A stretch of DNA of 64,000 nucleotides from a virus: the IMG/VR virus record IMGVR_UViG_3300045988_115849. One strand, 5' to 3'. The notes beneath the pieces were generated by a model. It saw only the letters and a program-made list of their open reading frames with translations. It was not told the DNA's origin and made no database searches. The translations under genes and the position numbers were made by a program. Positions 1-64,000 of the stretch are shown here, piece after piece (positions within the stretch are counted from its first letter, which is position 1; every line of letters starts with the position of its first letter).

Positions 1-2
1 AT

Positions 3-98
3 ACATCAGAAAAGATTCAAGGCGATACATCTGATCAGACAGGAAACTCGCCGATATTAGATGGATTGAATACAGACTCAAATAAGATTCAGGCATAA
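3..98 (+). CDS. 3' end of an upstream structural gene cut by the window edge (probably portal)
   Basis: Frame is open from the window edge to TAA 96-98 (..GDTSDQTGNSPILDGLNTDSNKIQA*). It lies directly upstream of the head-morphogenesis gene. The portal call is positional inference only. Confidence 0.35.
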   Translation, partial: TSEKIQGDTSDQTGNSPILDGLNTDSNKIQA

Positions 99-110
99 CA
101 GGAGAGAGAA

Positions 111-746
111 ATGTACTCAGCATTAAGTTTTGATGAATTGAATCAAATGGATATGAATACAAGGTCTATTCCGTATGAAAAGTATTTTGGAGAGATGGAA
201 CTTCCGAAAGAAGAAAAAGAGACAAGAATCAAACTGGCCGAGAATATGGAAGATGAATTTCTCTATGTCATGAGTCTTATGTTTACGTTGCAGAAATACC
301 CAACACCAAATTGGGAAACTGCAAGGCAAGAGTTTTTTGACAGATACAAGAAATCTTTGAATGGGTATGTTACACCAAATGAAAATTTTTTGGCGTACAT
401 GACAGCATTATCATATGAAGTTATAGATGCTACGAAAAGGAATATTGATGATCCTTATTACTTTTCACAGGATAGAGCAAAATTTATTTCTGAGAATGAA
501 AGTAATGTATCAAGAAGTTTTCAATACGACTTAGAAGCAATAGCACAAGGAAAAACAAAAAAACAGTGGGTTGCAATTATGGACAAGAAAACAAGGTCCA
601 CACATAGGTCCGCTGATGGAGAGATTATAGGAATAACAGAACCATTCATTGTGGGTGGTTCTTTATTAATGTACCCAAGGGATGTGTCTTTGGGCGCAAG
701 CTCATCTGAAATCGTAGGATGCAGATGCAGTGTTAAATACATATAG
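111..746 (+). CDS. Head morphogenesis / minor capsid protein (SPP1 gp7, Mu F-like domain)
   Basis: 211 aa. C-terminal region ..KTRSTHRSADGE..VGCRCSVKYI resembles the Mu F-like head morphogenesis domain. Position is between the putative portal and the scaffold. Confidence 0.8.
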   Translation: MYSALSFDELNQMDMNTRSIPYEKYFGEMELPKEEKETRIKLAENMEDEFLYVMSLMFTLQKYPTPNWETARQEFFDRYKKSLNGYVTPNENFLAYMTALSYEVIDATKRNIDDPYYFSQDRAKFISENESNVSRSFQYDLEAIAQGKTKKQWVAIMDKKTRSTHRSADGEIIGITEPFIVGGSLLMYPRDVSLGASSSEIVGCRCSVKYI

Positions 747-853
747 TCACAGAGAAGTGACGTTAATAAAACACGGTTGCTTAGAGAAAAGCAGAAAATA
801 AAACACAAATTTGATTGAGAGAGAACTCATAAAAACACAGGAAGGAATTTTAT

Positions 854-1498
854 ATGTTTTTTTATTATTTAAAAGGTAAACGTACTGGCAGCAGAGTTAG
901 ATTTGCAGATGCACCAGATGGTGGAGAAGGAGCGCAGGTCGGAAATCTTTCAGGCAATAATGGCGGTGGTTCTGGATCAACAGAAGATGAACCTAGCACA
1001 GATGAATTACTTGCTAAAATCGCACGATTAGAAGCTGAGGGATCAAAAAATAAAGCTGCATTAGATAAAGCCTTAAAGGAAAAAGGCGAGATCACAAAAC
1101 AGTACAGATCAACATTAACAGCGCAGGAACAGGCGGCGTTAGAAAAGAAAGAGGCTGACGAAGCTAAAGATGCAAGAATCGCTGAGTTAGAAACGAAAAT
1201 GCTGATTGGAGAATATACAGAAAGATGTATGGACCCTGAAATTGGCATGAGTAAAGATGCAGCGAAAAAATTTGCAGAGTCACTTGCAGGAAATGATATT
1301 GAATCAGCTTTTAAATGTCTTGCAGAACATATAAAAGTCACTAAATCCGATATGGAACAGGAATTTTACAAAAACAGAAAAAATATTAACGCCGGAAATG
1401 GAAATGCAAAAGAATCACTTGCAGTTGAAAAAGCAAAGGAATTTGCGAAGAACAAAAAAGCCGGAGTTAATGCAGATATATTAAAACATTACATGTAA
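854..1498 (+). CDS. Scaffolding protein
   Basis: 214 aa. Gly-rich N-terminus, then a long charged coiled-coil-like stretch (ELLAKIARLEAEGSKNKAALDKALKEKGE..). Sits in the scaffold position upstream of the capsid gene. Confidence 0.65.
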   Translation: MFFYYLKGKRTGSRVRFADAPDGGEGAQVGNLSGNNGGGSGSTEDEPSTDELLAKIARLEAEGSKNKAALDKALKEKGEITKQYRSTLTAQEQAALEKKEADEAKDARIAELETKMLIGEYTERCMDPEIGMSKDAAKKFAESLAGNDIESAFKCLAEHIKVTKSDMEQEFYKNRKNINAGNGNAKESLAVEKAKEFAKNKKAGVNADILKHYM

Positions 1499-1513
1499 GA
1501 AAGGAGACGTATC

Positions 1514-1903
1514 ATGGCAAGAGGAGATATGAAAGTAGATGTTCTTTCAGTTTCTAATGAAGTTGAAATTTTAAACAGAAAAGAATTTGAAGCAATTCCA
1601 AATACAGTAGACTTTGATGGTGTAGAAACCAAAGACGATTTAGGTAGAAAAGTTGTAAAAGCCGGTACTCCAATTGGAAAAGATGGAGCACCAATTAAAG
1701 CTACACCTTGGACTGGCGCTGTTGGAATTTTACTTCATGATGCTTATGAAACAAGACCGCAGCAGGCAGTTTTAAAGAAAGCATATGTAAATACGACAAG
1801 AGCACAGAAAAATTCTGGATTAACATATGATCTTGCATTAGTTACAGAGTTAGAAAAGTCTGGATGCAGAATCGTATTAGAAGAACCAGAAGTCTTAGCA
1901 TAA
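1514..1903 (+). CDS. Putative head decoration protein (lambda D-like position)
   Basis: 129 aa between scaffold and major capsid. SD GAAAGGAG. Motif VKAGTPIG..AVGILLHDA is reminiscent of decoration proteins. The call rests mainly on position. Confidence 0.45.
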   Translation: MARGDMKVDVLSVSNEVEILNRKEFEAIPNTVDFDGVETKDDLGRKVVKAGTPIGKDGAPIKATPWTGAVGILLHDAYETRPQQAVLKKAYVNTTRAQKNSGLTYDLALVTELEKSGCRIVLEEPEVLA

Positions 1904-1910
1904 GACAAAT

Positions 1911-1970
1911 ACCGGTTATTAGAAAAGATAGATAATCGCTAACCCTCAATAGTTACAGGGTAGAAAGGAG
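1911..1970 (+). promoter_or_regulatory. Conserved late-gene leader, copy 1 (two hairpins plus SD) upstream of the major capsid gene
   Basis: Hairpin CGGTTAT (1913-1919) / ATAATCG (1932-1938). Then CTAACCCT..AGGGT hairpin (1942-1946 / 1957-1961) and SD AAAGGAG. Positions 1935-1970 are identical to 5802-5837. Confidence 0.6.
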
Positions 1971-1976
1971 AACAAT

Positions 1977-3047
1977 ATGTTATTAACAGACGTTTTTTCA
2001 GCGGAAGCAGTAGCACTCGCTAGAACTTCTGATGTAAGTAATTCCATGGCATATGCCGGACTTGCTTTTTTCCCAAATAAAAAGAAAACTGGAATTGACC
2101 TGAAATGGATCAAAACACATAAAGGTCTTGGAGTTGCATTAAAACCATCTGCATTTGATGGTATGGCAACAATCCGTGCAAGAAAAGGATTCAAAGTGAC
2201 AAATGAAGAAATGCCACTTTTTCGTGAATCTATGGTTGTAAAAGAACAGGATTTAGCAGAGATCACAAGAGCTCAGGAATCCAATGATCCATACCTTAAT
2301 GAAGTTTTATCTCATATCTATGATGATACAAACGAGTTAATTGATGGTGCTGATATTGCAGCCGAACGCATGAGAATGCAGTTACTTGCACCAGTAGGCG
2401 GAGATATGAAAATTGTAATCGGTACAGCTGACAATGTAGCTTACAATTACAGTTATGATCCGAACGGCGATTGGAAAGCAAAACATTATGCATCTTTAGA
2501 AGGGACAAGCACATGGGATAAAGCGGATACATCCAAACCATTAAACGATATTCAGAAGGGTATTGATTACCTGACAAGTATCGGTGTCTCACCTATGTAT
2601 GCAATGATGACTTCAAAAACATTTAACTATCTGATTGAAAACTCTCAGATCAAAAATGCTATTATTACAATTTCTGGAAGAACAATTGATTTTGTATCTA
2701 AACAAGTTGTAAAAGAAGTGTTCCAGTCTCAGACAGGACTTATCCCAATTTTATACGATAAGAAGTTTGAGGACTATGACGGTAAAGATAAGAGCTTCTA
2801 TCCTGATGATTATGTAACAATCATCGGTGAAGGACAGCTTGGTAATACATGGTATGGAGTGACACCAGAGGAAAGAACATTACTTGGTGATCCTAGTGTA
2901 GATGTAAGTGTCCTTGATGATACAGGAGTTGCAATTGCTGTTAAATCTGAATACGGACCACCAGTATCTTATTCAACTACTGCTTCTCAGATTGTTCTCC
3001 CATCTTTTGAAGGCATGGACAGCATTTATGTTATGAAAGTAAAATAG
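1977..3047 (+). CDS. Major capsid protein (lambda gpE-like family)
   Basis: 356 aa with a strong SD. Sequence features (..SPMYAMMTSKTFNYLIENSQIKNAI.., C-terminal ..SIYVMKVK) resemble Phage_cap_E-type capsid proteins. Canonical position. Confidence 0.85.
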   Translation: MLLTDVFSAEAVALARTSDVSNSMAYAGLAFFPNKKKTGIDLKWIKTHKGLGVALKPSAFDGMATIRARKGFKVTNEEMPLFRESMVVKEQDLAEITRAQESNDPYLNEVLSHIYDDTNELIDGADIAAERMRMQLLAPVGGDMKIVIGTADNVAYNYSYDPNGDWKAKHYASLEGTSTWDKADTSKPLNDIQKGIDYLTSIGVSPMYAMMTSKTFNYLIENSQIKNAIITISGRTIDFVSKQVVKEVFQSQTGLIPILYDKKFEDYDGKDKSFYPDDYVTIIGEGQLGNTWYGVTPEERTLLGDPSVDVSVLDDTGVAIAVKSEYGPPVSYSTTASQIVLPSFEGMDSIYVMKVK

Positions 3048-3060
3048 GAGAAGTTGTATT

Positions 3061-3249
3061 ATGATTTATGATCATGTAGTAAATAAAAATGGTGTGTATT
3101 ATGCAGCTGGTGATGAGGTTCCGGAGGATAATGTTTCCACGGAACCTTCTGTAGAAGAATCTGTAAAAGAACAGGAAGTTCCTGTAAAAAGTGAAGAATC
3201 TACAGAAGAACCAGAAAAACCAAAAAGAGGAAGATCGCCGAAGAAATAA
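3061..3249 (+). CDS. Small acidic protein, unknown function
   Basis: 62 aa, SD TAGGAG, Glu/Pro/Ser-rich tail ending in a basic KPKRGRSPKK. Confidence 0.5.
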   Translation: MIYDHVVNKNGVYYAAGDEVPEDNVSTEPSVEESVKEQEVPVKSEESTEEPEKPKRGRSPKK

Positions 3250-3264
3250 AATGAGGTAAAAGAA

Positions 3265-3609
3265 ATGACAGAGGAAATATTGAATGAATTAATTGAATAT
3301 GCCGGAGATGATTATGAAGCAAATCAACAGTCATTTCTAAACTCATTGATTGAAGATGCAATAGAAGAAGTATGCTGTGCAATGTATCCCGGTGGATATG
3401 CTTCTGATAAAGAGTTTGAAAAACAGAAACAATCAGCTGTGAAACGATACAAAGGAAAAATAAAAAGGATAGCACAGTATCATTATGATAAACAAGGAAA
3501 AGAAGGCGTAGTCAGTTATTCAGAAAGCAGTACATCAGCTTCTTATGAAAATTCTGGAACACCTTCTAGTTATTTGAGAGGTATTATACCTGAATCAAAA
3601 ATTATCTAA
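3265..3609 (+). CDS. Head-tail connector protein (gp6-like)
   Basis: 114 aa. N-terminal ..LIEYAGDDYE..FLNSLIEDAIEEV.. resembles phage gp6-like head-tail connector proteins. Position is after the capsid gene. Confidence 0.55.
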   Translation: MTEEILNELIEYAGDDYEANQQSFLNSLIEDAIEEVCCAMYPGGYASDKEFEKQKQSAVKRYKGKIKRIAQYHYDKQGKEGVVSYSESSTSASYENSGTPSSYLRGIIPESKII

Positions 3610-3716
3610 GACGGTGCGTGATGTTTGAAAAGACCTCCTATTATACATCGCAGGGAGTGCTTAAGAAGGTGGTGGGGAAAGCACATTTTATGGAGGTTAT
3701 ATTAAATTGGAAATAA

Positions 3717-3751
3717 ACAGGACTTTTCTATTTTGCGAAGTCCTGTTTTTT
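3717..3751 (+). terminator. Intrinsic terminator inside the head-tail module
   Basis: Stem ACAGGACTT (3717-3725) / AAGTCCTGT (3738-3746) followed by a T-run. Confidence 0.65.
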
Positions 3752-3771
3752 ATGCCAGAAGGGAGTCTTCA

Positions 3772-4086
3772 TTGGATAGCGAACACTTTGTTGAAACAAA
3801 TACATTCGATGAGTTCAAAAGAAGAATTGAAGATGAAGATCATCGACAAAACAGACGAATAGAAGAGCTAGAAAAATTGGCAGAAGAAATACACACGCTT
3901 GCTAAAACATCGGCAGTTATGTGTGAAAAATTAATAAACATGAATGATAAGCTTGATACAGTAAACAAAGATGTTGAATCACTGAAATCAAAAGATGGTG
4001 AAACGTGGCGAAGAGTTGTATGGACAGTTATTGCTGCAATCTTAGGTATCGTTGTTGGATTCATATTTAAAGAAATAGGAATGTAG
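3772..4086 (+). CDS. XhlA-like membrane protein (coiled coil plus C-terminal TM)
   Basis: TTG start at 3772 after SD AAGGGAG. The tracked start 3733 lies inside the terminator hairpin. Coiled-coil-like segment (RRIEELEKLAEEIHTL..DVESLKSKDGETW) followed by the TM helix VVWTVIAAILGIVVGFIF, the layout of the XhlA family. Confidence 0.55.
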   Translation: MDSEHFVETNTFDEFKRRIEDEDHRQNRRIEELEKLAEEIHTLAKTSAVMCEKLINMNDKLDTVNKDVESLKSKDGETWRRVVWTVIAAILGIVVGFIFKEIGM

Positions 4087-4097
4087 GTGATTGTAAT

Positions 4098-4499
4098 ATG
4101 CGATCAAGGCAAAGAGACAAGCAAAATATATGGTTTTCGAAAATTTCAGAAAATCATGATGATATAGATACTGTCATTACTTATGAAAAGCCGATCATGA
4201 AAAAAATGACCGTATCATCTACAAGTGGTACTGCGGAAGAAATATCAGCGGGTATTGTTCCGAACTATGATCGCTATATTACAAGTTATGACAGATCGTT
4301 TTGCGATTATGCAGAAGAAGGTGTCGTATGTTGGGTGGATTCAGAACCAGAATTTAATCAAGATGGGTCATTGAGAATGGAAGATGATGAAATAACGCCA
4401 GTGACAATGCCAGATTATAAGATTTTGAAAATAATTGACACAAAAAAAGGAAATATCGCAAGGTATGGAATTAGCAAAATCAAAGGAGTGTATCAATGA
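4098..4499 (+). CDS. Putative head-tail joining / head closure protein
   Basis: 133 aa, SD present, position between connector and tail-completion genes. No diagnostic motif recognised. Confidence 0.4.
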   Translation: MRSRQRDKQNIWFSKISENHDDIDTVITYEKPIMKKMTVSSTSGTAEEISAGIVPNYDRYITSYDRSFCDYAEEGVVCWVDSEPEFNQDGSLRMEDDEITPVTMPDYKILKIIDTKKGNIARYGISKIKGVYQ

Positions 4500-5005
4500 G
4501 AATCAATATTGAGCTGAGTCAAAAAAGTATTCAATCAGCAATAAAGCAAATTGAAAATTGCAGAGATAAGCTTATTAGAAAAAACAGAGAATTTGTAAAG
4601 CGACTCGGAGAAGTTGGTATTCCTGTTATAGATTCTAATATAGCTGTTGCGGCGGGCGATTCAGACAAAACACATGATGCTTATATCAAAATCAATTCTT
4701 TTGGAGATTATGCACAAGCAACTTTGATCGTAAGTGGTAAGGATTTACTATTTATAGAGTTTGGTGCCGGTGTGCATTACAACGGAGCTGTTGGTAGCAG
4801 CCCTCATCCGTTGGGAGCATCAAAAGGATACACGATCGGTTCTTATGGAAAAGGCAATGGAAGTAAAGATGCTTGGTATTATTACGCTGATACAGGAGAA
4901 ATTGTAAAGTCGCAAGGTACACAAGCAACAATGCCAGTGTATAAAGCCGGCGTAGAAATGCGACAGCAGATGTTAAAGATAGCAAAGGAAGTATTTTCTT
5001 CTTAG
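4496..5005 (+). CDS. HK97 gp10-like tail component
   Basis: 169 aa. ATGA start/stop overlap with the upstream gene. The central FIEFGAGVHY motif resembles the HK97 gp10 family. Confidence 0.5.
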   Translation: MRINIELSQKSIQSAIKQIENCRDKLIRKNREFVKRLGEVGIPVIDSNIAVAAGDSDKTHDAYIKINSFGDYAQATLIVSGKDLLFIEFGAGVHYNGAVGSSPHPLGASKGYTIGSYGKGNGSKDAWYYYADTGEIVKSQGTQATMPVYKAGVEMRQQMLKIAKEVFSS

Positions 5006-5020
5006 AAAGGAAAGATTCAT

Positions 5021-5425
5021 ATGCCTGATACAGTAAAAAATCCAGTGTCCGATGTATATAAGCGTTGGAGTGCAGAAGTTAAAAAGGTTGTGGGTGATGG
5101 AAATTATTCATTCGAAAGAAGTCAAACTCTTGCAGCTAACAAAAAGATGTATGCGCAAATGTTTCTTATGGGTAATCCTGGGACACGTTGGGATATAGAA
5201 GGTGACGAAGTAGCTACAATCCCAAGTTTTCAAATTGATTGTTTTGCAACAGGAACAAAAAGTGTTGAAAAGGTATATCAGATTGACGATGCAAGTCACA
5301 GAGCAATGGTATCTATGGGATTTCAACGAACATATGGACCAGAACAGCAAGATAACACAGACAATAGTATAAAGCGTGTTGTAAGTCGTTATAGCAGAAT
5401 CTACACAGGTAATTTGTTGGAGTAA
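5021..5425 (+). CDS. Putative tail completion / tail terminator protein
   Basis: 134 aa, SD AAAGGAAAG, immediately upstream of the tail-tube region. Positional call. Confidence 0.35.
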   Translation: MPDTVKNPVSDVYKRWSAEVKKVVGDGNYSFERSQTLAANKKMYAQMFLMGNPGTRWDIEGDEVATIPSFQIDCFATGTKSVEKVYQIDDASHRAMVSMGFQRTYGPEQQDNTDNSIKRVVSRYSRIYTGNLLE

Positions 5426-5427
5426 AC

Positions 5428-5754
5428 ATGAATCTTATCTATTCAAAGAATGAATTTAACATATATAAATCAAATGATGATGGGTACATAGTGCATAACA
5501 CAAAAAAGAAATTTGCTGATGGTCATTCACACATCAGAACTTTTAATCAATCAAGATATATCGTTGAAATGGTTACACATAAAAGAGTACCTAACCATTT
5601 ATCAATATATTTGCTCACAAGCCTGATAAGAATTTCTAATGATGAGATTTATCAGGAAAAGATACAGGGATTAATTGATTCAAAGAAAAATAGAGGTCAA
5701 CGATTTTATACGAACAATATGAAAAATAAATATAAGTTTCAGAGAAATAGTTAA
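5428..5754 (+). CDS. Basic hypothetical protein (moron-like insert before the tail tube gene)
   Basis: 108 aa, SD GGAG. His-rich patch (IVHNTKKKFADGHSHIR) and a basic tail. No structural-protein character. Confidence 0.5.
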   Translation: MNLIYSKNEFNIYKSNDDGYIVHNTKKKFADGHSHIRTFNQSRYIVEMVTHKRVPNHLSIYLLTSLIRISNDEIYQEKIQGLIDSKKNRGQRFYTNNMKNKYKFQRNS

Positions 5755-5781
5755 TAACAGATATTTCTGTTTAGATATTAA

Positions 5782-5837
5782 ACCGGTCATGAAAAATCAT
5801 GATCGCTAACCCTCAATAGTTACAGGGTAGAAAGGAG
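5782..5837 (+). promoter_or_regulatory. Conserved late-gene leader, copy 2, upstream of the major tail gene
   Basis: Hairpin CGGTCATGA (5784-5792) / TCATGATCG (5797-5805) with an AAAA loop. Positions 5802-5837 are identical to 1935-1970. Confidence 0.6.
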
Positions 5838-5844
5838 TTTGATT

Positions 5845-6330
5845 ATGAGTGGTGTAGCCGGAATAAGTACAGTCGGTGTAAAAGTTGGATATGCAGTAGA
5901 AACTACAGCAGGAACAAAACCGGCAAAATTTAAACAGCTTCATCGTATCAATGCCACGGATGATATTGGAATTGATACAGAGACAATCGATGCATCAGCA
6001 TTAGAAGATGAAGTTGATAAAGAGATTGCAGGTAGAGGGTCAACAGGTGGAACATTTAATGTCACTGTCAACTTAACGAACGAGACAGTTAAAGAATGGG
6101 AAACTTTGATCAGTGAATACAAAACAGGAAAAGCAGCAGGAAAAGCCGTATGGTATGAAGAATATTACCCGGCACTTGATAAGGCATATTTCACAAAGAT
6201 TGAGCCACCAGCACAGTTACCTAAGCCGGGGCTTGATCAGAATGGATTAGCAACCGTTGAAATGACATTGACAATCAACGAGTATGTCGGTCTTGATACC
6301 GCAGTAGAACCAGACGATACAGAAGTGTAA
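5845..6330 (+). CDS. Major tail (tube) protein
   Basis: ATG at 5845 lies 7 nt after SD AAAGGAG. N-terminal ..GISTVGVKVGYAVETTAGTKPAKFKQL..IDASALED.. resembles TP901-1/phi13-type major tail proteins. Followed by chaperones and the tape measure. Confidence 0.8.
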   Translation: MSGVAGISTVGVKVGYAVETTAGTKPAKFKQLHRINATDDIGIDTETIDASALEDEVDKEIAGRGSTGGTFNVTVNLTNETVKEWETLISEYKTGKAAGKAVWYEEYYPALDKAYFTKIEPPAQLPKPGLDQNGLATVEMTLTINEYVGLDTAVEPDDTEV

Positions 6331-6352
6331 TTTGAATGAATAGGAGGCAAAC

Positions 6353-6832
6353 ATGTATAAAGTATTAAAAATTGGTGGAAAAGATTATAAGCTTGAATAC
6401 ACAGTTGAAGCATCATTATATGACGATTGTGTATCAAGCGTAACTTCATTGATGGTAGGAATCAGTGAATCAGAAGATAAAAATGATATTAAGAAGCTCG
6501 TAAAAGAAATTTCCAATATTCCAAAGACAACATTAATAATCTTTTATGCAGGGCTTCTTGAAGCACATGGACCAGAGGGAGATGGAACAGTTTCTGATCT
6601 TAAAGATGCAAAATCTCTTATTAGAACATATCTTGAAGAACATAAAGATGATGAAGATGGAAATTTCTATGGGATCATGACTCTTTGTATTGAAAAGATG
6701 GGCGAAGATAATTTTTTCGATCTAATCGGTCTGAACAAGATGTTAGGGATCGAACCAGAACAGAAGAAAGAACCAAAGAAACCTCAGGATCACAAAAAGA
6801 AAACAGCGAAAGCAGAAGTTACAGAGAAATAA
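6353..6832 (+). CDS. Tail assembly chaperone (gpG-like)
   Basis: 159 aa, acidic with a Lys-rich tail. Canonical position before the tape measure. The downstream ORF is open in the -1 frame. Confidence 0.75.
   Translation: MYKVLKIGGKDYKLEYTVEASLYDDCVSSVTSLMVGISESEDKNDIKKLVKEISNIPKTTLIIFYAGLLEAHGPEGDGTVSDLKDAKSLIRTYLEEHKDDEDGNFYGIMTLCIEKMGEDNFFDLIGLNKMLGIEPEQKKEPKKPQDHKKKTAKAEVTEK
6712..6718 (+). promoter_or_regulatory. Candidate -1 programmed frameshift heptamer T_TTT_TTC
   Basis: In the zero frame of 6353..6832 the codons are AAT TTT TTC. The -1 frame has a TAA at 6709-6711 and is then open from 6712 through 7197. Confidence 0.55.
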
Positions 6833-6843
6833 TACTTGATACA

Positions 6844-7197
6844 TTGTTTCCTCAGGCTGTAAAAGCCGGAATGACAAAAGATGAATTTTTTCACTCCACT
6901 CCAAAAGAAATTGGTGTATACATAAATGCATACAAAGAACAGAAAGAATATGAATTGAAAAGTACAAATTATCAATCATGGTTAACAGGTTCTTATGTGT
7001 TGCAAGCGATTAATTGTGCTTTTTCTAAAAATGGGAATTATCCAGAAAACCCATTGCTAAAAGAAGAAAAAAGTATTGAATCAATTGAAAAGAGAAGTGG
7101 AAGAAGTAAAGAAGAAATGCAACAAGAATTAAGACTTATGGAACTCAGAGTTATGCAAGCAAATGCAAATATAGAAAAGATAGGGGCAGACGAATGA
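6844..7197 (+). CDS. Tail assembly chaperone frameshift extension (gpT-like), probably made only as a G-T fusion
   Basis: Lies in the -1 frame relative to 6353..6832, with no convincing own SD or ATG. ..MTKDEFFHSTPKEIGVYINAYKEQKEYE.. resembles T-segments of Firmicute siphophages. Confidence 0.7.
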   Translation: MFPQAVKAGMTKDEFFHSTPKEIGVYINAYKEQKEYELKSTNYQSWLTGSYVLQAINCAFSKNGNYPENPLLKEEKSIESIEKRSGRSKEEMQQELRLMELRVMQANANIEKIGADE

Positions 7198-7216
7198 TTC
7201 TGCCCTTTATTTTTTT
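7184..7216 (+). terminator. Intrinsic terminator after the chaperone genes
   Basis: Stem GGGCAGA (7184-7190) / TCTGCCC (7199-7205) followed by TTTATTTTTTT. Confidence 0.65.
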
Positions 7217-7218
7217 AT

Positions 7219-7266
7219 ACCGGCTGACCGTATGAGATCAGCCGCTGACCTTATTAGTTGGAGGTG
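7219..7266 (+). promoter_or_regulatory. Conserved late-gene leader, copy 3, upstream of the tape measure gene
   Basis: Hairpin CGGCTGA (7221-7227) / TCAGCCG (7238-7244). Then CTGACCTT..GAGGT (7248-7252 / 7261-7265), which overlaps SD GGAGGTG. Confidence 0.55.
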
Positions 7267-7273
7267 AATTAAA

Positions 7274-10200
7274 ATGCCAGATAGTACAATAGAAACACTC
7301 GATATACAAGTGAAAAGTTCGACTGCCAGAGCTGTTACAGCACTTGATAATTTGGCAAACAAATTATATGACGTGAGCAAAGCATTTAAGTCCGTAGATA
7401 CTGGAAGTATGAGAAACTATTCTCGTGAGATAGGCAGGGTTTCTTCGTCTTTAAAATCAATGAGTGGTATCAAAATCAATGTACCTAAATTATCTGGTCT
7501 TAGTAAACAGTTACAGTCATTAACAAATGTTAATTTTACCGCCTTAAATGCAAGTTCAAAACCATTAAAAGAATTGGCTTCTGGACTGAATGCTTTAAAA
7601 GGCGTTTCAGGTGTTACGATACCAAAGCTAGATTATAAAAATATCAATTCAGTTTCCAAAGCAATTGAAAAGATAGGAAAATTAGATACTGGAAATATTC
7701 AAAATTCTGTGAATGGAATATCAAAAGTATCTCATGCAATGTCAGTTTTAAATAACGTTGATTTTAGCGACAGCAAAATATCTTCTGTTATTAACTCTAT
7801 CAGAAAATTAATGGCAGTTGATACAAAAGGTTTTGATACGCAGATTTTTGACAGTATTTATAAGTCTGTGTCTAAACTTGGAAATCTTCCGGATGTTTCA
7901 TCAAGTATCAATAGACTTGTTGCATCATTAGCTAGATTAATCAGTTCTGGAAATAATACTGGTATAGTTGCAAGTAAGCTTCCGGCGGTAGGAAATGCAA
8001 TAAAGCAAACTGCAAATAAATTAGCATCTGTTAAAGGTGTTGAAGAATCAATAAATCAATTCATATCAGCGTTAGCGAGTCTATCTTCTGCCGGCAAAAA
8101 AGTAGAATTAAGTGCTAACGGACTACAAATAATGGCAAAAGAACTTTTGTCATTTTTCAATACCATGTCTAAAGCACCGGCTGTTAGTAAGAATACAGTA
8201 GAAATGACAAAGGCGTTGGCACAATTAGCAGCATCAGGCGGTAGAGTTAGTAGTGCTGTCAATACAATGAATACTTCTTTCGGAAAATTAAAGAACGGAT
8301 TTTCTGAATTAGCAAGCTTAGCATCCAGAGCTGGGTCTGCTGTAAGTAGTGGTATTGGTAAAATGGTAAATGCTATTCGAAATATTGGGTCAGCAAGTGG
8401 AAGTATTTCAACCGTAAATTTCAGCTTAAAAAATCTTATTCAAACAGCTATTGGATTTAAGGCGGTACAAGCATTTGGACAATTTACAAAGGATGCAATA
8501 ACGTTAGGATCGGATATAACAGAAGCAGAAAACGTAATTGATGTTTCTTTTGGTAAATTAAAATACAAAGCGTATGATTTTGCTTCAACAGCTTCAAAGC
8601 AGTTTGGAGTATCTGAGTTGGCAGCTAAAAGATACACAGGAACCATAATGGCAATGTTGAAGTCATCAGGTGTCGCCCAAAATGCAGCATCCGACATGTC
8701 AGTAGCATTAGCCGGATTAGCGGGTGATATTGCATCTTTTTATAATATAGATACTGATACAGCATTTTATAAAATCAGGGCAGGTATTTCTGGTGAGATT
8801 GAACCATTAAAGCAATTAGGTATTAACATGTCTGTTGCAAATATGAGTGCTTATGCTTTGGCAAACGGAATTACAAAGTCGTGGACTTCTATGACTCAGG
8901 CAGAACAGGCTACATTGAGATATAACTATTTAATGTCTGTAACAAAAGATGCACAGGGCGATTTTGCTCGTACTGCCGGTACTTGGGCAAACCAAGTACG
9001 TTTATTAAAATTAAACATTCAGTCATTATCAGCTGTTATGGGTCAAGGAATTATTGCAGCTGTACTTCCGGCAATTAAAGCATTAAACGCTTTAATGAGC
9101 AGGCTTATGCAAGCAGCTAATATGTTCAGAAACTTTATGTATGTTCTGATGGGAAAAAAGATAAAAGGAGCAACAAAAGGTGTTGTAAATGATCTTGGTG
9201 GAGTTGGCGATTCTGCTACTGATCTTTCAGGACTTGGAAGTGCCGGAAACGATGCATCTAAAGGGATGAACAAAGCATCTAAGGCAGCGAAAGAATTAAA
9301 GAAGACCTTATCCGTTCTGCCGTTTGATGAATTGAATCAGTTGAATGACAATAAGCAATCAAGCGATACTGGATCTGGAGGAGGTGCAGGTGGTTCTGGA
9401 AGTGGCGGTGGAGTCGGCGGTGGAATTGGCGGACTCGGTGATTTGAGTGGTCTTGAAGATGAAGATTATGAAACACCAATTAGTCATTGGGCTTCAAGAA
9501 TCAGAAAAGCATTTCTTGATAATAATTGGTATGGTGTTGGCCGTGAGATCGCAAATATGTTAAATGCCGGTCTGCAATTAGCCTATGATGCACTTGATTG
9601 GAAGAATGTTGGCCCTAAAATCACATCATTTACAACAAAATTTACTCAGGCAATCAATGGATTCCTTGATAATTTCGATTTTAAGTTATTAGGTAAAGTA
9701 GTTGGTGCAGGGATTACGGATGTAGTGAGAGCATTTAATCAAATTGCATCTCCTGATGGTGGTATAAACTTCAAAACTCTAGGTACTGGCATTGCAGAAA
9801 GTTTAAAAGGAATGATTCAGGAAATTCCATGGACAGAGTTAGGAAATGCACTCGGAAACTATTTTATGATCTCATGGAGAATCTTAAACGGATTCTTGAA
9901 TCAATTAGCAGCAACAGATAATACAGGCTTAACAGGATTTCAGCAAATCGGCGTTGCTCTTGGAAAAGCTGTAAATGGTATGTTCCAATCCATCGACTTC
10001 GCAACTATCGCAGATACATTTGCAGTAGGAATCAATGGAGTTTTTTCTATACTTGGAAAAATCAATGAAACTGTACATTGGTCTGATATTGCAGCAAATA
10101 TTTCTCACGGGATTAATACTTTTATCACCGGAGTTAACTGGGAAGAAAATGGACAAATATTAAGCACTTTTGTAAAAAATCTTCTTGGAGTATTTTCACA

Positions 10201-11887
10201 GGTAGCGCAAAATACAGACTGGGCAGGACTTGGAAAAGGCATTGGAACATTCCTAAGTAGTATTGATTGGAGTGGAATATTCGGAGAAGTATTTACAACA
10301 ATCAAAACAATATTAGGTGGACTTATCTCAGGATTAGGAACCACAATCGAAGGAAAGTTTATTATAGCTTTTGGTGCTATTAAACTTGTTACAGCAGTGG
10401 ATAAAATTGTAAGCCCTATACTTTCGGCGTTTGGTTTAATACCTAAAGAAGTAGATGGATCGTCTTCTTTATTAATCATAGCATTAAAGAAAATGGCAGG
10501 AGCTTTTTCAAAATCTACATTAGGTACTGCGATTGGAACGTATGTTTTGGATGCGATTAGCCTTTTAAAAGGCATTCCGGGGAAGATTACAACAGATGTT
10601 GCACCGAAGATCGCGGAAGTTATTTCAACAAAATTATTTCCAAAAGCGGTTTCATTTGCAGGTGGAATTGTATCATGGGTAACAGGTACGTTTGCACCAG
10701 CTGTATCAGCTGCATTTAGCAGTGTTCTTGGCGTGCTGTTCTCACCGATTGGATTAGCTATAGTTGGAGTAATCGTTGGTGGATTTTTAATATACAAAAA
10801 CTGGGGTGCAATATCTAAGTTTATCGGAAACGTAAAAGAGAATATTGTGAATGGATTTAACAGCGCCGGAGAATGGTTAAAGGAAAAAGGGAAAAACCTT
10901 ATTGAAGGCTTGCGCAATGGATGGGAAAGTGCAAAATCTGGTTTCGGAACAGCTGTTAGCACAATCGGCAAATTTATTAAAGAGAAAGTTGGAAACGCCG
11001 GTGAATGGTTGAAAGAAAAAGGGCAGGATGCAGTCGAAGGTATCCGTAGTGGATGGGAGTCTGTAAAAGAAAGCAAAGTCGGTCAGGCAGCCGCAGGTAT
11101 CGGAAATTACATCAAAGGTAAAGTCACTGGTGCTGAGAATTGGTTGGTTGAAAAAGGTAAGCAAGCTGTCAATGGGATGAAAAACGGTTGGGAGAACGTG
11201 AAGAACGGAAACTTCCAATCAACCGTAAAAGGATTAAAGAGTTTTACGGTAAATACATTAGCAAACACATCTCCGGCAGCATGGTTGGTTGCCAAAGGAG
11301 CAGAAGCTATGAAAGGTATGCTTTCTGGATTAAAAGGAGATAAATGGACAGATGCTAGAAACTGGTTGAAAAAGTTACCGAGCAATGTAAAAAATGCCGT
11401 TGGAGATATGTATAAAGTTGGGCAAAATATCATTAAGCAGTTTATTAATGGTTTTAAATCTTTACGTATTCCAACACCTCATATTTCTTGGGGAACAAAA
11501 GACTTTAATTTTGGTGGAATGAGCTTAAGCATACCAACTAAATTTAAAGTAGATTGGTATAAAAAAGGTGGATTATTTGATTCTGCATCCGTGATCGGTG
11601 TCGGTGAAGCCGGATCAGAAGCTGTATTACCACTTGAAAATCCAAAAACTATGAAGATGATCGCAGATAGTATCGTTGGTAATTCCGGCGGTATGGTTGA
11701 TGAAAGTATCATTGCTGATGCTGTAGAACGTGGAGTAGTTGTTGCTATGATGAACAATAGCGGAAATCAACCAGATATAAACTTATACGCAACATTATAT
11801 ACAGAAGATAACGAAGTTCTTGCAAGGTCTGTTGCAAAAGGACAAGCAAGAAATAATTACAGATTAAAACCATCAAGTGCATATTGA
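7274..11887 (+). CDS. Tape measure protein
   Basis: 1537 aa, helical and Ala/Ser/Gly-rich. Contains a Gly-rich linker (SGGGAGGSGSGGGVGGGIGG), hydrophobic segments and C-terminal tandem repeats. Canonical position. Confidence 0.95.
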   Translation: MPDSTIETLDIQVKSSTARAVTALDNLANKLYDVSKAFKSVDTGSMRNYSREIGRVSSSLKSMSGIKINVPKLSGLSKQLQSLTNVNFTALNASSKPLKELASGLNALKGVSGVTIPKLDYKNINSVSKAIEKIGKLDTGNIQNSVNGISKVSHAMSVLNNVDFSDSKISSVINSIRKLMAVDTKGFDTQIFDSIYKSVSKLGNLPDVSSSINRLVASLARLISSGNNTGIVASKLPAVGNAIKQTANKLASVKGVEESINQFISALASLSSAGKKVELSANGLQIMAKELLSFFNTMSKAPAVSKNTVEMTKALAQLAASGGRVSSAVNTMNTSFGKLKNGFSELASLASRAGSAVSSGIGKMVNAIRNIGSASGSISTVNFSLKNLIQTAIGFKAVQAFGQFTKDAITLGSDITEAENVIDVSFGKLKYKAYDFASTASKQFGVSELAAKRYTGTIMAMLKSSGVAQNAASDMSVALAGLAGDIASFYNIDTDTAFYKIRAGISGEIEPLKQLGINMSVANMSAYALANGITKSWTSMTQAEQATLRYNYLMSVTKDAQGDFARTAGTWANQVRLLKLNIQSLSAVMGQGIIAAVLPAIKALNALMSRLMQAANMFRNFMYVLMGKKIKGATKGVVNDLGGVGDSATDLSGLGSAGNDASKGMNKASKAAKELKKTLSVLPFDELNQLNDNKQSSDTGSGGGAGGSGSGGGVGGGIGGLGDLSGLEDEDYETPISHWASRIRKAFLDNNWYGVGREIANMLNAGLQLAYDALDWKNVGPKITSFTTKFTQAINGFLDNFDFKLLGKVVGAGITDVVRAFNQIASPDGGINFKTLGTGIAESLKGMIQEIPWTELGNALGNYFMISWRILNGFLNQLAATDNTGLTGFQQIGVALGKAVNGMFQSIDFATIADTFAVGINGVFSILGKINETVHWSDIAANISHGINTFITGVNWEENGQILSTFVKNLLGVFSQVAQNTDWAGLGKGIGTFLSSIDWSGIFGEVFTTIKTILGGLISGLGTTIEGKFIIAFGAIKLVTAVDKIVSPILSAFGLIPKEVDGSSSLLIIALKKMAGAFSKSTLGTAIGTYVLDAISLLKGIPGKITTDVAPKIAEVISTKLFPKAVSFAGGIVSWVTGTFAPAVSAAFSSVLGVLFSPIGLAIVGVIVGGFLIYKNWGAISKFIGNVKENIVNGFNSAGEWLKEKGKNLIEGLRNGWESAKSGFGTAVSTIGKFIKEKVGNAGEWLKEKGQDAVEGIRSGWESVKESKVGQAAAGIGNYIKGKVTGAENWLVEKGKQAVNGMKNGWENVKNGNFQSTVKGLKSFTVNTLANTSPAAWLVAKGAEAMKGMLSGLKGDKWTDARNWLKKLPSNVKNAVGDMYKVGQNIIKQFINGFKSLRIPTPHISWGTKDFNFGGMSLSIPTKFKVDWYKKGGLFDSASVIGVGEAGSEAVLPLENPKTMKMIADSIVGNSGGMVDESIIADAVERGVVVAMMNNSGNQPDINLYATLYTEDNEVLARSVAKGQARNNYRLKPSSAY

Positions 11888-11926
11888 TTTGTGTAAAACT
11901 TTATGCTATGATGAATTTAAGTTAAG

Positions 11927-11986
11927 AGACATACACAGGATGCAAAGGTCATGAAGACCACACAATCCTGTGTATGTCTTTTTTTA
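11927..11986 (+). terminator. Intrinsic terminator after the tape measure gene
   Basis: 14-bp stem AGACATACACAGGA (11927-11940) / TCCTGTGTATGTCT (11966-11979) followed by a T-run. Confidence 0.75.
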
Positions 11987-11997
11987 TTTTAATAATT

Positions 11998-12067
11998 ACA
12001 GCAAACTAGCCATCGTGTGCCGGCGAAAAGAACGTCTTTCCTCGTGTACGTTCCGTTTGCTGTTTTT
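11998..12067 (+). terminator. Second terminator-like long stem-loop, part of the island leader
   Basis: Outer stem ACAGCAAAC (11998-12006) / GTTTGCTGT (12055-12063) plus a T-run. Inner hairpin GAACGT (12030-12035) / ACGTTC (12048-12053). Confidence 0.5.
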
Positions 12068-12122
12068 ATATTTTAACATGAGGGTGCACACGTTAATGTT
12101 CAAATAACCACGAGGTGATAAT

Positions 12123-13151
12123 ATGAGTAAGAAATTAGATTTATTTTTCAAAAGTAACGTATTAGTAATCAATCCTGATCTTGCAAAAATGATTGGCTTA
12201 AATGAAGCAATCGTTCTGAATCAAATCTATTATTGGATTTCCGTAAATAAAAAACAGAACAGAAATTTCCACGATGGTAAATATTGGTGCTATAACTCTA
12301 TCAGAGAGTGGCAGGAAGAAAATTTTCCGTTTTGGTCACATAAGACCGTTGAGCGTATTTTTTATAGTTTACGCAACAAGGGTCTTGTTTTAGTGGGAAA
12401 TTATAACAATCGTCGTAATGGTTCTACATCTACAAAGTGGTATACAGTAAACGATGAGGTTTTAGAAGAAATCATTGATCAGATTTTAGACGAACCAGAA
12501 TCAGACCATACAGTTAGACAGAATAACTTTGAAAGCGACAACTTGACCGAAGCATTACCAGAGACTAACACAGATATTAACAATGCTTTATCTAACGATA
12601 AAGATTATGCTTTTTTATCAACAGAAGATAAAGATAATAATGATGTGTGTAGAGATAAAAAAGACTTCATGCCTATTTCTGGGAGAAATAAGGTCAAAAT
12701 CATAAAGAGAAAGGGAAATAAAACTACTCTTAGTCAGACAATTGAAGATAAAATCCATTTAGGTTTTAGAGTCAATCAAGAGTTTGACGATGATTTGTAT
12801 AACAATTCAAAAGATGAATGTGTAATCGGAGATATTGTTAAATACTTTTTCAAAAAATATCAGTTGGAGAAAGGAACAGACCATCCAATGATCTCTGACG
12901 AAAAATGCGTAGAGTTGGTTGAGAAGTTTTATTTTGTTCCTGAGAATATGCAAGACACAGAACTGGATTTTGATTTATACAAACTTATGATTGATAAATA
13001 CTTTGCAACAGAATATGGCAAAAATAGCGGATTCACAATTAATTACCAGATCATGCACTTTATGAATTATAAAATCCGTGAAAATCTATTCTACAAAGTT
13101 CAGGATGAATACTATGACAATGTTAAGAGTGATTATCCTGTTGAGATATAG
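12123..13151 (+). CDS. Winged-helix DNA-binding protein (replication-initiator/DnaD-like N-terminus), accessory
   Basis: 342 aa, SD GAGGTG. N-terminal ..AIVLNQIYYWISVNKK..GKYWCYNSIREWQEENFPFWSHKTVERIFYSLRNKGLV.. resembles wHTH domains of plasmid/phage replication organizers. The location inside the tail module is atypical. Confidence 0.55.
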   Translation: MSKKLDLFFKSNVLVINPDLAKMIGLNEAIVLNQIYYWISVNKKQNRNFHDGKYWCYNSIREWQEENFPFWSHKTVERIFYSLRNKGLVLVGNYNNRRNGSTSTKWYTVNDEVLEEIIDQILDEPESDHTVRQNNFESDNLTEALPETNTDINNALSNDKDYAFLSTEDKDNNDVCRDKKDFMPISGRNKVKIIKRKGNKTTLSQTIEDKIHLGFRVNQEFDDDLYNNSKDECVIGDIVKYFFKKYQLEKGTDHPMISDEKCVELVEKFYFVPENMQDTELDFDLYKLMIDKYFATEYGKNSGFTINYQIMHFMNYKIRENLFYKVQDEYYDNVKSDYPVEI

Positions 13152-13178
13152 AATCATCAAAGAAAAGGAGAAGAAAAG

Positions 13179-13733
13179 ATGAAAAATACAACATGGAAAA
13201 TACCATTGATTGTTCTAGCTGCGATTGTAGCAATAGCGTTAGTTGGCATATTTATGATTCACATACCACAGAATCATGCAAATTCGATGGAAGAACAGAT
13301 AATGGAATCAAAGGCGGCAATTAACGTTCAGGAAAAGAGAAGACAGGATTTAGTGTATAATCTGGCAGACAGTGTGAAATCTTACAACAAACATGAAGCC
13401 GAAACACTGAAAAATATTGTTAAAGAGAGAAGTTCAAATACCGGGAAAATTGAAAGTACAGGTACAGCGATTGCAGCAATAAAAGAATCTTATCCAGAAT
13501 TAAAAGCTGACAAGAATTATCAACGGCTTATGAAAGAATTAGCAGTTACAGAGAATAAGATTTCTGACGTAAGAGACAATTACAATCAGCAGATCAAAGA
13601 ATACAACAGATATGTCGTGAACTTTCCAGTGAACTTTTTCTTGAAACTGTTAGGATACAAACAGAAAACATATCAATATTTAAAATTTGAGGATGCAACA
13701 GAGACAGCACCGCAGAATTTATTTAGTGAGTAG
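13179..13733 (+). CDS. lemA: LemA family membrane protein
   Basis: 184 aa. N-terminal TM (IPLIVLAAIVAIALVGIFMI), then ..AAINVQEKRRQDLVYNLADSVKSYNKHEAETLKNIVKERS.., matching the LemA family signature. Confidence 0.85.
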   Translation: MKNTTWKIPLIVLAAIVAIALVGIFMIHIPQNHANSMEEQIMESKAAINVQEKRRQDLVYNLADSVKSYNKHEAETLKNIVKERSSNTGKIESTGTAIAAIKESYPELKADKNYQRLMKELAVTENKISDVRDNYNQQIKEYNRYVVNFPVNFFLKLLGYKQKTYQYLKFEDATETAPQNLFSE

Positions 13734-13736
13734 CCT

Positions 13737-14489
13737 ATGAGAAAATTCAAAGGATTTCAGTTTGATACTTTTGAAATAACTCCACGAGAGATTATAGCAA
13801 GCGTTGTTATTGTTGGATTAATGTTTCTGATTGGCTTTACTATCAGTGGGAAAATTGATAATTACATCATGGATCAGAACGAAGAATATAATCGTGCTGC
13901 AAAAATTGAAAGCAATGATCTTTTTCAGTATGGGATGGAAACAGACTTGGGCAATGCATTTGTTTATGGGAAGATAGAGCCGGTTGATACAGTTACATAC
14001 AAAGAAATTGGTGGTAAGTATTATTATATCAGGAAGATCAGAGAAGAATATCGCAGACATGAAAAAACCGAAAGAGTTAAAGACAGCAAAGGAAAAGTTC
14101 ATTACAAAAAGAAAGTCTGGTATTCATGGGATGATGTATGGAGAGAAAGTAGGACTTGTAAAAAGATTAAATTTGCAGGCAAGAAATTCAAGGAAGATAA
14201 GATTAACTTCATGGGAGGTCATTATCTAAAAAGAATTTATCATACTTCTCGTGTCAGGTATGAATACTATGGTATGGAAGCAAAGCCCGTTAAGGGAACT
14301 GTTTACACAAAGCTAAAAAATAATACTATGACAAGCTGTGATTTGAATAAGTCAAATCTAAAAGACACAGTTGAATCATACAAAACAAGTGGTGGAGTTT
14401 GTAAAATTCTGTTTTGGGTATTCTGGATCACTGGGACAGGGTTAGCGGTGTTCGGATTTTATTATTTGGATAATCATTGGTTAGAGTAG
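13737..14489 (+). CDS. Two-TM membrane protein with a central beta-rich domain (GIDE-like layout)
   Basis: 250 aa. TM near the N-terminus (IIASVVIVGLMFLIGFTISG) and near the C-terminus (ILFWVFWITGTGLAVFGFYYL). The basic central domain and LemA adjacency recall bacterial LemA/GIDE-domain gene pairs. Family membership is unverified. Confidence 0.5.
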   Translation: MRKFKGFQFDTFEITPREIIASVVIVGLMFLIGFTISGKIDNYIMDQNEEYNRAAKIESNDLFQYGMETDLGNAFVYGKIEPVDTVTYKEIGGKYYYIRKIREEYRRHEKTERVKDSKGKVHYKKKVWYSWDDVWRESRTCKKIKFAGKKFKEDKINFMGGHYLKRIYHTSRVRYEYYGMEAKPVKGTVYTKLKNNTMTSCDLNKSNLKDTVESYKTSGGVCKILFWVFWITGTGLAVFGFYYLDNHWLE

Positions 14490-14500
14490 GAGGATATGAT

Positions 14501-14716
14501 ATGATCAAAAAAATTAGAAAAAATAAATTAGCTGTATCAATTATTGCAGTAATCTTGGGAATGATCATAGTTTTTGCGGTCAATTTTGGAATTGTCAATT
14601 TTGTTTTGTGGTTGCTACAGTTTATTGTTGCAAAGCCTTTGGTTGTGACATTAAAAGGAAAAGCAGCAGCTACTGTATTGTTAACACTTGTTGTACATAT
14701 TTTTAGCCGCAAATAA
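14501..14716 (+). CDS. Small multi-TM membrane protein
   Basis: ATG at 14501 lies 7 nt after SD AGGAGG. 71 aa, almost entirely hydrophobic (..LAVSIIAVILGMIIVFAVNFGIVNFVLWLLQFIV..). Confidence 0.5.
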   Translation: MIKKIRKNKLAVSIIAVILGMIIVFAVNFGIVNFVLWLLQFIVAKPLVVTLKGKAAATVLLTLVVHIFSRK

Positions 14717-14770
14717 GACCACATGATACACAATAAGACCAAAGAGTATTGTATAATATAAAATTATAAA

Positions 14771-14798
14771 ACGTCTATCGAGAACGATAGGCGTTTTT
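14771..14798 (+). terminator. Intrinsic terminator closing the accessory island
   Basis: Stem ACGTCTATCG (14771-14780) / CGATAGGCGT (14785-14794) with one G-U pair, then TTTTT. Confidence 0.7.
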
Positions 14799-14806
14799 GC
14801 AGTTTA

Positions 14807-14858
14807 TACGGTCAATAAAAGCGAAAATTGATCGCTAACCTTAAATAGTTGGAGGTGG
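14807..14858 (+). promoter_or_regulatory. Conserved late-gene leader, copy 4, upstream of the distal tail genes
   Basis: Hairpin CGGTCAAT (14809-14816) / ATTGATCG (14827-14834). Then CTAACCTT..GAGGT (14838-14842 / 14852-14856), which overlaps SD GGAGGTGG. Confidence 0.55.
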
Positions 14859-14865
14859 ATTTTTT

Positions 14866-15228
14866 ATGGCAGAACACATGATAGAAGTTAATGGTAAAGT
14901 AATGCCATGTCCAGCTTCTTATGAATGGTCATTGCAAGATGTATCAGCATCGGATTCAGGAAGAACAGATGATGCATTGATGCATAAAAATAGAAAAGCA
15001 CAGAAAAGAAAGTTGGCATTGAAATGGAATGCTAAAACACCAGATGTTACTTCTGAAATATTGAAAGCCTTTAATCCAGAATATGTAAAAGTAAGATATT
15101 GGGACATGATGGCAAATAAATATCAGACAAGAACATTTTACACAGGGGACAGAAAAGCACCTGTGAAATGGTGGATAAAAAATAAAAAAATTATAGAGAG
15201 TGTTTCTTTTGACATAATAGAGAGGTAA
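14866..15228 (+). CDS. Small tail component in the distal tail protein (Dit) position
   Basis: 120 aa, strong SD, between the tape measure region and the tail tip gene. Positional call. Confidence 0.4.
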   Translation: MAEHMIEVNGKVMPCPASYEWSLQDVSASDSGRTDDALMHKNRKAQKRKLALKWNAKTPDVTSEILKAFNPEYVKVRYWDMMANKYQTRTFYTGDRKAPVKWWIKNKKIIESVSFDIIER

Positions 15229-15231
15229 ATT

Positions 15232-18200
15232 ATGATCAACGTATCAAGTGAATTTAGAGATAAATTAAATAACGGAAATTGTAATTATCTTAGTTACGCA
15301 GATATTACGTTGAAAGACGGGACAACTCTAAATTTGACCAATGATGATATATGGAATGGCGGAGTTACGATTGAAGATGCAGTTTCAAGTGGAACTTTTG
15401 AAGTTGGATCAGTTGTTATCAATCAATGTACGATTGTGATAAATAATATCTATGATAAGTTTACAAAATATGACTTTAAAGAAGCTGTAGTGAGGGCGCA
15501 GTTAGGCACTGATTTGAACGAAACGGAATTTGATATAGATGCAGACGATGAAACGGAATCTTCGTATACACCACGAATTGAGAAAATAAAAAAAGGCGTA
15601 TATACAGTAGATGATACAAAATATAATGGATCAATTATAACACTTACATGCATAGATAATATGGGTAAGTTTGACAGGGCATATTCTGAAAGTAAGTTGG
15701 AGTATCCGGCAACATTAAAGACGATCGTTATGGATGCATGTGATATATGCGGAGTGACATTAAATACACCAGATTTTTCACATGGTGACTATATTATCAA
15801 TACAAGACCGACTGATGCTGCGGTAACATTTCGTGAAGTGATTGCTTGGTGCGGTCAAATCTCAGGAAATTACTGTAGGTGCAATGTCAATGGGCAGTTG
15901 GAATTAAAATGGTTCAATCAGAGTCTTTTAGAAAAAACACTTATAAATTTGATTCCTGACAGTTTGTTTGATGGTGGTATAACAAGTTGGAAAGCTGTAG
16001 ATGCAAAAATAGGAACGGACACAATTGAATATAAAGAAATGCTTTCAATCATCCCAAATGCAGGAAAAACAGGCTATGCAGTAGAAGCAGTTCCGAATCT
16101 TAAGTTGGCTACTAATTATACAATTGGTGGTCAATTTTTTATGCAGTATCCAGAAGATAACGATGTAGCAATCTTGAAGATTTTAAATGGAACAAAAGAA
16201 ATTGCAAGCAAAGAAATAGAATTAAATGACGGTTGGACTGGGTTCAAATTTGATTTTGTTTCAACATCACAGAATGTTTCTATCAACATTGGATTCAAAG
16301 GGGACAACACATTATATGTGTATAAACCTTATTTAGAAGAAAAAATACCAGATGAAATCTACCAATTTAATGGAGTATATAACTCTGATGTAGCTACAGA
16401 TGATGTAGTCATTACTGGCGTAAGAGTGATGGAAAAGAAAGATACTGAAAATAGCAGTGATGATTCTGATACTTCTGAGGGATCAGAAAACACGGCTTCT
16501 AGTGATGATGGATATATAAATTATCAGACTGGATCAGATGGATACCTTATTTCTATTGAAAATAATGAACTGATTAAAGATGGTGCCGGTCAAACGGTAT
16601 CTGGATTTTTGGGAGAACAGTTAATAGGATTTGCATTTCGGAAAGCTACGATCACACATATTAGTGATCCGACACTAGAAGCCGGAGATGTTGCAATTCT
16701 TACTGATTCAAAATTCGATCGTTACAAAATATTAGTATCATCAACAAAATTTAATACAAATAATTCTCAGACAACAAGTTCTAATGCTGAGAGTACAGAA
16801 AAAAATAGTGCTGTAAGATATTCCGCAGCGACCAAAAATTATGTGGAATACAGGAAGCAGATTGTACAAGAAAAAACAGACAGGCAAAAAGCATTAGATG
16901 AATTGAAAAACAGATTGAATAATTCTTCCGGAATTTATACAACAATCGAAAAAGATTCGGCAGGCGGACAGATTTTTTATCTGCACAATAAACCACAGCT
17001 AAAAGATTCCAATATGATCTGGAAAATGACAGCGGAAGCATGGGGCGTTTCTACAGATGGTGGGAAAACATACAATGCAGGAATGACGGTTGATGGAGAT
17101 ACAATTGTTAGATATTTAAAGGCTACAGGTCTTACAGCGGATGTGATCACGTCTGGAAGAATACAAGTAAAAGATTCTTTTGGAAATACGATTTTTTTGG
17201 TTGATATGGATACCGGCAAGGTTGTTATCAGTGGAGACAACATTTCTATTGGCGGAAAGATATTAACCGAAGAAATTGAGGATATAAAAAAGGCAGGAAA
17301 TCTAATCCTTAAGATGGATAACGAATACCAAGGTGTTAGTGTAGATCACGAGGGAAATTATGTGAAATTTCCAAAAGTGACGTTTACAGTACAGACGTTT
17401 TGGGGGCAGACAGATGTAACAAAAGATACTATCTTTTCATTTGCAAAATCTGACGGCGTAAACGGTACGTTTGACTCAAAGCAAAATATTTATACCGTCA
17501 CATCACTTGCAACAGACACTGGATGGATAGACGTTACAGCAAAGTATGTTACATACACCGCAAAGAAACGATTTAATATTGCTAAAGTTCGCGATGGTAG
17601 TCCGGGGAGAGTATATCTGTTGGAAACATCATCTTCTATATTGAAAAAATCACAGAATGGAGATGTAATACCGGACGAAATCACATTCAAAGCGTCATAT
17701 CGTGACGGTACAGAGTCAGCGAAAACAGAATATCAAGGAATCTTTGTGATAGAAGAGTCGAAAGATGGCAAGATATGGACCAAAACGTATGAAAGTTCGG
17801 AGAATGAAAGCACAATTACATTTCCGTTTTATAACTGTTTAGAAGTGACAACAGGGAATTATTTAAAAACAAATGCAGGGAGCATGATAGTTGTCAGTAA
17901 GAGGAACATGAAAGACATCATCTATGTACGATGCAGACTTTACACACCAGACAAAAAGATAATACTTGACGAAGAATCAATACCGTTGGTTATGGATGTA
18001 GAAGCATTGACTCATGAACAGATATTTAATCTGTTGACAAACGATGGAGCAATTAAAGGTATCTACAAAGAGGGAGACCAGTTGTATATATCCTTTACAT
18101 ACGCAAAAGGTGGAGAACTTGCACTTGGTGGAAAGAATAACGGCAATGGTGTCTTTAAGATGTATGACGAAAACAATAACGTTATCGGCACATGGGACAA

Positions 18201-18678
18201 GGACGGTATTAATGCCACAAAAGGTACATTTAGTGGAGAACTTAAGGCTGCGACTGGTACGTTTACAGGAGAACTAAACGGAGTCACTGGAACATTTAGT
18301 GGAGAGCTTAAAGCCGCATCTGGAACATTCAGTGGAATATGCTCGAATGTGGATAATGTATATACATCTAGTTTAAATCACGGTTGGGTCGAAATACTGA
18401 GGAATGGAGAAAGGACGGCATTTATGTCTGGTCGTGCAGTATACCAAAACAAATATGGGATGGCACTGCATGGGAAAAGCATTATCGTTCTTGGTTCTCC
18501 GGTTCTTGGAGTAACAGACTACAACGAAGATGGTGGAACAAATGAAGTTAGTATTGGTCAAACAGTTGAGATACCAATTGTTAAAAGCATATCAGCTACT
18601 TCAAACGGAATAATAAAATCAATGGTAAGTGGAAAGCTTATCTTTACAAAAGGGCTACTGACAAATTATTCAAAGTAA
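15232..18678 (+). CDS. Tail tip / tail-associated protein (prophage tail endopeptidase-type N-terminus)
   Basis: 1148 aa. N-terminal ..VSSEFRDKLNNGN..YADITLKDGTTLNLTNDDIW.. resembles the N-terminal region of phage minor structural/Tal proteins. C-terminal 11-aa GTFSGEL repeats. Confidence 0.75.
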   Translation: MINVSSEFRDKLNNGNCNYLSYADITLKDGTTLNLTNDDIWNGGVTIEDAVSSGTFEVGSVVINQCTIVINNIYDKFTKYDFKEAVVRAQLGTDLNETEFDIDADDETESSYTPRIEKIKKGVYTVDDTKYNGSIITLTCIDNMGKFDRAYSESKLEYPATLKTIVMDACDICGVTLNTPDFSHGDYIINTRPTDAAVTFREVIAWCGQISGNYCRCNVNGQLELKWFNQSLLEKTLINLIPDSLFDGGITSWKAVDAKIGTDTIEYKEMLSIIPNAGKTGYAVEAVPNLKLATNYTIGGQFFMQYPEDNDVAILKILNGTKEIASKEIELNDGWTGFKFDFVSTSQNVSINIGFKGDNTLYVYKPYLEEKIPDEIYQFNGVYNSDVATDDVVITGVRVMEKKDTENSSDDSDTSEGSENTASSDDGYINYQTGSDGYLISIENNELIKDGAGQTVSGFLGEQLIGFAFRKATITHISDPTLEAGDVAILTDSKFDRYKILVSSTKFNTNNSQTTSSNAESTEKNSAVRYSAATKNYVEYRKQIVQEKTDRQKALDELKNRLNNSSGIYTTIEKDSAGGQIFYLHNKPQLKDSNMIWKMTAEAWGVSTDGGKTYNAGMTVDGDTIVRYLKATGLTADVITSGRIQVKDSFGNTIFLVDMDTGKVVISGDNISIGGKILTEEIEDIKKAGNLILKMDNEYQGVSVDHEGNYVKFPKVTFTVQTFWGQTDVTKDTIFSFAKSDGVNGTFDSKQNIYTVTSLATDTGWIDVTAKYVTYTAKKRFNIAKVRDGSPGRVYLLETSSSILKKSQNGDVIPDEITFKASYRDGTESAKTEYQGIFVIEESKDGKIWTKTYESSENESTITFPFYNCLEVTTGNYLKTNAGSMIVVSKRNMKDIIYVRCRLYTPDKKIILDEESIPLVMDVEALTHEQIFNLLTNDGAIKGIYKEGDQLYISFTYAKGGELALGGKNNGNGVFKMYDENNNVIGTWDKDGINATKGTFSGELKAATGTFTGELNGVTGTFSGELKAASGTFSGICSNVDNVYTSSLNHGWVEILRNGERTAFMSGRAVYQNKYGMALHGKSIIVLGSPVLGVTDYNEDGGTNEVSIGQTVEIPIVKSISATSNGIIKSMVSGKLIFTKGLLTNYSK

Positions 18679-18691
18679 TGTAGGGGGATAT

Positions 18692-18979
18692 ATGAACATA
18701 GATATGACATTTTCCGTACTGTCGGAAAATCTTAGCACAAAAATAAATACAATCATCACAGAAGCAATGCAGAATGGTGCCACACTGGACGTTGTGGAAA
18801 TGTCCTTGATTAAGGTACATAACGATGTGCTGATGCAGAAAAACAGGCTGTATGCAGGGATGATAGAGCAACCTACTGAAAAAGAAATTGAGTTTAAAGA
18901 CCAGAAAGCATTGAAAGAGTTTTTGGAGAAATCTGGTGTAGAAGTAAAAGAGGTGGATGCAAATGGCAAAGATAAATGA
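18692..18979 (+). CDS. Hypothetical protein between tail tip and fibre
   Basis: 95 aa, SD GGGGGA. Overlaps the start of the fibre gene. Confidence 0.5.
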   Translation: MNIDMTFSVLSENLSTKINTIITEAMQNGATLDVVEMSLIKVHNDVLMQKNRLYAGMIEQPTEKEIEFKDQKALKEFLEKSGVEVKEVDANGKDK

Positions 18980-21900
18980 TTTACCGATATTGCCTAATCC
19001 GACAGAAGATATGTATTGTCTGGTTGGGAAAGATGATCTAAAGAAAGTACCATGGTCTGCGATTATGGGGCAGATTGGTTCCCCTTATGTTGCAACATCA
19101 ATATCACAAATGACAGATAAGACAAGGGTGTATGTCTATTATGGAGAAGAAAGTGGCTATATAAAAGGTAACTGGTACTATTGGAACGCCAATACATCAG
19201 CTTGGACTTCTGGGAAAAAGTATAACAGCGAGGGTATAGTTACAGATGAAACGCTTGCAGTACCTGGAAAGGCTGCGGATGCCAAAGCTACAGGCGATAA
19301 GATTAAAAAAACAAAAGAAGATTTAGAAAATGCATTAAAAGACATTGATGTTACAACAGACACAACCTTGACCAAAACTGGAAAAGCTGCGGATGCCAAA
19401 GCCACAGGAGATGCCATAAAAAAAGTAAAGGAAGATGTGGCGAACATTGATGTTGCTACAGATACAACACTTGCAGTATCTGGAAAGGCTGCGGATGCCA
19501 AAGCTACAGGCGATAAGATTAAAAAAATATCAGACGATTTAAAAAATACCATGCCATATTATCCAATCGCAACAGAAGAACAGGCAAGGGCAGGAGTAGA
19601 CGATACCGTTATGATGACTCCATTAAAAGTTGCTATGGCTTGCGAAGAATTTGGTGGCTCTGGTGGTGGCGGTGGAAACGTTAATGTCGCAACATTAAAA
19701 AGTAGCTTTACTGGTGGAAATTATGCGTATGGTTCGCCAATAGATATCCGCTATCGTTTTGCATCCCCAGTATCCGGAGATGGAACATTACATGTTATGG
19801 TGGATTCTGTCGAGACAGTTACAGAAACAGTACCGCAGGGAACAAACAGAGTCACACTAAACGATTTAAATAAAGGTAACCACACGATCACAATGTATGT
19901 TGTAGATGCGTCAGAAACATTTACAGATACACTTAGCTTTAGTGTCAGAGTTGGAACACTGGATATTACATCTACATTTGATGATAGTACAGACTTTAAC
20001 ATCGTAAATGTTATAAAAGTACCAATCACGATCGACACGATTTCTATTGACCCGATATATCTGGTACAGACGATTGATGGAGTAGAAACAAGACTTTCTG
20101 CACAAAACGGATACAACGTTATAACTCTGCCTACAATGAGTGCAGGGGCACATAAAGTATTGTTCCATGCGGAATCTGGTTCCTATAAATCACAGACATT
20201 AACATATAACATCATTATTGAAGATGCCGATAATCTGACGTTAATAACTGATTTTGACACAAAAACAATACAGTATAAAGATATGTTAGAAATCCCATAT
20301 CGAGTATCCATGAAAGGGCAGACAAAATTTACAGCTCAGTATTTTGTTGACGATACAGTTGTAAAAGAGGTTGAAATTCCATCTGGTACTAATGTTTGGG
20401 CCACAAGCACATTAGATATTGGTGCACATACTTTGAAAATCTTAGTCACAACAAAAGATGGAAGTAAATCTGCATACATTGAAGAAAACGTGATTGTGCA
20501 GGCAAGAGATTATACGCCAATGGAACCAGTAAAAGATGCTTCTTTGCTTTGTTGGTTTGATGCAACAGGAAGAACAAATCAAGATGTGGGTAAAGAAACA
20601 TGGACCGATAAATCTGGAAAAGGCGTTGTCGCAACACTGCACAACTTCAACTACAACACAAACGGTTGGGAAAACAATGCTCTGAAATGTAACGGACAGG
20701 CTTATGTAGAGATTGACTTAGAAGCGTTAGCTGATAATGCCCCATACGGAATGACAGTAGATATCCGATATAACACAAGAGATGTAGGTAACCAAGACGC
20801 GTGTGTATTAGAGATGAGAGGTAATGATACTTATAGTAAAGGTTTTGCAATAGATACTGAGTATATGTATATGAACTCTGCATCATCTCAGTTAAAGAGT
20901 ACGGTAGAACAAGATAGTATCTCAAAAGCAACTTTTGTTATTGATCGTGACAATAAGATTGCAAAAATCTATAACAACGGTGTTCTGACAGAAACATTCT
21001 TGATGCAGGACAGCGAAAATTTCACAAACAACACAAAGATATTCTTAGGAGCAAAACTTGAAACAGTCGATTCAAAATGGGTTCCTAATGTGTTCGGAAA
21101 CTGTGAGATTTATAGTTTTCGTGTGTATGCAAGAGCATTGGACAGTGAAGAAATTGTTAAAAACTTTGTAGCTGATATTCCAGATATGGACGAACAGCAA
21201 GCGAAATATCTTCTTAACTACGAAAACGCTATGCCTACGATGTATTTCTACGGAGATACATCAGCAATGACAAAAGAAAATAAAGTACCGCTTAGGATTA
21301 AATATATATCTGGTAATGCAGATGAATATGGAGCTTCTTTTGATTTAGAGAATTGTCAAGTTGGATGGCAGGGAACATCTTCCTTGCAGTACGCTGTAAA
21401 GAATTACAAAATCAAGTTAAAGAATCCAGATGGAAGTAAATATAAGTATAGTCCGTTCAAGAATGGGATCTTGGAAGATACATTCTGTCTGAAAGCGGAT
21501 TATATGGAAAGCTCGCACGCAAACAATACAGGTATGGCTAAATTTATCAATGACGAGTTATACGATACAAAAGTACCACCTCAGCAAACAAATAGTAAGG
21601 TCCGTACAGCGATCAACGGATTTCCAATCCAGTTATATATTGCAAAGGATTCTGCATCAACACCCGTGTATATGGGCGTATTTAATTTCAATCTTGATAA
21701 AGGATGTAACAAGTCATTTGGATTGGATAACGAGGTTACTGGACAGGAAAACTGTATGTCTTTTGAGGTATCATCAAACTCTGACACATCAGCAGGTGCC
21801 TTTAAAAATGATACAGATGAATCTTTACGTACAGACTTTGAATTGAGATATCCAGACGAAGATGATTGCACATCTGAACAGATTACTGAGAAGTACAACG

Positions 21901-24900
21901 TATTGAAAAGACTTGTTACTTGGGTAAAAAATGCAGATGAAACAACATTCAAAAACGAGTTAGAACAGTATTTCAACAAAGAATATCTACTCAAATATTT
22001 CTTGCAGGTACATCTATTCGGAATGGTTGACAACTTAGGTAAGAACATGATGTTAACCACATGGGACGGAAACATCTGGTATCCGCAGTTCTATGACCTC
22101 GATACACAGCTAGGTCTGGATAATACAGGATATTTGAAATTTTACAGTGACATTGATATCACAGAGGGTGTTTACAACACGTCTGGTTCTAAATTATGGA
22201 CGATGGTTGAAAATGTGTTTGTGGACGAATTATCTGCAATGTATAAGAAGCTTAGAACTTCTAAATATAGATTAGATAATATCTTGAAATACTGGTATGA
22301 CGGACAGGTAGCTCAAATCGGGGAACTTCAATATAACAAAGATATGGAAGCAAAATATATCAAGTTTAAGAACGATTACCTATTCATGCTACACGGCAGA
22401 AGAAGCGAGCATATGAAGAAATGGGTAAAAGAAAGACTGTTATATCTTGATACTATATACGGTTATGAAGAAGACACGAAAGAATCCATCACAATTCGTG
22501 CAAATACTACTGCAAACATCAATCTTGATATTCTTACATATTCCCCACAGTATCTGACAGTAAGGTGGAGAAATGGAGTAGAACAGAGGTTAAAAATCGG
22601 TCGTGATACTAACGGTATGATGAAAGCTACAAGATTTAACGGAACTCTTGCAACGGCAACGGACCAAGAAATCATCGTTTACAACGCAAAGCAGATTAAA
22701 AAGATTGACGGACTGACAAAAGCAAATCCATCAACATTAAACCTTGTAGAAGCAAGCCGATTGGTAGAGGTAGATTGTCAAAATGCGAAAGTGCTGAATG
22801 ATATTCGTCTGAACGAAAACAATAAGTTTATTTCAAAGATAAAACTGAACGGCTGTACAAAATTAGGAGATACATCCACAGGAAAATCGTCTGTATTGGA
22901 CTTATCAATGTTCGCAATGTTAAGCGAAGTTAATCTAAACGATACGTTACTTACGAATATCTTGTTCCCTACAAATGGATGTAACTTAAAGACACTACAG
23001 ATAAGATCAAGTAAATTACAATCATTGTCTTTGAAAAATATGCCATTGTTAGGGCAGTTATCTGTTAATAAAGATGCGATACTATCCGAGTTTACAGTTG
23101 AGAACTGCCCAGAAGCATATATGCGGTACGATGTGCAAAATGGAAGAAAAACGGTTCTTATAAGGTCAGAAACAATATCAATCAGTGGTTCTCCTAAATT
23201 GTTTGTGGATGATGATGTTGTATCAATAAATGTTCCTTCTACTGCTGGCGGTAATAATAATAATAATACACCATTGTTAAGAAATCTTAAGTTATGTGAT
23301 ATTGATAATATTCCTATATTGTTAATAAATGGTACAGGGGCACAAGGTAGTTATAAAGAAACGCACATTGAAACTTTCAAAATAGATTGTGGTATTGGAT
23401 TCTTGAGATTGTTAGGTATGGGATTCAAAACAATGCAAGAGCAGATGGATATTAACATGGAACGAGTTAAAGGTCTCATATTAAAAAGATTTACAAATAT
23501 CAGAAGTGTTCATTTAACATCAAAAATGAATGGCGTTTATATTGCTAGTCAAAATATTTGTGGAGAATCTTTTTTAAATGGATATTTTTATAATAATGTA
23601 TTTGGTGCTGGAACTTCCAGAGATGATGGAAATTATACTAATATGACGAAACTTGAGTCTATTTACATGGATGATGTGGAAGTGACCGATACTATAGATT
23701 TTTCAAATAATCCCAAAATGGGTATGTTAGCATTAGACGAAACTGTGATACCAGAATCAATCGGAAAAGTAATTGCGAACTGTGATTTTACAGCATATAA
23801 AACTCCAGAATGGATGTATAACGGATATAATGCCCGTTTCTACTTACCACCAATATTTGAGGTTGAGGGATGTATCAAGACTACGAGTGCTGATAAATTA
23901 TGGGCAAAAACAGTCTCAGATACGGCATATCCGCCACTTCGTAATTTTGAGAAATTGACGTTAGAGTTAGATGAGGATTTCAATAACTTAGAAAAGTTTT
24001 TCTATAAGTTCAAAGCCTTAGAGAAATTACCAGATTGCATCACGCCAGAGGTGATTGGTAAATGTACTCAAATAAATAACGCATTTGACGGATGTATATG
24101 TCTGTCTAATATCAATCGTTTAGAAGGTGCTGATATCGAAATTACCTCGGATGCAAATAAGTCAGTCGCAATGCGTGCGTTTTGCGATGTTAAAGGACCT
24201 TTCGCTCTTGGAAATATTTCCATTACCGGTAATACGATGAACGATGTGCAAAGTATGTTTCAAAATAGTGGCGTGACAAGCATTAGAAACATGGTTGTTA
24301 AATCGAAAACGAAAGATTATGCAGGTTACACATACGTATTTAATGGAGCGACAAAATTGCAACATATAGGTAACTTGCAAATTGATACAAGCGAGAACGC
24401 CAGAGCAAGTGTCGGCTGTATGTTTATGAATTGCGGGTTAACAGATTATTCGAATGTTCATCTACCATTGAATGTTGATATGGATCAGACTTTTGAAGGC
24501 AGTTCATTAGCGTCTATAGAATCCATTCCAGATTATAAAGAAGTAATAAGAACTGCAACATTGTTACAATCTACGTTTAGAAACACGCAAATAGAAAATG
24601 TACCGGACCTTGTGATAGATAACGCTACAACCATTAGATCTATGTTCAATGGTTGTAAAAAATTAAGAGAAGTTGCTAGTATTACAGGAAATGCTAACAT
24701 AACGAACATTACAGAGATATTTAGGGACTGTTATAAATTGGAACACATATCAAAAGTATCGTTCCCTAATATGCAAAAGTCAACAGATATGGCCAGTCAT
24801 TGTAATATACTTTATACGTCTGGAAAATCAAATTCAACTGGCCAGATTATCATTGATTATTTGAATTTGGGGAAAGCGTTAGCTATCAGTAAAAACGAAA

Positions 24901-25181
24901 TTACTAATAATGCATACGATGGTATGTTCCAATTCTTCCAATGTCCAACACCTGTTAAAATCAATTTCCAATGCGATATTGGAACGATTATTGAAAAAAC
25001 AGTTTGGTTAGGCAACATCAATGGTCTACCAGACGTAGAAACACTAAATAGCTTTGCAGACCACGCACTTACACTAGACAGTGCTTATACGTTAAAGGTT
25101 TCTAAAAATATCTATAGCTTATTTACATCGGAAATATTAGCTAAGTTATCAGCTAAAAACTGGACGATTGCATCAATGTAG
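18963..25181 (+). CDS. Giant tail fibre / receptor-binding protein: GKAADAKATGD repeats, Ig-like region, LamG, CotH-like and BspA-type LRR domains
   Basis: ATG at 18963 after SD GAGGTGG. LamG-like region ..WTDKSGKGVVATLHNF..FRVYARALDSEEIVKNF (about 20540-21170). CotH-like region ..GTSSLQYAVKNYKIKL..GKNMMLTTWDGNIWYPQFYDLDTQLG (about 21230-22460). C-terminal repeats of the F-x-x-C-x-x-L-x-x-I type (FDGCICLSNI, FNGCKKLREV, FRDCYKLEHI). Confidence 0.85.
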   Translation: MAKINDLPILPNPTEDMYCLVGKDDLKKVPWSAIMGQIGSPYVATSISQMTDKTRVYVYYGEESGYIKGNWYYWNANTSAWTSGKKYNSEGIVTDETLAVPGKAADAKATGDKIKKTKEDLENALKDIDVTTDTTLTKTGKAADAKATGDAIKKVKEDVANIDVATDTTLAVSGKAADAKATGDKIKKISDDLKNTMPYYPIATEEQARAGVDDTVMMTPLKVAMACEEFGGSGGGGGNVNVATLKSSFTGGNYAYGSPIDIRYRFASPVSGDGTLHVMVDSVETVTETVPQGTNRVTLNDLNKGNHTITMYVVDASETFTDTLSFSVRVGTLDITSTFDDSTDFNIVNVIKVPITIDTISIDPIYLVQTIDGVETRLSAQNGYNVITLPTMSAGAHKVLFHAESGSYKSQTLTYNIIIEDADNLTLITDFDTKTIQYKDMLEIPYRVSMKGQTKFTAQYFVDDTVVKEVEIPSGTNVWATSTLDIGAHTLKILVTTKDGSKSAYIEENVIVQARDYTPMEPVKDASLLCWFDATGRTNQDVGKETWTDKSGKGVVATLHNFNYNTNGWENNALKCNGQAYVEIDLEALADNAPYGMTVDIRYNTRDVGNQDACVLEMRGNDTYSKGFAIDTEYMYMNSASSQLKSTVEQDSISKATFVIDRDNKIAKIYNNGVLTETFLMQDSENFTNNTKIFLGAKLETVDSKWVPNVFGNCEIYSFRVYARALDSEEIVKNFVADIPDMDEQQAKYLLNYENAMPTMYFYGDTSAMTKENKVPLRIKYISGNADEYGASFDLENCQVGWQGTSSLQYAVKNYKIKLKNPDGSKYKYSPFKNGILEDTFCLKADYMESSHANNTGMAKFINDELYDTKVPPQQTNSKVRTAINGFPIQLYIAKDSASTPVYMGVFNFNLDKGCNKSFGLDNEVTGQENCMSFEVSSNSDTSAGAFKNDTDESLRTDFELRYPDEDDCTSEQITEKYNVLKRLVTWVKNADETTFKNELEQYFNKEYLLKYFLQVHLFGMVDNLGKNMMLTTWDGNIWYPQFYDLDTQLGLDNTGYLKFYSDIDITEGVYNTSGSKLWTMVENVFVDELSAMYKKLRTSKYRLDNILKYWYDGQVAQIGELQYNKDMEAKYIKFKNDYLFMLHGRRSEHMKKWVKERLLYLDTIYGYEEDTKESITIRANTTANINLDILTYSPQYLTVRWRNGVEQRLKIGRDTNGMMKATRFNGTLATATDQEIIVYNAKQIKKIDGLTKANPSTLNLVEASRLVEVDCQNAKVLNDIRLNENNKFISKIKLNGCTKLGDTSTGKSSVLDLSMFAMLSEVNLNDTLLTNILFPTNGCNLKTLQIRSSKLQSLSLKNMPLLGQLSVNKDAILSEFTVENCPEAYMRYDVQNGRKTVLIRSETISISGSPKLFVDDDVVSINVPSTAGGNNNNNTPLLRNLKLCDIDNIPILLINGTGAQGSYKETHIETFKIDCGIGFLRLLGMGFKTMQEQMDINMERVKGLILKRFTNIRSVHLTSKMNGVYIASQNICGESFLNGYFYNNVFGAGTSRDDGNYTNMTKLESIYMDDVEVTDTIDFSNNPKMGMLALDETVIPESIGKVIANCDFTAYKTPEWMYNGYNARFYLPPIFEVEGCIKTTSADKLWAKTVSDTAYPPLRNFEKLTLELDEDFNNLEKFFYKFKALEKLPDCITPEVIGKCTQINNAFDGCICLSNINRLEGADIEITSDANKSVAMRAFCDVKGPFALGNISITGNTMNDVQSMFQNSGVTSIRNMVVKSKTKDYAGYTYVFNGATKLQHIGNLQIDTSENARASVGCMFMNCGLTDYSNVHLPLNVDMDQTFEGSSLASIESIPDYKEVIRTATLLQSTFRNTQIENVPDLVIDNATTIRSMFNGCKKLREVASITGNANITNITEIFRDCYKLEHISKVSFPNMQKSTDMASHCNILYTSGKSNSTGQIIIDYLNLGKALAISKNEITNNAYDGMFQFFQCPTPVKINFQCDIGTIIEKTVWLGNINGLPDVETLNSFADHALTLDSAYTLKVSKNIYSLFTSEILAKLSAKNWTIASM
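19264..19526 (+). repeat. Three in-frame tandem repeats (114- and 102-nt periods) in the fibre N-terminus
   Basis: CTGGAAA(G/A)GCTGCGGATGCCAAAGC(T/C)ACAGG starts at 19264, 19378 and 19480. Copies 1 and 3 share an identical stretch of about 46 nt. Confidence 0.85.
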
Positions 25182-25193
25182 GAGGTGGTAGAA

Positions 25194-25547
25194 GTGAGAA
25201 CCGAAGTGAAAAACAATATCACGTATCTCTATCCAGACAGCGGAAAACGGTTGAAATTGTTAAATGGTACAGATACCTATAGTGTTTTGATTCTTGCAAA
25301 GGACGATACGCAAGACAATTACGAAGAGGTGGATTCTTTGTGGGAACCAGATTTACCAGAAACTGAAACAGTACCAGAAGTACCAGAAATAACACCGGAT
25401 GAAAACGGTAAGATAACCTACGAAGATGCACAAAAACTGGTAGATACAATAAAAGAAATGCAGTCACGAATGGTGGACATGCAGGAATCAAATACCATGC
25501 TGACAGAATGTATATTAGAAATGTCGGAAGTGGTGTATGATGCATAG
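25194..25547 (+). CDS. Acidic hypothetical protein downstream of the fibre
   Basis: GTG at 25194 lies 8 nt after SD AGGAGG. Acidic, with a Pro/Glu-rich linker (PDLPETETVPEVPEITPDE). Confidence 0.5.
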   Translation: MRTEVKNNITYLYPDSGKRLKLLNGTDTYSVLILAKDDTQDNYEEVDSLWEPDLPETETVPEVPEITPDENGKITYEDAQKLVDTIKEMQSRMVDMQESNTMLTECILEMSEVVYDA

Positions 25548-25587
25548 ATTAATACTTAAATTATTATACGGAAAGGAGGGCGAAACG

Positions 25588-25719
25588 ATGATGGCTATGT
25601 TATGGGCACAGCAGATTATGATTGGCAAAAAGACATATGCACAGGTACCAAAACTGTTAAAAGAGAAAGTAAAAGAAATATTAGTTGACAGTGGGTGCGA
25701 AGAACTAGCAACGGAATAA
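25588..25719 (+). CDS. Small conserved-looking protein upstream of the lysis cassette
   Basis: ATG at 25588 after SD AAGGAGGG. 43 aa (MMAMLWAQQIMIGKKTYAQVPKLLKEKVKEILVDSG..). Confidence 0.45.
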   Translation: MMAMLWAQQIMIGKKTYAQVPKLLKEKVKEILVDSGCEELATE

Positions 25720-25828
25720 AAAAACCCCCTACAGTTTGTAGGGGGAAAGTATAAAATTTGAAGATTAAGTATGAAAAAATCTTCAAATACATATTAACAT
25801 AAATTTCCACAAAAAGAAAGGAGAAACT

Positions 25829-26095
25829 ATGAATCTCAAATTACGTTTCAAAAATAAAGCAACATTAGTAGCATTGGCTTCTGCCTTAATCGCATTTATC
25901 TATCAGATTCTAGGCATCTTAGGTATCACAGCACCAATCGCACAGGATGCAGTATCACAGCTTGTAGGTATCATCCTTAATATCTTAGTGACTGTCGGGG
26001 TATTGGTGGACCCAACGACAAAGGGAATCGGGGATAGCGAGCTTGCAAAGAACAAGACGGATATTGCTGAGGTAATCGAATATAAGGAGGACTAA
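25829..26095 (+). CDS. Holin (phi LC3-type family)
   Basis: 88 aa. MNLKLRFKNKATLVALASALIAF..ILVTVGVLVDPTTKGIGDSE matches the phi LC3-family holin pattern. Directly precedes the endolysin. Confidence 0.8.
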   Translation: MNLKLRFKNKATLVALASALIAFIYQILGILGITAPIAQDAVSQLVGIILNILVTVGVLVDPTTKGIGDSELAKNKTDIAEVIEYKED

Positions 26096-26096
26096 T

Positions 26097-26852
26097 ATGG
26101 CAAATACGGTAGACAAGCTTCTTACAGTAGCTAAAAGAGAAGTCGGATACTTAGAGAAGAAAAGCAACAAGAATCTAAACAGCAAGACAAAAAACGCAGG
26201 TAGCAACAACTACACTAAGTATGGAGCATACTTTGGCATTAACGGTACCGATGCCTACTGGTGTGACATGTTCGTGGATTGGTGTATGGTGCAGGCATAC
26301 GGCAGGGATGTAGCAAAAAAACTCTTACATGGCTTTAGTGCATACACTCCAACATCAGCACAAAAATTTAAAGACAATGACCAGTGGCATAAAACACCGC
26401 GGATTGGAGACCAGATTTTCTTCAAGAACTCTCAGAGAATCTGCCACACTGGGATTGTGTATGCAGTAACTGATGAGATGGTGTTCACGATCGAGGGTAA
26501 CACAAGTAACGGAGAAGCAGTTATTCCAAACGGTGGTGCTGTATGCAAGAAATCCTACGCAAAGAGTAACAGCCGTATCGCAGGATATGGACGACCTAAA
26601 TATGATAACGTAAAAGTATCATACAGCATTGTAAAAAAGAACTCTTCTAAATCTGCGATCAAGTGGTTACAGAAAAAGCTGAACGCAAATTGTACATACG
26701 CAAACGAACATCCATTAGCTATTGATGGAATCTGGGGAGCAAAGACAACGCAAGCCTTGAAGAAATACTGGAAACAGTTAGGATGGAACACGTCTGGAAC
26801 ATATGCAGGAAAGAAAACTTGCACAGCTTTGAAAAAAAATCGAAAAAAGTAG
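26097..26852 (+). CDS. Endolysin: N-terminal CHAP/NlpC-P60-type peptidase plus C-terminal peptidoglycan-binding domain
   Basis: ..GYLEKKSN..YWCDMFVDWC..ICHTGIVYAV..EGNTS (Cys/His catalytic pattern). C-terminal ..IKWLQKKLN..LAIDGIWGAKTTQALKKYWKQLGW (PG_binding_1-like). Confidence 0.85.
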   Translation: MANTVDKLLTVAKREVGYLEKKSNKNLNSKTKNAGSNNYTKYGAYFGINGTDAYWCDMFVDWCMVQAYGRDVAKKLLHGFSAYTPTSAQKFKDNDQWHKTPRIGDQIFFKNSQRICHTGIVYAVTDEMVFTIEGNTSNGEAVIPNGGAVCKKSYAKSNSRIAGYGRPKYDNVKVSYSIVKKNSSKSAIKWLQKKLNANCTYANEHPLAIDGIWGAKTTQALKKYWKQLGWNTSGTYAGKKTCTALKKNRKK

Positions 26853-26881
26853 TTGCAATGTCGAAAATGATATGATATTAT
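26853..26881 (+). promoter_or_regulatory. SigmaA-type promoter reading into attP
   Basis: TTGCAA (26853-26858), 17-nt spacer, TATTAT (26876-26881), starting one base after the endolysin stop. Confidence 0.45.
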
Positions 26882-26969
26882 AAACAACGTTGAAGCGAGA
26901 ATGTTCCATTTTCGTTCCAACCAAAATTGAGAACAATAGAGTTTATGCGGTTTAACATAGATTTGATTC

Positions 26970-27016
26970 CTTGACTTTTAATCAAGTTGTCCGGGGTTCG
27001 AATCCCCGCACGCTCA
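26970..27016 (+). tRNA. Partial tRNA-Lys(UUU): anticodon arm to 3' acceptor strand only = probable attP core
   Basis: Anticodon stem CTTGA/TCAAG with loop CTTTTAA (anticodon TTT at 26977-26979). T-arm CGGGG-TTCGAAT-CCCCG. Acceptor 3' strand CACGCTC plus A. No D-arm and no matching 5' acceptor strand upstream. Confidence 0.7.
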
Positions 27017-27023
27017 CTAAAAA

Positions 27024-27065
27024 AGCACGGATGCCAGAAATGGCTTAAATCCGTGCTTTTCTTTT
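27024..27065 (+). terminator. Intrinsic terminator after the tRNA fragment
   Basis: Stem AGCACGGA (27024-27031) / TCCGTGCT (27050-27057) followed by TTTTCTTTT. Confidence 0.7.
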
Positions 27066-27203
27066 ATTTATGCGGTTTGCAGCGATTCCATCTATAAAAA
27101 ATATGGAACGCAAAAGTAACTGATTGTAACCGATTGTAACTGGTTGTATTTGTTCCATCGGTGTTCCAATGTTCCATTTGCGTTCCATGATTTCAAAAAA
27201 ATA

Positions 27204-28382
27204 TTAAGATACCATCTCACTACCTTGTTCCATTTTTTGTTCCATGCTTTGTTCCACTTTTTGTTCCAACGATAAGGCGTTATTGACAGCAGCAACACTA
27301 TCTTCTTTTTCAAGCATGATGTGGCTATAAACTTCTGCAACAACCTTTTCAGAGTCACCGACAAGCTCTGCAACTCTTTTAAAGCTGATAAGCGGAACTT
27401 GATAGCATAAGTTTGTACAGTAGTTGTGTCGGAAGATATGACTTGTTAGATCGACAATAGGAGCTTCACTGACTTCTTGCAGCGCTTTTAAAATTCTGCC
27501 CCACATTCTGCGATATCCACTCTTTGACATAGGTTTATAGTTTTGGTTGATAAATAAGTATTCCCTTTTTTCTTCTCTGAGTAGTTTGACATAATCTGCG
27601 ATCACGTCAAATACATTTGCAGGAATTGGAAGAACTCGTTCTCCATTTTCGATGTTTTTAACTGATTTTCGTTTTGGGATATTGTCTGAAATGTCGTGAG
27701 ATTTAAGTATTGATACCGTGTGGAATCGTAAGTCTATATCTGATTCTGTTAACGCCAGAGCTTCACCACAGCGTAATCCACAGCCATAAATGAGGTAAGT
27801 GTATACCATGTCCATCTGATACTTGTAGGATGCCTTAAAAACGGCGTTACGTTCGCTATGGGTCAATGGGCGTTTTTCTTTTGCTTTGTATTTTATCTTT
27901 TCTAATTTGTTAAATATGTCCTGATAACCTTGTGCCGGATAGATGTGATCACACACTGCGGATTCCATTACTTGACGGAAGGTCATAACAATCTGTTGTT
28001 GGGTCCTTAATTTGCCATCAGCATTGTTTAAAATCAATTGTAAATGGCTACGTTGTATATCTTGTAGCTTAACGTCTGTTAGTGGCTTAAAATGAACGTT
28101 AATAACATTGTCGTACATTTTAAGAGTATTGTTTGCCCTGTTGGACTTATATAAATTTTTCCATTGTTCACAGTATGCCATAAAAGACATATCTGTATTC
28201 ATAACAGCTTTTCGTTGATCACGGAGCTGTTCAAATTCTTTTACTTTTTTCTCTAAGTCACGGCTGCTTTGACGTGATCTTAAATGTTTATAATGTTTTT
28301 TGCCATTATCTTTGTATGTTCCATCCCATACATTTGTTGAATAGTAACCATCGGTGTCTTTTTTGTATTTTGCTTTAGCCAT
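27204..28382 (-). CDS. int: Tyrosine integrase
   Basis: Start MAKAKYKKD.. at 28382 after SD AAGGAG. C-terminal catalytic region ..GLRCGEALAL..HIFRHNYCT..VAEVYSHI (R..H-x-x-R..Y pattern). The C-terminal tail (EQKVEQSMEQKMEQ) is encoded by the GTTCCA repeats. Confidence 0.9.
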   Translation of the reverse strand: MAKAKYKKDTDGYYSTNVWDGTYKDNGKKHYKHLRSRQSSRDLEKKVKEFEQLRDQRKAVMNTDMSFMAYCEQWKNLYKSNRANNTLKMYDNVINVHFKPLTDVKLQDIQRSHLQLILNNADGKLRTQQQIVMTFRQVMESAVCDHIYPAQGYQDIFNKLEKIKYKAKEKRPLTHSERNAVFKASYKYQMDMVYTYLIYGCGLRCGEALALTESDIDLRFHTVSILKSHDISDNIPKRKSVKNIENGERVLPIPANVFDVIADYVKLLREEKREYLFINQNYKPMSKSGYRRMWGRILKALQEVSEAPIVDLTSHIFRHNYCTNLCYQVPLISFKRVAELVGDSEKVVAEVYSHIMLEKEDSVAAVNNALSLEQKVEQSMEQKMEQGSEMVS

Positions 28383-28484
28383 TGTATCACTCCTTAATTC
28401 TAAAAAATAGGTATAAAAATAACAGCTACGCAATTCCTAAAATTGGAATTTGCATAAAACGCAAAATGGTTAAAATTTTACGAC

Positions 28485-28513
28485 TTGCATAGCTGACTTG
28501 ATAATGATACAAT
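28485..28513 (+). promoter_or_regulatory. SigmaA-type promoter of the candidate sRNA
   Basis: TTGCAT (28485-28490), 17-nt spacer, TACAAT (28508-28513). Lies on the + strand between two minus-strand genes. Confidence 0.45.
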
Positions 28514-28519
28514 AAGTAT

Positions 28520-28592
28520 GGCTGTACAAAAGTATCAAAATCAAGACTTTTGGGAGATCGCACGCTTTGGCTGAGCTGTGCGGTCTTTTTTT
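28520..28592 (+). ncRNA. Candidate small RNA of about 73 nt (orphan promoter plus terminator)
   Basis: The promoter above is followed by a terminator: stem GATCGCAC (28556-28563) / GTGCGGTC (28578-28585), then seven T. The T-G pair is a wobble only on the + strand. No ORF. Ends are predicted, not mapped. Confidence 0.35.
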
Positions 28593-28594
28593 GT

Positions 28595-29278
28595 TTATTT
28601 TATTGTAACTTTGTATTTAGCTAATCTATAAAAGCTAATATTTCCGTTTTTGTATTGCACAGCTTCAACATAATGAGTTCCAGATTTTATCTGATTACCG
28701 GTAACCATAAGAGAAGCTTGAGCACCATAATTTACGTATGTTTCGTCTACCTTTTTACCGTCAATGTAAATTTTTACAGGAGTTTCTTCTGTCAAGTCAG
28801 TTATATAGTAATCAACATATCCAAAAGGAGTACCTTTATTAATTAACAAGACTGGGATTTTACCGTTTTCAGATGTTCCAGATGCTAAGTAAATATAAAA
28901 ATTACCAGTTCCGAAATCTCCTTGATTTTTTAAATATGGACTTCTGTTGGTTGAATTAACGTTGTTTTTTCGACTAACTTTAACTTTACATTTATATTTT
29001 TTCTTTCCAATCTTAGCTGTGATAGTCGCACTTCCTGCTTTCTTAGCAACAACTTTTCCATTCTTAGATACTGTTGCTACAGATTTTTTGCTACTAGACC
29101 ATTTAGGCTTTTTCTTTGTTCCTTTTACCTTTAATGTTTTAGACTGTCCAACAGTCAGTGTGATTTTTGAGTTGGAAATTTTAATCTTTGACTTTGCGTT
29201 AACTGATTCTAAATTTCCAAAAACACCAAGTGTGACAGCAAGTAAAAACACAGTTAATAATTTGCAGGCTTTTTTCAT
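28595..29278 (-). CDS. Secreted protein with a Big_2 (bacterial Ig-like) domain; lysogeny-module cargo
   Basis: Start MKKACKLLTVFLLAVTLGVFG..VNA (signal peptide) at 29278 after SD AGGAGGGG. ..KITLTVGQSKTLKVKG..WSSSKKSVATVSKNGKVVAKKAGSATITAKIGKKKYKCKVKV matches the Big_2 pattern. Confidence 0.75.
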   Translation of the reverse strand: MKKACKLLTVFLLAVTLGVFGNLESVNAKSKIKISNSKITLTVGQSKTLKVKGTKKKPKWSSSKKSVATVSKNGKVVAKKAGSATITAKIGKKKYKCKVKVSRKNNVNSTNRSPYLKNQGDFGTGNFYIYLASGTSENGKIPVLLINKGTPFGYVDYYITDLTEETPVKIYIDGKKVDETYVNYGAQASLMVTGNQIKSGTHYVEAVQYKNGNISFYRLAKYKVTIK

Positions 29279-29328
29279 AATACCCCTCCTTTTTACGGTG
29301 TATAACAAACAAATGACAAATAAAAAAA

Positions 29329-29760
29329 TTAAAGTCTCTTGAAGCTGACTAATCTTTCACCATATCCGGTTAATGACGATAGCTGTTCGAGAGTGTATCC
29401 CGGATGTTCGATAATCGTTTCATCTGGTATCAAAAGCTCCGCTGCAAAAGTATGAGCTTCAATTTCAACCTTGTTGCTGTAGAATTGTTCGCCATAGGAG
29501 AAGAAATAATAATCTCCGTCATGCAGTACGCAATGAGCTAATTCATGAGCAACTACAGCTTCTCGCATTTTTTCATCATCAATCCTATCATTTAAGTATA
29601 TAAATTTCTTGTCGCATATCTTCATGTGACATCCAGATAGTTCTCCTAAATCTCCGATTTGGATAATAACACCTAAGCTGTCTGCAAGCTGATATGGATT
29701 TCTTGTTTCGTATTTTTTAACCAAATCATGTACTAAATTTTTGATTTGATTCGGTCTCAT
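29329..29760 (-). CDS. ImmA/IrrE-family zinc metallopeptidase
   Basis: 143 aa with HEXXH (AHELAHCVLH). Immediately downstream of the XRE repressor, as in ImmR/ImmA modules. Confidence 0.85.
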   Translation of the reverse strand: MRPNQIKNLVHDLVKKYETRNPYQLADSLGVIIQIGDLGELSGCHMKICDKKFIYLNDRIDDEKMREAVVAHELAHCVLHDGDYYFFSYGEQFYSNKVEIEAHTFAAELLIPDETIIEHPGYTLEQLSSLTGYGERLVSFKRL

Positions 29761-29775
29761 ACATAACCCTCCTGT

Positions 29776-30147
29776 TTATTTTCTCATCATAGCCATGGAA
29801 ATCTCAACCTGTTTAAGCAAAAGCTCTTTTGTGTTATCGTCAATCGGTTGCCCGTCATAACGTAACGGTTGCATCTTTCCACTTTCTAGCAATTCTTTTA
29901 GTTCCTCAAATTTTTCTTTGAGATCGTCCGTGTTATCTTTCTCTTTTTGTCCATCCTCCTTTCCTGTCATCAAGTACTCAACAGACACACCGAAGAAGTC
30001 AGCGAGCTTTTGTAATCTCTCGACTTTTGGAGTACTGTTTTTCCATTTTGAAATTGAACCATTAGAAAAACCTAGTTGTTTTTCAAGCTTTCCTTGTGAT
30101 AATCCTTGTGACTTCCTAAGGCTTTCAATTCGCTCATAAATAGTCAT
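29776..30147 (-). CDS. XRE-family HTH repressor (CI/ImmR-like)
   Basis: 123 aa. N-terminal ..RIESLRKSQGLSQGKLEKQLGFSNGSISKWKNS.. HTH. Divergent from the cro-like gene. Confidence 0.85.
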   Translation of the reverse strand: MTIYERIESLRKSQGLSQGKLEKQLGFSNGSISKWKNSTPKVERLQKLADFFGVSVEYLMTGKEDGQKEKDNTDDLKEKFEELKELLESGKMQPLRYDGQPIDDNTKELLLKQVEISMAMMRK

Positions 30148-30167
30148 AGAATCTCCTTTCTAAGAAA

Positions 30168-30218
30168 TTACAGAAACTTTTCTGTAAAAAACGCTTGACA
30201 AACTAGAAAGTTTTCTAT
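30168..30218. promoter_or_regulatory. Operator palindromes of the immunity switch
   Basis: TTACAGAAACTTTTCTGTAA (30168-30187, perfect palindrome) and TAGAAAGTTTTCTA (30204-30217, inside the rightward promoter spacer). Further ACAGAAA half-sites at about 30235, 30254 and 30267. Confidence 0.65.
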
Positions 30219-30223
30219 ATAGT
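30195..30223 (+). promoter_or_regulatory. Rightward early promoter (PR-like)
   Basis: TTGACA (30195-30200), 17 nt, TATAGT (30218-30223). Confidence 0.65.
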
Positions 30224-30300
30224 AAAAGCATAGCACAGAAAACTTTCAGTAAAACAGAAAGCGGTCACAGAAAAAAATCTATATTTTATGTGGTAATTTA

Positions 30301-30329
30301 ATATTAGAATATTTTCTGCAAAAAGTCAA
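30301..30329 (-). promoter_or_regulatory. Leftward promoter toward the repressor operon
   Basis: On the minus strand: TTGACT (plus-strand coordinates 30324-30329), 17 nt, TAATAT (30301-30306). Confidence 0.5.
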
Positions 30330-30377
30330 TGGAAATACTGAATATTTTCTAATAAATAAAGAAAGGAGAGTAAGAAA

Positions 30378-30572
30378 TTGTATATTTATGACAAAATTAA
30401 AAAGATTTGCAAAGAAAAAGGTCTGTCAGTTACCTATGTTGAGAAAAAAGCAGAACTTGGAAATGGGCTGATTTCTAAATGGAATGACAGTGTACCAAGC
30501 GTTGCAAATTTGAAAAAAGTAGCGAGCATCTTAGAGGTCACTGTTGATGAACTAATAGGAGATGAGGAGTAA
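30378..30572 (+). CDS. Cro-like XRE-family HTH protein
   Basis: 64 aa. TTG start after SD AAAGGAGAG. ..IKKICKEKGLSVTYVEKKAELGNGLISKWN.. HTH. Confidence 0.8.
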   Translation: MYIYDKIKKICKEKGLSVTYVEKKAELGNGLISKWNDSVPSVANLKKVASILEVTVDELIGDEE

Positions 30573-30605
30573 CGGTTGATTATTTCTTATCTTAAAGGAA
30601 GAATA

Positions 30606-30830
30606 ATGAAATATGCAAAAAAGGTTATGAGAAAATCAGAACTCTGTGAGATGGGATTTCCTGAGGAATTTTTAGATTCAGCATACAGAGAATCAAATCA
30701 GAGTTTTGCACAAAAGATAAATCCATATAAAAAGAACTCTCCGATCATATTCGATACAGAAGAATTTGATAAATGGAGATTAAGGAAACTAAGAGATGAA
30801 AATAAAGCAATCCGAAGAGATTACTTTTAG
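30606..30830 (+). CDS. Small DNA-binding-like protein, possible excisionase
   Basis: ATG at 30606 after SD AAAGGAAG. 74 aa, basic C-terminus. The layout loosely recalls Tn916 Xis-type proteins. Function is uncertain. Confidence 0.35.
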   Translation: MKYAKKVMRKSELCEMGFPEEFLDSAYRESNQSFAQKINPYKKNSPIIFDTEEFDKWRLRKLRDENKAIRRDYF

Positions 30831-30854
30831 AAATCTTAAGTTGGAGGTGATCAA

Positions 30855-31601
30855 TTGGAAAAGTTAGAACAAACAATCAGTAGTGTTGAAGTAGCTGAAA
30901 TGATTGGGAAAGATCATAACAAATTATTAAGAGATATACGAAGCTACATTGATCAATTTTCACTGTCCAAAATTGGACAGTCAGATTTTTTCACTGATTC
31001 TACATATAAAAATGGAAGAGGTAAAGAATATCCCTGTTACCAAGTAACTAAAAAGGGATGTGAATTTATTGCTCATAAACTGACAGGGATTAAAGGTACT
31101 GAGTTTACAGCAAAGTATATCAATAAATTCCACGAAATGGAACGGATTATTACAGAACACGTTCCTCATGGGAAAGAACTGTTAGCACTGGCGGTTTTAG
31201 AAGCACAAAAGACAATAGAAGATTTACAGGCAAGCAATACAGTCTTATTAGAAGATAATGAACGTATGAAGCCAAAAGAGATTTTCGCTGATGCAGTAAC
31301 ATCAAGCAGAACATCTATATTAATTGGTGATCTAGCTAAATTGTTGAAACAAAATGGCATTGATACTGGGCAGAATCGACTCTTTGAGTGGATGAGAAAC
31401 AATGGATACTTGATAAAAGCACAAGGAAGCAACAGAAATATGCCGACACAGAGAAGCATGGAGATGGGATTGTTCCAAGTGAAAGAGAGTACCAGAATTG
31501 ACGGTAACGGATGCAATGTGGTAGTGAAAACTCCGAAAGTTACTGGCAAAGGTCAAATGTATTTCTTAAATAAGTTCTTAGAAAAGAAACCGGAGGAATA
31601 G
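30855..31601 (+). CDS. Rha-family regulatory protein fused to a KilA-C/ANT antirepressor C-terminal domain
   Basis: TTG start after SD GGAGGTG. N-terminal ..ISSVEVAEMIGKDHNKLLRDIRSY..YQVTKKGCEFIAHKLTG (Rha-like). C-terminal ..ILIGDLAKLLKQNGIDTGQNRLFEWMRNNGYL..VTGKGQMYF (ANT/KilA-C-like). Confidence 0.8.
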   Translation: MEKLEQTISSVEVAEMIGKDHNKLLRDIRSYIDQFSLSKIGQSDFFTDSTYKNGRGKEYPCYQVTKKGCEFIAHKLTGIKGTEFTAKYINKFHEMERIITEHVPHGKELLALAVLEAQKTIEDLQASNTVLLEDNERMKPKEIFADAVTSSRTSILIGDLAKLLKQNGIDTGQNRLFEWMRNNGYLIKAQGSNRNMPTQRSMEMGLFQVKESTRIDGNGCNVVVKTPKVTGKGQMYFLNKFLEKKPEE

Positions 31602-31602
31602 C

Positions 31603-32271
31603 ATGGAAGTTTTTGAAAGTCCGTTTGGAACAGAACTTAGGGCAGAGAAGCAGGATGGAGAATGGTTCTTTTGCTTACAAGATATTGGATATGGCATTGG
31701 AGTTATAAACTCCGGACAGATTAATAGCAGATTAAATCAGTCTGGCGTTAGAAAAATCAGTGCCAAAGACAGAAAAGGAACAATGCATAAATTATTGTTC
31801 GTAAATGAGTTCAATATGATGAAAGCAATCTTGAAAACCAAAGATAAAGATCATGATGATTTTTATTTTTGGATCGTGAGAGAAGTTCTTCCAGTATTGA
31901 AAAATGAAGATCAAGTTAAATTGCCAGACAATATTGAACAAAAGATAAAGCTTTTAGCACAGGGAGATGTGTTGTTAAGTGAGAGAGTCGGAAAGATTGA
32001 GACAAAGGTTGAAATTTTAGAAGACGAACTGCCACTCTTTGCATATGACATAGAAGAAATTCAGGAACATGCAGCAAGACACATCAAACAACTTCTTGGA
32101 GAAAAATATAAAGATAACAGCCTGAGGGCCAAAACATACATAAATCTTTATAAGAAGATCGAGGAAGAATTTAATGTTTACTGCTATAAAGGGTTAGCAA
32201 GAAAAAAATTGGCAGATGTTCACGAGTTTATAGATTGTTATAAAGGTGTGGAATATGAAGAAAGAAAATGA
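31603..32271 (+). CDS. BRO-N domain protein (antirepressor family)
   Basis: ..FGTELRAEKQDGEWFFCLQDIGYGIG..LLFVNEFNMMKAILKTK..FYFWIVREVLPVLK matches the BRO N-terminal domain pattern. Confidence 0.7.
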   Translation: MEVFESPFGTELRAEKQDGEWFFCLQDIGYGIGVINSGQINSRLNQSGVRKISAKDRKGTMHKLLFVNEFNMMKAILKTKDKDHDDFYFWIVREVLPVLKNEDQVKLPDNIEQKIKLLAQGDVLLSERVGKIETKVEILEDELPLFAYDIEEIQEHAARHIKQLLGEKYKDNSLRAKTYINLYKKIEEEFNVYCYKGLARKKLADVHEFIDCYKGVEYEERK

Positions 32272-32416
32272 AGCAGAAATCACATGGGATGAAATTTTGA
32301 AAAGGCACGCGGAATATATGAATAGCAAGAATAAGTTGGAAAAGATAATGTTCGTAACAATACTTATAAGATTCATAATATTTTGCCGGAAAAAGATAAA
32401 AGAGGTGAAACGATGA
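32255..32416 (+). CDS. Possible 53-aa protein with a hydrophobic C-terminal segment (below the ORF-track cutoff)
   Basis: ATG at 32255 after GGTGTGG. MKKENEAEITWDEILKRHAEYMNSKNKLEKIMFVTILIRFIIFCRKKIKEVKR. Its TGA overlaps the next ATG (ATGA). Confidence 0.3.
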   Translation: MKKENEAEITWDEILKRHAEYMNSKNKLEKIMFVTILIRFIIFCRKKIKEVKR

Positions 32417-32571
32417 AATTCAAAATGGCGTGCATAGTAATTGGAACATTATATATGTTTGGTACGGTTGGCAGTTTTGTTGATGGGGAATCGTTAAGCC
32501 TTCCTGTTGCATGTTTGCTTGGAGTGGCGGGTGCAATGTTACTGTTTGCCGGAATAAGAAAGGATAAATGA
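32413..32571 (+). CDS. Small two-TM membrane protein
   Basis: ATG at 32413 after SD AGAGGTG. 52 aa (MKFKMACIVIGTLYMFGTVGSF..ACLLGVAGAMLLFAGIRKDK). Confidence 0.45.
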   Translation: MKFKMACIVIGTLYMFGTVGSFVDGESLSLPVACLLGVAGAMLLFAGIRKDK

Positions 32572-32574
32572 AGG

Positions 32575-33183
32575 ATGAAAAATGATAAAAATTTTGTGAA
32601 CCTGAAAGGCACATTAGAAAAAGTGGATTATAGCCACCAATCAGGCGGAAGGATGTACTACAAAACGTACATTGATACGAGAAGAAAAAGCGGAACTGTT
32701 GACAGAGTTCCAGTTATTGTTTCAGAAGACCGTATGAACAATGCGGTAAGACAGGGAGCATACGTTGAAATTACCGGTGTATTTGCTTCAAGAAACAGAC
32801 CAGATGAAAATTCAGAAAAAAAACATTTGGATTTATTTGTAAATGCCAATGTTGTTGAAGAGGTAGAAGAGACAGAAGATTTAAACAAACTAGTTGTTGA
32901 AGGAACAGTTTGTAAGCCAACAGTAGGAAGGGTAACACCAGCAGGAAGAAAAGTTGCAGATATGTTTATCGCAGTAAACAGAAATAAGAGTTCTTATTAT
33001 TTCCCTTGCATCTTATGGGGAGATACTGCTGAGATTGCAAAAAAACTTGAAGTTGGAGAAAAAGTAAAACTTATCGGCAGGATTCAGAGTAGAAAGTATA
33101 CAAAAAAGATTTCTAAGAATGAATCAATTGAAAAAGAAGCTTACGAAATTTCTAGCAGTTGCTTAGAGGTAGTCAAATGTTGA
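32575..33183 (+). CDS. Putative ssDNA-binding protein with two OB-fold-like halves
   Basis: 202 aa. Two similar halves, each ending in ..V.(I/L).G....R... (YVEITGVFASRNR; KVKLIGRIQSRKY). Function inferred, not verified. Confidence 0.45.
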   Translation: MKNDKNFVNLKGTLEKVDYSHQSGGRMYYKTYIDTRRKSGTVDRVPVIVSEDRMNNAVRQGAYVEITGVFASRNRPDENSEKKHLDLFVNANVVEEVEETEDLNKLVVEGTVCKPTVGRVTPAGRKVADMFIAVNRNKSSYYFPCILWGDTAEIAKKLEVGEKVKLIGRIQSRKYTKKISKNESIEKEAYEISSSCLEVVKC

Positions 33184-33656
33184 AACGAAGAGATGTTGAA
33201 CAAAAAATGATAGACCTTAATTTCAATACAAGACTACTTGGATTTAAGTATTCAGTAGAAACAGTATTGATTTTTGACAAAAAAGGTACAGCTATTCCAA
33301 TGATGAAAGTTTATAAAGAGATCGCTGAAAAATACAACACAGATGCAAGAAGTGTTGAACGTGCAATGAGATTTTCTTATGACGATGTTATCAAACGATC
33401 AACGAACTGTGAGGAAGTGGAAAGATACATAGGTTATGACTCTATAGGAAGCGCAGCAACGCTTTCAAGAATGTATTACCGTTTGAAAGATGATCTTGAA
33501 AATAGGCAGAAGGACAAGCGGAAAGAATTGGAAAGTCTGGTAAGAAATGTTGTAAGAGAAGAGTTAAGAATACAATTAGGAGGTCAAAATGAAGCAGGTA
33601 GAATTGAAGACAATGTCGTTGGAAAACTTCAAGTGTTTTCAGGACAAAGAAATTAA
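33177..33656 (+). CDS. Spo0A C-terminal (DNA-binding) domain-like protein without a receiver domain
   Basis: ..LLGFKYSVETVLIF..MMKVYKEIAEKYNTDARSVERAMRFSY.. parallels the Spo0A_C signature (..[35 protein letters not shown]..). The start is uncertain (ATG 33177 or TTG 33159). Confidence 0.7.
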   Translation: MLKRRDVEQKMIDLNFNTRLLGFKYSVETVLIFDKKGTAIPMMKVYKEIAEKYNTDARSVERAMRFSYDDVIKRSTNCEEVERYIGYDSIGSAATLSRMYYRLKDDLENRQKDKRKELESLVRNVVREELRIQLGGQNEAGRIEDNVVGKLQVFSGQRN

Positions 33657-35619
33657 GTTTGACGGAGATACAAAAGTCTCTGGAAGAAATCAGGAAGGCA
33701 AGACCACAATCATGGATGCCTACTTTGACGTACTGACAGGAAAACTTTCAGACGGAACGATGCCGGACGGAGTTAGAAGAAAAGAGGACGGCAAAGAAGT
33801 AGATAAGGTAGACGTTATCCGACAGATAAGAGTTTCTATCAACGGTAAAGAATACGATCTGAAAAAGATCACAAAGCAGAAGTGGAAAAGACCACGAGGA
33901 ACGAAAGAAGAAGTCTTCACAGGCAATGAAACAACTTATGAGATTGACGAAGTACCTAAGAAGAAGAAAGAGTTTGATGAGTTTATCTCAGATAACTTTG
34001 ATCCTGAGACGTTACTTGTTTGTAGTAATCCAATTGTATTTTTAAATGCCTTGAGGAAGAATACGACAAATGCGAGAAAGATTCTTGAAAAAATGTCAGG
34101 TTTCGATCTAAGACAGTTCATCGAAGAAAATCCGCAGTATGAAAATGTATACAAAATGATTGAGAATCATACAGCGGATGAAATCTTGAAGAAGCTTAGA
34201 AAAGAGCTAAACATGAACGAAAAGAAGATTGATGAACAGAACACAAAGATTTCGTATGAAAGAAATCGCGAGGTTGATTTTGGAAACAAAACAGAGATCG
34301 AAAAGAAATTAAACGAAGCAAGAAGCAAACTTAATAAAGTAGAAGAACAGGAAGAAACACTTGCAAACTCATTTGCAGCATATGAAACAACATCGGATGA
34401 ATTGACTAAACTAAAACGTCAGAAAGATGAAATCTACAATGAAGCAAACAAAGAACTGACGGAAAAACGTTTTAAATTACGGTTTGATGAAGATAAATTG
34501 GAATGTAATCTTCAACATAAACGTGGTCTTTTAGAACAGGATGAATTTAAACTTTCTAACGATAAAAAGAAGATAAAACAGTGGGAAGAATATCTGAACA
34601 ATGCTAGAGAGAACTATAAAAAAACATTCAAAGAAGAATATCAAGATAATCAATCATCAGAAATTGAAAAAGAGGTATTCGATGATGATACAGCAATCTG
34701 CCCAACGTGCGGTCAGCGGCTTCCAGAAGATAAGATTGATCAGTTAAAAGCAGAATTTGAGGAAAATAAAAAAATAAGACTCTTGAAAGAGAAAGAAAAA
34801 GAAGATCTGTGGAAATCTGGAAAAGCCAAAAAGCTTAAAAGAATTACGGAAGATGGTAATATGTGCAAACAAAAAGTTGATTATTTTAAAGAAGATAAGA
34901 AGCTGATTGAAGAAGAAATTTCAAAAAATAAGCAAGCAATTTGTGATTACGAAAAAGAAATTGAGTCAATCAATGCAAAATTAGCTGATCTGCCAGAAGA
35001 AGTTGACATGTCCTCAAACGAAGAATACATCAAAGTTTTAAAAAGCATTGAAAATCTTGAAAATAAGATTGGATTGCTGAACAGCGGCAAAGAAAAAAGA
35101 AAACAGCTTTCAGAAGAAAAACAAAAATATTTTTCTGAAATTGCGAAACTTGAAGCTGAGTTACATAGTCTGGAAAATGCGAAAAAAGATAAAGAAAAGA
35201 GAATTGACAGTCTGGAAGAAGATTTAAAGGCGTTTTCACAGATTGGAGCTGATCTTGAAAGACAGATTGATGAATTATTAGAGTTTTCACTCAGGAAGAA
35301 TGAGTGTATCGCAGGAAAAATCAATCCATACTTCAAGCATCTTAATTTCCAGTTCTTAGATTATACCATTGAAGGAAATCCAGTGGAAACGTGTAAGATC
35401 ATGTGTCATGGGATTAATTATATGGACGGGCTGAATCATGGAGACAAGATTCTATGTGAAGCTGATATGGTAAGCGGATTCCAGAAGATGAACGATGTGA
35501 GACTGCCAATCTTTATTGATGATGCAGAAAGCCTTGATTCTGACAGGATTCCAGAGTTTGAACAGCAATTAATATTACTGATCAGAAGTGACAACGATTT
35601 AGAGGTGTCAAAACTATGA
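33589..35619 (+). CDS. SMC/Rad50/SbcC-like ATPase with a long coiled coil and a CxxC hook
   Basis: 676 aa, SD GGAGG. Walker A GRNQEGKTT, long Lys/Glu coiled coil, central CPTCGQRLP, C-terminal Walker B-like PIFIDDAESLD. Confidence 0.8.
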   Translation: MKQVELKTMSLENFKCFQDKEIKFDGDTKVSGRNQEGKTTIMDAYFDVLTGKLSDGTMPDGVRRKEDGKEVDKVDVIRQIRVSINGKEYDLKKITKQKWKRPRGTKEEVFTGNETTYEIDEVPKKKKEFDEFISDNFDPETLLVCSNPIVFLNALRKNTTNARKILEKMSGFDLRQFIEENPQYENVYKMIENHTADEILKKLRKELNMNEKKIDEQNTKISYERNREVDFGNKTEIEKKLNEARSKLNKVEEQEETLANSFAAYETTSDELTKLKRQKDEIYNEANKELTEKRFKLRFDEDKLECNLQHKRGLLEQDEFKLSNDKKKIKQWEEYLNNARENYKKTFKEEYQDNQSSEIEKEVFDDDTAICPTCGQRLPEDKIDQLKAEFEENKKIRLLKEKEKEDLWKSGKAKKLKRITEDGNMCKQKVDYFKEDKKLIEEEISKNKQAICDYEKEIESINAKLADLPEEVDMSSNEEYIKVLKSIENLENKIGLLNSGKEKRKQLSEEKQKYFSEIAKLEAELHSLENAKKDKEKRIDSLEEDLKAFSQIGADLERQIDELLEFSLRKNECIAGKINPYFKHLNFQFLDYTIEGNPVETCKIMCHGINYMDGLNHGDKILCEADMVSGFQKMNDVRLPIFIDDAESLDSDRIPEFEQQLILLIRSDNDLEVSKL

Positions 35620-35639
35620 TGTGATAATTGACTTCCTAA

Positions 35640-36125
35640 GCAAAGCAAAGGAAAAGTTAAGATGCGAAGAGAAAAGGAATAGCACGGAATTGTCAGGCAC
35701 CGAATTGGAATGGCGAGGAGTAGAAAAGTTTTGTTATGCAATGTGAAGGAAAAGCAATGATGAGTTTAGAGAAGCTTTGGAATAGCATGGTTCTGAACTG
35801 AATAGATACGACATGGAATAGAAATGTTTTGTTACGGAGCTGAATAGTGAAGGAATTGCATAGAGACGCATGGATTTGAGAAGAAAAGGCAAAGTAAAGA
35901 AATGACTGGATAATTATTTAGCTGAAATGTAGTGGCGTGGAGAGGAATAGAGTTGACATGATAAGGAATGGTAAAGAATGGAGATGTAAAGAATGGAGAT
36001 ATTGCGAAAAGGAAGGGAATAGAATTGATGCAATGTGCTTCGTTTGGCAAAGGACAAGCTCAGCGATCAGCAGAGTTGTGATGGAATAGCTACGTTCAGA
36101 GTGTTTAGAACATAAGAGCATAGCA
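35640..36125 (+). repeat. GA-rich, C-poor ORF-free region A with GAATAG iterons
   Basis: GGAATAG starts at 35676, 35779, 35815, 35944, 36016 and 36083. TGAATAG starts at 35799 and 35841. Perfect 15-nt tandem GTAAAGAATGGAGAT x2 at 35971-36000. Only one C in 35941-36000. Stops in all three + frames. Confidence 0.8.
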
Positions 36126-36161
36126 CCGAAAATGAAAACGTATTAAAAAGGAGAAAAAATA

Positions 36162-36782
36162 ATGAAAGAAATGAAAGTAAGATTAACATTTATTGAGGAA
36201 ATTTTAGGAACAGCAAGTAATGATAAGGAATTACATGCAGAGTACATTGCAAGCAAGGCACCTGATGCGATCAGTAAAAAAGAAGAGATTGAAGCAATTG
36301 GTGTTGAAGGCGTTATAGAAAAAGGAAAGACTGTATTTCCTAAAGATGAAAATGATAATCCATTTATCTATGATTACCAGATCAAAGGATTTTTCAAGAA
36401 CGCAGCAAAAGCATTCAACTATGTCAAGAAACTTGCAGCATACAAAACAAAGATTGACAATCTGATCTTCGTCAATGAACGAAAGATTCTGTTACAGATT
36501 CCAGAAGGAAAAGAAATGGGAAACTGCCAGAGACCATTAAGAGCGCAGACACCACAAGGAGAAAGAGTTGCACTTGCAAATAGTGATAGCTGTCCAGAAG
36601 GTACAGTTATTGAATTTACAGTAATGTCAATGGTTGATGATCTCATGGACAACGTGGAAATGTGGCTTGATTACGGAAAATTAAACGGAATTGGTCAGTG
36701 GCACAATAGCGGAAAAGGTCGCTTTGTGTGGGAGAAGCTTGACAAAAAAGGAAAAGTGATTGGCGGTAACAAGGAAGATTAA
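36162..36782 (+). CDS. Hypothetical protein upstream of RecT
   Basis: 206 aa, strong SD AAAGGAG. Motifs IKGFFKNAAKA and C-terminal GIGQWHNSGKGRFVWE. No family recognised with confidence. Confidence 0.6.
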   Translation: MKEMKVRLTFIEEILGTASNDKELHAEYIASKAPDAISKKEEIEAIGVEGVIEKGKTVFPKDENDNPFIYDYQIKGFFKNAAKAFNYVKKLAAYKTKIDNLIFVNERKILLQIPEGKEMGNCQRPLRAQTPQGERVALANSDSCPEGTVIEFTVMSMVDDLMDNVEMWLDYGKLNGIGQWHNSGKGRFVWEKLDKKGKVIGGNKED

Positions 36783-36842
36783 TTGATGTATTGAAAATTA
36801 GTTGAAGTAACAATTAAATTTTACATAGAAAGGTTGGTAAAA

Positions 36843-37763
36843 ATGGCAACAAAAACAGAGATTCAGGAACAGGGAAAAACTCAGGCAGCGGCAGTTATTA
36901 ACAATGCGTTCATTGATGGGTTAACAACACAACTTAATGAAAAGTGTAAATATGGAATGTCTTTTCCAAAAGACTACAATTTAGCAAATGCACTGACAGG
37001 TGCATATCTGGTATTAAAAGAAACTACAGACAGAAATAATAAGCCAATTTTAGAATCTTGCACACAGGCAAGTGTCGCAAACTCCTTAATGGATATGGCA
37101 ACTCTTGGTTTATCTGTACAGAAGAAACAGGGATACTTTATTGCTTATGGTAAGAAATGTTTATTCCAGAGATCATATTTTGGAAACGTGACAATTGCAA
37201 GAAGATATGGACTAGAAAAAATCAGTTCAGAAGTCATTTACGAAGGAGATCATTTCGAGTACGCAATTGTAGATGGAGAAAAAGTTCTCAAAGAACATAC
37301 TCAGGACTTTAACAACATTAACAACGACAAGATTGTTGGTGCTTACGCAGTTCTTACGATGAATGACGGACAAAAAATCTTAGAAGTAATGAACATTAAC
37401 CAGATTAAGCAGGCTTGGAAACAGGGATATGGATATCAAGAAGGTAAAGGAGTTCATGCTAAGTTTACAGACCAGATGGCCAAGAAAACAGTCATGAATC
37501 GTGCATTAAAGCAGATCATCAATACTCATGGAGATGCATTCGTTCAGGAAGCTGATGAAAGAACAGAGAAAATTCCAGAAGAGTCAGTAATTGAAGCTGA
37601 CGTAAGAGAAGATGTAGAGACAGGTTCTAATCAGGAAGAGTTTATTGTTGATGATGTTCAGGATACAGAAGAAGCTGTAGAAGAAGTCAAAAGTGCAGAT
37701 GATATTGCAGAAGAAGTAACAGAAGCTGATCTGCCGGACTTTATGGTTCAGGAAGATGAATAA
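36843..37763 (+). CDS. recT: RecT-family single-strand annealing recombinase
   Basis: ATG at 36843. ..SVANSLMDMATLGLSVQKKQGYFIAYGKKCLFQRSYFG.. and ..DQMAKKTVMNRALK.. match the RecT family pattern. Acidic C-terminal tail. Confidence 0.85.
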   Translation: MATKTEIQEQGKTQAAAVINNAFIDGLTTQLNEKCKYGMSFPKDYNLANALTGAYLVLKETTDRNNKPILESCTQASVANSLMDMATLGLSVQKKQGYFIAYGKKCLFQRSYFGNVTIARRYGLEKISSEVIYEGDHFEYAIVDGEKVLKEHTQDFNNINNDKIVGAYAVLTMNDGQKILEVMNINQIKQAWKQGYGYQEGKGVHAKFTDQMAKKTVMNRALKQIINTHGDAFVQEADERTEKIPEESVIEADVREDVETGSNQEEFIVDDVQDTEEAVEEVKSADDIAEEVTEADLPDFMVQEDE

Positions 37764-37837
37764 AATATTATTCTTCTGGTAGCAGTAACTTTAACTGATA
37801 GAATAAAAGCATTTGCAGATAAGAGAGTGGTGAGAAC

Positions 37838-38161
37838 ATGAAAATTTCAGAACTGCAATTAAATTGCAAATATGATGACAGCGTTATGGAAGAATTTAAA
37901 ACTTGTCACCCAAAGCAGATTATGAGCGAAGATATTCCAATTCCAATTTGGAAAATTATATATCGTTATAAAACTACTCGTGGTAACGACAGAACAGCAA
38001 CAAAATATATAATTTTAGAGGAATGTTCGTGGGATATGATTGACGATGAATTTCAACATTATATTGCTGAGTTCAATGAGAAACATCCAGAAAGAAAGCT
38101 ATCAAACGTAGAAATCCTTGATAGTGTATTTCTTGGAAAAGTATATATTCCACTTGAATAA
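37838..38161 (+). CDS. Hypothetical protein
   Basis: 107 aa, SD GGTGAG, co-directional and tightly packed. Confidence 0.5.
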   Translation: MKISELQLNCKYDDSVMEEFKTCHPKQIMSEDIPIPIWKIIYRYKTTRGNDRTATKYIILEECSWDMIDDEFQHYIAEFNEKHPERKLSNVEILDSVFLGKVYIPLE

Positions 38162-38358
38162 ATTTAAAAAATCAATTGTGATCAATTCCCTGTAAACAGG
38201 GTTGTATAGTGAGATGTCATGCATTACCCATGAAACATAGCGACAATGATGGCTAAAACGTAAAATCTTACGCCATGACCTAAGATAATTGGTTTCTAAG
38301 TATAAGATAAATACCTTTAACGGATGGGTAAAATCCAAAAGTTAAAGGAAGATTACAA
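38162..38358 (+). promoter_or_regulatory. 197-nt structured ORF-free leader with an SD-sequestering helix
   Basis: Hairpins CCCTG/CAGGG (38188-38201) and ATGGC..GCCAT enclosing CGTAA/TTACG (38249-38275). The helix CCTTTAAC (38314-38321) / GTTAAAGG (38341-38348) takes in the SD AAAGGAAG of the TTG start at 38359. Confidence 0.45.
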
Positions 38359-39639
38359 TTGAATCCAATCTATGATGGATATATTAATTTTTTAAGAGAA
38401 ATGTCTGGTGAAAAATTACCAGATTTAAAAGAAGGATATTTTTGGCTTAACAGACAGATTATTAAAGGATTTGACAAGCAAGGAAATATACATAAATTTT
38501 ACAAAGTTGTTGTTTCTAATGATTTAGAAGCTGTTGAAATTAAAAAACTAAAAACATATGAAAACGTACAGGATATAGATTTAATCAGTTGGAAAGAACT
38601 AATCGACTTAAATAAAGAACATTTAATTCAAATTGAATCTGAGTTATTGAATCTAATCAAAGAAAAGATGCAGAAATACGAGAACTATACTTCGATTATT
38701 CCTGTGTCAATGGGAAAAGATTCTATGGTTACATGTCATCTTGTGAGAAGTTTATATCCTGATACAAAAGCAATATTTAACAATACATCCTTAGATTGTG
38801 CAGACACATATCAAATGGTAAAAGAGTTTACGAATTGTGAAATCATGAATCCAGATAAAGGATTCTATCAATATGTAGCATCTAATCATATGATTCCAAC
38901 TAGATTTTCAAGATTCTGTTGCAGGATTTTCAAAACAGGCGTAATGATATCACAACTTGACCATAATCATCCGTATTTATTGTGGATGGGAATGAGAAAT
39001 GAAGAATCAAATACAAGAAGCTCTTATGAAGATGAATGGGTTAACAAATCTGAATGGGGTAAGACTTGTTGGAAAGGAATTTTACCTATTAGAAAATGGA
39101 CAGAGTTTGATGTCTGGTTGTATACGATATGGAAAGACATTACTGTTAATCCTAAATACAAGAAGGGCTATGCAAGAGTTGGCTGCCATTGTGCTTGTCC
39201 ATTTTATACAAAATCTACATGGATTCTTGATAAATACTGGTATCCAAAATCGTACAAAAGATGGAGAGAGATTCTTAGAGAAGATTTCATAAGCAATAAG
39301 AAATGGATTATTATGAATTGCACATTGGATGAATATTTAACGCAAGCTTGGAACGGTGGAACATTTAGGAATGAGCCAACAGAAGAAGTTATAAATGAGT
39401 TTGCTGAATATTTTGGTATTGATCAGAATGTGGCAATTAAATATTTTAACAAAGCATGTGATTGCTGCGGTAAAAGAATTAAACACAAAGAAGTTTTGAG
39501 TATGAATCTCAAATTACATGGTAGAAACATTGATAAATTCTATTGTAAGAAATGTCTTATGAAAGAATATAGTTGGGATTCTTGTGATTGGGACAAACAA
39601 ATTACAATGTTTAAACAATCAGGATGTGAGCTATTTTGA
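38359..39639 (+). CDS. PAPS-reductase-like PP-loop enzyme with a Cys-rich C-terminal domain (IbrA / DUF3440-like)
   Basis: 426 aa. PP-loop-like IIPVSMGKDSMV. C-terminal cysteine clusters (..CDCCGKRIKHKE..FYCKKCLMKEY..). No ParB-like partner gene is adjacent. Confidence 0.7.
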   Translation: MNPIYDGYINFLREMSGEKLPDLKEGYFWLNRQIIKGFDKQGNIHKFYKVVVSNDLEAVEIKKLKTYENVQDIDLISWKELIDLNKEHLIQIESELLNLIKEKMQKYENYTSIIPVSMGKDSMVTCHLVRSLYPDTKAIFNNTSLDCADTYQMVKEFTNCEIMNPDKGFYQYVASNHMIPTRFSRFCCRIFKTGVMISQLDHNHPYLLWMGMRNEESNTRSSYEDEWVNKSEWGKTCWKGILPIRKWTEFDVWLYTIWKDITVNPKYKKGYARVGCHCACPFYTKSTWILDKYWYPKSYKRWREILREDFISNKKWIIMNCTLDEYLTQAWNGGTFRNEPTEEVINEFAEYFGIDQNVAIKYFNKACDCCGKRIKHKEVLSMNLKLHGRNIDKFYCKKCLMKEYSWDSCDWDKQITMFKQSGCELF

Positions 39640-39655
39640 AAGGAGAATAACAAAC

Positions 39656-40321
39656 ATGGTAATTAATGGTAAAAAATTTAAAGAAGTAAATATTACAAAA
39701 GATGGAGAGCTGATCGTATCTATCGCAGATGGAGAACATGGAATCGTGCATAAAGATGATTACACAGTACAGCTTGTTGTAGAAGAAATTGGCATGACGT
39801 TTTCAGAAGCATTTAAAGCAATGAAAGCAGGAGCAAAAGTCAAACTTCCATCTTGGGGCGGATATTGGTACTGGGATACAGAAAAAGAAACTATCATGAT
39901 GCAGTGCAGACCGAAAGATACCGATAAGGGGCAAGGAGACTTATTAGACGTTAGGGAGACACAGAGAGTCGAATATACACTTTCTAACATTTTGTCTGAT
40001 GAATGGCTAATCGCAGATGAAACGAATTGTCCAGTTTTAGGCGGAGAAGCCACATTTGGATTTGGAGATGCTATCAAGTACGTGAAACGTGGACTTAAAG
40101 TTAAGAGAAAAGGATGGAACGGAAAGAATCAGTATATCCAGTTAGCAACAGGAATTTTATATAATACAGCAGACAAAACAATTGTTAATTGCGATCATGA
40201 AGCCATCGGAAATAAAGCAGTGGCATTTGCAGTGGCATTTGTGGGAACATCTGGTGTACAGATGGGGTGGTTAGCATCACAGGCTGATATGTTAGCAGAA
40301 GATTGGATGTTTGTAGATTAG
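39656..40321 (+). CDS. Tandem DUF2829 (Tad2-like) protein
   Basis: ATG at 39656 after SD AAAGGAGAA. Two halves: ..MTFSEAFKAMKAGAKVKLPSWGGYWYWD..LSDEWLIAD and ..FGFGDAIKYVKRGLKVKRKGWNGKNQYIQLA..MGWLASQADMLAEDWMFVD. The second carries the W-x-A-S-Q-x-D-x-L-A-E-D-W signature. Confidence 0.7.
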   Translation: MVINGKKFKEVNITKDGELIVSIADGEHGIVHKDDYTVQLVVEEIGMTFSEAFKAMKAGAKVKLPSWGGYWYWDTEKETIMMQCRPKDTDKGQGDLLDVRETQRVEYTLSNILSDEWLIADETNCPVLGGEATFGFGDAIKYVKRGLKVKRKGWNGKNQYIQLATGILYNTADKTIVNCDHEAIGNKAVAFAVAFVGTSGVQMGWLASQADMLAEDWMFVD

Positions 40322-40331
40322 GAGTTGATAT

Positions 40332-40628
40332 ATGAGTAAATATGTAAAGAAACCTGTTGTGGTAGAAGCTGTTAAATGGAATGGAAATAACATCGAAGAA
40401 GTAAAAGAATTTATGAAAGAACAACTTGATAAATTGCATTTTGAAAGCATGGATGCAAGTAATTTAGAAGAAGGAAAACTTTCAATGGTTGACTTTCTTG
40501 CGATTCAAACTCTTGAAGGTGTTATGACTGTATCAGACGGAGACTACATAATTAAGGGTGTTAATGGTGAGTTCTATCCATGTAAACCTGATATTTTCAA
40601 AAAAACATATGAACCATATAACGAATAA
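40332..40628 (+). CDS. Hypothetical protein
   Basis: 98 aa, SD TAGGAG. ..KKPVVVEAVKWNG..GDYIIKGVNGEFYPCKPDIFKKTYEPY, a pattern common in phage proteins of unknown function. Confidence 0.55.
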   Translation: MSKYVKKPVVVEAVKWNGNNIEEVKEFMKEQLDKLHFESMDASNLEEGKLSMVDFLAIQTLEGVMTVSDGDYIIKGVNGEFYPCKPDIFKKTYEPYNE

Positions 40629-40639
40629 AGGAGAAGAAA

Positions 40640-40903
40640 ATGGAAAGCAGAGAATTTTTAGCGGTATGCAAAGCCAAGATTGCAGATTATGTGAATGATC
40701 ATATTGATAAGACAGATCAGAAACATCTTACGATCAACGATGTATACGTTGTCTTGTATGCTAAGACATTACAGAATCATAAAGCGTTACTGAGTACAAC
40801 GTTATTAGACGGAATGTACTATGAAATGACATTCAACGGAGACAAGAGAGAGTTGTACATGGATGCTTACAAAAAGTGGGAAAACATCAAATTTGATATG
40901 TAG
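40640..40903 (+). CDS. Hypothetical protein
   Basis: 87 aa, SD AAAGGAGAAG. Confidence 0.5.
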   Translation: MESREFLAVCKAKIADYVNDHIDKTDQKHLTINDVYVVLYAKTLQNHKALLSTTLLDGMYYEMTFNGDKRELYMDAYKKWENIKFDM

Positions 40904-40912
40904 AGGTGGAAA

Positions 40913-41317
40913 ATGGTTGGTACTCTTGAAGAAATGAAAGACGATTTAGCAACAGTAACAGATTACACAAAAAACGGAGAGTGTTCGCAGTGCGGTAAGT
41001 GCTGCGCCAACCTTCTTCCGTTATCACTTGGAGAAGTTAACAGGATCAAAAGATATGTGAAAGAACACAATATCAAAGAAAATGTGCATAAACCACCAAT
41101 CGTAGGTAAATTTGTGGATATGACATGTCCATTTAGAGACGATGTCAGAAAGATTTGTACAATTTACGAAGTTAGACCGATGATCTGTAAAGATTTTAGA
41201 TGCGACAAGGCAGCAAAGGATATTCAGGCTTCTAAGAGATTGTATTATGCAAGAAGAAATCCAGTGGACTTAAGAAAGGAAATATTCAGAAATGTCAATG
41301 TGGCTAAAAGTAATTAA
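40913..41317 (+). CDS. YkgJ-type cysteine-cluster (CxxCxxCC) protein
   Basis: 134 aa. CSQCGKCCANLLPLS plus downstream Cys residues (..MTCPF..ICTIYEVRPMICKDFRC). Confidence 0.65.
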   Translation: MVGTLEEMKDDLATVTDYTKNGECSQCGKCCANLLPLSLGEVNRIKRYVKEHNIKENVHKPPIVGKFVDMTCPFRDDVRKICTIYEVRPMICKDFRCDKAAKDIQASKRLYYARRNPVDLRKEIFRNVNVAKSN

Positions 41318-42092
41318 CACAGGAAGTCAGTATGGTAATTGCTATGCATTAATGAGTGGAGATGGAGAAATCTTATTGCTTGACTGCGGATGTAAATTTA
41401 AAGACATTCTAAGGGGAATTAATTATAGGATAGCAGATGTGGCAGGGTGTTTATTGACTCATATCCACGGAGATCATGCAAAATCATATAAAAATCTTAC
41501 TAAGAATGGAATAGCAATATACAGCAATAATGAGACAGTAGAACATTTTGGAGCATATGATCCAATAGAATATTTTGATCTTGGAATTGGTGGAATGATA
41601 GGAAAAAAAGAAAGAAAGCCGTTTGAGTGTGGAAGTTTCAATGTGATTCCGTTCTATCTGCCACACACAACAAAAGACAAAGATACTGGGGAAATCATAC
41701 CGTGTCCAAACTTTGGATATTTTATACAACACAAGGACATGGGAAGTCTAGTATACATGACGGATTTTGAATACCCTACACTATCTTTTAGATCGGCGAA
41801 AATCAATCATCTTCTATGTGAAGTTAATTACTGTGAGGAATTTGTTGATAAATCGGCAGCAAACTTTGAACATCGACTCAAAGGACATTTATCTTTTGAG
41901 ACATTCAAAGAAAAGGTTTTGAAACAGAATATGACAGATGCATTAAAAACAGTAACGATTTGTCACTTAAGTGATGCAGCAGCCGATGAACAAATGATTC
42001 TAAATCAAACAAAAGAGATTACAGGAAATGACATTGAAGTTAACATTGCTAAAAGATCATTATGTGTAAATCTAAATTACATACCGTTTTGA
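41292..42092 (+). CDS. Metallo-beta-lactamase-fold hydrolase (probable nuclease of the recombination module)
   Basis: 266 aa. ..LLLDCGCKF.. and the HxHxDH motif (LLTHIHGDHAKS). Confidence 0.75.
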   Translation: MSMWLKVINTGSQYGNCYALMSGDGEILLLDCGCKFKDILRGINYRIADVAGCLLTHIHGDHAKSYKNLTKNGIAIYSNNETVEHFGAYDPIEYFDLGIGGMIGKKERKPFECGSFNVIPFYLPHTTKDKDTGEIIPCPNFGYFIQHKDMGSLVYMTDFEYPTLSFRSAKINHLLCEVNYCEEFVDKSAANFEHRLKGHLSFETFKEKVLKQNMTDALKTVTICHLSDAAADEQMILNQTKEITGNDIEVNIAKRSLCVNLNYIPF

Positions 42093-42320
42093 TTAGTGTT
42101 GAAAAAGAAAAGATATGACATGAAACGGAATAGCGAGGAAAGGTTTTGCTTGGAAATGGCATGGCGTGGATAAGTGACGATATGAGCAGAGATGTGATGA
42201 CAAGGAAAGGTATAGAGCAGTTAGGGAATAGCAATGCGTAGATAAGTGTTATGATGCAATGGATATGAGAAGAATAGAGTTGAGATGGAATTGCATAGAG
42301 TAGAATAGTTCAGAGAAAGG
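42093..42320 (+). repeat. GA-rich, C-poor ORF-free region B, paralogous to region A
   Basis: GGAATAG starts at 42127 and 42225. AGAATAG starts at 42271 and 42302. Shared blocks with region A: GAATAGAGTTGA(C/G)ATG, GGAATTGCATAGAG, GGCGTGGA. Confidence 0.75.
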
Positions 42321-42327
42321 AAATAAT

Positions 42328-42486
42328 ATGTTTTGGTTAGTTTGGTTAGGAATTGGATTGTATGGAATGATTCCTATAGTGATTTTTGTTTTAACACTTA
42401 AGATTTATATTAAAAATGTTGAGACAGAAAAAAGAATTAAAAAGATAATGAATGGAATCTGTATTTTATCTAATAAAAAGTGGTGA
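42328..42486 (+). CDS. Small TM protein (52 aa, below the ORF-track cutoff)
   Basis: ATG at 42328 after SD AGAAAGGAAA. MFWLVWLGIGLYGMIPIVIFVLTLKIYIKNVETEKRIKKIMNGICILSNKKW. Confidence 0.4.
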   Translation: MFWLVWLGIGLYGMIPIVIFVLTLKIYIKNVETEKRIKKIMNGICILSNKKW

Positions 42487-42556
42487 TGCATCACAGTATC
42501 ACAAAAGATTCGATGATGGATGATGGTAAAATATAGGTAGAAAGGACGAATGATAC

Positions 42557-43123
42557 ATGATTATTGGAGTAGACAAAGCGCAAAAAGCAGGAAAACATAA
42601 TCTTAAACACAACATGTTAAAAAATCGCGGCCATAAGCTTGTTGATATTCCATGTCCAGTAGGAGATTACATAGAGATAACACCAGAAATTCAGGAAGTT
42701 ATCGAAAGACGTGGGGACAAGCTAAAAAAAATGGACTTGATCGGCTGCATTGATAAATCTGTTGATACAAAAAAAGATTGTCAAGAATTGTACCAGTGTT
42801 TAGTGAAGTCACATAAGAGATTTTCAGATTCTTGCTTTTTGGCAAGCAATAATGGTATTAAGCTGTATATTCTCGTTGAGAATAAAGACGGTGTTACTAG
42901 TATTGATACGTTTGGAAGATGGAAGAATGAGAGTTGTTGGAAACGTTATTTCGTAAACAAGAGACGTTGCGAGAATAAAGGAGAAAAGCCACCAAAGGAA
43001 CCATGCAAGCCGTCTCAATTAAAGCAGATCATGAACACAATGAATAAAAAATATGGAGTAGAGTTTTTGTTTTGCAGACCAGAAAAGGCAGCAGAAAAAA
43101 TCGAAGAACTACTTTCTGAATAG
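42557..43123 (+). CDS. Putative nuclease (ERCC4 / PD-(D/E)XK-like motifs)
   Basis: 188 aa. ..PCPVGDYIEI.. and ..SVDTKKDCQELYQCL.. loosely resemble the GDY...E/D-x-K core of ERCC4-type nucleases. Unverified. Confidence 0.35.
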   Translation: MIIGVDKAQKAGKHNLKHNMLKNRGHKLVDIPCPVGDYIEITPEIQEVIERRGDKLKKMDLIGCIDKSVDTKKDCQELYQCLVKSHKRFSDSCFLASNNGIKLYILVENKDGVTSIDTFGRWKNESCWKRYFVNKRRCENKGEKPPKEPCKPSQLKQIMNTMNKKYGVEFLFCRPEKAAEKIEELLSE

Positions 43124-43194
43124 CATTTCTACAAATGATACACGGGCACGTCAGCCCACCTAAAATCAAATGAAAATTAAATAGAGGTAATCTT

Positions 43195-43968
43195 ATGTCT
43201 GATAAAAAATATTATTATCTGAGATTGAAAGATTTTTTAGACACAGAAGAATTTAAAATCTTAGAATCTCAGGAAGACGGATATTTGTATTCTAATATTC
43301 TTATGAAAATGTATCTTATCAGCTTAAAGAAGAGTGAAAGATTGGCATTAAATGGCATGATTCCATACGATGTAGACATGATTGCGACTTTAACAGAGCA
43401 TTGTGTTGAAGTTGTAAAAGAAGCACTGAAACATCTTGTGAAGTTAGGGCTGATTGAAATGTTAAGCGCAGGAGCTGTCTATATGATGGATGTTCAAAAC
43501 TATGTGTGTCAATCATCAAATACGGAATACAAATCAAAAGAAGAAAAAGCAGATGTTGAAGAATATAAGCCAAAGAAAGAAACGGCAAGAGAACGAATTG
43601 ATTACGCAAGAATCGTTGATAAATACAATGAAATTTGTAAATCGTATTCAAGGGTTACTAGATTGTCCAAGAGAAGAAAAGACACGATCAGAGCAAGATT
43701 TAACGCCGGTTATACATATGAAGATTTTGAAAAGGCATTTGAAATAGTGGAAGAATCTGATTTTCTTAAAGGAAAAAACAATAGAAATTGGTGTGCAAAC
43801 TTTGATTGGATATGCAACGACACAAATTTAGCGAAAATCTTAGACGGAAATTACGCAAACAGGAAGGATGATAAATATGGAAGGAATGGAGAAGATCATA
43901 GAAAATCTTCATTCGCTGAAAAAGCAATCGAACTTGGGGCAGCCGACACAGATTTCAAAGGATTCTGA
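43195..43968 (+). CDS. Phage replisome organizer (N-terminal organizer domain plus conserved phage C-terminal domain)
   Basis: MSDKKYYYLRLKDFLDTEEFKILESQEDGYLYSNILMKMYL.. and C-terminal ..RRKDTIRARFNAGYTYEDFEKAFEIVEESDFLKGKNNRNWCANFDWI.. match the two known replisome-organizer regions. Confidence 0.8.
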   Translation: MSDKKYYYLRLKDFLDTEEFKILESQEDGYLYSNILMKMYLISLKKSERLALNGMIPYDVDMIATLTEHCVEVVKEALKHLVKLGLIEMLSAGAVYMMDVQNYVCQSSNTEYKSKEEKADVEEYKPKKETARERIDYARIVDKYNEICKSYSRVTRLSKRRKDTIRARFNAGYTYEDFEKAFEIVEESDFLKGKNNRNWCANFDWICNDTNLAKILDGNYANRKDDKYGRNGEDHRKSSFAEKAIELGAADTDFKGF

Positions 43969-44707
43969 TGTATGTCCGCTATGCAATGGTACTGGTTGGA
44001 TTCCTGTTGAAAAAGACGGAGAAACAGTGTTTAGAGAGTGCAAATGCAGGCAAGAACAGATTAATCACAATAGATTGAAATTTGCAAATGTACCTGAACC
44101 ATTTAGAAACTTAAAATTAGCTGATTTTAATATTGCTTATTATAAGGAAGAAAAAAATAAGAAATTGGTCAGGATTGCTTGTAAGATTATCAAAAATTAC
44201 ATTGATAACTTCCAGACGTTTCAAGGAAAGGGAGTTGGATTGTACATCTATTCAAAAACAAAAGGTTCTGGAAAAACAAGAATGGCTGCAAGTATGGCAA
44301 ATCAGTTTTTGGCTGATGGCCACAGAGTAAAATTTGCAACTTCAAGTGAAATCATAGAACAGATCAAAAAAACATGGGACCAAGACAGCAAAATAAGTGA
44401 AAGAGATTTGTTGGCTGATCTGAAAGATGTAGAAATTCTAATCATAGATGATTTCGGAGCAGAAAAAAACAGCACTTGGATTAATGATAAATTTTACCAG
44501 ATCGTTAATTACAGATACATAAACAAACTGGTAACGATTTATACAAGCAATTATACAGAGAATGAAGTTCAGTACAATGAACGAATTTCAAGTCGAATAA
44601 AAGAATGTTCGTATAGTGTGCAGTTTCCTGAGGAAAGCGTCAGGGACCATATATACGAACAGAGAAACAATGAGATGATCAAAAAAATATTGGAAGGTGA
44701 GGTGTAA
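43877..44707 (+). CDS. DnaC/IstB-like helicase loader ATPase
   Basis: ATG at 43877 after SD AGGAAGG. N-terminal CPLCNGTGW..CKC zinc motif, Walker A KTKGSGKTRMA, Walker B ILIIDDFG. Confidence 0.85.
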   Translation: MEGMEKIIENLHSLKKQSNLGQPTQISKDSDVCPLCNGTGWIPVEKDGETVFRECKCRQEQINHNRLKFANVPEPFRNLKLADFNIAYYKEEKNKKLVRIACKIIKNYIDNFQTFQGKGVGLYIYSKTKGSGKTRMAASMANQFLADGHRVKFATSSEIIEQIKKTWDQDSKISERDLLADLKDVEILIIDDFGAEKNSTWINDKFYQIVNYRYINKLVTIYTSNYTENEVQYNERISSRIKECSYSVQFPEESVRDHIYEQRNNEMIKKILEGEV

Positions 44708-44709
44708 AA

Positions 44710-45144
44710 GTGGGGAAAAGGTTTACAAACGAGCAACGCCAAGAAGCTGTGAACAAATTTTCTAGCGGAGAATTAACTTTAAAAGAGACTGCTAAAAAAT
44801 ACGGCGTAACAGAAACGACAATCCTTAACTGGAAAAAGAAACTTCCGGTAAGAAACAGGATTTCAAGGTTTGATGTTTCTGACAAGGTTGAAATCATCAC
44901 ATACAGAATGTCAGGCCATACGCTTGCAGAAACATCAGCGAAATACAATGTATCAGAATGTAGCATCAGGTTATTTGAAAAAGAATACGGTGTATCCGAG
45001 TCAGCTAAAGATGCAAGGAAAAATATGAGAGCAAAAAAGGAATTAGCTGATATGTCAGCAAGGAAAGCTAGGAAGAAACAAAAAAGAACAGTATGGATCA
45101 GATGTACAGCTTCTTCCGGATACTGGAAAACAAAATACATTTAA
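44710..45144 (+). CDS. Double-HTH DNA-binding protein (IS3 OrfA-like HTH repeats)
   Basis: GTG start after SD GAGGTG. Two repeats: ..LTLKETAKKYGVTETTILNWKKK.. and ..HTLAETSAKYNVSECSIRLFEKEY.. Confidence 0.55.
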   Translation: MGKRFTNEQRQEAVNKFSSGELTLKETAKKYGVTETTILNWKKKLPVRNRISRFDVSDKVEIITYRMSGHTLAETSAKYNVSECSIRLFEKEYGVSESAKDARKNMRAKKELADMSARKARKKQKRTVWIRCTASSGYWKTKYI

Positions 45145-45155
45145 AAAAGAATCGT

Positions 45156-45275
45156 CAGACAGTTTGCAGCTGCACCTATAAAAATAAATATAAGAAACCT
45201 AAAAATCAAAGATTGTTGTTAAGTAAATAAATAAAAGCCGTAGTTCATAAATGGGTGCAGCTTCAAGCTGTTTGG
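45156..45275 (+). repeat. 21-bp imperfect inverted repeat enclosing a 77-nt AT-rich loop
   Basis: CAGACAGTTTGCAGCTGCACC (45156-45176) pairs with GGTGCAGCTTCAAGCTGTTTG (45254-45274). Two G-U wobbles and one C-U mismatch when read as + strand RNA. Confidence 0.6.
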
Positions 45276-45307
45276 CGTAGAAATAATTTTAAGAAGGAGA
45301 TAATAAA

Positions 45308-45931
45308 ATGGCAAAATTTAATATTGAAGTAGAACTTGATTGGATGGAAGAGGATTCCTATTCAATTGACGAGGAATTAAAAGAGAGAATTGTTGAAGGC
45401 TTGGAAGATGCACTTCTTCAGAAAGCAACGCATGAAGCATTGAAAATGGTTGATGCAAAGATTGCAGAGAAAGTTAAAGAATCAGAAGAGACAATCAATA
45501 AAGCAATCAATAAATTTATCGAAAATGTATGCTCTGAAAAGATTAATAATATTCAGATTCCTGAAAAATCAAGTGATTGGAGTGATAAAATCACATATTA
45601 TTCATTATCCGAATATGTAGGAATGCAATTTGAAAGTTTCATTACACAGAAAAGATATGATAAAGATGGAAATTATCAAGACTGGGGAAGTAATCGGTAT
45701 TCAGCAGCAGATCTACTTACAACAAAATATCTAAAAAGAGAGCTTGACGATAAGATCGGTAACATGATTCAGAGAGCAAAACACGAAGTAGAAGTTGATA
45801 TTGTTAAATCATTAGAACAGAAACTAAAAGAGAATCTTGCAAAAGACACTATTGAAAAGATGAATATTCCAGAGGTTTTGAAAAAGTTACAGTCAGATAA
45901 TCTAGGAACGATTGAAGAAAAGGAGCGATAG
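45308..45931 (+). CDS. Acidic coiled-coil hypothetical protein
   Basis: 207 aa, SD AGAAGGAG. Confidence 0.55.
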   Translation: MAKFNIEVELDWMEEDSYSIDEELKERIVEGLEDALLQKATHEALKMVDAKIAEKVKESEETINKAINKFIENVCSEKINNIQIPEKSSDWSDKITYYSLSEYVGMQFESFITQKRYDKDGNYQDWGSNRYSAADLLTTKYLKRELDDKIGNMIQRAKHEVEVDIVKSLEQKLKENLAKDTIEKMNIPEVLKKLQSDNLGTIEEKER

Positions 45932-46180
45932 ATGGGTGCTATTTTGACGTACGAAGAAGTTGAGAAGCTTGAATTAGCTAAAGGATATTCTTGGAGAATA
46001 GAAGGTGTGTGTCCTGATCTAGTCGTTGTTAAAAATGACAATGGAAATCTTATTTTTTTTGATATAGACAAAAATGAAATTCGAAGCGAACTTATAAAAG
46101 CAAGAATGAGTTTTGACCAGTCGGTGGCTATAGCTCACATTATTGTCAGAAAAAATCAATCAAAGATCGAGAATAAATAA
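45932..46180 (+). CDS. Hypothetical protein
   Basis: 82 aa, SD AAAGGAG, start abuts the upstream stop. Confidence 0.5.
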   Translation: MGAILTYEEVEKLELAKGYSWRIEGVCPDLVVVKNDNGNLIFFDIDKNEIRSELIKARMSFDQSVAIAHIIVRKNQSKIENK

Positions 46181-46189
46181 TTAAAAATA

Positions 46190-46294
46190 CTTTTCTGGTT
46201 TGATTCTCTACCCAAAGCAACAATTAATCCATATGTTTTTGAATTTGCATACTATTTTTCATTCACATTTGGGTAGGGAGTCAAGCCAGAAAAG
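46190..46294 (+). repeat. 27-bp fully paired hairpin (three U-G wobbles, + strand only) with a 51-nt loop
   Basis: CTTTTCTGGTTTGATTCTCTACCCAAA (46190-46216) pairs with TTTGGGTAGGGAGTCAAGCCAGAAAAG (46268-46294). All three non-Watson-Crick positions are T-G on the + strand, which would be A-C mismatches on the - strand. Confidence 0.7.
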
Positions 46295-46439
46295 GCTTGT
46301 TGCATCGGGATTATATACCACGACAAAGTAGCAGTAAACATATTTTTTTAATCATGCATCCTGAGCAACGCATAAGAAACAAATTAATTTCCGATTATTT
46401 AACGCCCGGCTTTATGTCGGGCAGAAAGGAGACTATTAA

Positions 46440-46667
46440 ATGAAATTTAAATTTAAGAAAGAATTAGATTATGTCGTTGGGCATTTAAGATATGGACATA
46501 TTGAAGGAATTGTTGAAGCAGACAACTTAGAAGAAGCAAAAAAGAAGTTAGAGGAATACGAGAAAGAAGATTTACTTTGTGATTTTGGAAAAGTAGTTAT
46601 TGATGATTATAGCTGTGAAGGCTTTGAAAAGAGCAGCACACCAGCAAGAATTATAGAGGATGAATAA
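46440..46667 (+). CDS. Hypothetical protein
   Basis: 75 aa, SD GAAAGGAG. Confidence 0.5.
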   Translation: MKFKFKKELDYVVGHLRYGHIEGIVEADNLEEAKKKLEEYEKEDLLCDFGKVVIDDYSCEGFEKSSTPARIIEDE

Positions 46668-46683
46668 AAGGATGTGATTTTTC

Positions 46684-47268
46684 ATGGATTTAGAGAAAAT
46701 GAAGCAGAAATTCAAAGATCATAAAGCTACATTTACTGATTACGGAAACATAAAAATATTAGACTTCAAGAAACCAAACAGTACAGAGTATAGAATCCGC
46801 TTTCTTTTTGAAGAAGACTATTGCAGATTACACATTTCAGGCGATTTAGGTCAGTTGGTTGCAACTAATTATCGCAATATGTGTTGGAATGGATTTAATG
46901 ATTTTGTAGAAGATGTTGGATATTTTGAGGAAAAGATAGATTGTCATGACAGACATATTTACTTATATGATGAAGAACAAACTCGAAAAGACGTTGCACA
47001 GTATGTAGAAGAAAATGACCTTTATTTTGAAATTGATGACCAATATCCATTTAAATCAAAAGAAGAAATAATGGAAGAGTTTTTATCAGATGTACTATAT
47101 GATTTTTCAGAAGAAACAGGGATTGGAAACGAAGGTCAAGAAAAGTTATTGGAATTAGATACAGATATTTATTTGGAGACTTCAAATCTTGGAATTAAAC
47201 CAACAGGAATACTTGATCTATACATGTTGGCTTTCAAGTTAGCAAAAGAACAGTTGGATAGCAAATAA
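46684..47268 (+). CDS. Hypothetical protein
   Basis: 194 aa acidic protein. Weak SD. Co-directional packing. Confidence 0.5.
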   Translation: MDLEKMKQKFKDHKATFTDYGNIKILDFKKPNSTEYRIRFLFEEDYCRLHISGDLGQLVATNYRNMCWNGFNDFVEDVGYFEEKIDCHDRHIYLYDEEQTRKDVAQYVEENDLYFEIDDQYPFKSKEEIMEEFLSDVLYDFSEETGIGNEGQEKLLELDTDIYLETSNLGIKPTGILDLYMLAFKLAKEQLDSK

Positions 47269-47287
47269 AAATGTAGGAGGAAGAGAA

Positions 47288-47530
47288 ATGGAGATACAGT
47301 ATATATCAGAAGTTCACGGAGAAGCAACGATTACATTAACAGAAAAAGAATTATTCATGATTGCAGCGGCATTAGAAAGCAAAGAAAAAATATATGGAGG
47401 AAAGGAAATGTATCATAAACTTTGCGCACAATTAATTACCGCTAAGTCCATATGCAAATATGGTCGTATAGATGCTTCTTATTTTCAAGAGATTACAGAA
47501 CATATGGAATCGTCAAAACAAAATTGTTAA
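47288..47530 (+). CDS. Hypothetical protein
   Basis: 80 aa, SD TAGGAGGAAG. Confidence 0.5.
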   Translation: MEIQYISEVHGEATITLTEKELFMIAAALESKEKIYGGKEMYHKLCAQLITAKSICKYGRIDASYFQEITEHMESSKQNC

Positions 47531-47545
47531 TGGGGGTATTCACTA

Positions 47546-47938
47546 ATGAAAATTTATAACATAATCACAGAACAAGTCGTAAATTCAGAAAAAATAGAAG
47601 AACTAGATGATCGTTTTGAACTAACAGATGTTAGATCGTACGAAAAAACAATCAAATGTTATTTTAAGCCGACTTGGAGAGAAGCTGATAGCAAAGAAAA
47701 GCTTTTGAAAAATATCGCAGAGTGTCTCAACAACATTACAGTAAACAATGTTTTGAGGATTGTTGAAATTGCGCGTCCAGGCGACATTCTGTTTGGAGTT
47801 AAATTAGAACATTTTGAAAACAGAAGGGTTTTAAGATACAGCAAGTTAACTAATAAAATATTAATTGATGGATGGTACATAAAAGATAATGACCTTGAAG
47901 CAGCATTAAAAAGATATTTGGCATATAAGGAGAACTAA
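47546..47938 (+). CDS. Hypothetical protein
   Basis: 130 aa, SD GGGGGT. Confidence 0.5.
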   Translation: MKIYNIITEQVVNSEKIEELDDRFELTDVRSYEKTIKCYFKPTWREADSKEKLLKNIAECLNNITVNNVLRIVEIARPGDILFGVKLEHFENRRVLRYSKLTNKILIDGWYIKDNDLEAALKRYLAYKEN

Positions 47939-47940
47939 CT

Positions 47941-48219
47941 ATGAAAAAGAAATTATTAGCGATCACATTAAGCACATTGGTTTTAACAGGAATGACAGGT
48001 TGTGCATCCTTTAGTCGTGGATGGGTAGACCTTAAATCTGACATGAACAACGGATTAGAAAGAACCATTGTAGTATATACAGCAGACGGGCAGAAGATTG
48101 CAAGCTACAAGGGAAAGATTGACATTCAAGATAGTGATGGATTCATCAAGTTTGACTATAAAGGTAAGAGATACATCTACTACAACTGTTTTGTAGAGAG
48201 TATCGCAGATATTGATTAG
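47941..48219 (+). CDS. Small lipoprotein
   Basis: 92 aa, SD AAGGAG. Signal peptide with lipobox (MKKKLLAITLSTLVLTGMTGC). Confidence 0.65.
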   Translation: MKKKLLAITLSTLVLTGMTGCASFSRGWVDLKSDMNNGLERTIVVYTADGQKIASYKGKIDIQDSDGFIKFDYKGKRYIYYNCFVESIADID

Positions 48220-48236
48220 AAGTACAGGAAAAGGAA

Positions 48237-48755
48237 GTGGAGAAAATGGGAATTAAAAATCTAACAGAAGCAGAAGAAAAAGAGTTTTACAGGCTTGTTG
48301 GGAAGATAAATGGAGAAGAACCAGACAAGAAACAGGATGCAAAGGTAAAGAAACCAGAGTATGGGGATACGGTTTATTACATTAATTATATTGGAAGAAT
48401 CAGAAAAAGGACATGGATTAATGATGAAGACGATCTTGATATGTGGGAATTAGGAAACATCTTTTTCACAAAAAAAGAAGCGGAATTTGCCAGAGAGAAA
48501 AGAAAAGTAGAAGTTGAGCTTGAACGGTATGCAAAGGAGCATAATGGTCCGATACGCAGTGATAGTTTTTACCTTTTATATAACAATGAAGATGGTGGAA
48601 AACTTGATTATGATGTGTGGAGCGTTTGTAAACCACAGGGAGGGGTGCAGTTTGCATCAAAACAACTTGTATTTGATGCAATTGAAGCAGTAGGAAAAGA
48701 AAGAATCTTGAAATATTTGTTCGATGTAGATTGCGAGGAGGAAACAAATGATTAA
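48237..48755 (+). CDS. Hypothetical protein
   Basis: 172 aa. Start ambiguous (GTG 48237 or ATG 48246). Confidence 0.5.
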   Translation: MEKMGIKNLTEAEEKEFYRLVGKINGEEPDKKQDAKVKKPEYGDTVYYINYIGRIRKRTWINDEDDLDMWELGNIFFTKKEAEFAREKRKVEVELERYAKEHNGPIRSDSFYLLYNNEDGGKLDYDVWSVCKPQGGVQFASKQLVFDAIEAVGKERILKYLFDVDCEEETND

Positions 48756-49002
48756 CAGTAATATCTTAAAAACTTGGAACGAAGAAAGAATTAAATATCA
48801 GATACGATATGCAAAAAGTTGTGCTAAATATCACAAATACCCTGAGAATTTAGATAACAAAGGACATATGCATGAACAGAGTTGGGTGTTGATTAATGTT
48901 TTTGGGCTATCAGCAAAACAAGTCGAAGAAGTAGAACGAGAGGATGGTTTTACAACAGAGGATATCCTTAGCCCTGAATTTGAAAGGTGGTGTCGCTTAT
49001 GA
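48748..49002 (+). CDS. Hypothetical protein
   Basis: 84 aa, SD GAGGAGG. Overlaps the upstream stop. Confidence 0.5.
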   Translation: MINSNILKTWNEERIKYQIRYAKSCAKYHKYPENLDNKGHMHEQSWVLINVFGLSAKQVEEVEREDGFTTEDILSPEFERWCRL

Positions 49003-49445
49003 ATTTAGAAGAAGCTATCATATTTGCAAATAATATGACAAAAACAAAGTATCATCATGGAATGGTTCAAATGGGAAACCTTAATGACGATGAAGCAAAT
49101 TTCTATTTTGAAGAAGCAAAAAGTTATAAACAGCTTGCGAAGTGGTTGGAAGAACTGAAAGAGTTGAGGAAATACAAAGAAAAATACCGATGGCATGATC
49201 TAAGAAAGAATCCTGACGATCTGCCAGACGTAGAACATCGAAGAAAGGCATATTTCCATGTAGTACAAGCAGGCAAAGAAGCAAGACCAGCAATATTACA
49301 GTATAAAAAGGAGTTTGGATTTGGAATTTACAACGAATTTGGCAATGGTCCAAAATTTACAGGTATAGATACAGACCTTGTAGCACCAGTCGTAGCATGG
49401 AAAGAAATTGAAGAATTTGAAAGCGAGGAAGAAAATGAAGATTAA
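48999..49445 (+). CDS. Hypothetical protein
   Basis: ATG at 48999 after SD AAAGGTGG. 148 aa. Confidence 0.5.
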   Translation: MNLEEAIIFANNMTKTKYHHGMVQMGNLNDDEANFYFEEAKSYKQLAKWLEELKELRKYKEKYRWHDLRKNPDDLPDVEHRRKAYFHVVQAGKEARPAILQYKKEFGFGIYNEFGNGPKFTGIDTDLVAPVVAWKEIEEFESEEENED

Positions 49446-49662
49446 TGCAAAACAACCAAGTATTAAAACATACACATTAAGTCACTTCAAAATTGGAGAG
49501 GTGTGTATGGGTGTGAGAGATGAACATTATTATCTTGTAGTTAAATCAGAAAAAGAAAAGAAACAGCTTGTTGATTTGACAGAAAACGAGATTATAAGAG
49601 ATGCAGGATACATGAGATTTATACCGGCGACAGCAGAACTTAATATCAAGGATGTGGGGTAA
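49435..49662 (+). CDS. Hypothetical protein
   Basis: ATG at 49435 after SD GAGGAAG. 75 aa. Confidence 0.45.
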   Translation: MKINAKQPSIKTYTLSHFKIGEVCMGVRDEHYYLVVKSEKEKKQLVDLTENEIIRDAGYMRFIPATAELNIKDVG

Positions 49663-49669
49663 AAGAAAA

Positions 49670-49846
49670 ATGCCAGTAGCAAGATGTAAATGTTGCAATA
49701 GCTTGTTATTCAATGAAGATGTTGGAAGAGAGTATATACAAATAAATTCCGACATGAAAATACAAAGCAAATTCATTTGTCTTAAATGTGAAATGGAGTT
49801 AAGAAAAGAAGATTTCTTTGAGCCATACAGAAGCATGATGAAGTAA
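49670..49846 (+). CDS. Small zinc-ribbon-like protein
   Basis: 58 aa. CKCCNS ... CLKCE cysteine pairs. Confidence 0.45.
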   Translation: MPVARCKCCNSLLFNEDVGREYIQINSDMKIQSKFICLKCEMELRKEDFFEPYRSMMK

Positions 49847-49858
49847 AGGAGAAAAGCA

Positions 49859-50080
49859 ATGAAAATAGTTGATATCAACACATTAAAAGGTTCAGACAGG
49901 CACGGCAGTTGTGTAGAGTGTGAAAAAGATTTTACAGAAGATAAAGGAATGAAAAGAATCGTTTTCGGCACAGATCAGAAGCGTACAATCTTCTTGTGTG
50001 ACAAATGCTACCACGATTTTTTGCAAGAAATGATCAGGAGAGAATTAAAGGGAATGAGGGTTGAGATATGCAGAAAATAA
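49859..50080 (+). CDS. Small zinc-ribbon-like protein (paralogue of 51740..51967)
   Basis: 73 aa, SD AAAGGAG. ..KGSDRHGSCVECEKDFTEDKGMKRIVF..CDKCYHDFLQEM. Confidence 0.55.
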   Translation: MKIVDINTLKGSDRHGSCVECEKDFTEDKGMKRIVFGTDQKRTIFLCDKCYHDFLQEMIRRELKGMRVEICRK

Positions 50081-50286
50081 CAAAATGCCCATACTGTGGA
50101 AGTGATCTTGGAATGTTTGCAAAGTTTAAAGCAAATGGAACTGACATATATAGCTTTGATGGAAAAATGGAAAGCAGTGAAGTCATGGATTACTTTAGTT
50201 ATAACAAAACAATGAGATGTATGGACTGCAGCAAACGTATTATGAGCTACGAAGAATTTAAACGTGATTATTATGTTGAAGATTAG
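50068..50286 (+). CDS. Small zinc-ribbon-like protein
   Basis: 72 aa. CPYCGS ... CMDCSKRI. Confidence 0.5.
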   Translation: MQKITKCPYCGSDLGMFAKFKANGTDIYSFDGKMESSEVMDYFSYNKTMRCMDCSKRIMSYEEFKRDYYVED

Positions 50287-50315
50287 AAACATGATGAAGT
50301 AAAGGAGAAAAAACA

Positions 50316-50570
50316 ATGAAAATATATTCACATCGTTCAGACAAAGATGTAGATCATCTTAGATTTGATATGAAAATGGGTGGCGTAGTTTTAAGTTTTA
50401 GAAGAAGCGGAGAAGAACAAACAATGAATCCGCAAAACATGGCTCGTATAATTTTTGATGATACATGCGAAATAGACACCTTCATTATGGCATTGACTAA
50501 ACTAAAGAAAATTGCAGCGGATCACTACGGGGATTGGATGGCTAGTAACGCGATAGGAGAATACTTATGA
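50316..50570 (+). CDS. Hypothetical protein
   Basis: 84 aa, SD AAAGGAG. Confidence 0.5.
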   Translation: MKIYSHRSDKDVDHLRFDMKMGGVVLSFRRSGEEQTMNPQNMARIIFDDTCEIDTFIMALTKLKKIAADHYGDWMASNAIGEYL

Positions 50571-50944
50571 CAATTAATGAAATAATAACTCAGAGATTTC
50601 AATGCAACTTATATGAACGTATTAAAGAGTCAAACATTCCTATTGAACAATTAGACGTAAGTTTCAAAGGAGAAAAGGCATTTATAAGAGATAAAATAGC
50701 AGGACGTATCGTTGGAGAAGTTGATGTGAAGATTACTATGGAACGATATGAACCTAAAAAAATGACAAGAAGTGAAGTGGAAAAAGCTATACTTGCTTAC
50801 TGCGACCCTGTTGCCACACCATGCAAAGAATGCAAATGTTATAAAAAATGTGTAAAAAGGATGCCGTTTGAATGGTTAAGTAACGAGGGGTTACAAGAAT
50901 ATTATGAATTTTTGTATGGAATCAAAGTGGAGGTAAAGGAATGA
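50567..50944 (+). CDS. Hypothetical protein with a YC-x-C-x2-C-x-C module
   Basis: 125 aa, ATGA overlap. ..ILAYCDPVATPCKECKCYKKC.. Confidence 0.5.
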   Translation: MTINEIITQRFQCNLYERIKESNIPIEQLDVSFKGEKAFIRDKIAGRIVGEVDVKITMERYEPKKMTRSEVEKAILAYCDPVATPCKECKCYKKCVKRMPFEWLSNEGLQEYYEFLYGIKVEVKE

Positions 50945-51309
50945 CAATAGCACAGCAGGTAGCACACGATTTTTTAGAAAGCATAGAAAAGATGATCACG
51001 GCAAATAAATTAGATGTTGGAGTATTGGATACGAAAGTTTCTTATCAATCTTGCGAAGAAGCAATGATGAGCGTGACTGATACAAAAACAGGTTCTATTA
51101 TTGCAACAATGAGATTGAATGTAAATACAAGCAAATTAAAAAGAGAAATGCAGGAAAAAGAATTAGAAAACTATTGTCGTAAAAGAATCTGCCCTATTTG
51201 CATTTTTAAAGGGCAAGAACCGTGCATAATGAGAAAAATTAAATATGGAACAGCTACGAACGAAGAAGTAGAGGAAAGCTATAGAAAGGCGTTATGTGAT
51301 AAAAAATGA
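50941..51309 (+). CDS. Hypothetical protein with a YC-x-C-x2-C-x-C module
   Basis: 122 aa, ATGA overlap. ..LENYCRKRICPICIFKGQEPC.. Confidence 0.5.
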   Translation: MTIAQQVAHDFLESIEKMITANKLDVGVLDTKVSYQSCEEAMMSVTDTKTGSIIATMRLNVNTSKLKREMQEKELENYCRKRICPICIFKGQEPCIMRKIKYGTATNEEVEESYRKALCDKK

Positions 51310-51701
51310 CAAGAGAACAGATGATAGATGTGTTAGAAGATTACTGCAACAAAAATATATGTGTTTCATGTAAACTTCGTCATGCATGTGAAAGTAAAAA
51401 GGATTTTCCTGATATGATTGACGAAGAAATGGAAGATTATGTGAGTTACATTAAAGAAAAAAACACAGATGTAGAATCACAAAATGAGTGTGAATTGGAG
51501 GAAAAGAAAATGGAGCAGGTAAAAGTTTTGAAAGAAGTAACAAGAATTATTTATCCTAACAGGATGGATGAAGTGATCCCGATAAAAGAATTTGTGAAAA
51601 ATATTACAGATAAAGGATATAAAGTAATGATTAAAAGAGAAAATGTTATCAGTGGAAAGTATGACGTTGTTATTTATGAAGAAGAGGAGCTGAAAGAATA
51701 G
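51306..51701 (+). CDS. Hypothetical protein with a YC-x-C-x2-C-x-C module
   Basis: 131 aa, ATGA overlap. ..VLEDYCNKNICVSCKLRHAC.. Confidence 0.5.
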   Translation: MTREQMIDVLEDYCNKNICVSCKLRHACESKKDFPDMIDEEMEDYVSYIKEKNTDVESQNECELEEKKMEQVKVLKEVTRIIYPNRMDEVIPIKEFVKNITDKGYKVMIKRENVISGKYDVVIYEEEELKE

Positions 51702-51739
51702 CTAGTCAGTCTATGGTTGAATAAAGGAGATTCAAATAA

Positions 51740-51967
51740 ATGAAAACAGCTAAACTTTTAGAATTTAAGGGAGTCGATAAATGGAAATGTGTAAAATGCG
51801 GAAAGGATTCTACAGAAGATAAATATATGCGTAAAATCGTTTTTGAAAATAACGACGATAAAAGCCGTATAGTTCAGTTAAGCACAACAGTATGTCAAGA
51901 CTGTCTAAACAATATGCTTGATCTTATTGGAAACTACTTAAATTCTGGTGGAAGGATACCATGGTGA
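51740..51967 (+). CDS. Small zinc-ribbon-like protein (paralogue of 49859..50080)
   Basis: 75 aa, SD AAAGGAG. ..KGVDKWKCVKCGKDSTEDKYMRKIVF..CQDCLNNMLD. Confidence 0.55.
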   Translation: MKTAKLLEFKGVDKWKCVKCGKDSTEDKYMRKIVFENNDDKSRIVQLSTTVCQDCLNNMLDLIGNYLNSGGRIPW

Positions 51968-51971
51968 GATT

Positions 51972-52247
51972 ATGAACAAACGTCAGGCGAAAAAGAAGAG
52001 GGACAAGCTAATAATAGCAGGAGGAACGCATAAAGGAGCAAGACTTAAGAAAAGGAACGACAAGAAAATTTGGGGGATATTAAAGAAAAATTTCGGCAAC
52101 TGCGAAAAATTAAGATCACTAACTATTTATAATCAACGTAAAAAAACAGAAGCTATTACACTGAAAAATGGGAGGAAGAAAATTTGTACGAGGAGTGTAG
52201 AAATTGCAGACATAAATATTCTGCACTCGAATGTGAATTATGTGTAG
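51972..52247 (+). CDS. Basic hypothetical protein
   Basis: ATG at 51972 after GGTGAG. MNKRQAKKKRDK.. Its 3' part overlaps an alternative mini-ORF (52184..52285). Confidence 0.4.
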   Translation: MNKRQAKKKRDKLIIAGGTHKGARLKKRNDKKIWGILKKNFGNCEKLRSLTIYNQRKKTEAITLKNGRKKICTRSVEIADINILHSNVNYV

Positions 52248-52285
52248 ATTTTGATATGTATGAAGGAACTATTTACGGAAAGTAA
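52184..52285 (+). CDS. Possible 33-aa zinc-ribbon mini-protein (below the ORF-track cutoff)
   Basis: TTG at 52184 lies 8 nt after GGAGG. MYEECRNCRHKYSALECELCVDFDMYEGTIYGK, with two CxxC pairs. Confidence 0.3.
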   Translation: MYEECRNCRHKYSALECELCVDFDMYEGTIYGK

Positions 52286-52301
52286 AAGGAAGGAGGTTTA
52301 T

Positions 52302-52682
52302 ATGGCTAAAAAATATTACTCATGGGCGACAGAAAAATACAGCGATAATTACAGCGAGGCTTTTGAAACAATAGAGGAATGCATTAAAGAAGCGAAAAAT
52401 ATGGGATGTGAAGTAGATACAGTTATCTGGATTGGAAGAGTAGAAGAAGTGGATATAAGACAGGTATGCCTAACAATCATACTAGAAGATTTACACAATA
52501 CTCTATGTGATGATGTAGGAGAAGTTGCCGAAGATTGGTACATAGAAGATATAGATAATAAAGAAGCCTATGAAAAGTGCGAAAATGCTATAAATGATCT
52601 AGTTGTTAAGTTCATCGAAGAAAACGGCATGAAACCGACTTTTTCAAAAGTTACAGATATAAAGCCGTACTTTATCAAGTAG
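52302..52682 (+). CDS. Hypothetical protein
   Basis: ATG at 52302 after strong SD AAGGAAGGAGG. 126 aa, acidic. Confidence 0.55.
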   Translation: MAKKYYSWATEKYSDNYSEAFETIEECIKEAKNMGCEVDTVIWIGRVEEVDIRQVCLTIILEDLHNTLCDDVGEVAEDWYIEDIDNKEAYEKCENAINDLVVKFIEENGMKPTFSKVTDIKPYFIK

Positions 52683-52694
52683 GGGGTGCATTTA

Positions 52695-52901
52695 GTGAAA
52701 GAGAAAATATTCTATGTATGTGAAGAGTGCGGACTAAAATACGAAGATAAAGAAAGAGCATTAAAGTGTGAAAATGGACACCCGAAGAAATTAGAAATTG
52801 TTAAAAAGATGTATTGGCCGAGTGAATCGGTGCCAATGCATCTTAAAATTCGAACGGAAACAGGTGAAACGTTTATGTATTGCAGAGAGACTAGGAGGTA
52901 A
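52695..52901 (+). CDS. Small zinc-ribbon-like protein
   Basis: GTG at 52695 after GGGGGTG. ..YVCEECGLKYEDKERALKCENGH.. Confidence 0.45.
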   Translation: MKEKIFYVCEECGLKYEDKERALKCENGHPKKLEIVKKMYWPSESVPMHLKIRTETGETFMYCRETRR

Positions 52902-52909
52902 ATCAACAC

Positions 52910-53149
52910 ATGACAACAGTAGAAAAGATTAATTATATGATCGCATGTTTACAGATAGCTAAAGAAGAAGCTGAATATCTGGAACATTATAAAGAACGAG
53001 AGCAAAAAGTTTCAGAAGATCACGACAAATGGTGGTCTTGGTACTGTAAAAACAGAGTGCCAAACAAAGCATTGATCAAAGACAACCTAAGAAACGCAGC
53101 ACGAACAGGATTTGTTGTTGCAAAAATGGTAGAAAAGAATGGTAACTAA
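52910..53149 (+). CDS. Hypothetical protein
   Basis: 79 aa, SD TAGGAGG. Confidence 0.5.
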   Translation: MTTVEKINYMIACLQIAKEEAEYLEHYKEREQKVSEDHDKWWSWYCKNRVPNKALIKDNLRNAARTGFVVAKMVEKNGN

Positions 53150-53516
53150 GGAAGAAAAGATAAAAGCATTAAGAGAATATTGTCATTACTATAACTATGG
53201 TAAATGCTGTGAAACGTGCAGATGTCATTCTGTATGTGATGGACCATTAGGGAATTTTGAATTTATGGATAATGGCGTGTTGAACAAATGTTACGAAGTA
53301 ATTATTAAAGAAAAAAAGAAAGGGAACAAAATGATGATCAGAAGAAAAGTTGGAACAAACTTCTTACATACAGACACAGGCAGTGATTTTAATATTATCG
53401 AACATCTTTCAAAAGATGGATACGACGTTGATTATGAAGTGATTGACTGTGAAGGTGGTAAGAAAAAGATTTGCGCTACAATTTATGAGAAAATCGAGGT
53501 GGAAGATGAACGATAA
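53139..53516 (+). CDS. Hypothetical protein with a YC-x-C-x2-C-x-C module
   Basis: 125 aa. ..ALREYCHYYNYGKCCETCRCHSVC.. Confidence 0.5.
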   Translation: MVTKEEKIKALREYCHYYNYGKCCETCRCHSVCDGPLGNFEFMDNGVLNKCYEVIIKEKKKGNKMMIRRKVGTNFLHTDTGSDFNIIEHLSKDGYDVDYEVIDCEGGKKKICATIYEKIEVEDER

Positions 53517-54141
53517 ATCAAGTGTAACGAATTACAAAGTAAGTAAAATAAAAGTTCTTTATGCAAAAATTAACGAAAGAACTATACATAATCAAAGATA
53601 TTTTGAAATTTTGTATAAAGAAGTTGGCAAAGATTACGAATGTGTAGGGCATGGATCATTTTATTTAAGCACGGTACAGGAATGGCTTGAAATGTATTTT
53701 GAAATTGTAGGCGAAGAACAGGATAGGAGAACAAAAATGACAGGTAATGAATATCAGAACTTAGCAATGCGAACTAATGACGGATTAGGAATAGAAAGAA
53801 TAATGAATATGGCTGATAATTTAGAACAGGGAGTAGAGGACAACGTACCAGACACAGGGATTGACTTGGGTGGAATTATTAACGGCTTATTCGGATTATC
53901 TGGAGAAGTTGGAGAACTTACTGACATGGTTAAAAAATGGATATTCCATGAAAGTAATTTTGACGAGGAACACGCAAAAAAAGAACTAGGAGACGTTATG
54001 TGGTATGTAGCTATGATCTGTGAATCGTTCGGATGGAGTCTGGATGAGATCATGCAGATGAACATTGACAAGCTAAAGAAAAGATACCCTGATGGATTTG
54101 ACACAGAGAGAGCCAACAACAGAAGTCCTGAGGATGTGTAG
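53506..54141 (+). CDS. mazG: MazG-like nucleoside triphosphate pyrophosphohydrolase with an N-terminal extension
   Basis: ATG at 53506 after SD GAGGTGG. ..EYQNLAMRT..GLSGEVGELTDMVKKWIFH..EHAKKELGDVMWYVAMICESFGWSLDEIMQMNIDKLKKRYPDGF matches the MazG/NTP-PPase fold signature. Confidence 0.8.
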   Translation: MNDKSSVTNYKVSKIKVLYAKINERTIHNQRYFEILYKEVGKDYECVGHGSFYLSTVQEWLEMYFEIVGEEQDRRTKMTGNEYQNLAMRTNDGLGIERIMNMADNLEQGVEDNVPDTGIDLGGIINGLFGLSGEVGELTDMVKKWIFHESNFDEEHAKKELGDVMWYVAMICESFGWSLDEIMQMNIDKLKKRYPDGFDTERANNRSPEDV

Positions 54142-54142
54142 A

Positions 54143-54580
54143 ATGTATCTGTATAGTGGTATGGAAGTTGCTTCTTGTGTGTTGGAATTTAGCAACAAAT
54201 ACAAATGCGAAATCACTAATTTGATGCTGCAAAATATTCTGTATTACATCCAACTTAATTTCCTTAAGAAATATCATGAACCGATTTTCTCTGATGATAT
54301 TCTTGCATTAAGATTCGGACCGTGTGTTCAAGATGTATACGATAGATTCAATGTATTTACTAGATTTCCTATATATTGTCCAGATATTGAGTCTTGCATA
54401 GATGATATTGAAGTTTGTATATTAATTCATCAGGTCGTGAATGCATGTACGTTTTTGGAAGGTTGGCAATTGGCAGAAAGAGCGCAGAAAAAAGGCGGAC
54501 CATGGCATCAAACTTTTTGGAATAGAAGAAAAGTTATTCCTATTGAAGTGATGAAAAAATATGTAGAAGAAAAGGAGTGA
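54143..54580 (+). CDS. Panacea (DUF4065, SocA/GepA-like) domain protein
   Basis: ATG at 54143, 2 nt after the MazG stop. ..ITNLMLQNILYYIQLNFLKKYHEPIFSDDILALRFGPCVQDVYDRF.. parallels the DUF4065 pattern (KLQKLLYY.Q...L...G.PLF.....AW..GPV....Y). Confidence 0.7.
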   Translation: MYLYSGMEVASCVLEFSNKYKCEITNLMLQNILYYIQLNFLKKYHEPIFSDDILALRFGPCVQDVYDRFNVFTRFPIYCPDIESCIDDIEVCILIHQVVNACTFLEGWQLAERAQKKGGPWHQTFWNRRKVIPIEVMKKYVEEKE

Positions 54581-54584
54581 TCTT

Positions 54585-54881
54585 ATGTTAGCAGCAGCGT
54601 ATATTATCGGACTTTTAATCGGATTTATTCTATGCGCGGTAATGTATACAGCAAAGCACATAAACGATATAGAAGTTCCAATAAAACAACATATGGACAT
54701 GACAAATCTGCTGTATCATACACCGGTCATGTATCGGTGGTACAGTCTTAAAGGAAAACCAGAAATGCACTTTTATTGTTCACGGTGTTCAGGAGAAGTT
54801 GCGCCGTGGCAAGAAACTTGTAAATGCGGAAATAAATTAGACTGGGGAGAAAGTGAGGACTTAAGTGTTAATAAAAATTGA
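54585..54881 (+). CDS. Membrane-anchored zinc-ribbon protein
   Basis: 98 aa. N-terminal TM (AAAYIIGLLIGFILCAVMY). C-terminal CSRCSG..CKCGN. Lies 4 nt after the Panacea gene. Confidence 0.55.
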   Translation: MLAAAYIIGLLIGFILCAVMYTAKHINDIEVPIKQHMDMTNLLYHTPVMYRWYSLKGKPEMHFYCSRCSGEVAPWQETCKCGNKLDWGESEDLSVNKN

Positions 54882-55077
54882 TGATGCAACGGCTATAAAT
54901 ATGCAACATGCCGTTAGGTTATATGTTTCTGAATCAGTAAATGGATATGAGGTAAGTTGTGTGACATTATATAATGTATACACTATCAAGAAATGTGAAA
55001 CAAGAGAAGAAGCAATAAAAGTGTTGGAGAAAATACTTAATCAGTACGACAGAGGACAAAGGGTTATCAAGTTATAA
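54865..55077 (+). CDS. Hypothetical protein
   Basis: 70 aa. GTG start after SD GTGAGGA. Confidence 0.45.
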   Translation: MLIKIDDATAINMQHAVRLYVSESVNGYEVSCVTLYNVYTIKKCETREEAIKVLEKILNQYDRGQRVIKL

Positions 55078-55090
55078 AGGAGTGCTATAA

Positions 55091-55303
55091 ATGAATAACA
55101 AAAAAGAAATAAAGGAAAATGACAGCCAATCTTTAGCACTTGCAAACACCGTAAGAGTTTGGGAACAACCAGAAGATATTAGTAAGATTGAATCTAAAAA
55201 AGAAATAGATGATATTATCAAAGAAATTTTAGATAAAGCACCGAAACATCCTAAGGCAACAGGTTATCTAAGAATGAAAGAGGAACGTTATCATGAGAAG
55301 TAA
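55091..55303 (+). CDS. Hypothetical protein
   Basis: 70 aa, SD AAAGGAG. Confidence 0.5.
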   Translation: MNNKKEIKENDSQSLALANTVRVWEQPEDISKIESKKEIDDIIKEILDKAPKHPKATGYLRMKEERYHEK

Positions 55304-55571
55304 ATACTTTAACAACAGACAAGTACCTGTACAACAACGCAGGGTTAAGAATCGCAGGGATGCAGACAAACTAATACATAGCAGTTACACAGCTTTTCTT
55401 TTGCTAGGAATCATGGCATTAAGAAATAAATTTGACTTTGGTAGTGCAAGGATAGAGCGTTGGATTGATGAAATCAACGATCTAAGAGACAGTTACGAAA
55501 AAGGTTATATAAGTGTTCAGGACCTGCAGAAAACTATCAAGGAAGAAACAGGAATCGAGATAAAATTTTAA
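55293..55571 (+). CDS. Hypothetical protein
   Basis: 92 aa, SD GAGGAA. Basic N-terminus. Confidence 0.5.
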   Translation: MRSKYFNNRQVPVQQRRVKNRRDADKLIHSSYTAFLLLGIMALRNKFDFGSARIERWIDEINDLRDSYEKGYISVQDLQKTIKEETGIEIKF

Positions 55572-55630
55572 TACGTTTGTTATTCTATGAAATATATTTG
55601 TATGCAATACATAGAAGGAGCAGAAATAAA

Positions 55631-56092
55631 ATGGTTGATATAGGAAATAACATAAAGGAAATTAGAATTAGAAGAGGATTATCGCAAAGAGAGTTAGGAA
55701 AACGTCTTGGTGTATCGGCACAAGCAATTTCACTCTACGAAAAAAACGCAAGAAGATTGACATTAACAAAGATAGATGAGATTGCGGAAGCTTTAAACTG
55801 TGGACGATTTGATATATTTAAAAGTGTTATAGATCCATCTAATATAAAACTTAACGATGAACTTATTAATAATGCATTAGAATCATGTAAAGCGCTTGCA
55901 AGCACAGCGACAGATGCAGTTATAATAGCGGCGTTGTTACAACTTATGTCATATAGAGCTACTGGTCTAGCACCTGATCAAGTGGATGAGATGAAAGATG
56001 AGCTCGATTATTATAAAGATGAATACAATGATATTCAGGCAAGATATGATAAGTTATTTCATCATATGGAGGAATTAGGATGTCAGATATAG
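55631..56092 (+). CDS. XRE-family HTH regulator with a helical C-terminal domain
   Basis: ATG at 55631 after SD AGAAGGAG. ..IKEIRIRRGLSQRELGKRLGVSAQAISLYEKN.. C-terminal ..YRATGLAPDQVDEMKDEL.. Confidence 0.75.
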   Translation: MVDIGNNIKEIRIRRGLSQRELGKRLGVSAQAISLYEKNARRLTLTKIDEIAEALNCGRFDIFKSVIDPSNIKLNDELINNALESCKALASTATDAVIIAALLQLMSYRATGLAPDQVDEMKDELDYYKDEYNDIQARYDKLFHHMEELGCQI

Positions 56093-56142
56093 AAGATGCT
56101 TTAAGGAACATACTTTACAACTAACCGCCAATAAGGTTTGCA

Positions 56143-56496
56143 TTGGAAGGACTTCTTGAAGAAGAAACAGGATTAACGCCGGATGAAATAAAGTACGCAA
56201 GAGAATCAATGAAATTAGAACTAGAGAGGAGAAAAACGAAAATGTTTGAAGTAAAAGTTGATACTGAGACAATTAAGCATGTCATGGATGCTTGCAAAAC
56301 TGAGAAAGCATTAAACCAACACGGAGTTGTGATCTATAACTGTCTGAAAGAACTTTTAGAGTACAGAGAAACGGAATTGACACCAGATAAGATTAGAGAA
56401 ATGGATAAACTGTATCTTGAAAAGTGCCAAGAAGTCAATTCTTTAGTAGCAGCATGTGAAAAATTAGAAGGGAGAAAACAATATGAGAGCAAGTGA
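56143..56496 (+). CDS. Hypothetical protein with TGLTPD-type repeats; N-terminus possibly interrupted by an in-frame TAA
   Basis: TTG at 56143 with a weak SD. In frame with a 14-codon mini-ORF (ATG 56080, strong SD GGAGGA) that ends at TAA 56122-56124. Confidence 0.5.
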   Translation: MEGLLEEETGLTPDEIKYARESMKLELERRKTKMFEVKVDTETIKHVMDACKTEKALNQHGVVIYNCLKELLEYRETELTPDKIREMDKLYLEKCQEVNSLVAACEKLEGRKQYESK

Positions 56497-56695
56497 TTGT
56501 CCGTGTTTAGGATGCACGCCGGAGACAGGCAGACATTCAGAGTGTCACTCAAGTTGTGCCGGATATAAAAGCTTCTTGGATAAATATAAGAAAGAGAAGA
56601 AGAAAGAAAAAGAAATGAATATGAGTTATTATTCAGAAGAAAAAGCAAAAAATGTAAGAAAAAATCTTTTAAGGGCGAAAAGAGGTAGGAAATAA
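56483..56695 (+). CDS. Cys/His-rich basic small protein
   Basis: 70 aa, SD GAAGGGAG. ..CPCLGCTPETGRHSECHSSCAGY.. then a Lys-rich tail. Confidence 0.5.
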   Translation: MRASDCPCLGCTPETGRHSECHSSCAGYKSFLDKYKKEKKKEKEMNMSYYSEEKAKNVRKNLLRAKRGRK

Positions 56696-56970
56696 TGAAA
56701 AGAGAAGATTTTACAGCAATGATTCCTGAAAATGATAAATATGTTGGTAGTAACATATATTTAAATGGGAAGAATGCAGGATTCGAGGAGTGCTTACAAA
56801 TGATAAAAGAAAATATGGATAATTTGAAGTGTTCTAATTGCAAATATTTTTCAAAAATCAAAAACTTAAAAGATGGTACTTGTCAGAAATGGAAAGCACG
56901 ATGTGGTGGTCAGCGTGTTAATTCAGAAGATTTTTGCTCTGATTTCGAGAAGAAAATTGACACGGATTGA
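56695..56970 (+). CDS. Cys-rich small protein; last gene of the early operon
   Basis: 91 aa, SD GAGGTAGG. ..CSNCKYF..GTCQKWKARCGG..FCSDF.. Confidence 0.5.
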   Translation: MKREDFTAMIPENDKYVGSNIYLNGKNAGFEECLQMIKENMDNLKCSNCKYFSKIKNLKDGTCQKWKARCGGQRVNSEDFCSDFEKKIDTD

Positions 56971-57041
56971 TTGATGAATTATAATTAATATATCTTTAAT
57001 TTATTCCGAAGTGAAAAATAAACAGTAACTTTAGAAGTTTT

Positions 57042-57074
57042 GGCACGATCATTTGGCTAGGTCGTGCCTTTTTT
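57042..57074 (+). terminator. Intrinsic terminator ending the long rightward operon
   Basis: Stem GGCACGA (57042-57048) / TCGTGCC (57062-57068) followed by TTTTTT. Confidence 0.75.
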
Positions 57075-57103
57075 CATATCAATAATAGTGAAAAAGATGG
57101 CAA

Positions 57104-57889
57104 TTATTTTCCATCCGTCTTTGAGTTTTTATTGAATTTTTTCCATCTTTCCGGATATACTTCTTGGAACCATTCAAGAAAATTTCCAAACAGAGCATCT
57201 TCGGCTTCTTTTCTTACTGCGGCTGCATCTTCTATATTATTGTATCTTCCTAAATGGTATGTTTTGCCTTTAAATACTATTGTAGCGGCCCATTTTCGCC
57301 GATTTTTGTCCCAACTAACACCACAAACTCCAGATGTGTTATTCCGTAACATTTTTCTAGGTTTGATTGATATAATGGATGTATTTTCTATATATCCTTG
57401 TTCACATGTTTCCGCAGCCTTTTTGAGGTTTTCTCTGGCACTTCTTTGATGTGAGCAACCACAAGACATTTGTTTGTAAAACAGTCCGGCAGGAACTAGG
57501 TAGTGATTTCCACAAGAACATTCGCATTCCCATTTGTACCGATTTCCAATCCTTATTTGTTTAATTGCTTTACAGCCATAATCGTTAATTTTACCAGTAA
57601 GATCAGTTGGCTTATAGTGATTAGCTTCGGCAAAACATCCGCAAGATTGAGTTCGACCAGATGTTAGAGCATCGTATCTTACAGTTTTTGTATTTCCACA
57701 TTCACATTTGCAAATGGCATAAACTTTTCCTTTTTTTCTATAAGCATCTATGATAGTTAATTTTCCCCACTTTTCTCCATTAAATTCATTTGTATATTGT
57801 GGTGCGTTTTTGCATTCTTCGGAGCAATATTTTGCACTTGGTGCCCCATCAAAAGTCTTTCCACAGACAACGCATTCTTTTAAAGACAC
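57104..57889 (-). CDS. AP2-domain DNA-binding protein with CxCxCG...SCGC zinc-repeat modules
   Basis: N-terminal CVVCGKTF..YCSEEC. Repeats AICKCECGNTKTV..SCGC and WECECSCGNHYLV..SCGC. C-terminal ..SGVCGVSWDKNRRKWAATIVFKGKTYHLGRYNNIEDAAAVRKEAE (AP2 pattern). Start is GTG 57889 or TTG 57895. Confidence 0.75.
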   Translation of the reverse strand: MSLKECVVCGKTFDGAPSAKYCSEECKNAPQYTNEFNGEKWGKLTIIDAYRKKGKVYAICKCECGNTKTVRYDALTSGRTQSCGCFAEANHYKPTDLTGKINDYGCKAIKQIRIGNRYKWECECSCGNHYLVPAGLFYKQMSCGCSHQRSARENLKKAAETCEQGYIENTSIISIKPRKMLRNNTSGVCGVSWDKNRRKWAATIVFKGKTYHLGRYNNIEDAAAVRKEAEDALFGNFLEWFQEVYPERWKKFNKNSKTDGK

Positions 57890-57915
57890 AAACAACCACT
57901 CCTTCCTTTTGATAA

Positions 57916-57944
57916 ATTATACATACTATAACAAATATGGTCAA
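57916..57944 (-). promoter_or_regulatory. SigmaA-type promoter for the minus-strand AP2 gene
   Basis: On the minus strand: TTGACC (plus-strand coordinates 57939-57944), 17 nt, TATAAT (57916-57921). Confidence 0.6.
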
Positions 57945-57982
57945 TGTCGTAGCTAAAATTAGAAATATTTTTTTGCATCAAA

Positions 57983-58011
57983 TTGACAAAAATCTAACGT
58001 TAATATACTAT
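57983..58011 (+). promoter_or_regulatory. SigmaA-type promoter for 58052..59008
   Basis: TTGACA (57983-57988), 17 nt, TACTAT (58006-58011). Confidence 0.5.
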
Positions 58012-58051
58012 AAAAACAGGCATTAATAAAACTAATATGTGAGGTGCAAGT

Positions 58052-58324
58052 ATGGCTTTTGTTAATAAAAATGAAGGATATATCAGCTATGAGTGTTCTG
58101 AGTTGATAGAAGAATTGACGCAGGATATTGTAGAATTTGGAAGCTCTAAGATTGTTGCTGTATGGTGCAAAGAGATTCAAGGAACTACTGTTTATACAAA
58201 CTATGATTATATTACCGAGAATCAACCAATTGATGAATCTGAACTAGAACAAGGAGAATATTTAAAGGAAATGACAATGGGTGCGTTACTGACAGCCTTA
58301 GAAGCACAAAATGCAATGTTATAA
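58052..58324 (+). CDS. Acidic hypothetical protein
   Basis: 90 aa, SD GAGGTG. Between the two AP2 paralogues. Confidence 0.5.
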   Translation: MAFVNKNEGYISYECSELIEELTQDIVEFGSSKIVAVWCKEIQGTTVYTNYDYITENQPIDESELEQGEYLKEMTMGALLTALEAQNAML

Positions 58325-58345
58325 AATAATTTAGGGAGTGGTTTT

Positions 58346-59008
58346 ATGCCAATGGATTGGCTTGGCTCTGTTGGAAAGACAGTAAATGGATACAGAATAT
58401 TGGAAGCATATAAAAAGAACGGAAAAACTATGATTAAAGCTGAATGTCCTAAATGTGGAAGACAGTACAATGTTGGATATGATGCTATGAGTAGGAAGAA
58501 ACCTTGCATTTGCTGTAACAAAAACAGGATGAAAGATATTACCGGTCAGCGATTCGGAAGGCTTATTGCTTTAGAACCTGTCGGAAGGTCAAACAATGGC
58601 GGAGCCGTAATATGGCTTTGCCAATGTGATTGCGGTAACACGACAAAAGTTGAACAAGGTAAATTAGCAATAGGAGCTGTCAAAAGTTGTGGGTGCTTAA
58701 AGAATGAAGCAGAGAAAAAGCAAGGTGATAGGCTTATTCAGGAAACCATGAAAACGTGTGTTGACGGGACCAATATTAAGAATTTATCATCGAAAGTAGG
58801 CAAATCAAATACATCTGGAATACGTGGAGTCAGTTGGAACAAAAGACGTAAGAAATGGCAAGCATATATAATGTTTAAAAAGAAGATGTATCATCTTGGA
58901 ATGTATGATAAAAAAGAGGATGCTGCAAAAGCAAGAAAAGAAGCAGAAGATAAGTATTTTAACGCATTTCTTGATGAATATAACAAAAATATGAATAACA
59001 TTGACTAA
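58346..59008 (+). CDS. AP2-domain DNA-binding protein with zinc-repeat modules (paralogue of 57104..57889)
   Basis: ..AECPKCGRQYNV..PCICC, WLCQCDCGNTTKV..SCGC. C-terminal ..SGIRGVSWNKRRKKWQAYIMFKKKMYHLGMYDKKEDAAKARKEAE. Confidence 0.75.
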   Translation: MPMDWLGSVGKTVNGYRILEAYKKNGKTMIKAECPKCGRQYNVGYDAMSRKKPCICCNKNRMKDITGQRFGRLIALEPVGRSNNGGAVIWLCQCDCGNTTKVEQGKLAIGAVKSCGCLKNEAEKKQGDRLIQETMKTCVDGTNIKNLSSKVGKSNTSGIRGVSWNKRRKKWQAYIMFKKKMYHLGMYDKKEDAAKARKEAEDKYFNAFLDEYNKNMNNID

Positions 59009-59071
59009 ATTAAGAAAACATAGTAATATAATAGTACAAACAACCACAATATATATTCCAAGGACGTAAAA

Positions 59072-59101
59072 GGATCAGAGATTTTTTCTCTGGTCCTTTT
59101 T
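59072..59101 (+). terminator. Intrinsic terminator
   Basis: Stem GGATCAGAG (59072-59080) / CTCTGGTCC (59088-59096) with one wobble, then TTTTT. Confidence 0.65.
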
Positions 59102-59154
59102 CCTGTAAATAAAATTATCTTTTTGCTACCATAAAAATAAGGAGGGCAGAAAGA

Positions 59155-59808
59155 ATGATACATACAGCATTTGATGTAATGAAAGAATATATGATCACAG
59201 GTGCGAAACTGGACGGTAAATATCAGTTTCCAGTTATACCGGCTGCATTTTATGAACCGTTTGATACGATAGATTTTGCAGACAGCTTTAAGCGGTCAAT
59301 CAAAAATTATCGAGAATTGAACGTTAATTTTTATATACATGATAATGCGTTTGAAAGAGTGTATGCTAATCCTGATAGATACTTAGATCACTTAAGATGC
59401 TTTCACAGCGTGTGTGGATTAGACTACAGCATAGCTTCTGGCGAACAAGGAATGCCATTTGCAATGCAAATCTGGAATAAGTATAGAAATCATGCACTAA
59501 CATATTATCTTGGCTTAAATGGAGTAAAAATGATTCCAAATATCAGTATACTATCAGAGGATTGTTGGGACTGGTGTTTTGATGGATATACCATAGGCAG
59601 CAATGTTGCGTGCAGCACAAACGGTAGAATGAAATCTAAGGCATCAAGGATTGATTTTTGTAACGGGTTCTATGAGATGTGCCGAAGATTACAGCCTAAC
59701 AAGGTTATTATCGTTGGAAGACTGCCAAAAGAACTAAAGTCAGAAGTTCCGATCATAAATTTAAAAAGTAGAAATCAGTTAATGGAAGAAAGATTGGGTA
59801 GAAAATAA
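59155..59808 (+). CDS. DUF4417-like protein
   Basis: 217 aa, SD AAGGAGGG. ..NFYIHDNAFERVYANPDRY..GLDYSI..PFAMQIWNKYRNHALTYYLGLNGVKMIPN.. resembles DUF4417 as I recall the family. Unverified. Confidence 0.55.
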   Translation: MIHTAFDVMKEYMITGAKLDGKYQFPVIPAAFYEPFDTIDFADSFKRSIKNYRELNVNFYIHDNAFERVYANPDRYLDHLRCFHSVCGLDYSIASGEQGMPFAMQIWNKYRNHALTYYLGLNGVKMIPNISILSEDCWDWCFDGYTIGSNVACSTNGRMKSKASRIDFCNGFYEMCRRLQPNKVIIVGRLPKELKSEVPIINLKSRNQLMEERLGRK

Positions 59809-59954
59809 TGGGAACATCAACACAATATACGAGTGTCAGGAAGAAAAACGAACGCAGTAAGCAGAAGCAGAGAAGACAGCGGTTGAATGGATTGGTTCAG
59901 AACAGGAACCAAAGAAAGCAAAAAAATAAAGACGATTCATTAAATGTTTTGTGA
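59808..59954 (+). CDS. Possible 48-aa highly basic peptide (below the ORF-track cutoff)
   Basis: ATG at 59808 overlaps the TAA of the upstream gene by 1 nt. MGTSTQYTSVRKKNERSKQKQRRQRLNGLVQNRNQRKQKNKDDSLNVL. Confidence 0.35.
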   Translation: MGTSTQYTSVRKKNERSKQKQRRQRLNGLVQNRNQRKQKNKDDSLNVL

Positions 59955-60328
59955 TTAGCAAAATAGCTAACACCGATTTTAACGGCGTAGAATATTTTGT
60001 GCAAATTTCACAAACAAAAATTTTCGTCTCATGAGCAACTTTTCCCACCCGCTTTTCGGTCCAGATTTTGGGTGGATTTTTCCAGTTGGAAATATTTAGA
60101 ATCCAAAAATTTTGAGATTTTTTTGGAATTTTTTTCAATTTTAAATGCAAGTAAAAATTTGGAAACTGCTCTTGAATGGGCAGAAAACCAGAATTTTTTT
60201 GTATACTTCCAATTTTTTACTATTGGACATGTTGCACAAAATCAAACTAGATCCGGCAACGTTTAAAAAATTGTATAATAAACGCAAGTATACGATTATA
60301 TATTACCACGAATTTTGCAATAGCACAA

Positions 60329-60358
60329 TAAAAAAAGACGGTTCGCACCGTCTTTTTT
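60329..60358. terminator. Bidirectional intrinsic terminator
   Basis: A-run, stem GACGGT (60337-60342) / ACCGTC (60347-60352), T-run. Confidence 0.7.
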
Positions 60359-60369
60359 AGTTTCTTCTA

Positions 60370-60576
60370 TTATATGCTGTTTTTTCGTTCGCTTTTTTCT
60401 TTGATCGCTTCTATTATATACGCCGATAACGACATACCGCAAGCATCCGCGTATTTTTTTACTTCTTCTTTATAGCCTTTTGGCGCTAGTATGTTGATTC
60501 TATCATAATTTTTTTTCTGGTACTTATTACTTGCAACAGTTCTTGCATTTTTTCCGTCTTCTCTTTTTCTTGGCAT
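60370..60576 (-). CDS. Ribbon-helix-helix (Arc/CopG-like) DNA-binding protein
   Basis: 68 aa. ..KYQKKNYDRINILAPKGYKEEVKKYADACGMSLSAYIIEAIKEK.. fits the RHH beta-strand plus two-helix pattern. Confidence 0.7.
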   Translation of the reverse strand: MPRKREDGKNARTVASNKYQKKNYDRINILAPKGYKEEVKKYADACGMSLSAYIIEAIKEKSERKNSI

Positions 60577-60604
60577 TTGTGCACCTCCTTAAATAGTATA
60601 CATT

Positions 60605-60633
60605 ATTATATCATTTTTGTTATACGTGTGCAA
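60605..60633 (-). promoter_or_regulatory. SigmaA-type promoter of the RHH gene
   Basis: On the minus strand: TTGCAC (plus-strand coordinates 60628-60633), 17 nt, TATAAT (60605-60610). Confidence 0.6.
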
Positions 60634-60657
60634 CTATACAAAATGTACAATAAAATC

Positions 60658-60723
60658 TTATAAGTGTACACTTATATTTGTATAATATTACATATTGTTA
60701 TTGTACGTGTACACTGATATAAT
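60658..60723 (+). promoter_or_regulatory. Two tandem rightward promoters, each with a GTGTACAC palindrome in the spacer
   Basis: TTATAA (60658-60663), 17 nt, TATAAT (60681-60686), with GTGTACAC at 60664-60671. TTGTTA (60695-60700), 17 nt, TATAAT (60718-60723), with GTGTACAC at 60707-60714. Confidence 0.6.
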
Positions 60724-60769
60724 AATATCAAGTTAAGAGATCAGATCACAAATGAGGAGGTACAACGAT

Positions 60770-61243
60770 ATGAAATATTTTACAGCAAAAAATCTTGAGG
60801 AATTAAGAAAAGAATATAAGAAGCTGATGATAAAAAATCATCCTGACAATGGCGGAGACGTTGCAGCATGTCAGGAGATCACAGCAGAATACAAGAAACT
60901 ATTTGACATGTTCAAAGCAGGGCAGACACCAGACGAAGAGCAGAAAAATAAATACGACTACAAAACAGACGAAGCACTAAGAAACGTTATTAATAATATA
61001 GTTTCTTTCGATGGTGTCAACATTGAGGTTGTAGGCTCTTGGATTTGGGTAGATGGTAACACATTTACATATAAAGAAGAGTTGAAAAAACTCGGCTTTA
61101 AATGGTCCAAGAATCGTAAAAAGTGGCATTTTAGCACGGAACCATCCGGAAAGTGGCATAAAAAGAAAATGTCTTTCGAAGACATTCAGAAAAAATATGG
61201 AAGTGAAAAAGTTAAAACTTGCGCATCTGCAAGAATCGCATAA
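60770..61243 (+). CDS. J-domain protein with an unknown C-terminal domain
   Basis: ATG at 60770 after SD GAGGAGG. ..LRKEYKKLMIKNHPDNGGD.. (HPD motif). C-terminal ..VVGSWIWVDGNTFTYKEELKKLGFKWSKNRKKWHF. Confidence 0.8.
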   Translation: MKYFTAKNLEELRKEYKKLMIKNHPDNGGDVAACQEITAEYKKLFDMFKAGQTPDEEQKNKYDYKTDEALRNVINNIVSFDGVNIEVVGSWIWVDGNTFTYKEELKKLGFKWSKNRKKWHFSTEPSGKWHKKKMSFEDIQKKYGSEKVKTCASARIA

Positions 61244-61262
61244 ATAGAAAGAAGGTATAAAA

Positions 61263-61646
61263 ATGAATAATAAATCATTAAGAAAATTAGAAAATGACTT
61301 AGGGGTAGCAGTAGAAACAAAAAAATACACGTATGGTGGAAATGTGTATTTTATAGGATTTGATAATTCTGAAGAATATTACAAAAATCATAAATACGTT
61401 TATGATTTTGCAAAACGTCACAAAATGCACTTAGAAAGAAACTGTTACGCGTGGAGTTTTTCGCTAGAGAATAAAAAGAGTAGAGAAATAAGACTAAAAA
61501 AATGTGAAAAAATTAATTTTTTAAATCATATTTTCGAAAAAGTATATCACGAAACAAAAAACGGAGACAAAGCAAAACAGGCACAGATAAATTTTGTAAA
61601 CGATCATGAAGAGTACAAAGAAGCATTCGAAGCTTTTTATTCATAA
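61263..61646 (+). CDS. Hypothetical protein
   Basis: 127 aa, SD AGAAGG. Confidence 0.5.
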   Translation: MNNKSLRKLENDLGVAVETKKYTYGGNVYFIGFDNSEEYYKNHKYVYDFAKRHKMHLERNCYAWSFSLENKKSREIRLKKCEKINFLNHIFEKVYHETKNGDKAKQAQINFVNDHEEYKEAFEAFYS

Positions 61647-61661
61647 TAGGGAGGGGACAAA

Positions 61662-62156
61662 ATGAAAAATTATAAACTAGAGAAGATAAAAGAAGAACTT
61701 GCAAGAAGCCTTGCAAGAGATCAAGAACTTTTACGACTTTGGGAAGCTGTCGAGTATAAGACAAAAAAGGACGGGCAGCCGTTCAAACTAGTTTCAAAAA
61801 GCTTCGAAAATACAACATACAGGAAAGCGAGCTATGGAAACTATTATATATTAGAAGTTTCTTCCCTCAGTAGCGATCTTGGATATATTAACGACTGGGT
61901 ACGATTAGAAGAGTACAGAACGAAGGAAAAAATAACAGACGTAGAAAAAATCAAAGAAATGATTGAAAAGAAAAAGCGGTATTTTAGAAACGAGATAATG
62001 AAAGAAAAAAGCCGTTTGAATAAATTAGATCATGCGTTTGTAGAGTTTGAAATGGCATACACTAAAGCGCTCGGACAACTGGCGTATGATCTCGGTTGTA
62101 CAAAAAAATTCGATAGTTTGTTTTATCGAATTACAAAAATTGTAACTGATAATTAA
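61662..62156 (+). CDS. Hypothetical protein
   Basis: 164 aa, SD GGGAGGGG. Confidence 0.5.
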   Translation: MKNYKLEKIKEELARSLARDQELLRLWEAVEYKTKKDGQPFKLVSKSFENTTYRKASYGNYYILEVSSLSSDLGYINDWVRLEEYRTKEKITDVEKIKEMIEKKKRYFRNEIMKEKSRLNKLDHAFVEFEMAYTKALGQLAYDLGCTKKFDSLFYRITKIVTDN

Positions 62157-62199
62157 AAAAAGATCTGGGATAACTTACACGTTCCCAGATCTTTTTTTT
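62155..62199. terminator. Bidirectional intrinsic terminator
   Basis: A-run, stem AGATCTGGGA (62161-62170) / TCCCAGATCT (62183-62192), T-run. Overlaps the 3' end of the minus-strand gene. Confidence 0.7.
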
Positions 62200-62420
62200 A
62201 TTGTTATCTCGTAATCATATCCCATGATAGACAAAAATTTTTTTAGATCACTTAAAGAAATTTTTTTATTATTAAATTTATTATTCAGTTGCTGCGGCGT
62301 GGAAAGTCCTAGAAGTTTAGAAGCTTCTAACATTGTAAGTCCGTTCTTTTTTAGCAATTCTTTATATATTTCTTTTAGCTGTTTGTTATCTTCATAAGAA
62401 AAATTTATACCATAGTCCAT
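62175..62420 (-). CDS. Small HTH DNA-binding protein
   Basis: 81 aa. ..LKKNGLTMLEASKLLGLSTPQQLNNKFNNKK.. HTH-like. Confidence 0.6.
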   Translation of the reverse strand: MDYGINFSYEDNKQLKEIYKELLKKNGLTMLEASKLLGLSTPQQLNNKFNNKKISLSDLKKFLSIMGYDYEITIKKRSGNV

Positions 62421-62452
62421 TTTTTACACCTCGATTCTATTTAGTTTAAACT

Positions 62453-62532
62453 ATTATAATTTAAAAATGATAGAAAGTCAAACGAAAAAAGTTTATTTTA
62501 ATATTGACATATAAACAAAAATCATTTATAAT
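62453..62532. promoter_or_regulatory. Divergent near-consensus promoters with AAACGAAAAA direct repeats
   Basis: Minus strand: TTGACT (62476-62481), 17 nt, TATAAT (62453-62458). Plus strand: TTGACA (62504-62509), 17 nt, TATAAT (62527-62532). AAACGAAAAA at 62480-62489 and 62545-62554. Confidence 0.7.
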
Positions 62533-62577
62533 TCAAGTAAAGATAAACGAAAAACATTTATAAAAAGGAGTGCTATT

Positions 62578-63654
62578 ATGAAATATTTTAAAAACTGCAA
62601 AACATTAAAAGAACTGAAAGACACATATAAAAAATTACTGAAAGAGAACCACCCAGACAACGGCGGCGATCTGGAAGTTATGAAAGAAATCAACGTTCAA
62701 TTCGATTCTGCTTTTCCGATTTTTAGAGATCAGGCAGCAAAAGAAGCAGCGGAGCCGGAAGAAGTAAAAAAAGAAACTGCGGAAAATGTAAGGCGACATT
62801 TTTACACGGCTTTCGGTTGGGAAGGCTCTAGATATGATTCTAGTTTGACTCTTAAAGAGATAGCGAAAATTGTACGCGGATACGTGAAAAAGAAATATCC
62901 AACTTGTAAATTTAGCGTTAGAACGTCATATGGCAGCATGTGTCAATCTTTAATTGTTAAATTATTAGAGTTTCCGCAACAAATGTTCATGACAGCCGAA
63001 GAACTAAAAGAAATCTGGTATACACCGTTTTCATATGTGGATAGCGAAGGAAAGACGGTAACAACTACTGCTATCAGTGACACAATACAAGAATTATTTA
63101 ATAAAATGCAAAGAAATTACGTTTTAAAAAATGAAGATTTTACACAGGAAGAATTTTTGAATTGTTACACGGAAACAGTATTTGAAAAAGGACAATTCTT
63201 TTACGGTGTTCCAACAGAATATTTCAAAAGCGTAGTTGATGATGTAAACGCCTTTATTGCTTCATACAACTATGACGACTCCGACGGCATGATTGATTAT
63301 TTTAGTTGTAATTTTTACGACGGTAAAGTAAGTTACAATGATTGTAAATTTGTTCCAAAAACTGCGAGAATTAAAAACAAAAATGCGACACCGGCAGCAA
63401 AGACAAAGAAAAAACAGGATAAAAAAGAACAGGGAGCAAAACAGATTGAAAAAGTAACGGAAGTTACTTATAAGATCACAAAAGGCGAAGACACGCGCGA
63501 TATGTCCGAGTTGTGGGTGGTAAGAATCAATGAAAATCTAAATAAACAAGATTACATTGAACAGAATAAAAAAATGCGTGATCTTGGCGGCTATTATAGT
63601 AAATTTAAGCATGGATTTATATTTAGATATGATCCAAGCGAAAAATTAGCATAG
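62578..63654 (+). CDS. J-domain protein fused to a large unknown domain (polyvalent-protein-like)
   Basis: ..LKDTYKKLLKENHPDNGGD.. (HPD motif), then ..HFYTAFGWEGSRYDSSLTLKEIAKIVRGYVKKKYPTCKFSVRTSYGSMCQSLIVKL.. The C-terminal ..WVVRINENL..GGYYSKFKHGFIFRYDP echoes the C-terminus of 60770..61243. Confidence 0.75.
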   Translation: MKYFKNCKTLKELKDTYKKLLKENHPDNGGDLEVMKEINVQFDSAFPIFRDQAAKEAAEPEEVKKETAENVRRHFYTAFGWEGSRYDSSLTLKEIAKIVRGYVKKKYPTCKFSVRTSYGSMCQSLIVKLLEFPQQMFMTAEELKEIWYTPFSYVDSEGKTVTTTAISDTIQELFNKMQRNYVLKNEDFTQEEFLNCYTETVFEKGQFFYGVPTEYFKSVVDDVNAFIASYNYDDSDGMIDYFSCNFYDGKVSYNDCKFVPKTARIKNKNATPAAKTKKKQDKKEQGAKQIEKVTEVTYKITKGEDTRDMSELWVVRINENLNKQDYIEQNKKMRDLGGYYSKFKHGFIFRYDPSEKLA

Positions 63655-63867
63655 GAGGACGGAAAAAAATTCCAATCCAAAATCGCAAACAATACTTGCA
63701 GTGATTACTGCCGGCACAAACAAGCGCAGATCAGAAACGCAAGGGCACGGATTAACCGGGGCGAGAAAACAAATCTTGATAGATTGTTAAAAGAAAGAGA
63801 CGAGTATAGAAACAAAGTAAATGATAATAAAGGAGGGGACACATTGGGACCGGATCAGGAAAAATAA
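63655..63867 (+). pseudogene. Start-less 70-codon ORF in frame with the preceding gene after its TAG (remnant of a zinc-ribbon gene, or a readthrough extension)
   Basis: The frame opens at TAG 63652-63654 and runs to TAA 63865-63867 (EDGKKFQSKIANNTCSDYCRHKQAQIRNARAR..). No ATG/GTG/TTG near its 5' end. It resembles the second half of the CxxCGxxF..YCSxxC motif seen at the N-terminus of 57104..57889. Confidence 0.4.
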
Positions 63868-63880
63868 GAATAAAATCTTA

Positions 63881-63910
63881 AAGAAGTTCTTTATTGAGCT
63901 TCTTTTTTTT
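63881..63910 (+). terminator. Intrinsic terminator
   Basis: Stem AAGAAGTTC (63881-63889) / GAGCTTCTT (63896-63904) with one wobble, then a T-run. Confidence 0.65.
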
Positions 63911-64000
63911 GTGCGACTTTTTAAACGTCACGACGTTTTTTTAGTCGTAAAATTATAAAGATTTTATAAATTTTTATTGACGATCTAAAGCCGAAACATA

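Follow-up and report, generated by a model that had tools for sequence, protein, structure and literature searches.

The closest described systems to the element reported here are the backbones of class 1 CRISPR complexes, in which Cas7, Csm3, Cmr4 or Csf2 subunits polymerise helically along crRNA, an extended single-stranded RNA, in short regular segments, and in which the repeated array is encoded beside the protein. All solved Cas7 backbones known to us bind RNA in a 6-nt repeat with no base specificity. Cas7 proteins bind extended single-stranded RNA, and the Csf2 filaments of type IV-B systems form without a CRISPR array; a proposed role of type IV-B on mobile elements is that of an RNA sponge (PMC7937560). 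Anti-CRISPR activity is known for orphan viral cas genes (bioRxiv 10.1101/2023.06.24.545427), as with the Cas5 homologue AcrIB3 and the Cas8b homologue AcrIB4, and RNA anti-CRISPRs are reported in PMC10651486; Racrs are solitary repeat units, and both the Cas-derived proteins and these repeat-like RNAs are phage-borne, expressed early and directed against host CRISPR complexes. A periodic single-stranded nucleic acid logic, where a protein oligomer takes its register from a single conserved base in each protomer footprint, is also found in TRAP with its (G/U)AG repeats every 5-6 nt, in the TMV assembly origin with a G every third base and in DnaA-trios, while RecT/Redβ annealase filaments hold 5 bp per monomer.

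The locus described here, in a 64-kb stretch of phage DNA (the window), shares part of this design. Two arrays, A and B (Table 1), are non-coding, with all three types of stop codon in all three + frames of both. They are poor in C (9% in A, 6% in B, and a single C within 35941-36000), contain 66-68% purines and have a GC skew of 0.56-0.65; the blocks GGAATTGCATAGAG, GAATAGAGTTGA(C/G)ATG and GGCGTGGA are common to both. An earlier note on this DNA had described these features correctly, together with the 15-nt duplication in A and the positions of the GAATAG copies, eight in A and four in B. All are on the + strand and make up 12 of the 33 copies in the window, whereas dinucleotide-preserving shuffles of A plus B average 0.85 copies and never exceed 5. 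Region B of that note is real, but its end lies ~38 nt further on, within a 52-aa ORF.

Table 1. Features of the two arrays and the adjoining gene, in window coordinates.
Feature	Position	Strand	Remarks
Array A	35620..36161	+	whole non-coding gap from the SbcC-like ATPase gene to the RAMP gene
Array A, lattice core	35640-36099		~90 pentamer units in ~14 rows
Array A, row starts	35648, 35674, 35705, 35746, 35777, 35813, 35834, 35850, 35886, 35932, 35963, 36009, 36050, 36081		
Array A, GAATAG	35677, 35780, 35800, 35816, 35842, 35945, 36017, 36084	+	
Perfect tandem duplication, 15 nt	35971..36000	+	GTAAAGAATGGAGAT twice; three pentamers
Cas7-like RAMP gene	36162..36782	+	206 aa; start codon directly after array A
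Array B	42086..42365	+	second lattice array; ~55 pentamer units in ~8 rows
Array B, row starts	42104, 42125, 42156, 42202, 42223, 42259, 42285, 42316		
Array B, GAATAG	42128, 42226, 42272, 42303	+	
Array B, borders			from the MBL-hydrolase gene stop to ~38 nt inside the 52-aa ORF 42328-42486

The GAATAG copies had been thought irregularly spaced, which is wrong, as they form part of a row header on a regular lattice. In both arrays a G recurs every 5 nt, with one extra base per ~31 nt. The unit is a pentamer, NNNGN, and units are grouped in rows of 26, 31 or 36 nt that start A-W-G-G-(A/C)-A-W-N-G-C and end in G-C-A. A GG doublet moves the register by one base, giving a mean period of 5.17 nt. 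Of the 90 lattice points in A, 85 are G, as are 53 of the 55 in B, and G autocorrelation peaks at lags 5, 10/11, 15/16, 20/21, 26, 31 and 36, reaching 2.1-2.2 times expectation at lags 5, 26, 31 and 36 in each array alone. Lattice scores are 66.3 for A (shuffle mean 6.8, maximum 15.5) and 35.1 for B over 42093-42327 (mean 6.5, maximum 15.5). Within the 64 kb no strong G-lattice segment other than A and B was found, and none on the opposite strand. The 15-nt duplication amounts to three pentamers and so preserves the lattice. GGA, earlier noted as frequent, is indeed enriched, mostly as a by-product of the GGAAT header.

The lattice is kept among arrays of unrelated sequence in 46-54 protein clusters. 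In a set of 21 diverse arrays, G fills 90-100% of the lattice points and 15-26% of the positions elsewhere; a lattice position is G in 94% of cases and C in 1%, and row lengths peak at the same 26, 31 and 36 nt. In 46 protein clusters, whose GC contents run from 40 to 65%, the arrays have a period of 5.171 +/- 0.028 nt. Indels between close relatives come in lattice quanta (5, 15 and 36 nt), and variable columns comprise 3 of 55 lattice G positions versus 72 of 240 off-lattice positions (p = 5e-5), a pattern that indicates purifying selection on the lattice G columns. In one relative, the array equivalent to B also follows an MBL gene. These arrays are an undescribed type: we found no published description of them in the literature.

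A functionless origin, as a decayed gene or an expanded microsatellite, is refuted by these conservation statistics and retains virtually no credibility. Unit-sized indels between close relatives are indeed seen in slippage-prone repeats, but the lattice persists without sequence similarity and at very different GC content, its G is under purifying selection, its linkage with the RAMP gene is constant, and no single stop-codon reassignment opens a reading frame. The comparative data also largely refute another early proposal, that the arrays are a sponge RNA for a host regulator of the CsrA type, binding GGA, or of the TRAP- or HutP-like type, binding UAG, and we regard this as exceedingly unlikely. 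The header is (A/T)GGAAUAG in the lineage of the present phage, and a spacing of 5-6 nt recalls the triplet repeats bound by TRAP. In relatives, however, GGC is about as frequent as GGA in the header and TAG is not conserved, A precedes the lattice G in only 32% of cases, so that there is no conserved NAG triplet, and the arrays have no hairpins, including any that would present GGA, their fold z-scores being 0.0 and -0.9. The linked gene, moreover, is the RAMP gene and not any such regulator. Proteins, periods and biology all differ between these arrays and TRAP, TMV or DnaA-trios.

The adjacent Cas7-like RAMP is the key to the array element. From its predicted fold and weak sequence signals, the product is predicted to be a RAMP of the Cas7 family: the 50 best Foldseek matches in the PDB to its AF2 model (pLDDT 77.6) are without exception Cas7-family backbone proteins (Cas7, Csm3, Cmr4 or Csf2), with E about 3e-7 and TM 0.5-0.56, and a G-rich loop, NGIGQWHNSGKGRF, aligns with type VII Cas7 and Csm4. 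In fold and loop it thus resembles the class 1 backbones. Its best BFVD match, at 53% identity, is annotated as a 'RAMP superfamily protein', and PADLOC gives a weak Cas7_IIId match; searches of Pfam, NCBIfam and PHROGs returned no match. Like the orphan viral Cas anti-CRISPRs it is phage-borne and apparently Cas-derived, but whereas those are recognisably near host Cas proteins, this RAMP is too diverged for Pfam.

Array and gene are tightly coupled. An array adjoins the RAMP gene in 54 of 54 IMG/VR protein clusters at 85% identity. It lies only upstream in 15 clusters and only downstream in 29, while 5 have arrays flanking the gene and the remaining 5 have arrays slightly below the purity cut-off. 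The same holds for nearly all of 80 loci fetched via the protein. Conversely, a search with the pattern alone recovered 108 true arrays, 93 with a RAMP gene in the fetched stretch; the gene lies on the array strand in 93 of 93, mostly at a distance of 0-60 nt, and a Ruminococcus MAG locus found in this way has one too. Among the other gene families nearby, none reaches more than 14 of the 54 clusters. The coupling does have exceptions, since some arrays, B among them, have no adjoining RAMP gene; within 6 kb of a 70%-identical RAMP, in a contig of >1 Mb, there is no array.

A non-coding tandem repeat adjoining a gene of ~200 aa recalls type III toxin-antitoxin loci; on this view the toxin, an endoribonuclease, would be the RAMP, and it would process the array, a repeated RNA antitoxin, into units of ~31 nt and bind these. 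The superfamily includes repeat-cleaving RNases (Cas6, Cas5d), and rows of 26-36 nt come near the 34-37 nt of ToxI-type repeats. We nevertheless consider this reading very unlikely, because the units are degenerate rather than near-identical, arrays can exceed 1 kb and may be upstream or downstream of the gene without an intervening terminator, the structural matches are Cas7 backbones and not ToxN, AbiQ or Cas6, PADLOC finds no toxin, and the close homologue in an array-less chromosome would be intolerable for a toxin.

The arrays belong to modules for replication and recombination, where SSB, RecT or Erf and PD-(D/E)XK nucleases are encoded nearby; in the present phage recT directly follows the RAMP gene. 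The 5.17-nt mean period equals half a turn of B-DNA (10.3 bp) and would suit a role at the DNA level equally well. It is conceivable, if unlikely, that the arrays act as duplex DNA, their Gs contacted once per half helical turn in phased binding tracks (iteron-like sites, an origin or a nucleoprotein scaffold), with A and B working like the oriL/oriR pairs of some phages. Two units span 10.34 bp, the B-DNA repeat, constantly across the 46 clusters, the genomic setting fits, and an AT-rich tract precedes the array at one locus. A duplex site, however, would need neither the strand specificity of G over C nor the purine richness, and the arrays abut the RAMP ORF, always in its own orientation. 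Neither an initiator-like gene nor a DNA-binding one shows consistent linkage to the arrays among the 54 clusters, and each unit carries little information, unlike 17-22-bp iterons. The earlier view of A and B as related, functional elements packed with repeats rather than products of chance, resembling arrays of protein-binding sites and possibly acting as RNA, holds in its general outline, and its origin or iteron version is disfavoured by their degeneracy, strand specificity and constant co-orientation with one gene that they abut.

A G-rich transcript might also stay on its template, perhaps bound by the RAMP much as crRNA is by Cascade, and prime replication or load an annealing protein, the active part being the displaced G-lattice strand or the hybrid. 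The GC skew and purine-rich sense strand are typical of R-loop-prone sequences, and each LiRecT monomer covers exactly 5 bp, and a residue stacks on every fifth nucleotide (PMC9772228), a periodicity identical to that of the arrays. RAMP genes lie among those for SSB, RecT and Erf in many clusters. RecT is nevertheless missing from most array-carrying loci (within reach in 8 of 54 clusters, against 7 for Erf and 14 for SSB), making no annealing protein an obligate partner, and the one-base register shift per ~31 nt has no counterpart in the RecT filament. We know of no sequence preference of RecT, and rate this possibility as more doubtful still than action as duplex DNA.

On balance the evidence favours RNA as the level of array action. 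The array strand is always that of the RAMP gene, whose ORF the arrays abut, and at three loci a hairpin with a U-tract comes after the array rather than after the gene; no terminator was found between genes and arrays within the window. Ranked by foldability among 200-nt windows, the arrays fall in the lowest 7-14%, though their GC is above average. As such arrays directly adjoin a Cas7-like gene in hundreds of gut phages, they are probably the RNA track on which this protein assembles. We lean modestly towards a model of a CRISPR-derived protein-RNA module, in which A and B are two copies of a spacer-less array with a cis-linked RAMP partner that polymerises on their transcript. The arrays would be transcribed within the early operon as purine-rich, C-poor and hence unstructured RNA, and RAMP translated from the same transcript would assemble along it as Cas7 does on crRNA. 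We infer that the ligand is RNA rather than DNA and that one subunit covers each pentamer, the lattice G serving as register base, so that roughly 90 subunits may sit on A and 55 on B. The earlier note's interpretation is partly supported; it had missed the 5-nt lattice and the Cas7-like neighbour.

The proposed assembly departs from known systems in several ways. Class 1 CRISPR backbones take up 6 nt without regard to sequence, whereas these arrays have 5 nt with a conserved G; a G-specific 5-nt register, as we infer here, would be unprecedented for a Cas7-like protein. Unlike CRISPR arrays, these are contiguous, phage-borne stretches of degenerate ~31-nt rows, some longer than 1 kb, with no repeat-spacer architecture and no cas1/2, Cas5, Cas6, Cas8, Cas10 or Cas11 genes. 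Type IV-B systems likewise pair a Cas7-like filament with the absence of a CRISPR array and have a cysH-like accessory gene, and a PAPS-reductase-family gene lies 1.6 kb downstream of the RAMP gene in the window. This link is probably coincidental, as the gene is missing from the closest relatives; type IV-B also has Csf1, Csf3 and Cas11 and binds heterogeneous RNA, whereas the present RAMP is solitary with a dedicated array.

What the phage may gain from such a filament is suggested by analogy with known anti-CRISPRs, and Tad2-like and BrxP-like genes also lie close by in the window. Racrs mimic host repeats, whereas the present arrays resemble no Rfam CRISPR repeat family, so that a simple repeat-mimic decoy is unsupported. 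The filament, and with it the module as a whole, would most likely function in counter-defence. It might imitate the backbone assembly of host class 1 CRISPR systems, as a decoy or a dominant-negative mimic, or it might shield phage RNA.

Regions A (35620-36161) and B (42093-42327) are built on a hidden register: dynamic-programming segmentation of both places a G at each fifth base of the + strand, the step widening to six bases roughly every 31 nt. The earlier note had described them as ORF-free gaps packed with irregularly spaced GAATAG repeats; its coordinates, counts and shared blocks stand, and the irregular spacing gives way to the 5-nt G lattice that it overlooked. Eight GAATAG copies in A and four in B, all on the + strand, lie where they had been reported and make up 12 of the 33 in the 64-kb window. 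Dinucleotide-preserving shuffles of A and B yield a mean of 0.85 and a maximum of 5, and the longer motif GGAAT(A/T/G)G is present in 13 copies where shuffling predicts 0.5. Equally borne out are the C-poor, strand-skewed composition (C is 9% of A and 6% of B, with GC skew up to 0.56-0.65), the 15-nt tandem duplication and the blocks common to both regions. The stops noted in every + frame are also there and comprise all three stop codons in each, so that no single reassignment of TAG, TGA or TAA opens a frame, and stop-codon reassignment was rejected.

The lattice emerges from several measures. When 14 related gaps are pooled, GC-GC distances of 5, 10/11, 15/16, 20/21, 26, 31 and 36 are enriched (z as high as 14.5) and every other distance is depleted, while the spacing of single Gs at lags 5, 26, 31 and 36 reaches 2.1-2.2 times expectation in A and in B separately. 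On the lattice A scores 66.3 and B 35.1, where 1,000 shuffles average about 6.7 and never exceed 15.5, and no other strong G lattice was found on either strand of the window. Each array is a stack of rows with a simple grammar, A-W-G-G-(A/C)-A-W-N-G-C followed by (NNNGN)k and then NNNGCA, and the one-base register slip falls at the GG doublet of the header. GAATAG is thus the row header, (A)GG-AATAG-C, of the lineage to which the window phage belongs. Within a 73-aa ORF, at 49890-49983, there is a third, weak lattice with G at 17 of 18 points and a score of 9.1, which is judged to be chance. Following B, a 52-aa hydrophobic ORF (42328-42486) has its start within the lattice, which runs on to 42365; this ORF has either grown from array sequence or is not a real gene.

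Coordinates of the lattices and of the genes around them
Feature	Coordinates	Strand	Position	Evidence
165-aa ORF	33159-33656		overlaps end of SSB-like gene	weak NCBIfam match, E = 2.9e-5
676-aa SMC/Rad50-type ATPase	33589-35619		directly upstream of A	AAA_23; PHROG 'SbcC-like'
Lattice of A	35640-36099	+		85/90 points are G
RAMP gene (206 aa, predicted Cas7-like)	36162-36782	+	directly after A	
PAPS-reductase-family, BrxP-like gene	38359-39639		between A and B	PADLOC BrxP, E = 1e-34
Tad2-like (anti-Thoeris) domain gene	39584-40321		between A and B	E = 2e-24
Lattice of B	42086-42365	+		53/55 points are G

Relatives were taken from IMG/VR through the protein encoded directly after A, here called RAMP. 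Most of them have a purine-rich, ORF-free gap beside the RAMP gene, and in almost all a strong lattice lies there. Across 21 diverse arrays, lattice points are 90-100% G versus 15-26% off the lattice, and row lengths peak at 26, 31 and 36 nt. The mean period is 5.171 +/- 0.028 nt across 46 protein clusters, in which array GC ranges from 40 to 65%; the arrays are anything from some 170 nt to over 1.3 kb long. Arrays of 1.3-1.7 kb, or 260-330 pentamers, far exceed those of the window and occur in some relatives (L315, 1754-3102; L280, 6495-7976; L270, 9452-11115). The indels that separate the arrays of near-identical phages are 5, 15 and 36 nt long, all of which preserve the lattice. Only 3 of 55 lattice-G columns vary, whereas off the lattice 72 of 240 columns do, and 14 of 36 G columns (Fisher p = 5e-5). 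Because the lattice is kept across clusters and its G columns are conserved, a decaying gene, one of the explanations offered in the earlier note, is ruled out, as is a neutral microsatellite.

The arrays keep close company with the RAMP gene. In a tblastn comparison of 17 window proteins, RAMP is the only one that every locus has; nearer relatives alone also share RecT, the SbcC-like ATPase and the SSB-like protein. After clustering of RAMPs at 85% identity, an array adjoins the gene in all 54 clusters: 15 have it upstream alone, 29 have it downstream alone, 5 have arrays on both sides, and in another 5 the arrays fall just below the purity filter. No second partner is generally conserved, whether Cas5-, Cas6- or Cas11-like, an initiator or RecT, each neighbour family being present in at most 14 of the 54 clusters; among them are SSB, RecT or Erf, Cro-like HTH proteins, antirepressors and the like, typical of an early or recombination region. 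As an independent test, IMG/VR was searched by DNA pattern alone, that is, by lattice and header. A RAMP homologue lay in the fetched stretch at 93 of 108 true-array loci, always on the same strand (93/93) and almost always 0-60 nt from the array; in 6 of the 15 loci lacking it, the array sits at the edge of the fetched DNA. A scan of genome contigs with a loose lattice pattern was swamped by chance matches from GC-rich genomes, and its sole real hit was a Ruminococcus MAG (L196) whose RAMP gene abuts an array. This MAG, the source-given label "Firmicutes bacterium" and the human faecal origin of samples make gut Clostridia appear to be the hosts. The coupling is not absolute, as some arrays, B included, stand away from the RAMP gene. 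A RAMP homologue 70% identical to that of the window (6001-6690 in loci L329-L331) lies in a bacterial, chromosomal contig of more than 1 Mb with no lattice array within 6 kb; near it are recJ, secY and an RNase T gene, and it is followed by a hairpin and by a 269-aa gene that lacks annotation. This copy may have been domesticated or may work independently of arrays.

RAMP itself has 5,362 protein-database homologues, every one unnamed and without Pfam domains, and is carried by about 600 IMG/VR contigs; searches of Pfam, PHROGs and NCBIfam returned no match. An AlphaFold2 model built with 29 homologues (pLDDT 77.6) has a long hairpin at residues 120-144, and all of the top 50 Foldseek matches in the PDB are Cas7-family backbone subunits (E 3e-7 to 1e-5, probability 1.0, TM 0.45-0.56), namely type VII Cas7, Csm3, Cmr4, type III-D and Csf2. 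The predicted structure combines an RRM-like palm with a beta-hairpin thumb and is superposable on Cas7, Csm3 or Cmr4. A C-terminal glycine-rich loop, NGIGQWHNSGKGRF, is invariant or nearly so among the 29 homologues and aligns to NGIGGWLNKGYGRV of type VII Cas7 and SGIGGKRNSGYGKF of Csm4; the weak best matches of a PDB sequence-profile search (E ~0.1), again type VII Cas7 and Csm4, are aligned on this loop. The best viral structural match, in BFVD, is 53% identical and annotated "Cas system-associated RAMP superfamily protein", and the sole PADLOC match is Cas7_IIId (E = 0.0028). From the model, the loop and these matches, we identify the 206-aa product as a putative Cas7-like RAMP.

How the pair relates to known classes was considered in turn. 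In a CRISPR array, near-identical direct repeats 23-50 nt long alternate with unique spacers of comparable size, and a cas operon for adaptation and effector functions lies next to it. The rows of A and B (26, 31 or 36 nt) are contiguous and degenerate and lack spacers, and the two regions were rejected as such an array; no adjacent cas operon was found, only the solitary Cas7-like RAMP, and the Rfam CRISPR-DR families do not match the arrays. Nothing relevant came from Rfam on the whole window at the gathering threshold or on 35500-42500 by E-value, and a tRNA and tmRNA search found none. A sub-threshold CRISPR-DR49 match on the - strand at 38509-38565, within the PAPS-reductase gene (30 bits, gathering 41, E = 0.072), is probably chance, though curious beside a Cas7-like gene. 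Racr is a solitary repeat unit that mimics the host CRISPR repeat in sequence and structure; a plain repeat mimic is unlikely here because the arrays are unlike known CRISPR repeats.

The earlier note had also offered a CsrA-type sponge and an iteron-type origin. Sponge RNAs of the CsrB/RsmZ type present many GGA motifs in hairpin loops and are conserved among homologues. The arrays lack excess structure and have GGC headers in many relatives, and the CsrA and TRAP sponge readings both fail because neither GGA nor NAG is conserved. An iteron-type origin has several well-conserved direct repeats of 17-22 bp, an AT-rich unwinding element and a linked initiator gene. Judged on sequence, A and B would make a poor one, with degenerate units of about 1-2 conserved bases per 5 nt, no AT-rich element and no consistently linked initiator. 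In one lineage (L030, ~3100-3530), a near-pure A/T tract of about 150 nt and short GCATTTGGTT repeats precede the array; they could serve as a promoter region or for unwinding, and so are relevant to the origin reading. Type III toxin-antitoxin systems of the ToxIN kind place near-identical tandem RNA repeats and a terminator ahead of a toxin with the ToxN/AbiQ fold. That class was rejected on the degenerate repeats, the lack of a terminator between array and gene, the Cas7-like fold and the array-less chromosomal homologue; a toxin-antitoxin role of any kind is unlikely, given the degenerate units and that homologue.

Is the working form of the array RNA or DNA? In every case the lattice Gs lie on the sense strand of the RAMP gene, the arrays touch its ORF, and in three relatives (L270, L224 and L324) a hairpin with a U-tract lies 3' of the array, not of the gene. 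The terminator scan found no terminator between genes and arrays in the window, and promoter and terminator scans inside gaps A and B gave nothing notable; this simple terminator scan missed the hairpins that RNAfold shows after the arrays of L270 and L224. Arrays fold worse than 86-93% of neighbouring 200-nt windows, though their GC is higher, and A and B have no excess RNA structure (fold z-scores 0.0 and -0.9 against shuffles). Poor folding is to be expected of a ligand that must stay single-stranded yet carry a G at each fifth base, a demand that would also explain why C is avoided. Cas7 proteins bind extended RNA, and type IV-B Csf2 does so without a CRISPR array (PMC7937560). Strand, abutment, hairpin position, the lack of a terminator, poor folding and RNA binding by Cas7 together lead us to favour an RNA ligand.

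Known members of the Cas7 superfamily form helical oligomers on RNA with a sequence-blind 6-nt repeat, whereas the arrays have a 5.17-nt period, and a base-specific G register at every fifth nucleotide has, to our knowledge, never been seen in Cas7 proteins. This mismatch is one reason why two DNA readings are kept as rivals; the other is that the very constant period of the arrays is half of 10.34, a helical repeat of B-DNA. In the first, the arrays may act as duplex DNA. In the second, they may act via an R-loop or single-stranded DNA, which is attractive in view of the strong GC skew, the siting among recombination genes and the RecT footprint of 5 bp per monomer (PMC9772228), but most arrays lack RecT nearby, and the like holds for Erf and for SSB.

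The PAPS-reductase-family and Tad2-like genes are likely defence-related; the former is missing from the closest relatives (L001-L009), and PAPS-reductase and MBL-hydrolase neighbours, considered as type IV-B or type VII analogues, were rejected as not conserved in relatives. The 676-aa ATPase has weak PADLOC matches to LmuB, JetC, PtuA and AriA and no evident nuclease partner beside it. The NCBIfam match of the 165-aa ORF, far below the family cut-off, is to the DNA-binding C-terminal part of Spo0A, and this ORF is 97-99% identical in close relatives. One relative (L018, 2161-3267) has an IS605 OrfB/TnpB-type gene with a Cas12f1-like TNB domain about 700 nt before its RAMP gene, which places a second relative of RNA-guided nucleases in that small region.

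With RNA as the favoured ligand, our working model is that the arrays would be transcribed, that RAMP would polymerise on the transcript at about one subunit per pentamer, and that the filament would act in counter-defence. We infer this last function by analogy: orphan viral cas genes poison host Cascade (bioRxiv 10.1101/2023.06.24.545427), RNA anti-CRISPRs are a precedent (PMC10651486), and a sponge hypothesis has been advanced for type IV-B (PMC7937560). The window phage moreover has the Tad2-like and BrxP-like genes between its two arrays. Taken whole, the following proposal is doubtful, and we offer it tentatively: phages of gut Clostridia would carry a hitherto unrecognised two-part system derived from the CRISPR backbone, a solitary Cas7-like protein with its own spacer-less pentamer-lattice array, in which the protein reads a G at every fifth nucleotide and forms filaments hundreds of nucleotides long that either block the RNA-guided immunity of the host or keep an R-loop in place on the array DNA as a start for replication or recombination. 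The R-loop role would account for the constant siting amid SSB, RecT and Erf genes and for the double period of 10.3 nt, which resembles that of DNA.

The element is best filed among RAMP-RNA systems, and we know of no counterpart to the array architecture itself. Full-text literature searches found no published description of it, blastn of A against GenBank phages in distant mode gave no match, and in GenBank phages the element matched just four faecal contigs, all without annotation. A functional pairing would define a large family for which no published description was found. The lattice also illustrates that a strict periodic code can hide in seemingly irregular GA-rich filler. A protein that self-assembles on a simple, programmable (NNNGN)n lattice could be of use as an RNA scaffold. 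If the pair does function together, it would offer a concrete case, open to testing, of what Cas7 systems without arrays (type IV-B, for one) might be doing, widen Cas7-RNA recognition from sequence-blind 6-nt to base-registered 5-nt binding, and could reveal a new anti-CRISPR or replication-priming strategy. It would mean that viruses took over a CRISPR backbone protein together with a new kind of cognate RNA.

What the first reader, a model, noticed from the sequence alone, without database searches (positions are those of the whole stretch)
39656..40321. Tandem DUF2829 (Tad2-like) protein: candidate sponge for Thoeris-type immune signals
The 221-aa protein contains two DUF2829-like halves. 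The second carries the characteristic ..KRGLKVKRKGWNGKNQYIQL..WLASQADMLAEDWMFV signature. Single-domain DUF2829 proteins (Tad2) were shown to sequester the gcADPR signalling molecules of Thoeris defence (Yirmiya et al., 2024). A fused tandem version could form the binding pockets within one chain or could bind two different ligands. It sits in the early operon, which is the appropriate timing for counter-defence.
Basis: partly seen in the sequence, partly recalled or inferred. Interest (0 to 1): 0.65.

Follow-up and report, generated by a model that had tools for sequence, protein, structure and literature searches.

The report
Two-domain Tad2-like phage sponge candidate
A gut prophage gene encodes two different copies of the Tad2 fold, which phages use to soak up bacterial alarm molecules: one copy keeps the known binding residues, the other has a conserved, altered set, and its function was not tested here.

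Summary
Window 39656-40321 (+) is a real 221-aa ORF with an AAGGAG ribosome-binding site. It matches Pfam PF11195 (Tad2-like) at 86.5 bits in two stretches.

The protein has three parts, not two:
- Residues 1-46: a beta-rich extension that many relatives lack.
- Residues 47-121: a diverged "N-type" Tad2 domain. Alone it scores 22 bits, below Pfam's cut-off. It aligns with the C half at hhalign 94.7%, E 1.3e-8.
- Residues 134-221: a canonical "C-type" Tad2 domain. It is 41% identical to a validated Thoeris inhibitor.

The C half keeps the gcADPR pocket residues (W154, N155, W205, S208, D211). The N half carries W67, G68, Y107, T108 and N111 at the matching positions, and most of these are conserved.

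This N-C tandem is widespread in prophages of gut Clostridia. The two halves diverge independently (r = 0.19), which points to two modular sites. Bacillus-group phages carry a split two-gene form.

Most likely it is an early-expressed immune-signal sponge that works as a dimer mimicking the Tad2 tetramer. Ligand, oligomeric state and anti-Thoeris activity are untested. I rate it a new variant of a known kind, of moderate interest.

The parts
39640..39645 (+). Shine-Dalgarno AAGGAG, 10 nt upstream of the start codon
   Evidence: Read directly from the sequence. The upstream PAPS-reductase gene stops at 39637-39639.
39656..40321 (+). Tandem Tad2-like gene (221 aa plus stop)
   Evidence: ORF list and translation. 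PF11195 86.5 bits, two stretches. PHROG 1048 E 1.8e-61. An identical protein occurs on at least 14 metagenome contigs.
39656..39793 (+). N-terminal extension, residues 1-46, beta-rich, not Tad2-like
   Evidence: Absent from the phage relatives phiRg507T2_3 gp19 and DO134P1_11, which start at the residue equivalent to M47. Present in about 43 of 121 close homologues. The AF2 model shows three short strands with pLDDT 60-81.
39794..40018 (+). N-type Tad2-like domain, residues 47-121. Pocket-equivalent residues are W67, G68, G69, Y70, W71, Y107, T108 and N111.
   Evidence: PF11195 22.2 bits alone. hhalign against the C half 94.7%, E 1.3e-8. Conservation in 90 tandems: W67 90/90, G69 88, Y70 81, W71 86, Y107 71, T108 75, N111 81; position 68 varies (G 57/90). 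Secondary-structure order matches Tad2.
40019..40054 (+). Conserved linker, residues 122-133 (ETNCPVLGGEAT)
   Evidence: N124 73/90, L128 78/90, G129 67/90, G130 67/90. The same NCxVLGG segment precedes C-type domains fused to other partners (P0140, P0144). It resembles LLGEETGTF, which precedes the pdAcrIIA7 core.
40055..40318 (+). C-type (canonical) Tad2 domain, residues 134-221. Pocket residues are W154, N155, W205, S208, A210 and D211.
   Evidence: PF11195 71.1 bits alone. PDB sequence hits to AcrIIA7, SPO1 Tad2, HgmTad2, ModTad2 and SptTad2, E 1e-8 to 9e-10. 41% identity to the validated R. callidus Tad2. Pocket residues mapped from 10.1101/2023.05.01.538930. Conserved in 79-89 of 90 tandems.
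40217..40240 (+). 12-bp tandem duplication GCAGTGGCATTT x2, giving AVAF-AVAF at residues 188-195 inside the C-type domain
   Evidence: Read from the sequence. Present in only about 10 of 121 close homologues. Residues 186-190 have pLDDT below 50 in the model.
30195..30223 (+). Best sigma-70-like promoter match (TTGACA-17-TATAGT), between the leftward repressor genes and the rightward early cluster. It is the likely source of transcription through the gene.
   Evidence: Consensus scan, 11 of 12 matches. HTH repressor and ImmA-like genes lie on the minus strand at 29329-30147. Genes are co-directional and tightly packed from 30576 to beyond 45144. Assigning this site to the gene is inference.
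40332..40903 (+). Two small downstream genes that recur beside, or fused to, Tad2 domains: a 98-aa phrog_419 protein (40332-40628) and DUF6275 (40640-40903)
   Evidence: DUF6275 lies next to the tandem gene in 20 of 80 prophage loci, and phrog_419 in 6 of 80. Fusions: DUF6275 + Tad2 in P0228 (Pfam hits) and phrog_419-like + Tad2 in P0140 (N-terminal part judged by eye from the sequence; Pfam finds only the Tad2 domain there).

Best explanation
The gene encodes a Tad2-family immune-signal sponge built from two different Tad2-fold modules on one chain.

Shown:
- The C-type module keeps the residues that bind TIR-made gcADPR in SPO1 Tad2 and HgmTad2. These are a Trp-Asn pair in the beta1-beta2 loop and the W-x-x-S-x-x-D helix.
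- The N-type module keeps the fold and the central Trp. Its other pocket positions carry a different set: G, Y, T and N; the last three are conserved, while the position equivalent to N26 varies.

Inferred:
- Two chains pair to give four Tad2 folds, imitating the homotetramer of single-domain Tad2.
- C-type domains pair with each other to form a canonical gcADPR-type pocket.
- N-type domains form a second kind of site for an unknown ligand.
- The protein is made from the early rightward operon after infection or induction. It would sequester Thoeris-type signals (most likely 3'cADPR / 1''-3' gcADPR) before they activate the effector, so abortive infection fails.
For: Family and fold:
- PF11195 at 86.5 bits.
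- Foldseek of the AF2 model (pLDDT 80, pTM 0.59) gives 24 PDB hits at E <= 1e-3. All are Tad2-family structures, with target-normalised TM 0.58-0.79.
- BFVD hits are mostly Tad2-like proteins, the rest unnamed or uncharacterised.

Pocket:
- W154, N155, W205, S208 and D211 align with SPO1 W25, N26, W73, S76 and D79, and with HgmTad2 W21, N22, W87, S90 and D93.
- These residues are kept in 79-89 of 90 tandem homologues.
- The C half is 41% identical to the R. callidus Tad2, which inhibited Thoeris experimentally.

Modularity:
- Identity of the N and C halves to the query is uncorrelated (r = 0.19).
- 13 proteins have a C half 64-69% identical with an N half only 24-37% identical. Three show the reverse pattern.
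- The conserved N signature pairs with varied C signatures, and the reverse also occurs.

Related forms:
- Split two-gene forms exist: SpaA1/BceA1 P60 (WGGYW type) and P61 (canonical), overlapping by 1 nt.
- Stand-alone N-type genes exist: RG-TP1 gp24, CP51_006 and P0180.

Precedent and context:
- Fusions of Tad2 with other sponges (Acb4, Sequestin) block two systems at once (10.1101/2025.07.12.664507).
- The gene sits between the RecT / PAPS-reductase genes and the replication genes. It lies downstream of the lysogeny switch.
Against: - No binding, oligomer or plating data exist for any tandem member. I found no paper that mentions this architecture.
- The adenine-contacting Thr (SPO1 T78, HgmTad2 T92) is Ala here, and SPO1 D67 and H71 have no equivalent.
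- A 4-residue duplication sits in the strand just before the pocket loop.
- The pairing I propose (C with C, N with N) rests only on uncoupled divergence, which domain shuffling could also produce. Hybrid N-C pockets are not excluded.
- Foldseek output does not say which half aligned. Structural support for the N half is therefore only secondary-structure order plus the profile alignment.
- The host is unknown, so I could not check whether it carries Thoeris.
Confidence: 0.55

Rival explanations
1. It is a sponge, but its main targets are not gcADPR. They could be cyclic di- or mononucleotides (CBASS cGG/cGAMP, Pycsar cCMP/cUMP) or other TIR products (His-ADPR, N7-cADPR). These would bind at the second kind of Tad2 site, within the V-shaped dimer interface, or at the remodelled N-type site.
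For: - Tad2 homologues collectively inhibit CBASS, Pycsar and three Thoeris types, and many inhibit more than one system (10.1101/2025.08.24.671296).
- HgmTad2 and MoTad2 use a separate pocket for cyclic nucleotides.
- The N half has a conserved non-canonical signature.
- An MBL hydrolase 1 kb downstream shows weak Apyc1 similarity, which suggests a broader counter-signalling cluster.
Against: - The cyclic-dinucleotide site of HgmTad2 depends on a long insertion. Its Trp-to-Trp spacing is 66, against 48 in SPO1 Tad2, which does not bind these ligands. Here the spacing is 51, or 47 without the duplication. This counts against that particular site.
- The canonical gcADPR residues are under strong conservation.
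Confidence: 0.25
2. It is an AcrIIA7-type anti-CRISPR. The assembled Tad2 cores would form a basic groove that binds tracrRNA and blocks Cas9 loading.
For: - The best PDB sequence hit is pdAcrIIA7 (9kzr, E 8.7e-10).
- The C half keeps the three lysines whose mutation abolished sgRNA binding (K58, K66, K71 correspond to K144, K152, K157) (PMC13133391; alignment).
- The C half is basic, pI 8.8.
Against: - These lysines are general Tad2-family features.
- The N half keeps only one of them (K57) and is acidic, pI 4.85. A groove lined by four cores would be only half basic.
- In pdAcrIIA7, activity required removal of the N-terminal head domain (section headings). Here a whole extra domain occupies that position.
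Confidence: 0.05
3. The Tad2 fold here serves a function unrelated to defence, or the protein is a decaying duplicate with only one working half and no special role for the tandem.
For: - PHROG 1048 and all database names say unknown function.
- One of five Tad2 homologues tested did not inhibit Thoeris.
- The gene's position varies between phages: between holin and endolysin, among head genes, or in the early region.
- Frameshifted or truncated copies are common in assemblies.
Against: - The tandem is kept intact in prophages from about 70 species-representative genomes of gut Clostridia. It forms at least 60 clusters at 50% identity.
- Near-invariant residues occur in both halves.
- A variable, moron-like position is typical of counter-defence genes.
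Confidence: 0.1

Closest known systems
SPO1 Tad2 (gp34.65; PDB 8SME/8SMF/8SMG) and the validated Ruminococcus callidus Tad2
   Same: - Same Pfam family and fold.
- The C half is 34% identical to SPO1 Tad2 and 41% identical to the R. callidus protein.
- It keeps W25, N26, W73, S76 and D79 equivalents, and has a similar short insertion length.
   Different: - Those are 83-89-aa single-domain proteins that form homotetramers. This is 221 aa, with an extra diverged Tad2 domain and a 46-aa extension.
- T78 is Ala here, and D67 and H71 have no equivalent.
HgmTad2 / AcrIIA7 (PDB 8KBI-8KBM, 9KZR)
   Same: - Best sequence hits in the PDB.
- Shared GWNGK and GWLASQxDMLAxDW motifs.
- pdAcrIIA7 also carries an N-terminal add-on, joined through an LLGEETGTF-like segment.
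   Different: - HgmTad2 has a long insertion that makes a cyclic-dinucleotide pocket, which is absent here.
- The pdAcrIIA7 add-on is a two-helix head, not a second Tad2 fold.
Sponge fusion proteins: Acb4-Tad2 (Pasteurella phage Pm86) and Tad2-Sequestin (PF21825)
   Same: One chain joins two signal-binding modules. The published Acb4-Tad2 fusion blocks both Thoeris and CBASS.
   Different: Those fuse unrelated folds. Here both modules are Tad2 folds of two subtypes, joined by a short conserved linker, so they may co-assemble into one pseudo-tetramer.
Adjacent DUF2829 gene pairs in Bacillus-group phages (SpaA1/BceA1 P60 + P61, Waukesha92, phi4J1 and others)
   Same: A WGGYW-type gene is followed directly by a canonical WNG-type gene, in the same order as the two halves here.
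   Different: - They are two separate 80- and 87-aa proteins.
- P60 is intermediate between the types: it keeps QADMLAEDW, and scores 37.7 bits on the N model against 46.6 on the C model.
PHROG 1048, and the phage proteins phiRg507T2_3 gp19 and Dorea phage DO134P1_00011
   Same: Same N-C tandem, 66-75% identical over residues 47-221.
   Different: They lack the 46-aa extension. They sit among late or lysis genes, and are annotated only as hypothetical.

Membership tests
Tad2 / DUF2829 (Pfam PF11195) | Significant match to the family profile above the curated cut-off | tested here: met
   86.5 bits against 25 for the whole protein. The C half alone scores 71.1 bits. The N half alone scores 22.2 bits, below the cut-off.
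Tad2 / DUF2829 (Pfam PF11195) | Fold: N-terminal helix followed by a five-stranded antiparallel sheet, with short helices in the beta2-beta3 and beta4-beta5 loops | tested here: met
   The AF2 model (pLDDT 80) hits only Tad2 structures at E <= 1e-3, with TMt 0.58-0.79. Both halves show the helix-strand order described for Tad2. The tool does not report which half aligned.
Tad2 / DUF2829 (Pfam PF11195) | gcADPR pocket residues (SPO1 W25, N26, W73, D79; HgmTad2 W21, N22, S90, T92, D93) in the C half | tested here: met
   W154, N155, W205, S208 and D211 are present. T78/T92 is Ala210.
Tad2 / DUF2829 (Pfam PF11195) | The same pocket residues in the N half | tested here: not met
   W67 is kept, but N26 is G68, W73 is Y107 and D79 is N111, and the loop is 2 residues shorter.
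Tad2 / DUF2829 (Pfam PF11195) | Homotetramer with ligand pockets at protomer interfaces | not testable with these tools
   Only monomer prediction without coordinates was available. A dimer of tandems is inferred.
Tad2 / DUF2829 (Pfam PF11195) | Sequesters TIR-derived signal and rescues phage from Thoeris | not testable with these tools
   Requires biochemistry and plating assays.
Long-insertion Tad2 that also binds cyclic dinucleotides (HgmTad2, SptTad2) | Extended insertion between beta2 and beta5 that carries the R31, S47, F70 and N85 site | tested here: not met
   Trp-to-Trp spacing is 51 here (47 without the duplication), against 66 in HgmTad2 and 48 in SPO1 Tad2. Some close relatives, such as P0028, carry a longer cassette with spacing 57.
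AcrIIA7-type tracrRNA binder | Basic groove residues K58, K66 and K71 on every core of the tetramer | tested here: inconclusive
   The C half has K144, K152 and K157. The N half has only K57 (S66 and Y70 elsewhere). RNA binding cannot be tested here.

The most novel reading that the evidence does not exclude
The N-type domain would define a separate Tad2 subfamily whose remodelled pocket binds a second immune signal that has not been assigned. Its signature is W-x-G-Y-W in the first loop and Y-T-x-x-N in place of W-x-x-S-x-x-D. The fused protein would then be a single-chain sponge with two specificities, assembled as a pseudo-tetramer. By the same logic, the neighbouring DUF6275 and phrog_419 proteins, which also occur fused to Tad2 domains, would be further undescribed signal-binding modules.
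Probability: 0.25. Interest if true: 0.7.

Novelty: new variant of a known kind. Interest (0 to 1): 0.5.

Why it matters
Tad2 is the most widespread known family of phage sponges for bacterial immune signals, and all characterised members are single-domain homotetramers. This gene shows a common but undescribed format in gut Clostridia prophages: two different Tad2 modules on one chain.

- It is a natural case for asking how a symmetric sponge becomes asymmetric, and whether that widens its ligand range.
- The conserved N-type signature gives a defined target for ligand discovery.
- The recurring neighbours and fusion partners (DUF6275, phrog_419, DUF4406) are testable candidates for new counter-defence modules. 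Published work has already used fusion to a known sponge to find new sponge families.

Tried and rejected
- Megablast of 36000-44000 against 50,697 phage records gave no match, so no close annotated relative could be used.
- A PDB sequence search with the N half alone gave only chance hits, E about 1.
- The first AF2 run used a shallow alignment of 26 close homologues. It gave pLDDT 64.5 and was discarded. A 40-sequence diverse alignment gave pLDDT 80.
- NCBIfam has no model for the protein or its two small neighbours.
- The N-type motifs (WGGYW, WGGFW, LPSWGG) were absent from the held supplementary tables of the two main Tad2 papers. I could not tell whether a tandem had ever been tested.
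- Literature searches for Tad2 + tandem, for DUF6275, and for Thoeris + Lachnospiraceae returned nothing useful.
- I considered that M47 might be the true start, as in phiRg507T2_3 and DO134P1. I rejected this because ATG 39656 has the AAGGAG site and many homologues share the extension.
- I considered that stand-alone N-type proteins are common. Most 'N-only' cluster representatives turned out to be frameshifted or truncated tandems, and only a few are genuine.
- A hybrid N-C pocket remains possible and was not rejected.

Full report
**1. The observation**

Window 39656-40321 (+) is an intact ORF of 221 codons. An AAGGAG lies at 39640-45, 10 nt before the ATG. The upstream gene stops at 39639.

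Some gene callers extend the ORF to a GTG at 39584, giving 245 aa (P0001). That reading overlaps the upstream gene. About 43 of 121 close homologues begin M-V/I-I-N/D-G, as read here.

Pfam PF11195 (Tad2-like, formerly DUF2829) matches at E 1.8e-24, 86.5 bits against a cut-off of 25, in two stretches. Both quoted signature strings are present.

**2. Anatomy: three parts, not two**

- *Residues 134-221 are a canonical Tad2 domain.* Alone it scores 71.1 bits. It hits pdAcrIIA7, SPO1 Tad2, HgmTad2, ModTad2 and SptTad2 in the PDB at E 1e-8 to 9e-10. It is 41% identical to the R. callidus Tad2, which inhibited Thoeris experimentally, and 34% identical to SPO1 Tad2.
- *Residues 47-121 are a diverged Tad2 domain.* Alone it scores 22.2 bits, below Pfam's cut-off, and it has no direct PDB sequence hit. 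A profile of 40 N halves aligns end to end with the profile of C halves (hhalign 94.7%, E 1.3e-8). An N-half HMM scores ModTad2 and SPO1 Tad2 at 14-17 bits. The predicted helix-strand order is that of Tad2.
- *Residues 1-46 are a beta-rich extension.* The phage relatives phiRg507T2_3 gp19 and Dorea DO134P1_00011 lack it and start at the residue equivalent to M47.
- *The 12-residue linker (ETNCPVLGGEAT) is conserved*. The same segment precedes C-type domains fused to other partners.

An AF2 model from a diverse 40-sequence alignment reached pLDDT 80 and pTM 0.59. All 24 of its significant PDB matches are Tad2-family structures.

**3. Pocket residues**

In SPO1 Tad2, gcADPR is held by W25, N26, W73 and D79 from two protomers, with S76 and T78 also contributing (10.1101/2023.05.01.538930). 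The HgmTad2 equivalents are W21/N22 and S90/T92/D93 (10.1101/2023.11.15.567273).

| SPO1 Tad2 | C half | N half |
|---|---|---|
| W25 | W154 | W67 |
| N26 | N155 | G68 |
| W73 | W205 | Y107 |
| S76 | S208 | T108 |
| T78 | A210 | S110 |
| D79 | D211 | N111 |

- The only change there is Thr to Ala at position 210. The N-half mapping comes from the profile alignment.
- In the N half the loop is also two residues shorter.
- Across 90 non-identical tandem proteins, the C-half residues are kept in 79-89 sequences.
- The N-half set is also conserved: W67 90/90, G69 88, Y70 81, W71 86, Y107 71, T108 75, N111 81. Position 68 varies.

The N half is therefore remodelled and constrained, not decayed.

**4. 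Distribution and evolution**

- A search of 1.84 billion cluster representatives gave 2,728 hits at E <= 1e-3. Among the best 150, about 60 are N-C tandems and about 60 are C-type only. There are a few C-C, N-C-C and longer arrays.
- A scan of GTDB species genomes kept 80 loci, 69 of them with a full-length tandem. The hosts are gut Clostridia, including Blautia, Dorea, Bariatricus, Mediterraneibacter, Faecalimonas, Oscillospiraceae and Ruminococcus bromii.
- The exact protein occurs on at least 14 metagenome contigs of up to 72 kb.
- The two halves diverge independently. Identity to the query is uncorrelated between halves (r = 0.19). Thirteen proteins keep a C half 64-69% identical with an N half only 24-37% identical, and three show the reverse.
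- Bacillus-group phages carry the same order as two adjacent genes. These are SpaA1/BceA1 P60 (a WGGYW type, intermediate in score) and P61 (canonical), overlapping by one base.
- Genuine stand-alone N-type genes exist but are few (RG-TP1 gp24, CP51_006, P0180). Most 'N-only' representatives are broken tandems.

**5. Context**

The window is a temperate siphovirus-like genome.

- Structural and lysis genes: major capsid 1977-3047 and a CHAP endolysin at 26097-26852.
- Lysogeny module: integrase 27204-28433 (-), an ImmA-like peptidase and an HTH repressor on the minus strand.
- Best promoter-like site: 30195-30223, facing right.
- A co-directional, tightly packed cluster follows. It contains Rha/KilAC and Bro antirepressors, SSB, an SbcC-like ATPase, RecT, a PAPS-reductase-family protein, the tandem Tad2 gene and a 98-aa phrog_419 protein. 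It continues with DUF6275, a CxxCxxCC protein, an MBL hydrolase, an ERCC4-like nuclease, a replisome organiser and a DnaC-like loader.

Early expression is therefore inferred from organisation, not shown. In relatives the tandem gene sits elsewhere, between holin and endolysin or among head genes. That is moron-like behaviour.

**6. Mechanism**

Shown:
- Family membership and fold.
- A complete canonical pocket signature in the C half.
- A different conserved signature in the N half.
- Modular evolution of the two halves.

Inferred:
- Two chains assemble into a pseudo-tetramer of four Tad2 folds.
- Because the halves evolve independently, I favour like-with-like pairing at the pocket interface. 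This gives one canonical gcADPR-type site (C-C') and one site of unknown specificity (N-N').
- Hybrid N-C pockets remain possible.
- The short Trp-to-Trp spacing (51, against 66 in HgmTad2) argues against an HgmTad2-type cyclic-dinucleotide site.
- The AcrIIA7 tracrRNA mechanism (PMC13133391) is less likely. Only the C half keeps the three critical lysines, and the N half is acidic.

**7. Novelty**

- Tad2 fused to unrelated sponges is published.
- None of the Tad2 papers I could search mentions a Tad2-Tad2 hetero-tandem.
- Databases call these proteins DUF2829 or hypothetical.

I class it as a new variant of a known kind. It is a sound and testable lead, but the central functional claim is still unverified.

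Noticed in passing
window 40640-40903 (+): The DUF6275 (PF19791) gene lies directly beside the tandem Tad2 gene in 20 of 80 prophage loci that otherwise share almost no other window gene. It is fused to a C-type Tad2 domain in P0228 (117 bits + 72 bits). No paper in the library mentions DUF6275. It is a candidate counter-defence or sponge module.
   Followed up: partly
window 40332-40628 (+): A 98-aa phrog_419 protein with no Pfam, NCBIfam or PDB match. A protein with a similar N-terminal region is fused to a C-type Tad2 domain through the same NCxVLGG linker (P0140; similarity judged by eye from the sequence). A similar domain follows an N-type domain in P0224. The gene is adjacent to the Tad2 gene in 6 of 80 loci.
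   Followed up: partly
window 41292-42092 (+): An MBL-fold hydrolase with a THIHGDH motif (PHROG 392). Its only PDB sequence hits are the anti-Pycsar nuclease Apyc1 (7u2s, 7u2r; E about 1e-4), over the N-terminal 65 residues only. The Pfam Apyc1 score is 26.5 bits against a cut-off of 50. It may be a cyclic-nucleotide phosphodiesterase, but membership is not established.
   Followed up: partly
window 40217-40240 (+): A perfect 12-bp tandem duplication (GCAGTGGCATTT x2) inserts AVAF into a strand of the C-type domain just before the pocket loop. It is found in only about 10 of 121 close homologues, and model confidence is low there. Its effect on function is unknown.
   Followed up: partly
P0047, P0195, P0190 (homologues, not in the window): DUF4406 domains (nucleoside-deoxyribosyltransferase-like by my recollection, not checked here) are fused N-terminally to Tad2 domains in P0047 and P0195. 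P0190 carries a DUF4406-like tail after its N-type domain. This is another recurring partner.
   Followed up: partly
P0200 (481 aa), P0135 (242 aa), P0122, P0181, P0219: Longer arrays of DUF2829-like domains exist. These include an N-type domain followed by four 'WWPEG' repeats, a triple, and C-C tandems.
   Followed up: no
P0028, P0030, P0031, P0079 and relatives, compared with window residues 158-203: Close homologues (about 70-76% identical overall) carry a completely different, longer insertion cassette in the C-type domain. The flanks are nearly identical, which suggests cassette exchange in the region that sets cyclic-nucleotide binding in other Tad2 proteins.
   Followed up: no
window 38359-39639 (+): A 426-aa PAPS-reductase-family protein with a Cys-rich C-terminal tail lies immediately upstream (PHROG 424, moron/auxiliary metabolic category). 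Its role in the early operon is unexplained.
   Followed up: no
window 57104-57892 (-), 58346-59008 (+), 62578-63654 (+): Two proteins have sub-threshold AP2-domain matches. Another carries an LPD29 (large polyvalent protein-associated) domain. All lie in the distal part of the window.
   Followed up: no
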